Virus record (IMG/VR): IMGVR_UViG_3300021387_003972 | Reading direction: 5' to 3' (one strand) | Source: an uncultured virus (IMG/VR IMGVR_UViG_3300021387_003972) | Lineage: Duplodnaviria > Heunggongvirae > Uroviricota > Caudoviricetes | Length of the DNA stretch: 20,650 nucleotides | Shown: piece after piece, positions 1 through 20,650 of the stretch | Layout of the letters: each line of letters starts with the position of its first letter | How positions within the stretch are numbered: the first letter of the stretch is position 1 | Made by a program: the position numbers and the translations under genes | Notes under the pieces: model-generated | Databases searched by the model: none | The model's input: the letters and a program-made list of their open reading frames with translations, nothing else | What the model was told of the DNA's origin: nothing

Positions 1-2084
1 AATTCCGATTTCTTACCATAACTTGTGATATACGCACCCTTCTGAGCTCTCGTAAGTGCCACATAAAGCAGGCATTTTTCAGCTGTCAGCGTCTCCATCT
101 CTGATATCGCATCTGTCCTGTTTATAGCAGAAGGAAGCGGTATAACTCTGTTATTCACAGCAGCGATAAATACGTACTGGAATTCCAGTCCTTTAACCCT
201 GTGCATAGTTGCGACACGCACTCCGTCCAGGGAACGATCTTCCGTTTTGCTTCTCTTGATCTCATATGCACGGAGCCCGGCACGAGTAATTTGAGCAATA
301 TAGTCGTCCACAAGCTTTCTCGTTCTTGCCACAAGACAGATGTTGGATAAAGCCACTCCCGCTTCTTTTAACTTCTTGATTTCATTCAGAATAAATGAAA
401 GTTCTTCTCCAGCGTCACCAAATGCTTTTACAACAGGCTTTAAGCCGTGTGTAAGAGACTGGCACCGGTCTCCAAGATCAGAGCCGTCATCCAGATCATC
501 AAAGGAAATACCATTCAGTAGCGCAAACGCATATCTCCTGATTTCCTCTGTAGTACGATAGTTGATACGCAGAATGCTGCTGCGGCCTCTTACATTAATG
601 CCACATTTTGACAGAGCCGGTCGATTCCGATATATCCTTTGGTGAGAGTCGCCAACAATAAATAGATCGTTCTGATGGTCTTCTCCGGCCAAGGCGCGTA
701 GCAACCTATATGCGTTGTCGCTAAAATCCTGGGCTTCGTCTACAATGATATGCGCGTACCTTGGCCTGCTTCCAGCCGCTTCCAATAGTTTTCTGCTCTC
801 ATACATGGCCATGTTTATATCACGAATCTGATTCTCCTTCATCAGGTTCTGATAAGCATCAAATACTTTCCAAACAAGTATGCGCTTCTTTCTGTCTAGA
901 CGAGTTCCTCGGCCATTGCGAGATGCTTTGACATATTTTTCCAATGACATCGCTTCCTGGGATACAACAACTCGGTTCCACTCTTCTTCATAGAATCCCG
1001 TATCAAAAGGCAGATCTACATTTGCCAGAAGCACTGCTTTTTCCCATAAACTGCTGATATTGTCATAATTGATCTGCGCGGAAAAACCGGACTCACGTAA
1101 GAACTGATTTACCCATGCATCCAGGTGAATCACTTCAATCCTGCGCAGTTCTTCCAGCGTACAGATCTTTCTTAGATTCTCGCGTATATCAGATGCAAGA
1201 TTTGCCGTGAATGTCGTGAACAGAATCCTCCCGCTGTCACTCAGTTGTGCCGCCAGGTGCTTAGCTCGATGCATAGCAACGACAGTCTTTCCTGTACCTG
1301 CTCCCCCAAGTACACGTGCAGGACCAGAATAATTCCGATTCACGATTTTTCTCTGCGTCGGATGTAGGAACACACGCCACTTCTCCAACGGTTCCGCCAT
1401 AATCCTACGCAGCTCATCTTCGCCTTCTACTACAACAAATGACTTGAGAGATAGCGGGAGTTCCAATGCTTCAGATAGGTTACCCTTGGCATCCTTGCCG
1501 CCTCGTTCTTCCTTTGCATAATCAAGCACTTCGTTGATCGGAATGCCTTCTACGATCCACGATAAATACTCAAATGCATCCTGCGGCATTGCACCCTTCG
1601 CCGAATAGAACGCTTCTTTGTTTGTAAAGGCATACACAAATCCCAGCTGTTCTTCAGGAACACCAAGTTCCAACAGCTGTTCATTCGTAGTTTCTTTGAA
1701 CAGAGAGGCCTCAGCAGGAACGGATACCTCTTCTTTTACTGTTTGCACATCAAAGATCTGAACAGCGCCTGTTTTGGGGTTGACTTCACAGCGTTTTCGC
1801 GCGGCCCAGTCGTAAGCCTCGTCATGATGGTCCACCCAAAGGAGCAGGTATACACCTGTTTCCTGTTCTCTGACAACAATGCCTCTATAAGTATCATCAA
1901 TGCGGACAGAATAAATCTTCTTGTCTACACCTTTGCTGATCTTCTCATAATTAATCCCGGGCGAAGTAGGATCATTCCGGAATTTATTGATAAACTCCGT
2001 CACTTTCCCTTGTATATTTCTCGGAAGCCGTGCAAATGCAGTAAGAAAATCCGCTGATATTGCTACTTTCACATTGTCTGCCAT
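1..2084 (-). CDS. UvrD/Rep-like SF1 helicase with an N-terminal RelE/ParE-like domain (3' end truncated by the window; 694 codons visible). Probable fourth core gene of the DISARM/ARMADA-like system
   Basis: Translated by hand because it is absent from the ORF track (no stop inside the window). ATG at 2084-2082 overlaps the upstream TGA (TGATG), with GGAGGTGA at 2098-2091. Starts MADNVKVAISADFLTAFARLPRNIQGKVTEFINKFRNDPTSPGINYEKI...YSVRIDDTYRGIV...LLWVDHHDEAYDWA. Then FLHPTQ, Walker A GGAGTGKT, TFTANL, Walker B IVDEAQD, VGDSHQRIY, INYRTT, TMHRVKGLEF and LYVALTRA. The frame stays open to position 3 (...YITSYGKKSE). Confidence 0.93.
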   Translation of the reverse strand, partial: MADNVKVAISADFLTAFARLPRNIQGKVTEFINKFRNDPTSPGINYEKISKGVDKKIYSVRIDDTYRGIVVREQETGVYLLLWVDHHDEAYDWAARKRCEVNPKTGAVQIFDVQTVKEEVSVPAEASLFKETTNEQLLELGVPEEQLGFVYAFTNKEAFYSAKGAMPQDAFEYLSWIVEGIPINEVLDYAKEERGGKDAKGNLSEALELPLSLKSFVVVEGEDELRRIMAEPLEKWRVFLHPTQRKIVNRNYSGPARVLGGAGTGKTVVAMHRAKHLAAQLSDSGRILFTTFTANLASDIRENLRKICTLEELRRIEVIHLDAWVNQFLRESGFSAQINYDNISSLWEKAVLLANVDLPFDTGFYEEEWNRVVVSQEAMSLEKYVKASRNGRGTRLDRKKRILVWKVFDAYQNLMKENQIRDINMAMYESRKLLEAAGSRPRYAHIIVDEAQDFSDNAYRLLRALAGEDHQNDLFIVGDSHQRIYRNRPALSKCGINVRGRSSILRINYRTTEEIRRYAFALLNGISFDDLDDGSDLGDRCQSLTHGLKPVVKAFGDAGEELSFILNEIKKLKEAGVALSNICLVARTRKLVDDYIAQITRAGLRAYEIKRSKTEDRSLDGVRVATMHRVKGLEFQYVFIAAVNNRVIPLPSAINRTDAISEMETLTAEKCLLYVALTRAQKGAYITSYGKKSE

Positions 2085-5000
2085 CAGTTATCACCTCCGA
2101 ATGCACTCTTCATATCATTCAAGTTAAGCAGATCAATAATCTGCCAGCCTTCCGCTTCCAGTCTTTCTTTATCCTCCAGCTGTTCTCCAGTAAGGAATCC
2201 GATCTTCAGATCCGGCCATGCAATTTCTACCGTCGCTATAATAGCTCCATCAGACCCTTCAACCTCATAACCGATATTGTCTTCTGATGCCGCCGGGATG
2301 CCTTCATCCTGTGCAGCTTGGGCAAATGCCTTAGCATCATTATCAAACAGAAGTTCCAGAATCGCAGCCCATCCTTCATCTGAAGCTGTATCTGTAGAAA
2401 CAACTGGTGCCTGAGCAAAAGCGGGAAGATTCAAATAAGTGACCTGCTCTAGACCACTGGAAGAAACAGCGATGTAGTCTTTTGCAAACTGCATCACATT
2501 AGAGAAATGGAAGAATCCGTTCCACTCATGCTCGTAACGATCCGAACGGTTGTCCTTCTCATCCTTCAAAACAGCACATACAGCAGGCTGCTCCCCACGC
2601 TTCATCTGATCAGGAAGAATTCCTGCATAGATTGCAAGATGTGCGTTGTTCTGTCGCGGTACCCATGTTCCAAAGGCTGTCCCCGGGAATGGATACGTTG
2701 TCTCTGTATAATGTGTTTGATCCTTCACTTTTTCAACCGTTTCATTCCAAGTAGTGAAGGCAAGATTGTTCTTCATCAGTCCTGGCTCAAGGAGAGACAA
2801 ACCATATGCATATGCATGGATCCGGAACAGTCTTTCAGCATCTGGATTTTCCAGATAGAAAATCAGCTGATCGAAAGCAGAAAGCTTTGATGGATTCAGC
2901 TTTTCTGCCTGCTCCTTCTTAACTGCGCTCAGATACATTCTTGTACCAGAAGGCATTTTTGTCGCTTCCAATGTATCCGTCGCATAATCGCCTTGTGTAG
3001 CAAATACATTCTGAACATCCTTAAAGCTCAGAGACCATACACGGAAGTTTCCGCTTCTGCGAATTGCCTCCCGCTTTAGAGTATCGTCTGCAACATTGTC
3101 CTTGTGGTATGTAAAACCATCAGTAAATACCGCTATCGGCAGGTGATCCGGTGCAGACACTGGCCAAAAGACAAAATCAGGTTTGCATTTTACCTTCACC
3201 CCCTGCTCAGCATCCAGAAGAACCTGAGGTTCAATTTCCCATGCTAAGTCGCCAAGCTTAATGTAATAGCTATGCTTTCCATTTCTGAGTGCGTCATTGA
3301 CATTAGCTGCCCCGACTTTGGTACGGACTGCCTCCATAAAACGCTGCTCCAGTTCACTGTCAAAGAGCGGATTGACTGGAATATCGTTAATCTTGTTAAT
3401 CTTTTCCACATTCTCTTTGCCAGAGAGAATGGACTTTAACAAGCGGATTGCTGCGCTCCTGGAAATGTTTCCGATCTGCCGGCTCTGGCGATATGCATAC
3501 AAGCAGTGATAGCAACCATCCTTTTCCAGATCATCTTTGCATGAACAATTCTCCATCTTATAAAGCGCCTTTTCAAAGATCTCTATAAGGGCATTCTTTT
3601 CATGCATCAGTTGCTTCAGATAGCCTGTTCCGCCGGGAACGGAATCATATATCACCAGATACTGCTTTCGATAATCCGCATCCGGCACAGGCACTTCACT
3701 AACAGTGGCACGCAGGTGATCCACATTTCCGAAATACTCTTTCATTCCCAACATAAAGGCTGCCACAAAAGACTCCATCTTCACAGCAGATGCATCCATG
3801 GTTGTTGCAGGTACCAGCAGGCGCAGTATCTCTGTATTGAATTCCCGGTAGAGAAATAAGCACTCCTCATAAGCTTCTGCTTGCATGAGACTGGTCATTT
3901 TTCGAGTTTTGCAGGCGAAAGAATGATTCGGCTTTCCTCGATCCGGTTGAATCTTTCCGCAGTATTTGCAGATCTTAAAGCCTTTTCGTACATCCTCCAC
4001 GCCAGAGACATACATCTTCTCGCCTACTGTATCACTTTCGCCAAAGTTGATCTCACGAAGCGTCGCTTTACGTACAAATTCATACCCGAATGGGAAGTCT
4101 TCATTGTCCATCCGGTACGCGCTTGTAATATCGGCATCTTCATCAACATCCACTAACAGCTGCTTGCAGTAAAAGATATTGGTACGATCTTCGCTCTCGT
4201 CATTAATCAGGCTCTTTGTATAGTCCATGTTGGAATACACCATCTGGACTTTGAGCATATTCCGCACCTGGCCGGCATCGGCCCATTCGGGGCTTCCGCA
4301 GCGCGGGCAAGCAGCTGTGTGCTTTCCCACTTCTTCAATTTGCGCATGCGAACAAGACGGGCAAAGTCTCCACTTAGCCGCCTGTGCTGTCGTAAGATCA
4401 ACCTGGTCTATTGTCAGCTTTCTGCCATCTACATAGAAACTATTATTAGGTGCAAATTCGCTGATGGCAGAGGATGCCGAACGATTATATTCGTAGACCA
4501 TCTTCTCGTATTTCCGGGTACCCCTTGCTGGAGCCGATGTTCTACTTTCTTCTTCCTTCCGATACAGAACTGCTTTCAGCACAATACCTGCTTCCGGGAA
4601 GGCATAGTTTGGCAACAGTCCTTCATCCGACAGGAAATTGAAGATGTTCTTCTTTCCGAGTTCCTGTAGAACACTGATGAGGGCGGATTCCTCACTCTTC
4701 AGTTCCTTAATTTCTTCATCGTAGGAACTGTCCTTTGGCTTAGCTTCCAGTTCCTTGATCATTTCCTTTAAACTATCAATACTGGATCTAAGTGCCTCCT
4801 GTTGCTTTTTCAGGTCTTCAAATGCATCCAAAATTTTGACATGCATAGGACTATTTTCAGCGCCTTTTCCCCTAGCGAAAGTTTCAAGCTCCTCACGGAT
4901 GACTGAAGACTCCTCGATAGTTCCCCAGGCTCCGACAAACATCTGAATAAATGAGTTCAATTGCCGCGAGAGCGTGCTCTGCACGTAATTCAAGAAGTTG

Positions 5001-8000
5001 AATGGGAACATGTCCTCCGGACGAGAATCCAATTTGTTCAGAACTGTTCCAATATGCTCGGGGATTGCGTTTTCCGCCACGCCTTTCTTAACCCAAGAAT
5101 CCATGCAAAACGCGACAAACTGGCGCTCTAACACGGCTGATGCACGCAGGAAAATCTTCGGTGGTGTCACCTCCCCGGAGATCATATCCATTGGATCTGC
5201 ATAATAGTACAGATCATGAGGGCGTGCATTGGCCACAGCAAGTGTAAGGGCATTGCCGTCTTTTCTGCCAGCGCGTCCAGCTCTCTGAAGGAACTGGCTC
5301 TGTGCCGGTGGCATACTGCAGAGAATAACGGTTGAGAGATCGCCAATATCAATACCCATTTCCAGAGTAGGCGTACAGGAAAGGACATTCGGATCCCATA
5401 GGGCCTTAGACTCTTTTCCTCGTTTGAAATCGATCTCCAGTTGTTCACGGTCCGGGCGCTCCAAAAGTCCCGTGTGTTCACGGGCATTGATGCGCTCTAA
5501 GTCGCCTGAGCTATATAGCTTCCCATAGTATCCAAGGCTAGAAGCCGAAGCTTCACGGATATATCCTCCGCAGTTAGAACGCTGGCAAGGTGCATTCTGC
5601 CAGAATTCAAGATCTTCTGCAGAAACCGAGTAAACAGATCCGCAAGTATCACAGCGCATCTGCACTACATTCAAGGAAACATAAACCTTGTCTTTGTTCA
5701 GACCATATACCTTATATTGCGGAGCAGACGGAACTACGGAAACCACTCCGCATTTAACGGCTTCTTCAAGAATGAACTTACCGAGATAGGCAAAGTTAGT
5801 CTCCTCTACTAATACTGTCTTACAGCATTCCGCAATCCAGTCCGCGTATTTGTTTGAAAATGTAGTATCCACCTCAAAGGATTTTTTGCCTCCGCCTAGA
5901 TTCTCGACAATGAAACGAGGCGTATTGCGTCCAGACTGCCTACCGGGTAACCACCTGTTGCGGTCGTTTGAAAGCATATATCCGTGGAAATTGTTTGTCG
6001 TGTACTCATCAAAGACACTGTCTTCGAATGCGCCGTTCTGACGCATCAGATTCAGATAGCCGATAACCATGCGCTCATAGTCCGCTCTTGTCTCCGCAGA
6101 AAGCACCCCCAGTTCATTTACAGAACGTTCCTCAACTGCTTCTGCTATGGCACGAATATCCTCAGGGTCGAAGGACAAAACAGAGCACCCTGATTTTTCC
6201 AACGTTCTTCCGATCTTTCCGGTAAGACCATACTCCAGCATAATCTCATATTTCAGACGCTGCTCGATCTCATACATCAGAACCTTCGCCTGCTTGTCCT
6301 TGCCAAACTCACGCTTTTCAATCATGTCCTCATAGGCATGCTTCCAGGTTAAATTGGGTGCAATAAAGAAGCTGACAAACTCTTCATCCGTCATCCTCTC
6401 GTGCCAATATTTAATAAACCCATTCTGAAAATCAGCCAGGGACTTACCCGCACCAAACTCAATGCAATACTTCTGCATGGCAGTACGAAGTCCAAATCGC
6501 CAAGTTCTGGAATTAAAGAATCCTGCTCTGTGCGCAGCATCCTGTACGCTATCTGAGAATGCCAGCGTTTTCTTATCATCATTAAATTTAGAAGCAAACA
6601 TCTGAGAAATGCATGCACTAATCTCGGTTGCTCCACGAAGTCCCATCAAGGAAAGACCACGGCGGCTCCCACAACAAGGGCAAATATACTGTTTGTGCTC
6701 TTTTGTTCCTGAAGTACGGATCGGGCTGGGGATAAAGATATCGATCATTTCCGCGCCACAACTTGGACAACTGTCGCCGCCGCCTTCATAATTGATGTCT
6801 ACCTTGAGACAGTCGGGGCAGAGCTTTGCAGGGATCATACCTGCCATATGCTCTTCATGTCCCTTGGGGAACATCATCACGATCTTATCGTCTGCTTTGA
6901 AGTAGCGGTTATAAAATGCCTCCAAATTGTGCATTGTTGCATTCTGCCGCTCGTTCAATATAGAAACCCATCCGGTGATCCCGCAGTCACGGCAATTTAC
7001 CACAGGAAGGTATTCTTTTGCCTGCTGGGCATTCAGATCATGAGCGATTTCATATGTAACTTCCTCCGGATCAACTTTAGCAACAAGGCGGCGCAGCTCT
7101 CTCATCCAAAGCTGTACCTGTACAAACAGGAACGGCCTCAGTTTTCCCAAAACTCCTGTTCTTGCATGAGAAATCAGAGCAAACAGGGACTCGATTACCG
7201 TTTCCGCATCCGTGTATTCTTTCAGCTGCGGATAGTGAACCGAAAGTTCCTCTGCGATCTTGGTAATCTGGTAGTAGTTGCCACCTGTAAGATTGATAAC
7301 TGCCTGCATAAAGCTGTGGTGCATTAAAACATTTCCTAGAAACAGTCTTCCATCGTCAGACATAACGTCTTCAGAAAACTCCGGAAACCAGGCTTTCACT
7401 GCATAGCGCAAATATTCCGCAACATCATCCTCCCCCTCCAGCCGTCCAAGTTTCATTGCCTGCTCCGGAGAAGGCATATCAAAATGTGTGACATCAGCAT
7501 CTGAAAAGAACTCTGTCGCACTCAGCCGATCTTCTGTAATAACCGCATCACGCTCGAAGAACTCACCAAAGATCTCGGTTGCATACTCTATAATGCTGTT
7601 ATTGTTATCCTTCGATCCCATCGTTGCCGATGTGCCGATACAGCAAAGATAACCATCATAGATTCCGAGGCGGCGTTTTAAACGGCGAAGTAGACATGCA
7701 AGGTCCGTACCCTGCGCACCATCAAAAGTATGTAACTCATCGACTGCAATATATTTGAGCGTCTCCGTGCCATTATCCTGCCAGAGGATGGCATCTTTCG
7801 GACGAACTAGCAGATAGTCCAACATCTTATAGTTGGTCATCAGAATATCGGGTGGGTTGTTCAGCAGCGTCTCATGATCTGTAATGACACCATGTTCTGA
7901 CATCATTCGGGCCGGTGTTTCCTCCTGGCCGCCGACATACATACCTACACGCACGTTGCCGCGGAGTTCATTACTGCGATAAATCAGTTCTGCGATTCTC

Positions 8001-8422
8001 TTTGCTTGGTCAGATGCTAGAGCATTCATCGGATAGATAATCATCGCCTTGATGCCCCGTTCACCACGATGCTTATAGCAATACTCCAGAATCGGATACA
8101 GGAAGCATTCTGTCTTACCGGAACCTGTCCCTGTTGCAACCAAGGTTGAACGTCCATCGTCGCCAGTAAGCCGTTCAAAAGCTTTCTGCTGATGAACATA
8201 GGGGAGATACTCCGGATGTATGGATTCAAAACATGTGGGCATCTGCGGTGCTACACGGAAGGGAAGACGCACAGCAACATAGGGCTCATGGTAAACTGAG
8301 TCCTTCGTAGCAAGCAGCTTTTCCACGGAGCCTTTAAAAGGCTCATTGGTCATCGGGAAAGTGGTCTCAATATAATCCCCAATGCCTTTCTCCAATTGTT
8401 TTGCAAGTATGGATGGTAGCAT
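2084..8422 (-). CDS. Large YprA/Hrq1-like DEAD/DEAH SF2 helicase with DUF1998 Zn-binding domain and C-terminal restriction-endonuclease-like (Vsr/DUF559-like) region, 2112 aa
   Basis: PYVHQ Q-motif, TGTGSGKTE (I), YPMNALASDQ (Ia), TNYKMLD (Ib), VDELH (II), TSAT (III), LAFSDSVQDA (IV), TPTLEMGIDIG (V), QRAGRAGR (VI). Also LPNYAFP, YDSVPGGTGYL and CSC-x6-GCYHCL (DUF1998 type). Downstream: FDSELEQRF...KPDFVFWP...IAVFTDGFTYH...RVWSL. TAAGGAGG RBS 9 nt upstream. Confidence 0.93.
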   Translation of the reverse strand: MLPSILAKQLEKGIGDYIETTFPMTNEPFKGSVEKLLATKDSVYHEPYVAVRLPFRVAPQMPTCFESIHPEYLPYVHQQKAFERLTGDDGRSTLVATGTGSGKTECFLYPILEYCYKHRGERGIKAMIIYPMNALASDQAKRIAELIYRSNELRGNVRVGMYVGGQEETPARMMSEHGVITDHETLLNNPPDILMTNYKMLDYLLVRPKDAILWQDNGTETLKYIAVDELHTFDGAQGTDLACLLRRLKRRLGIYDGYLCCIGTSATMGSKDNNNSIIEYATEIFGEFFERDAVITEDRLSATEFFSDADVTHFDMPSPEQAMKLGRLEGEDDVAEYLRYAVKAWFPEFSEDVMSDDGRLFLGNVLMHHSFMQAVINLTGGNYYQITKIAEELSVHYPQLKEYTDAETVIESLFALISHARTGVLGKLRPFLFVQVQLWMRELRRLVAKVDPEEVTYEIAHDLNAQQAKEYLPVVNCRDCGITGWVSILNERQNATMHNLEAFYNRYFKADDKIVMMFPKGHEEHMAGMIPAKLCPDCLKVDINYEGGGDSCPSCGAEMIDIFIPSPIRTSGTKEHKQYICPCCGSRRGLSLMGLRGATEISACISQMFASKFNDDKKTLAFSDSVQDAAHRAGFFNSRTWRFGLRTAMQKYCIEFGAGKSLADFQNGFIKYWHERMTDEEFVSFFIAPNLTWKHAYEDMIEKREFGKDKQAKVLMYEIEQRLKYEIMLEYGLTGKIGRTLEKSGCSVLSFDPEDIRAIAEAVEERSVNELGVLSAETRADYERMVIGYLNLMRQNGAFEDSVFDEYTTNNFHGYMLSNDRNRWLPGRQSGRNTPRFIVENLGGGKKSFEVDTTFSNKYADWIAECCKTVLVEETNFAYLGKFILEEAVKCGVVSVVPSAPQYKVYGLNKDKVYVSLNVVQMRCDTCGSVYSVSAEDLEFWQNAPCQRSNCGGYIREASASSLGYYGKLYSSGDLERINAREHTGLLERPDREQLEIDFKRGKESKALWDPNVLSCTPTLEMGIDIGDLSTVILCSMPPAQSQFLQRAGRAGRKDGNALTLAVANARPHDLYYYADPMDMISGEVTPPKIFLRASAVLERQFVAFCMDSWVKKGVAENAIPEHIGTVLNKLDSRPEDMFPFNFLNYVQSTLSRQLNSFIQMFVGAWGTIEESSVIREELETFARGKGAENSPMHVKILDAFEDLKKQQEALRSSIDSLKEMIKELEAKPKDSSYDEEIKELKSEESALISVLQELGKKNIFNFLSDEGLLPNYAFPEAGIVLKAVLYRKEEESRTSAPARGTRKYEKMVYEYNRSASSAISEFAPNNSFYVDGRKLTIDQVDLTTAQAAKWRLCPSCSHAQIEEVGKHTAACPRCGSPEWADAGQVRNMLKVQMVYSNMDYTKSLINDESEDRTNIFYCKQLLVDVDEDADITSAYRMDNEDFPFGYEFVRKATLREINFGESDTVGEKMYVSGVEDVRKGFKICKYCGKIQPDRGKPNHSFACKTRKMTSLMQAEAYEECLFLYREFNTEILRLLVPATTMDASAVKMESFVAAFMLGMKEYFGNVDHLRATVSEVPVPDADYRKQYLVIYDSVPGGTGYLKQLMHEKNALIEIFEKALYKMENCSCKDDLEKDGCYHCLYAYRQSRQIGNISRSAAIRLLKSILSGKENVEKINKINDIPVNPLFDSELEQRFMEAVRTKVGAANVNDALRNGKHSYYIKLGDLAWEIEPQVLLDAEQGVKVKCKPDFVFWPVSAPDHLPIAVFTDGFTYHKDNVADDTLKREAIRRSGNFRVWSLSFKDVQNVFATQGDYATDTLEATKMPSGTRMYLSAVKKEQAEKLNPSKLSAFDQLIFYLENPDAERLFRIHAYAYGLSLLEPGLMKNNLAFTTWNETVEKVKDQTHYTETTYPFPGTAFGTWVPRQNNAHLAIYAGILPDQMKRGEQPAVCAVLKDEKDNRSDRYEHEWNGFFHFSNVMQFAKDYIAVSSSGLEQVTYLNLPAFAQAPVVSTDTASDEGWAAILELLFDNDAKAFAQAAQDEGIPAASEDNIGYEVEGSDGAIIATVEIAWPDLKIGFLTGEQLEDKERLEAEGWQIIDLLNLNDMKSAFGGDN
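2091..2098 (-). promoter_or_regulatory. Shine-Dalgarno site (GGAGGTGA) of the RelE-like/UvrD gene, inside the last codons of the YprA-like gene
   Basis: Minus strand reads TCGGAGGTGATAACTGATGGCA. Confidence 0.8.
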
Positions 8423-8431
8423 ACTGCACGT

Positions 8432-8439
8432 CCTCCTTA
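8432..8439 (-). promoter_or_regulatory. Shine-Dalgarno site (TAAGGAGG) of the YprA-like helicase
   Basis: Minus strand reads GATAAGGAGGACGTGCAGTATG. Confidence 0.82.
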
Positions 8440-8455
8440 TCCTAATGTCACTCGC

Positions 8456-9577
8456 CTAAACAGAGTAGGCCGACTTATATTTCTTGAACACTGATGCCTT
8501 TATCAGAAATAAGTCCCCCTTACTCCTGGTCATCGCAACATACAACTTGTTAATTGTCGGCACCGGAATTTCCGCCAAAGAAAACTCATCCGTATCTAAC
8601 TTTTCGAATTTATCTGTCAGAATAACACAAGCAGCATCTACTGTATCACCTTTTGAATATGACCAGTTCATGGCCTCAAAAGAGTAGCTTGCAGCTTCGT
8701 TATATACAAGCTTTAAGACTTCCGGGTTTTGCAGAATAGACTCCACCTGAGCTTCTGCAATCCATTTCACTTTACCAGTATTGATCTCCTCAGATTCAAT
8801 ATTGATCCCAAGTTTTTCCTTCACAAAAGTGCAAATATTTTTTGAACACCTTCTGGATTTACTAAGTGTATCCTCATCGATGTCGAATTTTAACCTTTTC
8901 AGTTCATTTACGAAATCGGCATAACCTATATCTTTTTTCTTACATTTGAACGGCTTTCCGGAATTATTTATGGCTGACACAGAGTGCTGAAAGTAGTCTC
9001 CCACAAGAAGAACAGAATTCAGCATTTTGGAAAGCCCAATAATCAAGTCATAATCATGTTCTCTAAAATCCTGAAACTCATCTATAAAAATATGGTCATA
9101 GAATAGATTAAGCCTTTCAGCCGCTCGTTTAAGCAATGAGTCCTTACCCTTCTTGACGTACATAACAAGTTCCGAAATGGTTGCGCAATAATACTGACCG
9201 CCGGCTGTTATGTAGTGATCAAACTGATCCTTGCTCTTGTATTTCGGATTCGGAATGCTTCTAGTGCCTTTTTTTATAGTCTTTGACGGCGGATCAATCG
9301 TTGTTATTCCTTTACTCCGAAACTCATTCTGTCCAAAATATTCTGCTATCGTCGGCTCGTAAGGACAAACAAAATTCCGGTACACAAATGAGTCGAACGT
9401 CATGATACTCGTCAATTCTGGCACTTTGCCGCAAGCATCAACCAACTCATTCTTTATGTTATGAATATTCTCATGCGTATATGCCAATATAAGATTATGC
9501 TTCCGTGGATCTATAGTATGGCATATATGATAAGTTTTTCCTGCACCAGCAACGGCCAGTATTATTCGCTTATCCAT
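8456..9577 (-). CDS. gajB: Gabija GajB-like UvrD-family helicase/ATPase, short form, 373 aa
   Basis: ILAVAGAGKT (Walker A), LAYT, IFIDEFQDF (Walker B), LVGDYFQ, LSKSRRCS, SYSKGDT, KLYVAMTRSK (VI). Lies directly downstream of an OLD-family nuclease with a 16-nt overlap, which is the Gabija arrangement. Confidence 0.87.
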   Translation of the reverse strand: MDKRIILAVAGAGKTYHICHTIDPRKHNLILAYTHENIHNIKNELVDACGKVPELTSIMTFDSFVYRNFVCPYEPTIAEYFGQNEFRSKGITTIDPPSKTIKKGTRSIPNPKYKSKDQFDHYITAGGQYYCATISELVMYVKKGKDSLLKRAAERLNLFYDHIFIDEFQDFREHDYDLIIGLSKMLNSVLLVGDYFQHSVSAINNSGKPFKCKKKDIGYADFVNELKRLKFDIDEDTLSKSRRCSKNICTFVKEKLGINIESEEINTGKVKWIAEAQVESILQNPEVLKLVYNEAASYSFEAMNWSYSKGDTVDAACVILTDKFEKLDTDEFSLAEIPVPTINKLYVAMTRSKGDLFLIKASVFKKYKSAYSV

Positions 9578-11142
9578 GTAATTGCATCCTTCACATATTG
9601 AGGAGGTTCAAAGTCCTCACCACTCGTAAGCATTGAATATGCGACATCTACTTTGTTGTTCAACATCTTCCCGAGGACAGGGCAATATTCTTTTTCATGG
9701 AACAAATATTTTGCTCCAGGCTGTACATCGATAAGAGTATCGAGCTTCGCTTGATTCAACTCATAAATGCAGGCTTCCCAGGTCCATCCTTTCACCTCGC
9801 TTGCCATGAATATATGCTGTAAGCTATGCGCATTGTTGAAGGTTGAGGCATTGTCAATTCTATTCTGCTTCCCGTCATTATCAGTTATCACAGCAATTTT
9901 CTTATTCGTTGACTCAGCTATCGCTAAATACTTACTGTATGAAATTCCATTACACGAGATTACCGTAACTTCGTCATCCTCTATAGTTTTTCCCGTCATT
10001 TTTTCATAGAAATAGGGGATAAGCAAAAACTCTGTTGCGCCTTCCACTAAGATGGCTTTTTTGGCAAGAAGCAACTGCAAGAATGCATTATCATCAGCCT
10101 TTACAAAGAATTTTGCTACTTCTCTGTTTACGAAGCTCAGAGATTTTGCTCCCTCATCTGTAATCCACAGGACATTATTTAAATTCAATCTACTGGCAAT
10201 CATATTACTATGTGTTGCCACGATGATCTGTGATGTTTCCTGCTTCTCAGATATCTCCTGCAGCATTTTTCTCAACATAGAGAAACTCAAATGGTTTTCT
10301 GGTTCTTCTATTAGGATGACATCAAGACCGCTTTTCTTATCAAGAGCAATCTTGGTCTTAATGAGGCTTTCCATGCCGCTTCCACGGTTTTCCAAAGAAA
10401 TAGAATCTTCGTACACTGATAGAATTGCCTCTAATATCACTTTTTTACCATCGATACCAAACTTCCTTTTTTCATCAATCTCCGGCAAACCGATATTTTC
10501 AAAAGCATGATCCAACTGATCTCTAAAGGAATTCTTAGCCTTTGTGCGCATACCTTCATTGTATTTGCTGGCAAAAAGAGCCTTGTTATAATAATTGAAT
10601 GATGCAGCTGTACCATTATTTGTCGTATCGATGGATATAAAATTAACCGGCCTCTTCACCATCTGGTAAGGGCGATTCGCATATGTCATCCAGGTCAGAG
10701 CATAGTACTCGTACGGAATCTTCCCCTCTCGAATAGATTCGTCCAGCCCATCTCCGATTTCTTCGTCAAATCTGCATTCAAAGCGTATTCCATACTTTTC
10801 CGCCTGTCGCTTACGTCTCCCATAAACTTCGCCGTGGAAGTAATCTGCATTTCTCTGCTTTGGATCAAGCTCCAATTCAACTTCAATCACAATTCTTGGA
10901 AGTGTTTTGATACTTGGATTTGCTTGAAAAGCAGCAACCATATCAGCATTGAACAAGTCTCGAAGAACAGCTTTATCCGAAGTCCTATACTGTTGGTTCA
11001 AAACAGTTCTGAGGGCATCAAAAATCGTACTCTTTCCTGCCTCATTCTCTCCCACCAGGATATTCATGTGTTCATTGAAATCAACTTCAAGGAAAGAGAA
11101 TTTCTTAAAGCCTTCGATTGACAGTCTTTTAATGTAATTCAA
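9562..11142 (-). CDS. gajA: Gabija GajA-like OLD-family ATP-dependent nuclease (ABC ATPase + TOPRIM), 526 aa, TTG start
   Basis: IEGFKKF, GENEAGKST (Walker A), RGSGMES (ABC signature-like), ILIEEPENHL (Walker B/D-loop), VATHS (H-loop), TOPRIM ILVEGATE and ITDND. TTG start with GAGGAGGTG 5 nt upstream. Confidence 0.9.
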   Translation of the reverse strand: MNYIKRLSIEGFKKFSFLEVDFNEHMNILVGENEAGKSTIFDALRTVLNQQYRTSDKAVLRDLFNADMVAAFQANPSIKTLPRIVIEVELELDPKQRNADYFHGEVYGRRKRQAEKYGIRFECRFDEEIGDGLDESIREGKIPYEYYALTWMTYANRPYQMVKRPVNFISIDTTNNGTAASFNYYNKALFASKYNEGMRTKAKNSFRDQLDHAFENIGLPEIDEKRKFGIDGKKVILEAILSVYEDSISLENRGSGMESLIKTKIALDKKSGLDVILIEEPENHLSFSMLRKMLQEISEKQETSQIIVATHSNMIASRLNLNNVLWITDEGAKSLSFVNREVAKFFVKADDNAFLQLLLAKKAILVEGATEFLLIPYFYEKMTGKTIEDDEVTVISCNGISYSKYLAIAESTNKKIAVITDNDGKQNRIDNASTFNNAHSLQHIFMASEVKGWTWEACIYELNQAKLDTLIDVQPGAKYLFHEKEYCPVLGKMLNNKVDVAYSMLTSGEDFEPPQYVKDAITWISE

Positions 11143-11147
11143 GAAGG

Positions 11148-11156
11148 CACCTCCTC
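11148..11156 (-). promoter_or_regulatory. Shine-Dalgarno site (GAGGAGGTG) of gajA, overlapping the MTase stop codon
   Basis: Minus strand reads AAGTGAGGAGGTGCCTTCTTGAAT. Confidence 0.8.
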
Positions 11157-14100
11157 ACTTCTTCCCGTACTTTTCCTCAAAGAACTTCCATGCTGTCTCA
11201 TAGTCCTGCTCGCGGTTACAACGATCAAACGGCGCTACATATTCAATAGTGCGTTCCACCGAACCTCCTGGCATAGTATCGTCGGTGATAGTACGATAAT
11301 ATTTCTTACCAGCAGGTGCGCCTTTAACACTTTTTTCCCATTCTGACCGAGAAAAACCGACATTTGTCAAACTGCGATTGTTTGTAAAAACGATTCTTCC
11401 GTTTGCATCGTACCAAGTATCAGCCTCATAAGATTGTAAGACTGGGAATTGAATCCTATAAGCAGTTCTTAACTGATCCAGACTCATCCCCAATGCCATT
11501 GAGACCAAAACATCTAATTCCACAAGCGCTTCTCTTCTCTCAAAATCGCTTCTTAATGGAAACGAGGAATCCCATTTAATAGACAAATCTTTATACCGGC
11601 GATCATTTAGTCTACTGTCTTGTTTTGCCCATCCGTCTTCGCAATACTTTTGATTAAAGGTGCTATTCCATAGAGCAGCATATTCTTCAGTAATGGCATT
11701 CAAAAGCAATGCCCTGACTTCTATTGAAGGCGCAAAGTTCGTCTCCTCAAAACAAGGAAATGCAGAAAAAACATTGTAGCATCCATTTGCCTTGCCTGTG
11801 ACTTTAATATAAAAATCATAAGGAATAGAGGCCATGCATCCAGCCATAGATACTAAACCTTTTTTGAATGTCATACTATAAATTCCGTCTATATGGCACA
11901 CTCCCGGAGGTATAATAGCTGCTACTAAAGTTCGCTCTCCGCTTAAATTAAGCATTTTACGCATGCCAATTCTATATGTCGAATGATACTTACCACCCCA
12001 TGGCAAATCTATTATGTGTTGTTCATATTCGATTTGATTACATGCCCTTCGATAATTACATCTCGCCATATAATCCTGTCTAATATTCATTAAATCGATA
12101 CTGTCATAATCACTATTAAGTCGGCAAATCGCCCTTGATGTTTTAAACCTAGGATTTGCAACCCCGATATGTGGTCCCGATATAATGGTATCACTTGCTT
12201 CATCAGGAAAATGGACATCCCTCTTTATGATTCCTGTCTTTGAGTCTGCAGCCTCAAAAAACATAACAGCATATGCTAGATCCCTTTCGGGAATAGACGC
12301 TATAGTATTTGACTGAATTGCAAAACGCTCTAAAGCATCTAAAAATACTTGTGTATGTAATGATGGAAGGCGAGCACTTTCCCAGTCATCACTATCATCA
12401 AATAGCTTTGCAAAAAGCGATAGCTCTCTTTTTCCAACCTGCACAATTCTTTTAGGGTGTCCCTGGGTATTCCAACGACCTAAATCATCCTTAATTCCGG
12501 GGACATTTCCTCTTACAGATTTATCATAACAATCCTCGATTGTTGATGGATCATATAAATTTGAAATTGAATCAAAACGAGTACTCGGGGAGTTACAATA
12601 AACGTTTAGGCTAAAGCCCATATGGTGATCGACTTCTGCAAACAGTTTAAGTTCATTTGTAAATTGAAAATGTTTCCTAAGTCTCGGATATAATACCTTG
12701 CGAAGTGCAGTTCCCTTGGGATCATCATAAACGCCATCAGGATGTACAAATGCACTTACTCCATTTTCGCGTGAGAAATCCCATGCCTGCGGCAGAAAGC
12801 ACTTAAATAGATTTGTTTTCATCCCAAGCAAACAATAATAGTTTTGTGCAGCACACATATAGCTCTGGCTACTTGCCATCTGCTCATATTCATTAAAATA
12901 AATGCTGTATGTTTCATTACTTTGTAATGCTTCCATCCGTTTCTGGGCCGTTTCTGCTGCCGACATACTTCTAATCGCAAATAACGGATTTGAATCAGCT
13001 AATACATCTTGTTCGTTCCAAAGCATTAATATCCATGGCGGATTTCCAATCACAAGATCGAAGCCGCCCTTATCGGCAAATAGATCTGCAAATTCCAATT
13101 CCCAATGCATAAATTTGTTCTGTTCCGCAATTCTATAAGCAAGGTCAAGTCTGGGGTTATTCTTCCTCAGCGCCGGGATATCTACGACACTTCTTTGGTA
13201 ATTCAGGCCATAGCTTGCAACGATATCAACAGCCATCTGCTCCATCTCTGTTGGAAACAACGACATTTGACCAGCCATCGTATATTTATCTACATTGATT
13301 GAAGCAATAGTCCCTTCTAGAATCAGAGACATGTCAAAGAAGAACTCACTGCGAGAAGGCAGCAAATCCGCTTTATCGATCGGCCAGAACCAAAGAGCGC
13401 ACCAATAATCCATCGCAAACTTCAGTCTTGCGTATGGACCAGCATTTCTCATATGTTCTGATTTATATAGCTCACTGAGGATCTTATCCTTCTGCCGGAT
13501 CGTTGTATGAGAGTCCTCTGCATCATCCTGATGTCCAAACACAGACAGATGATCCTGTGTCTTCTGTTCTACTTCTTTTCTCAGACTAACCTGGGCTTCC
13601 CACAGCTCATCAACAATGCTGGAAAGGCGAAGTAGTGTTCCCACATCATTTTGGTCATACGGCGCATTAAACTTCTTGTTCCAGGCTTTCATCGTCTTGA
13701 TGTTGTCCGGTTCAAGAGACTTTATCACCTTATCGGAATAGTTACACATTCCTGGATCACCAAGAAGAAAGTGGTAAATCTGCTTTCTGTGCATCTGATA
13801 GTTCTTGTCCGCGCGTGCAGTTCCAACAGGGATTCTTTCCGGCGCAAGCTCGAACCACCGCAGCCCTTTTGATGTGGTCGTAAGATTCTCCACTCGATAC
13901 ACCTGTCTCCGTGCTCCGATCAGCGAGTTGCCATTTACCAACTGCGTGCCAAACCACGGCACAAAACCGCCCTCGTGAATGGTGTTCAACCACAGGGAAA
14001 CCTCTGCGAGTTCCACAGCAACAGGGTTCAAATCAATACCATAAACGTTGCGATCTGCAATATACATTTTTACTTTCTGAATTTCTTTGAACCGATCTTC

Positions 14101-15930
14101 ATAACCTATAACCTCCCCAATCTCCTGTTCCTTGCGGGAGATATAAGCTTCCGCCAGCTGGTTGATGGCTTCGTTTAAGAAGGCTGCACTTCCCATAGCA
14201 GGCTCGCAGATTGTCAAATCTAGAATCTGGTCTGCTGTTTTCCCTTCTAATAATTCCTTCAGAGCGTATTTCACCAGACACTTTGTCAACACTTCCGGCG
14301 TATAGTAGGACGCGGATTTCTCACGTTCCCGCCCCGCCAGACGATAGATGAAAGTGCCTTTCTCATACATGCGGAGCTTACCTTTTTTCTCTCCGGATTC
14401 ATACCGGACTCGTTCGTCCTCGGTATACTGATCCAGCTCGCTTTCCGAGACAAAGTATCCGACATCCAGTTCGTTAAAACTGTCTCCTGCTCTCTTCACT
14501 TCATAGAGATCGTGTTCCGCAATAAACCCTCGATAGGAAAGTAGTGCTTCATAAACTGCACCCATCTGGTTGATTCCGAGATTTGCATAGGAAATACGCC
14601 CACGACGGCTGTTTTTTCTGCCAGTGGACTTTGTGAGACTCATCAACTCAATGATTCGCAGCATGCAACTGTTCCTAAGCTTGCTTGCCGTAATCATTTT
14701 GGTGTATTCTGGGTCGAAGATATGCGCTTTAAGTGGTGCGATCAGAAACATATCATGCAAGCTATCCGTCCCGGTCGCTTCCTTAAGTTCTTCTTCCGTC
14801 TTCGGATAGCCAGCGTAAATCAGATCATAAAGCTTTGCTAGTGTTTCATGGAGATAGTAACCGTCGCCGACTTCTGTTACCTCATCACGGATGTTATCCG
14901 CAATATCACGGAGGCTTTCCAGAGAGTATCCCGAATAATAGCTCTGTGCTTTGATCGGTGCATACCCCAGTTCCGGCCGAGACTCTATGAAGAGGACAAA
15001 GAGCATTCGGTACATATACCGCAAGCACTCCAGTGTCAGCTGACCAGCGTCAACAGGATCTGCTTCTAAATCTCTACCCAGTCGAGTCTTCATATCATAT
15101 AAAACTTCATTTCCAAGAAGTTCTATGCTTTCTCGCAGAGCATACTTAAGATCTTGCGAAACGCCAGAAGCGTTTCTCTGGCTCTGCTCATCCAGCTCAT
15201 CCAACAAGATTTTTCCGTCTTCCGGGCAAAGTGAATCCTTATGCAGAAGAACGGACATGGCTTGCAGCGTGGAATTCTCCAGACGAGAGAAAATTTCTTC
15301 CAGTTCAAACTGCAAATAGCGCTTTTCATTCCATTTGTTTCGGTCGATCAGAGCAATCTGATTCATCCCGATATACATCAAAAACCGCGGCGGTTCGTTT
15401 TGTCCAAACAGAATCTTGGTAGCAAGTGCCTCACCCGGCATTTCACCAAGAATGCCTTTATACACAGTGCCATATGCATCTTCCGTTACCTGAGCCGTAT
15501 CAAAGGTATAGCTCTCCATAATGCCGGCATCCGTCTCGGTAGACGCCATTAGTACAACCCACAGAAGTGGAGCACCGTTTGCTTTCTTCATCTCCAGATA
15601 GACAGGCACTTGCAAAGTATCATCTGTCTGCACCATCTGCGGAGCTGCTTCCGGATACCCCAACGATTTCAGATAGCTGTCCGCCAAATCGCGAATATTC
15701 TGCAGTGTCTGCATGTTAACGGAAGAACGTATAAAACGGTCATGTGCGGCGTAGAACTGCGCTGCATTACGACGCAGATTGCTCCAGGGTGTGCGAATCT
15801 CTTCGGATTCCCTTGCTGCTACGTTCCAAGCGGTAATGGTATCGCCAGCATTCTCCTCAAACACGGTTGCGAAGTAATGATTAGTATAGTATTCGTTTTT
15901 ATTGGTAATGCCTGTTAAATCCATACTCAT
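11155..15930 (-). CDS. Type IIG/Eco57I-like SAM-dependent N6-adenine DNA methyltransferase with fused target-recognition region (DISARM DrmMI-like), 1591 aa
   Basis: MGAVYEALL, REKSASYYTP (motif X), ICEPAMGSAAFL (motif I, about 14180-14210), YGIDLNPVAVELA (II/III), GNSLIG, GFDLVIGNPPW (motif IV, NPPW at 13044-13033). The start overlaps the SNF2 stop (ATGA). The start could be Met1 or Met3. Confidence 0.92.
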   Translation of the reverse strand: MSMDLTGITNKNEYYTNHYFATVFEENAGDTITAWNVAARESEEIRTPWSNLRRNAAQFYAAHDRFIRSSVNMQTLQNIRDLADSYLKSLGYPEAAPQMVQTDDTLQVPVYLEMKKANGAPLLWVVLMASTETDAGIMESYTFDTAQVTEDAYGTVYKGILGEMPGEALATKILFGQNEPPRFLMYIGMNQIALIDRNKWNEKRYLQFELEEIFSRLENSTLQAMSVLLHKDSLCPEDGKILLDELDEQSQRNASGVSQDLKYALRESIELLGNEVLYDMKTRLGRDLEADPVDAGQLTLECLRYMYRMLFVLFIESRPELGYAPIKAQSYYSGYSLESLRDIADNIRDEVTEVGDGYYLHETLAKLYDLIYAGYPKTEEELKEATGTDSLHDMFLIAPLKAHIFDPEYTKMITASKLRNSCMLRIIELMSLTKSTGRKNSRRGRISYANLGINQMGAVYEALLSYRGFIAEHDLYEVKRAGDSFNELDVGYFVSESELDQYTEDERVRYESGEKKGKLRMYEKGTFIYRLAGREREKSASYYTPEVLTKCLVKYALKELLEGKTADQILDLTICEPAMGSAAFLNEAINQLAEAYISRKEQEIGEVIGYEDRFKEIQKVKMYIADRNVYGIDLNPVAVELAEVSLWLNTIHEGGFVPWFGTQLVNGNSLIGARRQVYRVENLTTTSKGLRWFELAPERIPVGTARADKNYQMHRKQIYHFLLGDPGMCNYSDKVIKSLEPDNIKTMKAWNKKFNAPYDQNDVGTLLRLSSIVDELWEAQVSLRKEVEQKTQDHLSVFGHQDDAEDSHTTIRQKDKILSELYKSEHMRNAGPYARLKFAMDYWCALWFWPIDKADLLPSRSEFFFDMSLILEGTIASINVDKYTMAGQMSLFPTEMEQMAVDIVASYGLNYQRSVVDIPALRKNNPRLDLAYRIAEQNKFMHWELEFADLFADKGGFDLVIGNPPWILMLWNEQDVLADSNPLFAIRSMSAAETAQKRMEALQSNETYSIYFNEYEQMASSQSYMCAAQNYYCLLGMKTNLFKCFLPQAWDFSRENGVSAFVHPDGVYDDPKGTALRKVLYPRLRKHFQFTNELKLFAEVDHHMGFSLNVYCNSPSTRFDSISNLYDPSTIEDCYDKSVRGNVPGIKDDLGRWNTQGHPKRIVQVGKRELSLFAKLFDDSDDWESARLPSLHTQVFLDALERFAIQSNTIASIPERDLAYAVMFFEAADSKTGIIKRDVHFPDEASDTIISGPHIGVANPRFKTSRAICRLNSDYDSIDLMNIRQDYMARCNYRRACNQIEYEQHIIDLPWGGKYHSTYRIGMRKMLNLSGERTLVAAIIPPGVCHIDGIYSMTFKKGLVSMAGCMASIPYDFYIKVTGKANGCYNVFSAFPCFEETNFAPSIEVRALLLNAITEEYAALWNSTFNQKYCEDGWAKQDSRLNDRRYKDLSIKWDSSFPLRSDFERREALVELDVLVSMALGMSLDQLRTAYRIQFPVLQSYEADTWYDANGRIVFTNNRSLTNVGFSRSEWEKSVKGAPAGKKYYRTITDDTMPGGSVERTIEYVAPFDRCNREQDYETAWKFFEEKYGKK

Positions 15931-18767
15931 TTCAATACCCCCGAGAATACTGCCACAATCCTAATGTAAGGATTATCCTGTATGGTCAATGTCTCAGTAA
16001 CCCAGCTGATAAATTCATTGAACAGCTCATCAATGCTCCGCTCTTTTTCTTCCAACTTCCGTTCATGTTCGAACAAAGTCATCTGATAATACTCGTGGTG
16101 CCTGTTCTGGAGCTCGATCAATTTGTCCACTTCCTTGTCCAGAAGTGGATTCATCCGATTCTGATAGTCCCGGAACTTCTCTTTAAGGAAGTCCTTTGTA
16201 TGCTCCACCACATCTTCCAACAACGCCTCTGCAGAGCTTACTTCATCTTCTGTAATTGCGTCCGTGTTGGTCAGACTGGAAGAGCGAATACCGGTCTTTT
16301 GCAAAACTTCATTCATATCCAGAACCTTATCAAAGCTGCCGTTCTTATAGAGAAGTCCAAACCATTCATCCACCAACGGAGTGGATTTTAAGTTCGGAAT
16401 ACTGCCGGATACAACATAGATAATCTCATCAGACGCAAGCGCATTTGGAAGACCGACGATAGGCGCCTGGCCGCGTTCAAATAACAGACCAGCCTTATCA
16501 TTGATCCAGTTAAATACCGGATGCAACGCCCAAAGATACTGCGTTTTTGGCCATGCGGTCTCCGCCATGTTGTTTTGCATACTACGCCGCATCTCTTCCA
16601 TGCAGAATACCTTGTCATCAGAAAGGCGCAAAGTATCTCCCGCAGGAAGCGCTTCTTCCGGAACCAATGCCCGCAGCCTGCGCATCATGTCCGGTGTCAC
16701 CTTAATATCTAACCCGGAAACTGTCCCAAGCTTTTCTACTGGATGACTCTCCGATTGATTCAGGTATCCAAGTGCCTGCGATAAATATTCAATATCTGAA
16801 TAAAGCGTTTCATCATCAACCGTCCTGGAATCTGCAGCCTCTTTCTCTTCAGCTTCACCAGCTGCTTTCATTAACTCCTCGAAAGGATCAAACTCTTCTT
16901 CCCCGGAATCCAGCGTTGCTTCAAACGCCTGCTCATCAGAGCCATTTTCAATAGCATCGATCACAACCAGTTCTTCATCCTCGATTGTGAACTTGCCAAG
17001 AAGAAGAGACGGATCACCGATATTTTTCAGTGCCTGCTCTTCTTTTGTGATCAAGATCTCGATAATCCGCATATCACCCTTGATACGCTTATTATCACTC
17101 TCAATCATCATATATCGGATGTCCGGACGCTTCTGTTGTCCATATCTGTCGATACGTCCATTTCTCTGCTGGAAAACCATCAGCGACCAGGGGATATCGA
17201 AATGGATCAGTCTATGGCTGAGGTAATGAAGATTCAAGCCTTCCGAAGCAACATCGGACGCAACAAGTACTCGAATCCGCGATTCCGAACGTCCAAAGTC
17301 TTCAACAATTTTTTGCTGATCTGCATCACTCATGCCGCCAGAGATTTCTTGAATAGCATTAGCCGGCAGTCCAAGGTCATCCCGTAAATGCTCTGCCAAA
17401 TACTTCATCGTCTCGATACGTTCTGTAAAAATGACGATACGATCATCCGTTGCCTTTCGATCCCATCCATAGGCAGGATCATTCAACAACGCAAGAAGCT
17501 TCTGATAGCGAGAGAAATCCTGTGGCTTAATTCTCATAAGTGCATCACGAAGAGATTCCAGCTTTCCGATGTCCTTAATCTCTCCGAAGCCATATTTCTT
17601 GTTCAGTTTGGCAAGTCTTGCATCAATGCTTTTGATGCAAGCGGCGGGACTAGAGAATAAGGACTTTTCGAGACTTGTCTTAAACAAATGTCCGTTGCCG
17701 CGCTCACGGCCGACATCCATCTGCAGCTGCATATCAGAGAAGATTTCATAGGCGTACTCTTCTCTTGCTGATGCATGACAACGCTCCAAATGAACTTCTC
17801 TTTCAAGGAAAGCACCGCCTACTTGGTCCTTAACATCTTTCTTAAATCTGCGAATGCAAAGGCCTTTTATATCTTCCGGAGTGTAATCTTCCGGGTTTGC
17901 TATCGCAGTTGGATCAAGCATATTCATGAGTGATGCAAAGCTCTTTGCTCTGCCATCGTGCGGCGTCGCAGAAAGCATAATCATAGTATCTGATCTGTCC
18001 GCAAGTAGCTTTGCAAGTCTGGAACGCTGCGCCTGATGGTCTCCACGCTCTGCTACATTCTGCGCTTCATCGATAACGATGATATCCCAATAAGCATTCT
18101 CCAAATGTGTCCTATACTCGACATCCCGCTTTAGGGTATCGATAGAGACGATGGTCTTGTCATAGTAGAAAAACGGATTGTAATTCGACGGCAAACTTGC
18201 ACGTATTTTTTGAATTCTGGACGAATCCAGGCGAACAAGAGGAATCGTAAAACGATTCCACATTTCCTTCTGGAACTGAGTCATCATGCTCTTTACTGTG
18301 ACAACAAGAATTCTTCGCCCTTTACCTCTTGCAATCAGTTCAGACATAAGAATGCCCGCTTCCAATGTCTTGCCCAGGCCGACGGTATCTGCTATCAGAA
18401 TTCTCTGTCTCGGTTTCTGAAGAGCAAGCTTTGAAGGGTCAAGCTGGTAAGGCATCGGATCCATTGCCGCTTTGTAGCCAATATGAATATTCGTGTCTGT
18501 CGGAATTTGCTGCCTCCACTGGCTCTCCAGATAGAGAAGCGACCGCTTATAACGCGGCGAACGATCCGGAATGAGTTTGATTTCAGCCGGATTCACAATC
18601 TGTATTTCCTCAAGATCAGTCAGGAAAATAGCATCTTTATCTTTTACAAGTGGTGAGATGCCTACACAATAAAGAACTCTGTTTCCAAGACTATTTGTCC
18701 TTATTTTTTTTACCATCCATTCTTCATCTCGAATGATGGTCCGCATGCCAGGTGCATAATCAACCAT
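15927..18767 (-). CDS. SNF2/RapA-family helicase (DISARM DrmD-like), 946 aa
   Basis: PMPYQ, ILIADTVGLGKT (I), QFQKEM, IVIDEAQN (II), MLSATPHDG (III), RIVIFTE (IV), SDVASEGLNL (V), HFDIPWS...QRNGRIDRYGQ (VI). AGGGGT RBS-like sequence upstream. Confidence 0.93.
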   Translation of the reverse strand: MVDYAPGMRTIIRDEEWMVKKIRTNSLGNRVLYCVGISPLVKDKDAIFLTDLEEIQIVNPAEIKLIPDRSPRYKRSLLYLESQWRQQIPTDTNIHIGYKAAMDPMPYQLDPSKLALQKPRQRILIADTVGLGKTLEAGILMSELIARGKGRRILVVTVKSMMTQFQKEMWNRFTIPLVRLDSSRIQKIRASLPSNYNPFFYYDKTIVSIDTLKRDVEYRTHLENAYWDIIVIDEAQNVAERGDHQAQRSRLAKLLADRSDTMIMLSATPHDGRAKSFASLMNMLDPTAIANPEDYTPEDIKGLCIRRFKKDVKDQVGGAFLEREVHLERCHASAREEYAYEIFSDMQLQMDVGRERGNGHLFKTSLEKSLFSSPAACIKSIDARLAKLNKKYGFGEIKDIGKLESLRDALMRIKPQDFSRYQKLLALLNDPAYGWDRKATDDRIVIFTERIETMKYLAEHLRDDLGLPANAIQEISGGMSDADQQKIVEDFGRSESRIRVLVASDVASEGLNLHYLSHRLIHFDIPWSLMVFQQRNGRIDRYGQQKRPDIRYMMIESDNKRIKGDMRIIEILITKEEQALKNIGDPSLLLGKFTIEDEELVVIDAIENGSDEQAFEATLDSGEEEFDPFEELMKAAGEAEEKEAADSRTVDDETLYSDIEYLSQALGYLNQSESHPVEKLGTVSGLDIKVTPDMMRRLRALVPEEALPAGDTLRLSDDKVFCMEEMRRSMQNNMAETAWPKTQYLWALHPVFNWINDKAGLLFERGQAPIVGLPNALASDEIIYVVSGSIPNLKSTPLVDEWFGLLYKNGSFDKVLDMNEVLQKTGIRSSSLTNTDAITEDEVSSAEALLEDVVEHTKDFLKEKFRDYQNRMNPLLDKEVDKLIELQNRHHEYYQMTLFEHERKLEEKERSIDELFNEFISWVTETLTIQDNPYIRIVAVFSGVLK

Positions 18768-18783
18768 GTTTCCAACCCCTGCC

Positions 18784-19647
18784 TTATTGATTCCCTATTT
18801 CTTTAATTCTATCTATAGCGTCTATCTTTGCTTGTAATAGATAAGGTAATTTCTCTTCTTCACGTTTTACCCATGTATCTCTATCATCATAACGACTCTT
18901 TAAAGGTCTCTGTTTAACCTCCTCAATCTTATGTAAGTGACAATCAATTGCCTTTATTATCTCTTCTGGGGAATTCCGAAGTAATTCGTTTGCTTTTTGT
19001 TCATGTTCTCGACATTGGTCTTTGTATCGTTCTATATCATCTTGATAAAAAGCAATTCTGTGCTCATATTTTTTTGGAATGTCCTTAATATGTTCTTGAC
19101 ACCTGTCGATCACAAATTGTGAAGCACTTTTTTTTTCATCTAATTCTTTTTGCCTACTTAATGATTTTGTTTTCTCTTTAAGTTCTTCCAATCTTTTAAT
19201 ATAATCATTATGAATTTGAATTTCTCTTTCTTCATATTCAATATCAGCCTTTATTTGTCTTTTTATATCATTTATATGGTATCTTGCATCTCTTGGATAT
19301 AAATCTTGTTCCCAGTCTCTATTATATTTATCCATTATATAACTTATTATCTTTGGGCACTCTATGAGCTCATAGAACTCTTTGTCTCTCTCTTCCTTTT
19401 TTTCTTTCTCTTTTTCTTTTTTTGCAAGTTCTAATTCAACACGTTTTTGGTGTTCTTCTTTCTCTCGTCTCTCTTGCTCTTCAACCTCTTGATTATTACG
19501 TACAAAGCAAAACAGGTATAATGCCCAGCAAAAAAAGAGGCCAATAAGATTCTTATAATGGCTCGCTTGATTGCCTGGAAACATAAGGCCGAAGGCTGTT
19601 GCTAAAAGAATCCAATATGTATTTCTTCTGTTTTTCCAGCTTTTCAT
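18784..19647 (-). CDS. Hypothetical membrane-anchored coiled-coil protein, 287 aa
   Basis: Long ORF in very AT-rich DNA (hand-counted 60-mers at 19141 and 19261: 23% and 30% GC). Two N-terminal hydrophobic segments (YWILLATAFGLMF; LIGLFFCWALYLFCFV) followed by an E/K/R/Q-rich helical body. Stop is 16 nt before the SNF2 start. No family recognised. Confidence 0.78.
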   Translation of the reverse strand: MKSWKNRRNTYWILLATAFGLMFPGNQASHYKNLIGLFFCWALYLFCFVRNNQEVEEQERREKEEHQKRVELELAKKEKEKEKKEERDKEFYELIECPKIISYIMDKYNRDWEQDLYPRDARYHINDIKRQIKADIEYEEREIQIHNDYIKRLEELKEKTKSLSRQKELDEKKSASQFVIDRCQEHIKDIPKKYEHRIAFYQDDIERYKDQCREHEQKANELLRNSPEEIIKAIDCHLHKIEEVKQRPLKSRYDDRDTWVKREEEKLPYLLQAKIDAIDRIKEIGNQ

Positions 19648-19721
19648 AATCCGCTTCGCACCTTAAACATACTTTCAAATAATATCCATCTGTTCTTATA
19701 TTAAAGAGATCCGGATTGTGT

Positions 19722-20414
19722 TCATATAAACTCAATAAGGCCCTTATCTATACACAGCTGATAGTTGAGCTGCTTCCGGCCCACTTTTTCAAAATTCACA
19801 ATGATGAAGCCTTCTTTAATATCGATCACTGTACCTTCGCCAAAAGCCTTATGCCTGACTCTCCTGGCGCCTACCTTGCTCGCGCTTCTTTTGCTCTTTT
19901 TTACGCGAGTCTTATTATACTCAGCATCGGCGTTTTTCCCTCTGGCGCGATAATCGTCCATATCCTTAAATACAAAGATCGCCGGCTTCTTCACATCGTT
20001 CTCTGGTACTGGTCTGATCGGGAACATCCACACAAGGCGATCCTTGCCGTCTTCACCCGGCTGCGTCTCGGTATATGGTTTACCGACCATCTCAATTCTG
20101 CCGCAGTAGGTGTAACGCCCCTCATCCATAACCTCAAACAGATGAACGTCGACGTCGCTGCGCATACAATTCGCCAGTGTCTCATTCTGAGCCCAGTGAA
20201 TGTCCTGATCTCCGTTTTTCCCCATTCCGGTGTAATGGAGCACACCACCAATCCACTTATCATGGTACAGCCCCTTCGTGTAATCTGAGACAATGACGAG
20301 CGTGTTCGTCGTATGCGATCTGCGCATTCCACCCATGTTGCCGCACTTAAAAATGCTGACGAGCTCAGCATTACTTATTTCTTGGCCAATCTTCAAGCCT
20401 GGATTGAATGCCAT
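19722..20414 (-). CDS. SRA-like (modified-cytosine reader) domain fused to a C-terminal UvrD/PcrA-CTD-like Tudor domain, about 230 aa, no HNH domain
   Basis: FKCGNMGGMRRS...TLVIVSD...YHDKW...LHYTGMGKNGDQ...QNETL...VHLFEV...YTYCG resembles the SRA region of SRA-HNH type IV restriction enzymes. The C-terminus RVRHKAFGEGTVI...VNFEKVGRKQL resembles the UvrD/PcrA C-terminal domain. Start moved to the ATG at 20414 (MAFNPG) because AAGGGAG lies 10 nt upstream; the ORF track starts at 20465. Confidence 0.82.
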   Translation of the reverse strand: MAFNPGLKIGQEISNAELVSIFKCGNMGGMRRSHTTNTLVIVSDYTKGLYHDKWIGGVLHYTGMGKNGDQDIHWAQNETLANCMRSDVDVHLFEVMDEGRYTYCGRIEMVGKPYTETQPGEDGKDRLVWMFPIRPVPENDVKKPAIFVFKDMDDYRARGKNADAEYNKTRVKKSKRSASKVGARRVRHKAFGEGTVIDIKEGFIIVNFEKVGRKQLNYQLCIDKGLIEFI

Positions 20415-20424
20415 AACTGTGGTT

Positions 20425-20431
20425 CTCCCTT
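20425..20431 (-). promoter_or_regulatory. Shine-Dalgarno-like site (AAGGGAG) of the SRA-Tudor gene
   Basis: Minus strand reads CAAAAGGGAGAACCACAGTTATGGCA. Confidence 0.65.
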
Positions 20432-20468
20432 TTGTTTTATAATAAGCTTTCTGCCTGTCCTTCATTCA

Positions 20469-20650
20469 TTATGATATGGATTTTTCAATAGCCTCCACCA
20501 CTTTCACATCCGCCGGCAGCCAGTTCACCTGCCGTAGATCATTAAGCGGAAGCCATCTCGCCGCCTCGTGTTCAAGAAGTGTAAGCTTGCCGCTTTTCAC
20601 ACTGCACCAATAACAGGCCATGGAAAGATGAAATTCCGGATAATCATGCT
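20469..20650 (-). CDS. MutT/NUDIX-family (d)NTP pyrophosphohydrolase, C-terminal part only (5' end outside the window)
   Basis: Hand translation of 20648-20469: HDYPEFHLSMACYWCSVKSGKLTLLEHEAARWLPLNDLRQVNWLPADVKVVEAIEKSIS*. The Y-P-x-F-H-L, L-x-E-H-x-x-x-x-W and W-L-P-A-D pattern is typical of the C-terminal half of MutT/NudG-like proteins. The NUDIX box itself is outside the window. Confidence 0.82.
   Translation of the reverse strand, partial: HDYPEFHLSMACYWCSVKSGKLTLLEHEAARWLPLNDLRQVNWLPADVKVVEAIEKSIS

Follow-up and report, generated by a model that had tools for sequence, protein, structure and literature searches.

Type IV restriction is understood as the action of a base reader joined to a nuclease. 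In eukaryotes, an SRA reader of 5mC occurs together with a tandem Tudor in UHRF1, which also has PHD, UBL, and RING domains and whose Tudor domains read histone methyl-lysine. The bacterial family described here, referred to as SRA-Tudor, resembles UHRF1 in combining an SRA reader and a Tudor-type module in one protein, and the UHRF1 SRA domain is among its fold matches, but the two are unrelated and the likeness is convergent. Closer relatives are the SRA-HNH type IV enzymes (TagI, ScoA3IV/Sco5333; ScoMcrA SRA), which have the SRA_ScoMcrA-type reader in common with SRA-Tudor. SRA-HNH genes from Bacillota are 54 to 61% identical to SRA-Tudor over the SRA domain, and both types of gene have a NUDIX neighbor and lack an adjacent methyltransferase. 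The difference is that SRA-Tudor has a Tudor domain in place of HNH.

Other described proteins share single features with the family. SauUSI contains a modified-cytosine reader and is encoded beside a small MutT-like NUDIX gene, and a conserved MutT/NUDIX gene has been reported beside at least 60 SauUSI-like enzymes (PMC3141236). SauUSI pairs its DUF3427 reader with an ATP-dependent PLD nuclease-helicase, whereas SRA-Tudor has neither motor nor nuclease. The C-terminal Tudor domains of PcrA/UvrD (Protein Data Bank [PDB] entries 5dma, 6yi2, 7egs, and 7egt) have the same fold as the modeled SRA-Tudor tail (TM 0.63–0.76); in PcrA/UvrD the domain sits on a helicase, whereas in SRA-Tudor it sits on a base reader. 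The Y-family polymerase DinX ends in a Tudor (DUF3553) domain like that of PcrA/UvrD, for which docking on RNA polymerase has been proposed from sequence alone (PMC6511836). With SRA-Tudor it makes a second DNA enzyme with a borrowed PcrA/UvrD-type Tudor, and DUF3553 is also the second Pfam match of the SRA-Tudor tail, but DinX is an actinobacterial polymerase and has no base-reader domain.

Here, we analyzed an SRA-Tudor gene in a 20,650-nucleotide stretch of DNA from an uncultured virus (the window). In this family, the reader is kept and the nuclease is swapped for a module of the kind that holds RNA polymerase and UvrB in PcrA/UvrD. We found no description of the family, and no SRA-Tudor fusion, in the literature searched, subscription journals being outside its coverage. 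Our best reading, which we consider a serious possibility just short of probable, is that the protein derives from type IV readers, acts without a nuclease, and tethers DNA bearing modified cytosine to RNA polymerase or UvrB. If the tail does dock in this way, the cell would tie recognition of foreign or epigenetic bases to transcription or excision repair, without cutting. Defense would thereby gain a new effector logic, and bacteria a counterpart of the eukaryotic methyl-readers. There would also be a second, simpler genetic setting for the NUDIX partner that has long been noted, without explanation, beside 5mC-dependent restriction enzymes.

Gene model and search for a nuclease

The gene occupies positions 19722 to 20414 on the minus strand and encodes 230 residues followed by a TGA stop (19724–19722). 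The ORF listing gives 19722 to 20465 (minus strand, 247 residues), with an in-frame ATG at 20465 that would add 17 residues absent from the homologues. The nearest homologues are approximately 230 residues long, and their first Met matches the ATG at 20414, which is Met18 of the 247-residue frame. A Shine-Dalgarno-like AAGGGAGA can be read at 20424 to 20431 (minus strand), with its GGGAG core (20429–20425) 9 nt ahead of that ATG. Because of this site and the homologue starts, 20414 was preferred over 20465. The best homologues reach E = 4e-144, so the ORF is far beyond chance. A promoter/terminator scan of positions 18500 to 20650 found no site on the minus strand, and its yield did not exceed that of shuffled sequences.

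The protein contains no CxxC or HNH motif, and Pfam searches up to E ≤ 10 gave no nuclease family (HNH, PD-(D/E)XK, PLD, and GIY-YIG). The gap between the stop and the next gene is just 74 nt, and hence there is no nuclease remnant downstream. As far as these searches can tell, the protein lacks the nuclease domain of a type IV (modification-dependent) restriction endonuclease. The few relatives for which NCBI gives a name are labeled "HNH endonuclease"; Pfam scans of two of them (P0041 and P0079) did not bear this out, and the name is not backed by the domains found.

The SRA domain

The SRA domain of the SRA_ScoMcrA type comprises residues 1 to 136 (20007–20414, minus strand), as judged by fold search, conservation, and the presence of PF26348 in homologues. 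The AlphaFold model of the whole protein has a mean pLDDT of 87.5. Its best match in Foldseek was the SRA domain of ScoMcrA (5zmn_A; E = 1.1e-6, probability 1.0), and other SRA matches were SUVH5, KRYPTONITE, LpnPI, AspBHI, MspJI, UHRF1, SauUSI, and TagI. The search returned 31 structures at E ≤ 0.001 and, among the matches listed, all are SRA-type readers. The N-terminal domain of the modeled protein has the SRA pseudo-barrel fold.

Family assignments agree with the fold. PF26348 is precomputed for 120 of 120 homologues among the matches listed, one of which is 91% identical to the window protein, and the Atlas clusters closest to the window protein bear the name PF26348 (SRA_ScoMcrA). The related family PF02182 was matched at just E = 6e-4, by an SRA-HNH relative. 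Searches of PDB sequences with the window protein and with the family SRA profile did not reach any solved SRA structure, and ligand specificity is therefore not confidently transferable. In the family alignment, Asp52 is invariant, whereas Tyr50 and Tyr61 are nearly invariant. The base pocket of TagI includes Asp58 and Tyr67 (PMC6212794), and these residues have the same spacing of nine as Asp52 and Tyr61. The Asp-to-Tyr spacing of the family is like that in the pockets of TagI and UHRF1, and Tyr50, Asp52, and Tyr61 may form a corresponding Tyr-Asp-Tyr pocket that holds a flipped base, the mapping being by spacing only. Elsewhere, the SRA_ScoMcrA-type domain is fused to HNH, McrB-type AAA, KAP NTPase, and Schlafen-type helicase domains, which identifies it as a module of type IV systems.

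The Tudor tail and its putative docking surface

The region after the SRA domain (19866–20006, minus strand) was divided, based on the model and the alignment, into a conserved segment, a long helix (residues 152–178), and a basic linker (residues 172–183) that is the sole disordered stretch in the model (pLDDT <50). The UvrD/PcrA-type Tudor domain follows (residues 184–230; 19725–19865, minus strand). Compared with most aligned helicase tails, it has one loop that is four residues shorter and, at its C terminus, an additional helix and strand that are specific to the family and include an invariant Cys.

The Pfam family PF21196 (PcrA_UvrD_tudor) scores 19.1 bits with the whole window protein and 22.7 bits with the tail alone, which is under the gathering cutoff of 23.9 bits. 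This cutoff is passed by the relatives P0042 (25.6 bits) and P0072 (31.2 bits), and 37 of the 38 family tails match PF21196 at E ≤ 0.01. When compared with PDB sequences, a profile of the tails found UvrD C-terminal domains (7egt_B at E = 9.1e-6; also 6yi2_A, 4c2t_A, and 7egs_B; up to E = 8e-5). The tail modeled alone has a pLDDT of 83.6, and its top seven fold matches are Tudor domains of UvrD, PcrA, or UvrD1 (TM 0.58–0.76, best E = 2.8e-3), with an rmsd of 0.7 to 1.4 Å for the best three. The model of the tail is a five-stranded Tudor barrel, nearest to the C-terminal domains of UvrD/PcrA. Residues H14, G18, G20, F34, K40, and C47 are invariant across the 38 tails. In a separate comparison with PADLOC, the lone match for the protein was a weak one, between the tail and the C terminus of a DpdF model (E = 1.4e-4).

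Binding of RNA polymerase has been reported to require H681, W684, K712, and L714 in PcrA and K708 in UvrD (PMC5397179). K40 of the tail aligns with the UvrD Lys at profile position 708. The family tails share with the PcrA tails from five host genomes a His, an aromatic residue three positions on, a Lys, and a Leu/Met two after the Lys. Judged by the alignment with these five PcrA tails, the residues on which RNA polymerase binding by PcrA/UvrD depends are conserved in the tail, at the positions also used for UvrB. As to possible partners, a P-x-T-G-E hairpin is present at approximately residue 300 of host RpoB in all five genomes, and a TGE motif is present in host UvrB in three of the five; the strict published docking pattern occurs in one of five RpoB and one of five UvrB proteins. 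PF21196 matches exactly two proteins in each of these genomes, PcrA and SRA-Tudor. Since the family tails end in an extension that includes an invariant Cys and has no counterpart in PcrA, the docking partner may differ from that of PcrA.

The extension could also be taken to mean that the Tudor-like barrel replaces the dimerizing HNH domain or adds DNA contacts, so that the protein coats modified DNA and makes no contact with RNA polymerase or UvrB. TagI is described as dimerizing through its HNH domain (PMC6212794), and for this reason a replacement of HNH may need to restore dimerization. The dimerizing C-terminal domain of KorB is found among the weaker fold matches of the tail (ranks 8–10, E = 0.13–0.15), and an SRA domain alone has been stated to partly attenuate T4gt infection ("data not shown"; PMC6765204). 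Nevertheless, we consider such a roadblock unlikely because the residues common to the tail and PcrA/UvrD are those reported to bind RNA polymerase, and because the seven best fold matches of the tail are all of the UvrD/PcrA type.

The initial annotation of the window had proposed much of this architecture. Its ORF, with a start at 20414 and a clean TGA, is confirmed by the ORF listing, the Shine-Dalgarno site, and the homologue starts, and the lack of CxxC, HNH, and nuclease domains by the Pfam and motif checks. The SRA-like N-terminal domain is borne out by the ScoMcrA match of the AlphaFold model, the basic linker is present and disordered in the model, and the UvrD/PcrA-type Tudor tail agrees with the fold matches, the profile search, and the PF21196 matches. 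Its suggestion that the tail may dock on RNA polymerase gains support, as an idea, from the kept PcrA/UvrD residues.

Family and ancestry

SRA-Tudor proteins form a large family. A near-length search gave at least 1534 protein clusters with this build at E ≤ 0.001. At 50% identity, the family has 1082 representatives. In a tree of 64 SRA domains, one branch separates 47 Tudor forms from 17 HNH forms (support 97/93), which places the SRA-Tudor proteins in a single clade beside the SRA-HNH enzymes. In our reading, a single event would have exchanged the HNH nuclease of an SRA-HNH ancestor for a copied PcrA/UvrD C-terminal Tudor. The possibility that the genes are just truncated SRA-HNH genes, which the initial annotation had allowed for, was rejected: the architecture belongs to a large clade of its own, the Tudor domain is conserved, and there is no remnant past the stop.

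The NUDIX partner and the defense genes of the window

The 3' end of a MutT/NudG-like NUDIX gene (20469–20650, minus strand; 59 codons and TAA) runs off the window edge and ends 54 nt upstream of the SRA-Tudor start. Recurrence of this partner was assessed in the 44 SRA-Tudor loci whose flanks each extend for at least 500 bp. A NUDIX gene lies directly downstream (≤300 bp) in 19 of them, often with overlapping stop and start; in 23, there is no NUDIX gene within 6 kb, and the partner is therefore optional. A NUDIX gene also adjoins, on either side, 13 of 18 complete SRA-HNH genes, as recognized by an HNH regular expression. In the locus of the closest relative (L053; 83% identity), a SauUSI-like gene lies between the SRA-Tudor and NUDIX genes, the SauUSI-like and SRA-Tudor systems flanking one NUDIX gene, and the DNA of the NUDIX 3' end is 94% identical to that of the window. 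The recurring neighbor of the SRA-Tudor family is thus this small NUDIX gene, which the initial annotation had left unmentioned, and not the defense genes of the window, which do not recur in the 79 family loci examined, apart from one DrmD-like match.

The initial annotation had instead linked the protein to the neighboring helicase-nuclease cluster, as a possible adaptor through which the DISARM-like, Gabija, and Druantia-like proteins would receive modified phage DNA. The local gene order is compatible with this, in that all eight window genes are on one strand with short gaps and no terminator-like site was found between the SRA-Tudor gene and the next gene. In a few relatives, moreover, the neighbor is another helicase (Schlafen-type in L014 and L032, SauUSI-like in L053). 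We searched the 79 loci that encode relatives for the seven cluster proteins of the window using tblastn. There was no match in any of the 79 loci for the 287-aa protein, the methyltransferase, GajA, GajB, or the DruE-like protein; DrmD had one match and UvrD two weak ones. The neighborhood in L053 differs from that of the window, and nucleotide identity between the two ends 12 nt beyond the NUDIX stop. PADLOC has no model for the SRA-Tudor protein. Neither co-occurrence in these loci nor a system-model match supports membership of the protein in DISARM, Gabija, or Druantia, and we regard the adaptor role as very improbable. Support is likewise lacking for the proposed aid to "a methylation-based system" against modified phages, since the methyltransferase in the window belongs to the N6-adenine type and accompanies SRA-Tudor in none of the 79 loci. 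The earlier interpretation lacks support in its link to the cluster, whereas the SRA and Tudor domains, the lack of a nuclease, and the possible docking stand.

Mobility and host genomes

SRA-Tudor genes are carried on mobile elements and islands. In 15 of the 79 loci, the gene has serine recombinases beside it, and identical proteins are found in different bacterial families. In IMG/VR, nine viral contigs encode a relative; four of these copies are full length, and all four adjoin serine recombinases. The Atlas cluster closest to the window protein is labeled 60% viral, with the phylum known for only five members. Overall, the family is large, horizontally mobile, and a family of gut and rumen Bacillota.

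Being such frequent cargo of recombinase-bearing elements and viral contigs, the gene could serve the elements themselves, either by shielding their methylated cytosines from type IV enzymes of the recipient or by recruiting RNA polymerase to modified element DNA. The viral label of the closest cluster points the same way, but relatives were found on just the nine IMG/VR contigs mentioned previously, and stoichiometric shielding of a genome seems implausible. Moreover, SRA-Tudor is the sole SRA_ScoMcrA-type protein in the five host genomes, and the NUDIX partner that it has in common with nucleases points to the side of defense. We therefore think anti-restriction distinctly improbable. The five hosts also removed another candidate role, that of an immunity factor for a co-resident SRA-HNH enzyme, as none of them has a second SRA_ScoMcrA-type gene.

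Proposed function

A C5-cytosine methyltransferase family member is encoded in all five host genomes, and a plain 5mC reader would therefore see host DNA too. This opens the way to a housekeeping role, in which the SRA domain marks host 5mC or deaminated/oxidized bases, the tail brings UvrB or RNA polymerase for repair or methylation-dependent transcription control, and the NUDIX protein is a fellow genome cleaner. A reader lacking a nuclease would leave methylated self DNA unharmed, the best scores of the NUDIX partner are with MutT (8-oxo-dGTPase) models (94–102 bits), and the docking motif is present in UvrB of three of the five hosts. Some copies of the gene stand singly amid housekeeping genes (between aroA and aroC in L001 and L007; after rlmD in 14 loci). 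However, the rate of C5-methyltransferases is already 9 of 14 in control genomes, and a crude motif test found no C5-methyltransferase motif among 762 neighboring ORFs. The gene also moves horizontally and adjoins recombinases and type IV genes, and the NUDIX partner is in common with the SRA-HNH and SauUSI nucleases. Taken together, we judge a housekeeping reader to be improbable.

In the preferred reading, a nuclease-free reader tethering modified-cytosine DNA, the SRA domain would flip a modified cytosine of the 5mC or 5hmC type out of incoming DNA and hold it, and the flexible basic linker would let the Tudor tail reach its docking site. The tail would dock on the exposed TGE β-hairpin ("helicase interaction motif") of the RNA polymerase β subunit, or on that of UvrB, the seat that PcrA/UvrD otherwise occupies. 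In this way, modified DNA would be tied to the machinery of transcription or excision repair. Most likely, transcription of modified phage or plasmid DNA would then stall or abort, or the conflict-resolving activity of PcrA would be lost there, resulting in restriction-like exclusion by a protein without its own nuclease. In line with this, the T4gt attenuation cited above was reported for an SRA domain by itself. The NUDIX partner probably hydrolyzes modified dNTPs, which would keep them out of host DNA or phage use. The SRA-Tudor protein would act independently of the downstream DISARM-like, Gabija, and Druantia-like genes, with which it may have the island alone in common.

A bolder version, which we consider less likely than not, is restriction-like, nuclease-less immunity in which the protein occupies the PcrA seat (the β SI1 hairpin) while the SRA domain scans the template, so that transcription of DNA with abundant modified cytosine is stalled, terminated, or deprived of R-loop and conflict control by PcrA. 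In another version, it would be the first 5mC reader in bacteria to couple methylation directly to RNA polymerase or excision repair. The NUDIX protein would complete a two-gene module, with modified cytosine policed in the dNTP pool as well as in DNA. The eight window proteins were also scanned for the helicase-interaction pattern; the strict form occurs in none of them, and the relaxed form has one match, in the DruE-like protein.

Gene structure and SRA domain

The gene for the SRA-Tudor protein, which combines an SRA domain, a linker, and a UvrD/PcrA-type Tudor tail, has a longest ORF of 247 residues (19722..20465, minus strand). The best start is Met18 of this ORF (ATG at 20414), because it is preceded at 9 nt by a GGGAG core and the closest homologues, of about 230 residues, begin at the matching position. 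The gene ends with a TGA stop codon and is followed after only 74 nt by the next gene. Pfam found no nuclease family in the protein, even at E ≤ 10, and there is no CxxC motif anywhere in it. The start, the stop, and the lack of a CxxC motif agree with the initial annotation.

An AlphaFold2 model, based on an alignment of 35 sequences, had a mean pLDDT of 87.5, the basic linker (residues 172–183) being the sole disordered stretch. Foldseek matches in the PDB were SRA-type readers, 31 of them at E ≤ 0.001: the SRA domain of ScoMcrA at the top (5zmn_A, E = 1.1e-6), then SUVH5, KRYPTONITE, SUVH6, LpnPI, AspBHI, MspJI, UHRF1, SauUSI, and TagI, among others. This agrees with the SRA-like domain of the initial annotation. 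Sequence searches of the PDB (phmmer with the window protein and two family profiles) did not reach the solved SRA structures. The fitting Pfam family is PF26348 (Atlas name SRA_ScoMcrA). In the family alignment, Asp52 is invariant and both Tyr50 and Tyr61 are almost invariant, with the same distance from Asp to Tyr as in TagI. The SRA pocket may hold a flipped modified cytosine.

Family and origin

A search for homologues of similar length yielded 1534 clusters at E ≤ 0.001. Among the matches listed, all 120 homologues (173–278 residues) carry a precomputed PF26348 assignment and 16 also carry PF21196. Six of these have names at NCBI, every one “HNH endonuclease”; despite this naming, the relatives P0041 and P0079 have a Tudor domain and no HNH domain in a Pfam scan. 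An exhaustive search gave 1082 representatives at E ≤ 0.001, and longer proteins join the same SRA domain to HNH, McrB-type AAA, KAP NTPase, or Schlafen-type helicase parts, which marks it as a type IV restriction reader module. The size of the same-length family, its conserved Tudor domain, and the lack of any remnant past the stop rule out a truncated gene, including the truncated SRA-HNH gene considered earlier. The SRA-Tudor protein would act as the reader half of SRA-HNH enzymes does, and it differs from a restriction endonuclease in lacking the defining nuclease.

Maximum-likelihood analysis of 64 SRA domains, without locus L076 (skipped by the anchor pattern) and fragments below 240 residues, gave a tree in which one branch separates all 47 Tudor forms from the 17 HNH forms (support 97/93). 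When rooted at its midpoint, this tree nests the Tudor clade within the HNH diversity. SRA-Tudor proteins thus have a single origin beside SRA-HNH enzymes. Some proteins are identical across bacterial families, and SRA domains are shared unchanged between L040 and L041 and between L003 and L022 (Anaerotignaceae versus Lachnospiraceae and Lachnospiraceae versus Oscillospiraceae), which indicates very recent horizontal transfer. Three relatives have unusual architectures: P0144 carries a tandem pair of SRA domains, whereas P0163 (370 residues) and P0222 (471 residues, with a Cys-rich C-terminus) have further domains beyond the Tudor-like region.

The Tudor tail

The window protein scores 19.1 bits against PF21196 (PcrA_UvrD_tudor) as a whole and 22.7 bits with the tail alone, slightly below the Pfam cut-off of 23.9 bits; two relatives exceed it, and 37 of 38 family tails match at E ≤ 0.01. 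Searched with a profile of the family tails, the PDB yields C-terminal domains of UvrD (E = 9.1e-6 to 8e-5). When the tail is modelled by itself (pLDDT 83.6), its seven top fold matches are Tudor domains of UvrD, PcrA, and UvrD1 (TM up to 0.76, best E = 2.8e-3), among them 7egs and 7egt, in which the UvrD tail sits on the RNA polymerase lobe and on UvrB, respectively. By fold and key residues, the tail is a member of the PcrA/UvrD Tudor family, as proposed at the outset.

H14, G18, G20, F34, K40, and C47 are invariant across the 38 tails, and K40 aligns with the UvrD lysine, at position 708 in a UvrD model of 720 positions. One study reports that RNA polymerase binding by PcrA needs each of H681, W684, K712, and L714, and employs a UvrD K708A mutant (PMC5397179). 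These polymerase-binding residues are conserved: the His, an aromatic at +3, the Lys, and a Leu/Met at +2 after the Lys are common to the SRA-Tudor tails and the PcrA tails of five SRA-Tudor-bearing genomes. PcrA and SRA-Tudor are the only two proteins that PF21196 matches in each of these genomes. According to another study (PMC8318588), a TGE β-hairpin found in the RpoB SI1 insert and in UvrB is bound by the tail of PcrA. A P-x-T-G-E hairpin near RpoB residue 300 is present in all five genomes (strict published pattern in only one), and UvrB has the TGE motif in three (strict pattern in one). We infer that the tail docks on RNA polymerase β or UvrB.

A precedent for a PcrA/UvrD Tudor domain lent to another DNA enzyme is DinX (PMC6511836). 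The fusion of an SRA reader with such a tail is seemingly undescribed, no paper on it being found in the full-text literature searched. PADLOC has no model for the SRA-Tudor protein, whose sole match there is that of the tail to the C-terminus of a DpdF model (PDLC02870, positions 473–523, E = 1.4e-4). A Tudor tail like that of UvrD may accordingly be present in some DpdF proteins, which belong to the 7-deazaguanine Dpd system.

Genomic neighbourhoods

Between the SRA-Tudor and DrmD-like genes lies a gene for a 287-residue protein (18784–19647, minus strand) with a hydrophobic segment at the N-terminus and a long, coiled-coil-like body rich in Lys and Glu, for which Pfam, PADLOC, and NCBIfam gave no family. 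The 1-kb bin 19001–20000, spanning most of this gene, has the lowest G+C content of the window (0.35). By Pfam and PADLOC matches of its genes, the stretch 3–18767 is a composite defence island, all on the minus strand: a DrmD-like SNF2 helicase (15927–18767), a type IIG/DrmMI-like N6-adenine methyltransferase (1591 residues, 11155–15930), a nested GajA–GajB pair (8456–11142), a DruE/DrmA-like helicase with an MrfA Zn-binding (DUF1998-type) domain (2112 residues, 2084–8422), and a UvrD-like helicase whose C-terminus lies beyond the window (3–2084). Residues 23–81 of the latter match a ParE-like toxin domain weakly (E = 0.0049, 17.3 bits, below cut-off).

We fetched 79 loci from species-representative genomes, out of 107 qualifying stretches, called ORFs by a simple longest-ORF rule, and clustered 762 neighbours. 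None of these loci matched the 287-residue protein, the methyltransferase, GajA, GajB, or the DruE-like protein; there was a single match for DrmD and two weak matches for UvrD. The initial proposal of an adaptor serving the adjacent helicase-nucleases is hence not borne out; it is the least supported of the alternatives and very unlikely.

A 59-codon gene end at 20469–20648, whose gene continues past the window edge, did have matches, in 43 of the 79 loci, and encodes the C-terminal part of a small NUDIX hydrolase. Full-length relatives score 94–102 bits with the MutT model and 79–85 bits with that of the NudG-type pyrimidine (d)NTP diphosphatase. Of the SRA-Tudor loci, 44 have 500 bp or more on each flank. 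The NUDIX gene lies within 300 bp downstream in 19 of these 44, often with stop/start overlap, and within 6 kb in 21; it is an optional but frequent partner. Complete SRA-HNH enzymes are encoded instead at 18 loci, 13 of which have an adjoining NUDIX gene, on either side. The order in the window, NUDIX before SRA-Tudor, was seen elsewhere only among SRA-HNH genes. SauUSI-like genes share this linkage: at least 60 adjoin a MutT/NUDIX gene of unknown function, according to PMC3141236.

The nearest relative, 83% identical in protein sequence, is encoded at locus L053. Here, in the stretch 2778–6838, a SauUSI-like PLD-helicase-DUF3427 gene (929 residues) is inserted between the SRA-Tudor and NUDIX genes, placing two different modified-cytosine readers on either side of one NUDIX gene. 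At the DNA level, the NUDIX 3′ end is 94% identical to that of the window and the SRA-Tudor genes only 76%; the similarity stops 12 nt past the NUDIX stop.

Proposed function

In the reading that we tentatively favour, at somewhat below an even chance, the SRA pocket would hold a flipped-out modified cytosine, the tail would dock on RNA polymerase β or UvrB, modified DNA would be excluded without cutting, and the NUDIX enzyme would clear modified dNTPs. The SRA domain of ScoA3IV alone is reported, as data not shown, to partly attenuate T4gt (PMC6765204). That the SRA-Tudor protein acts as a plain dimeric roadblock seems unlikely.

The SRA-Tudor protein is the sole SRA_ScoMcrA-type protein in each of the five host genomes, which rules out a helper of a co-resident SRA-HNH enzyme there. 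C5-methyltransferase family matches occur in each of the five as well (versus 9 of 14 control genomes), so a 5mC reader would meet host DNA too, contact that is tolerable in the absence of a nuclease. This is compatible with a reader for host repair or epigenetics, a housekeeping role to which we give a low probability. None of the 762 neighbouring ORFs had C5-methyltransferase motifs in a crude test.

SRA-Tudor genes sit in mobile and island contexts. Other recurring neighbours in the 79 loci are large serine recombinases (15), rlmD (14), an HTH_17 protein (7), Schlafen-type helicases (6), and McrC (3). IMG/VR holds only nine relatives; the four full-length ones all adjoin serine recombinases, and one of them has the NUDIX gene. 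An anti-restriction factor serving the mobile element is quite improbable. Near an SRA-HNH/NUDIX pair, L072:12563–15349 encodes a 928-residue protein with an RNA polymerase α C-terminal-domain-like region and σ70 region 4, and an 828-residue relative of it is encoded beside the SRA-Tudor/NUDIX pair of L051.
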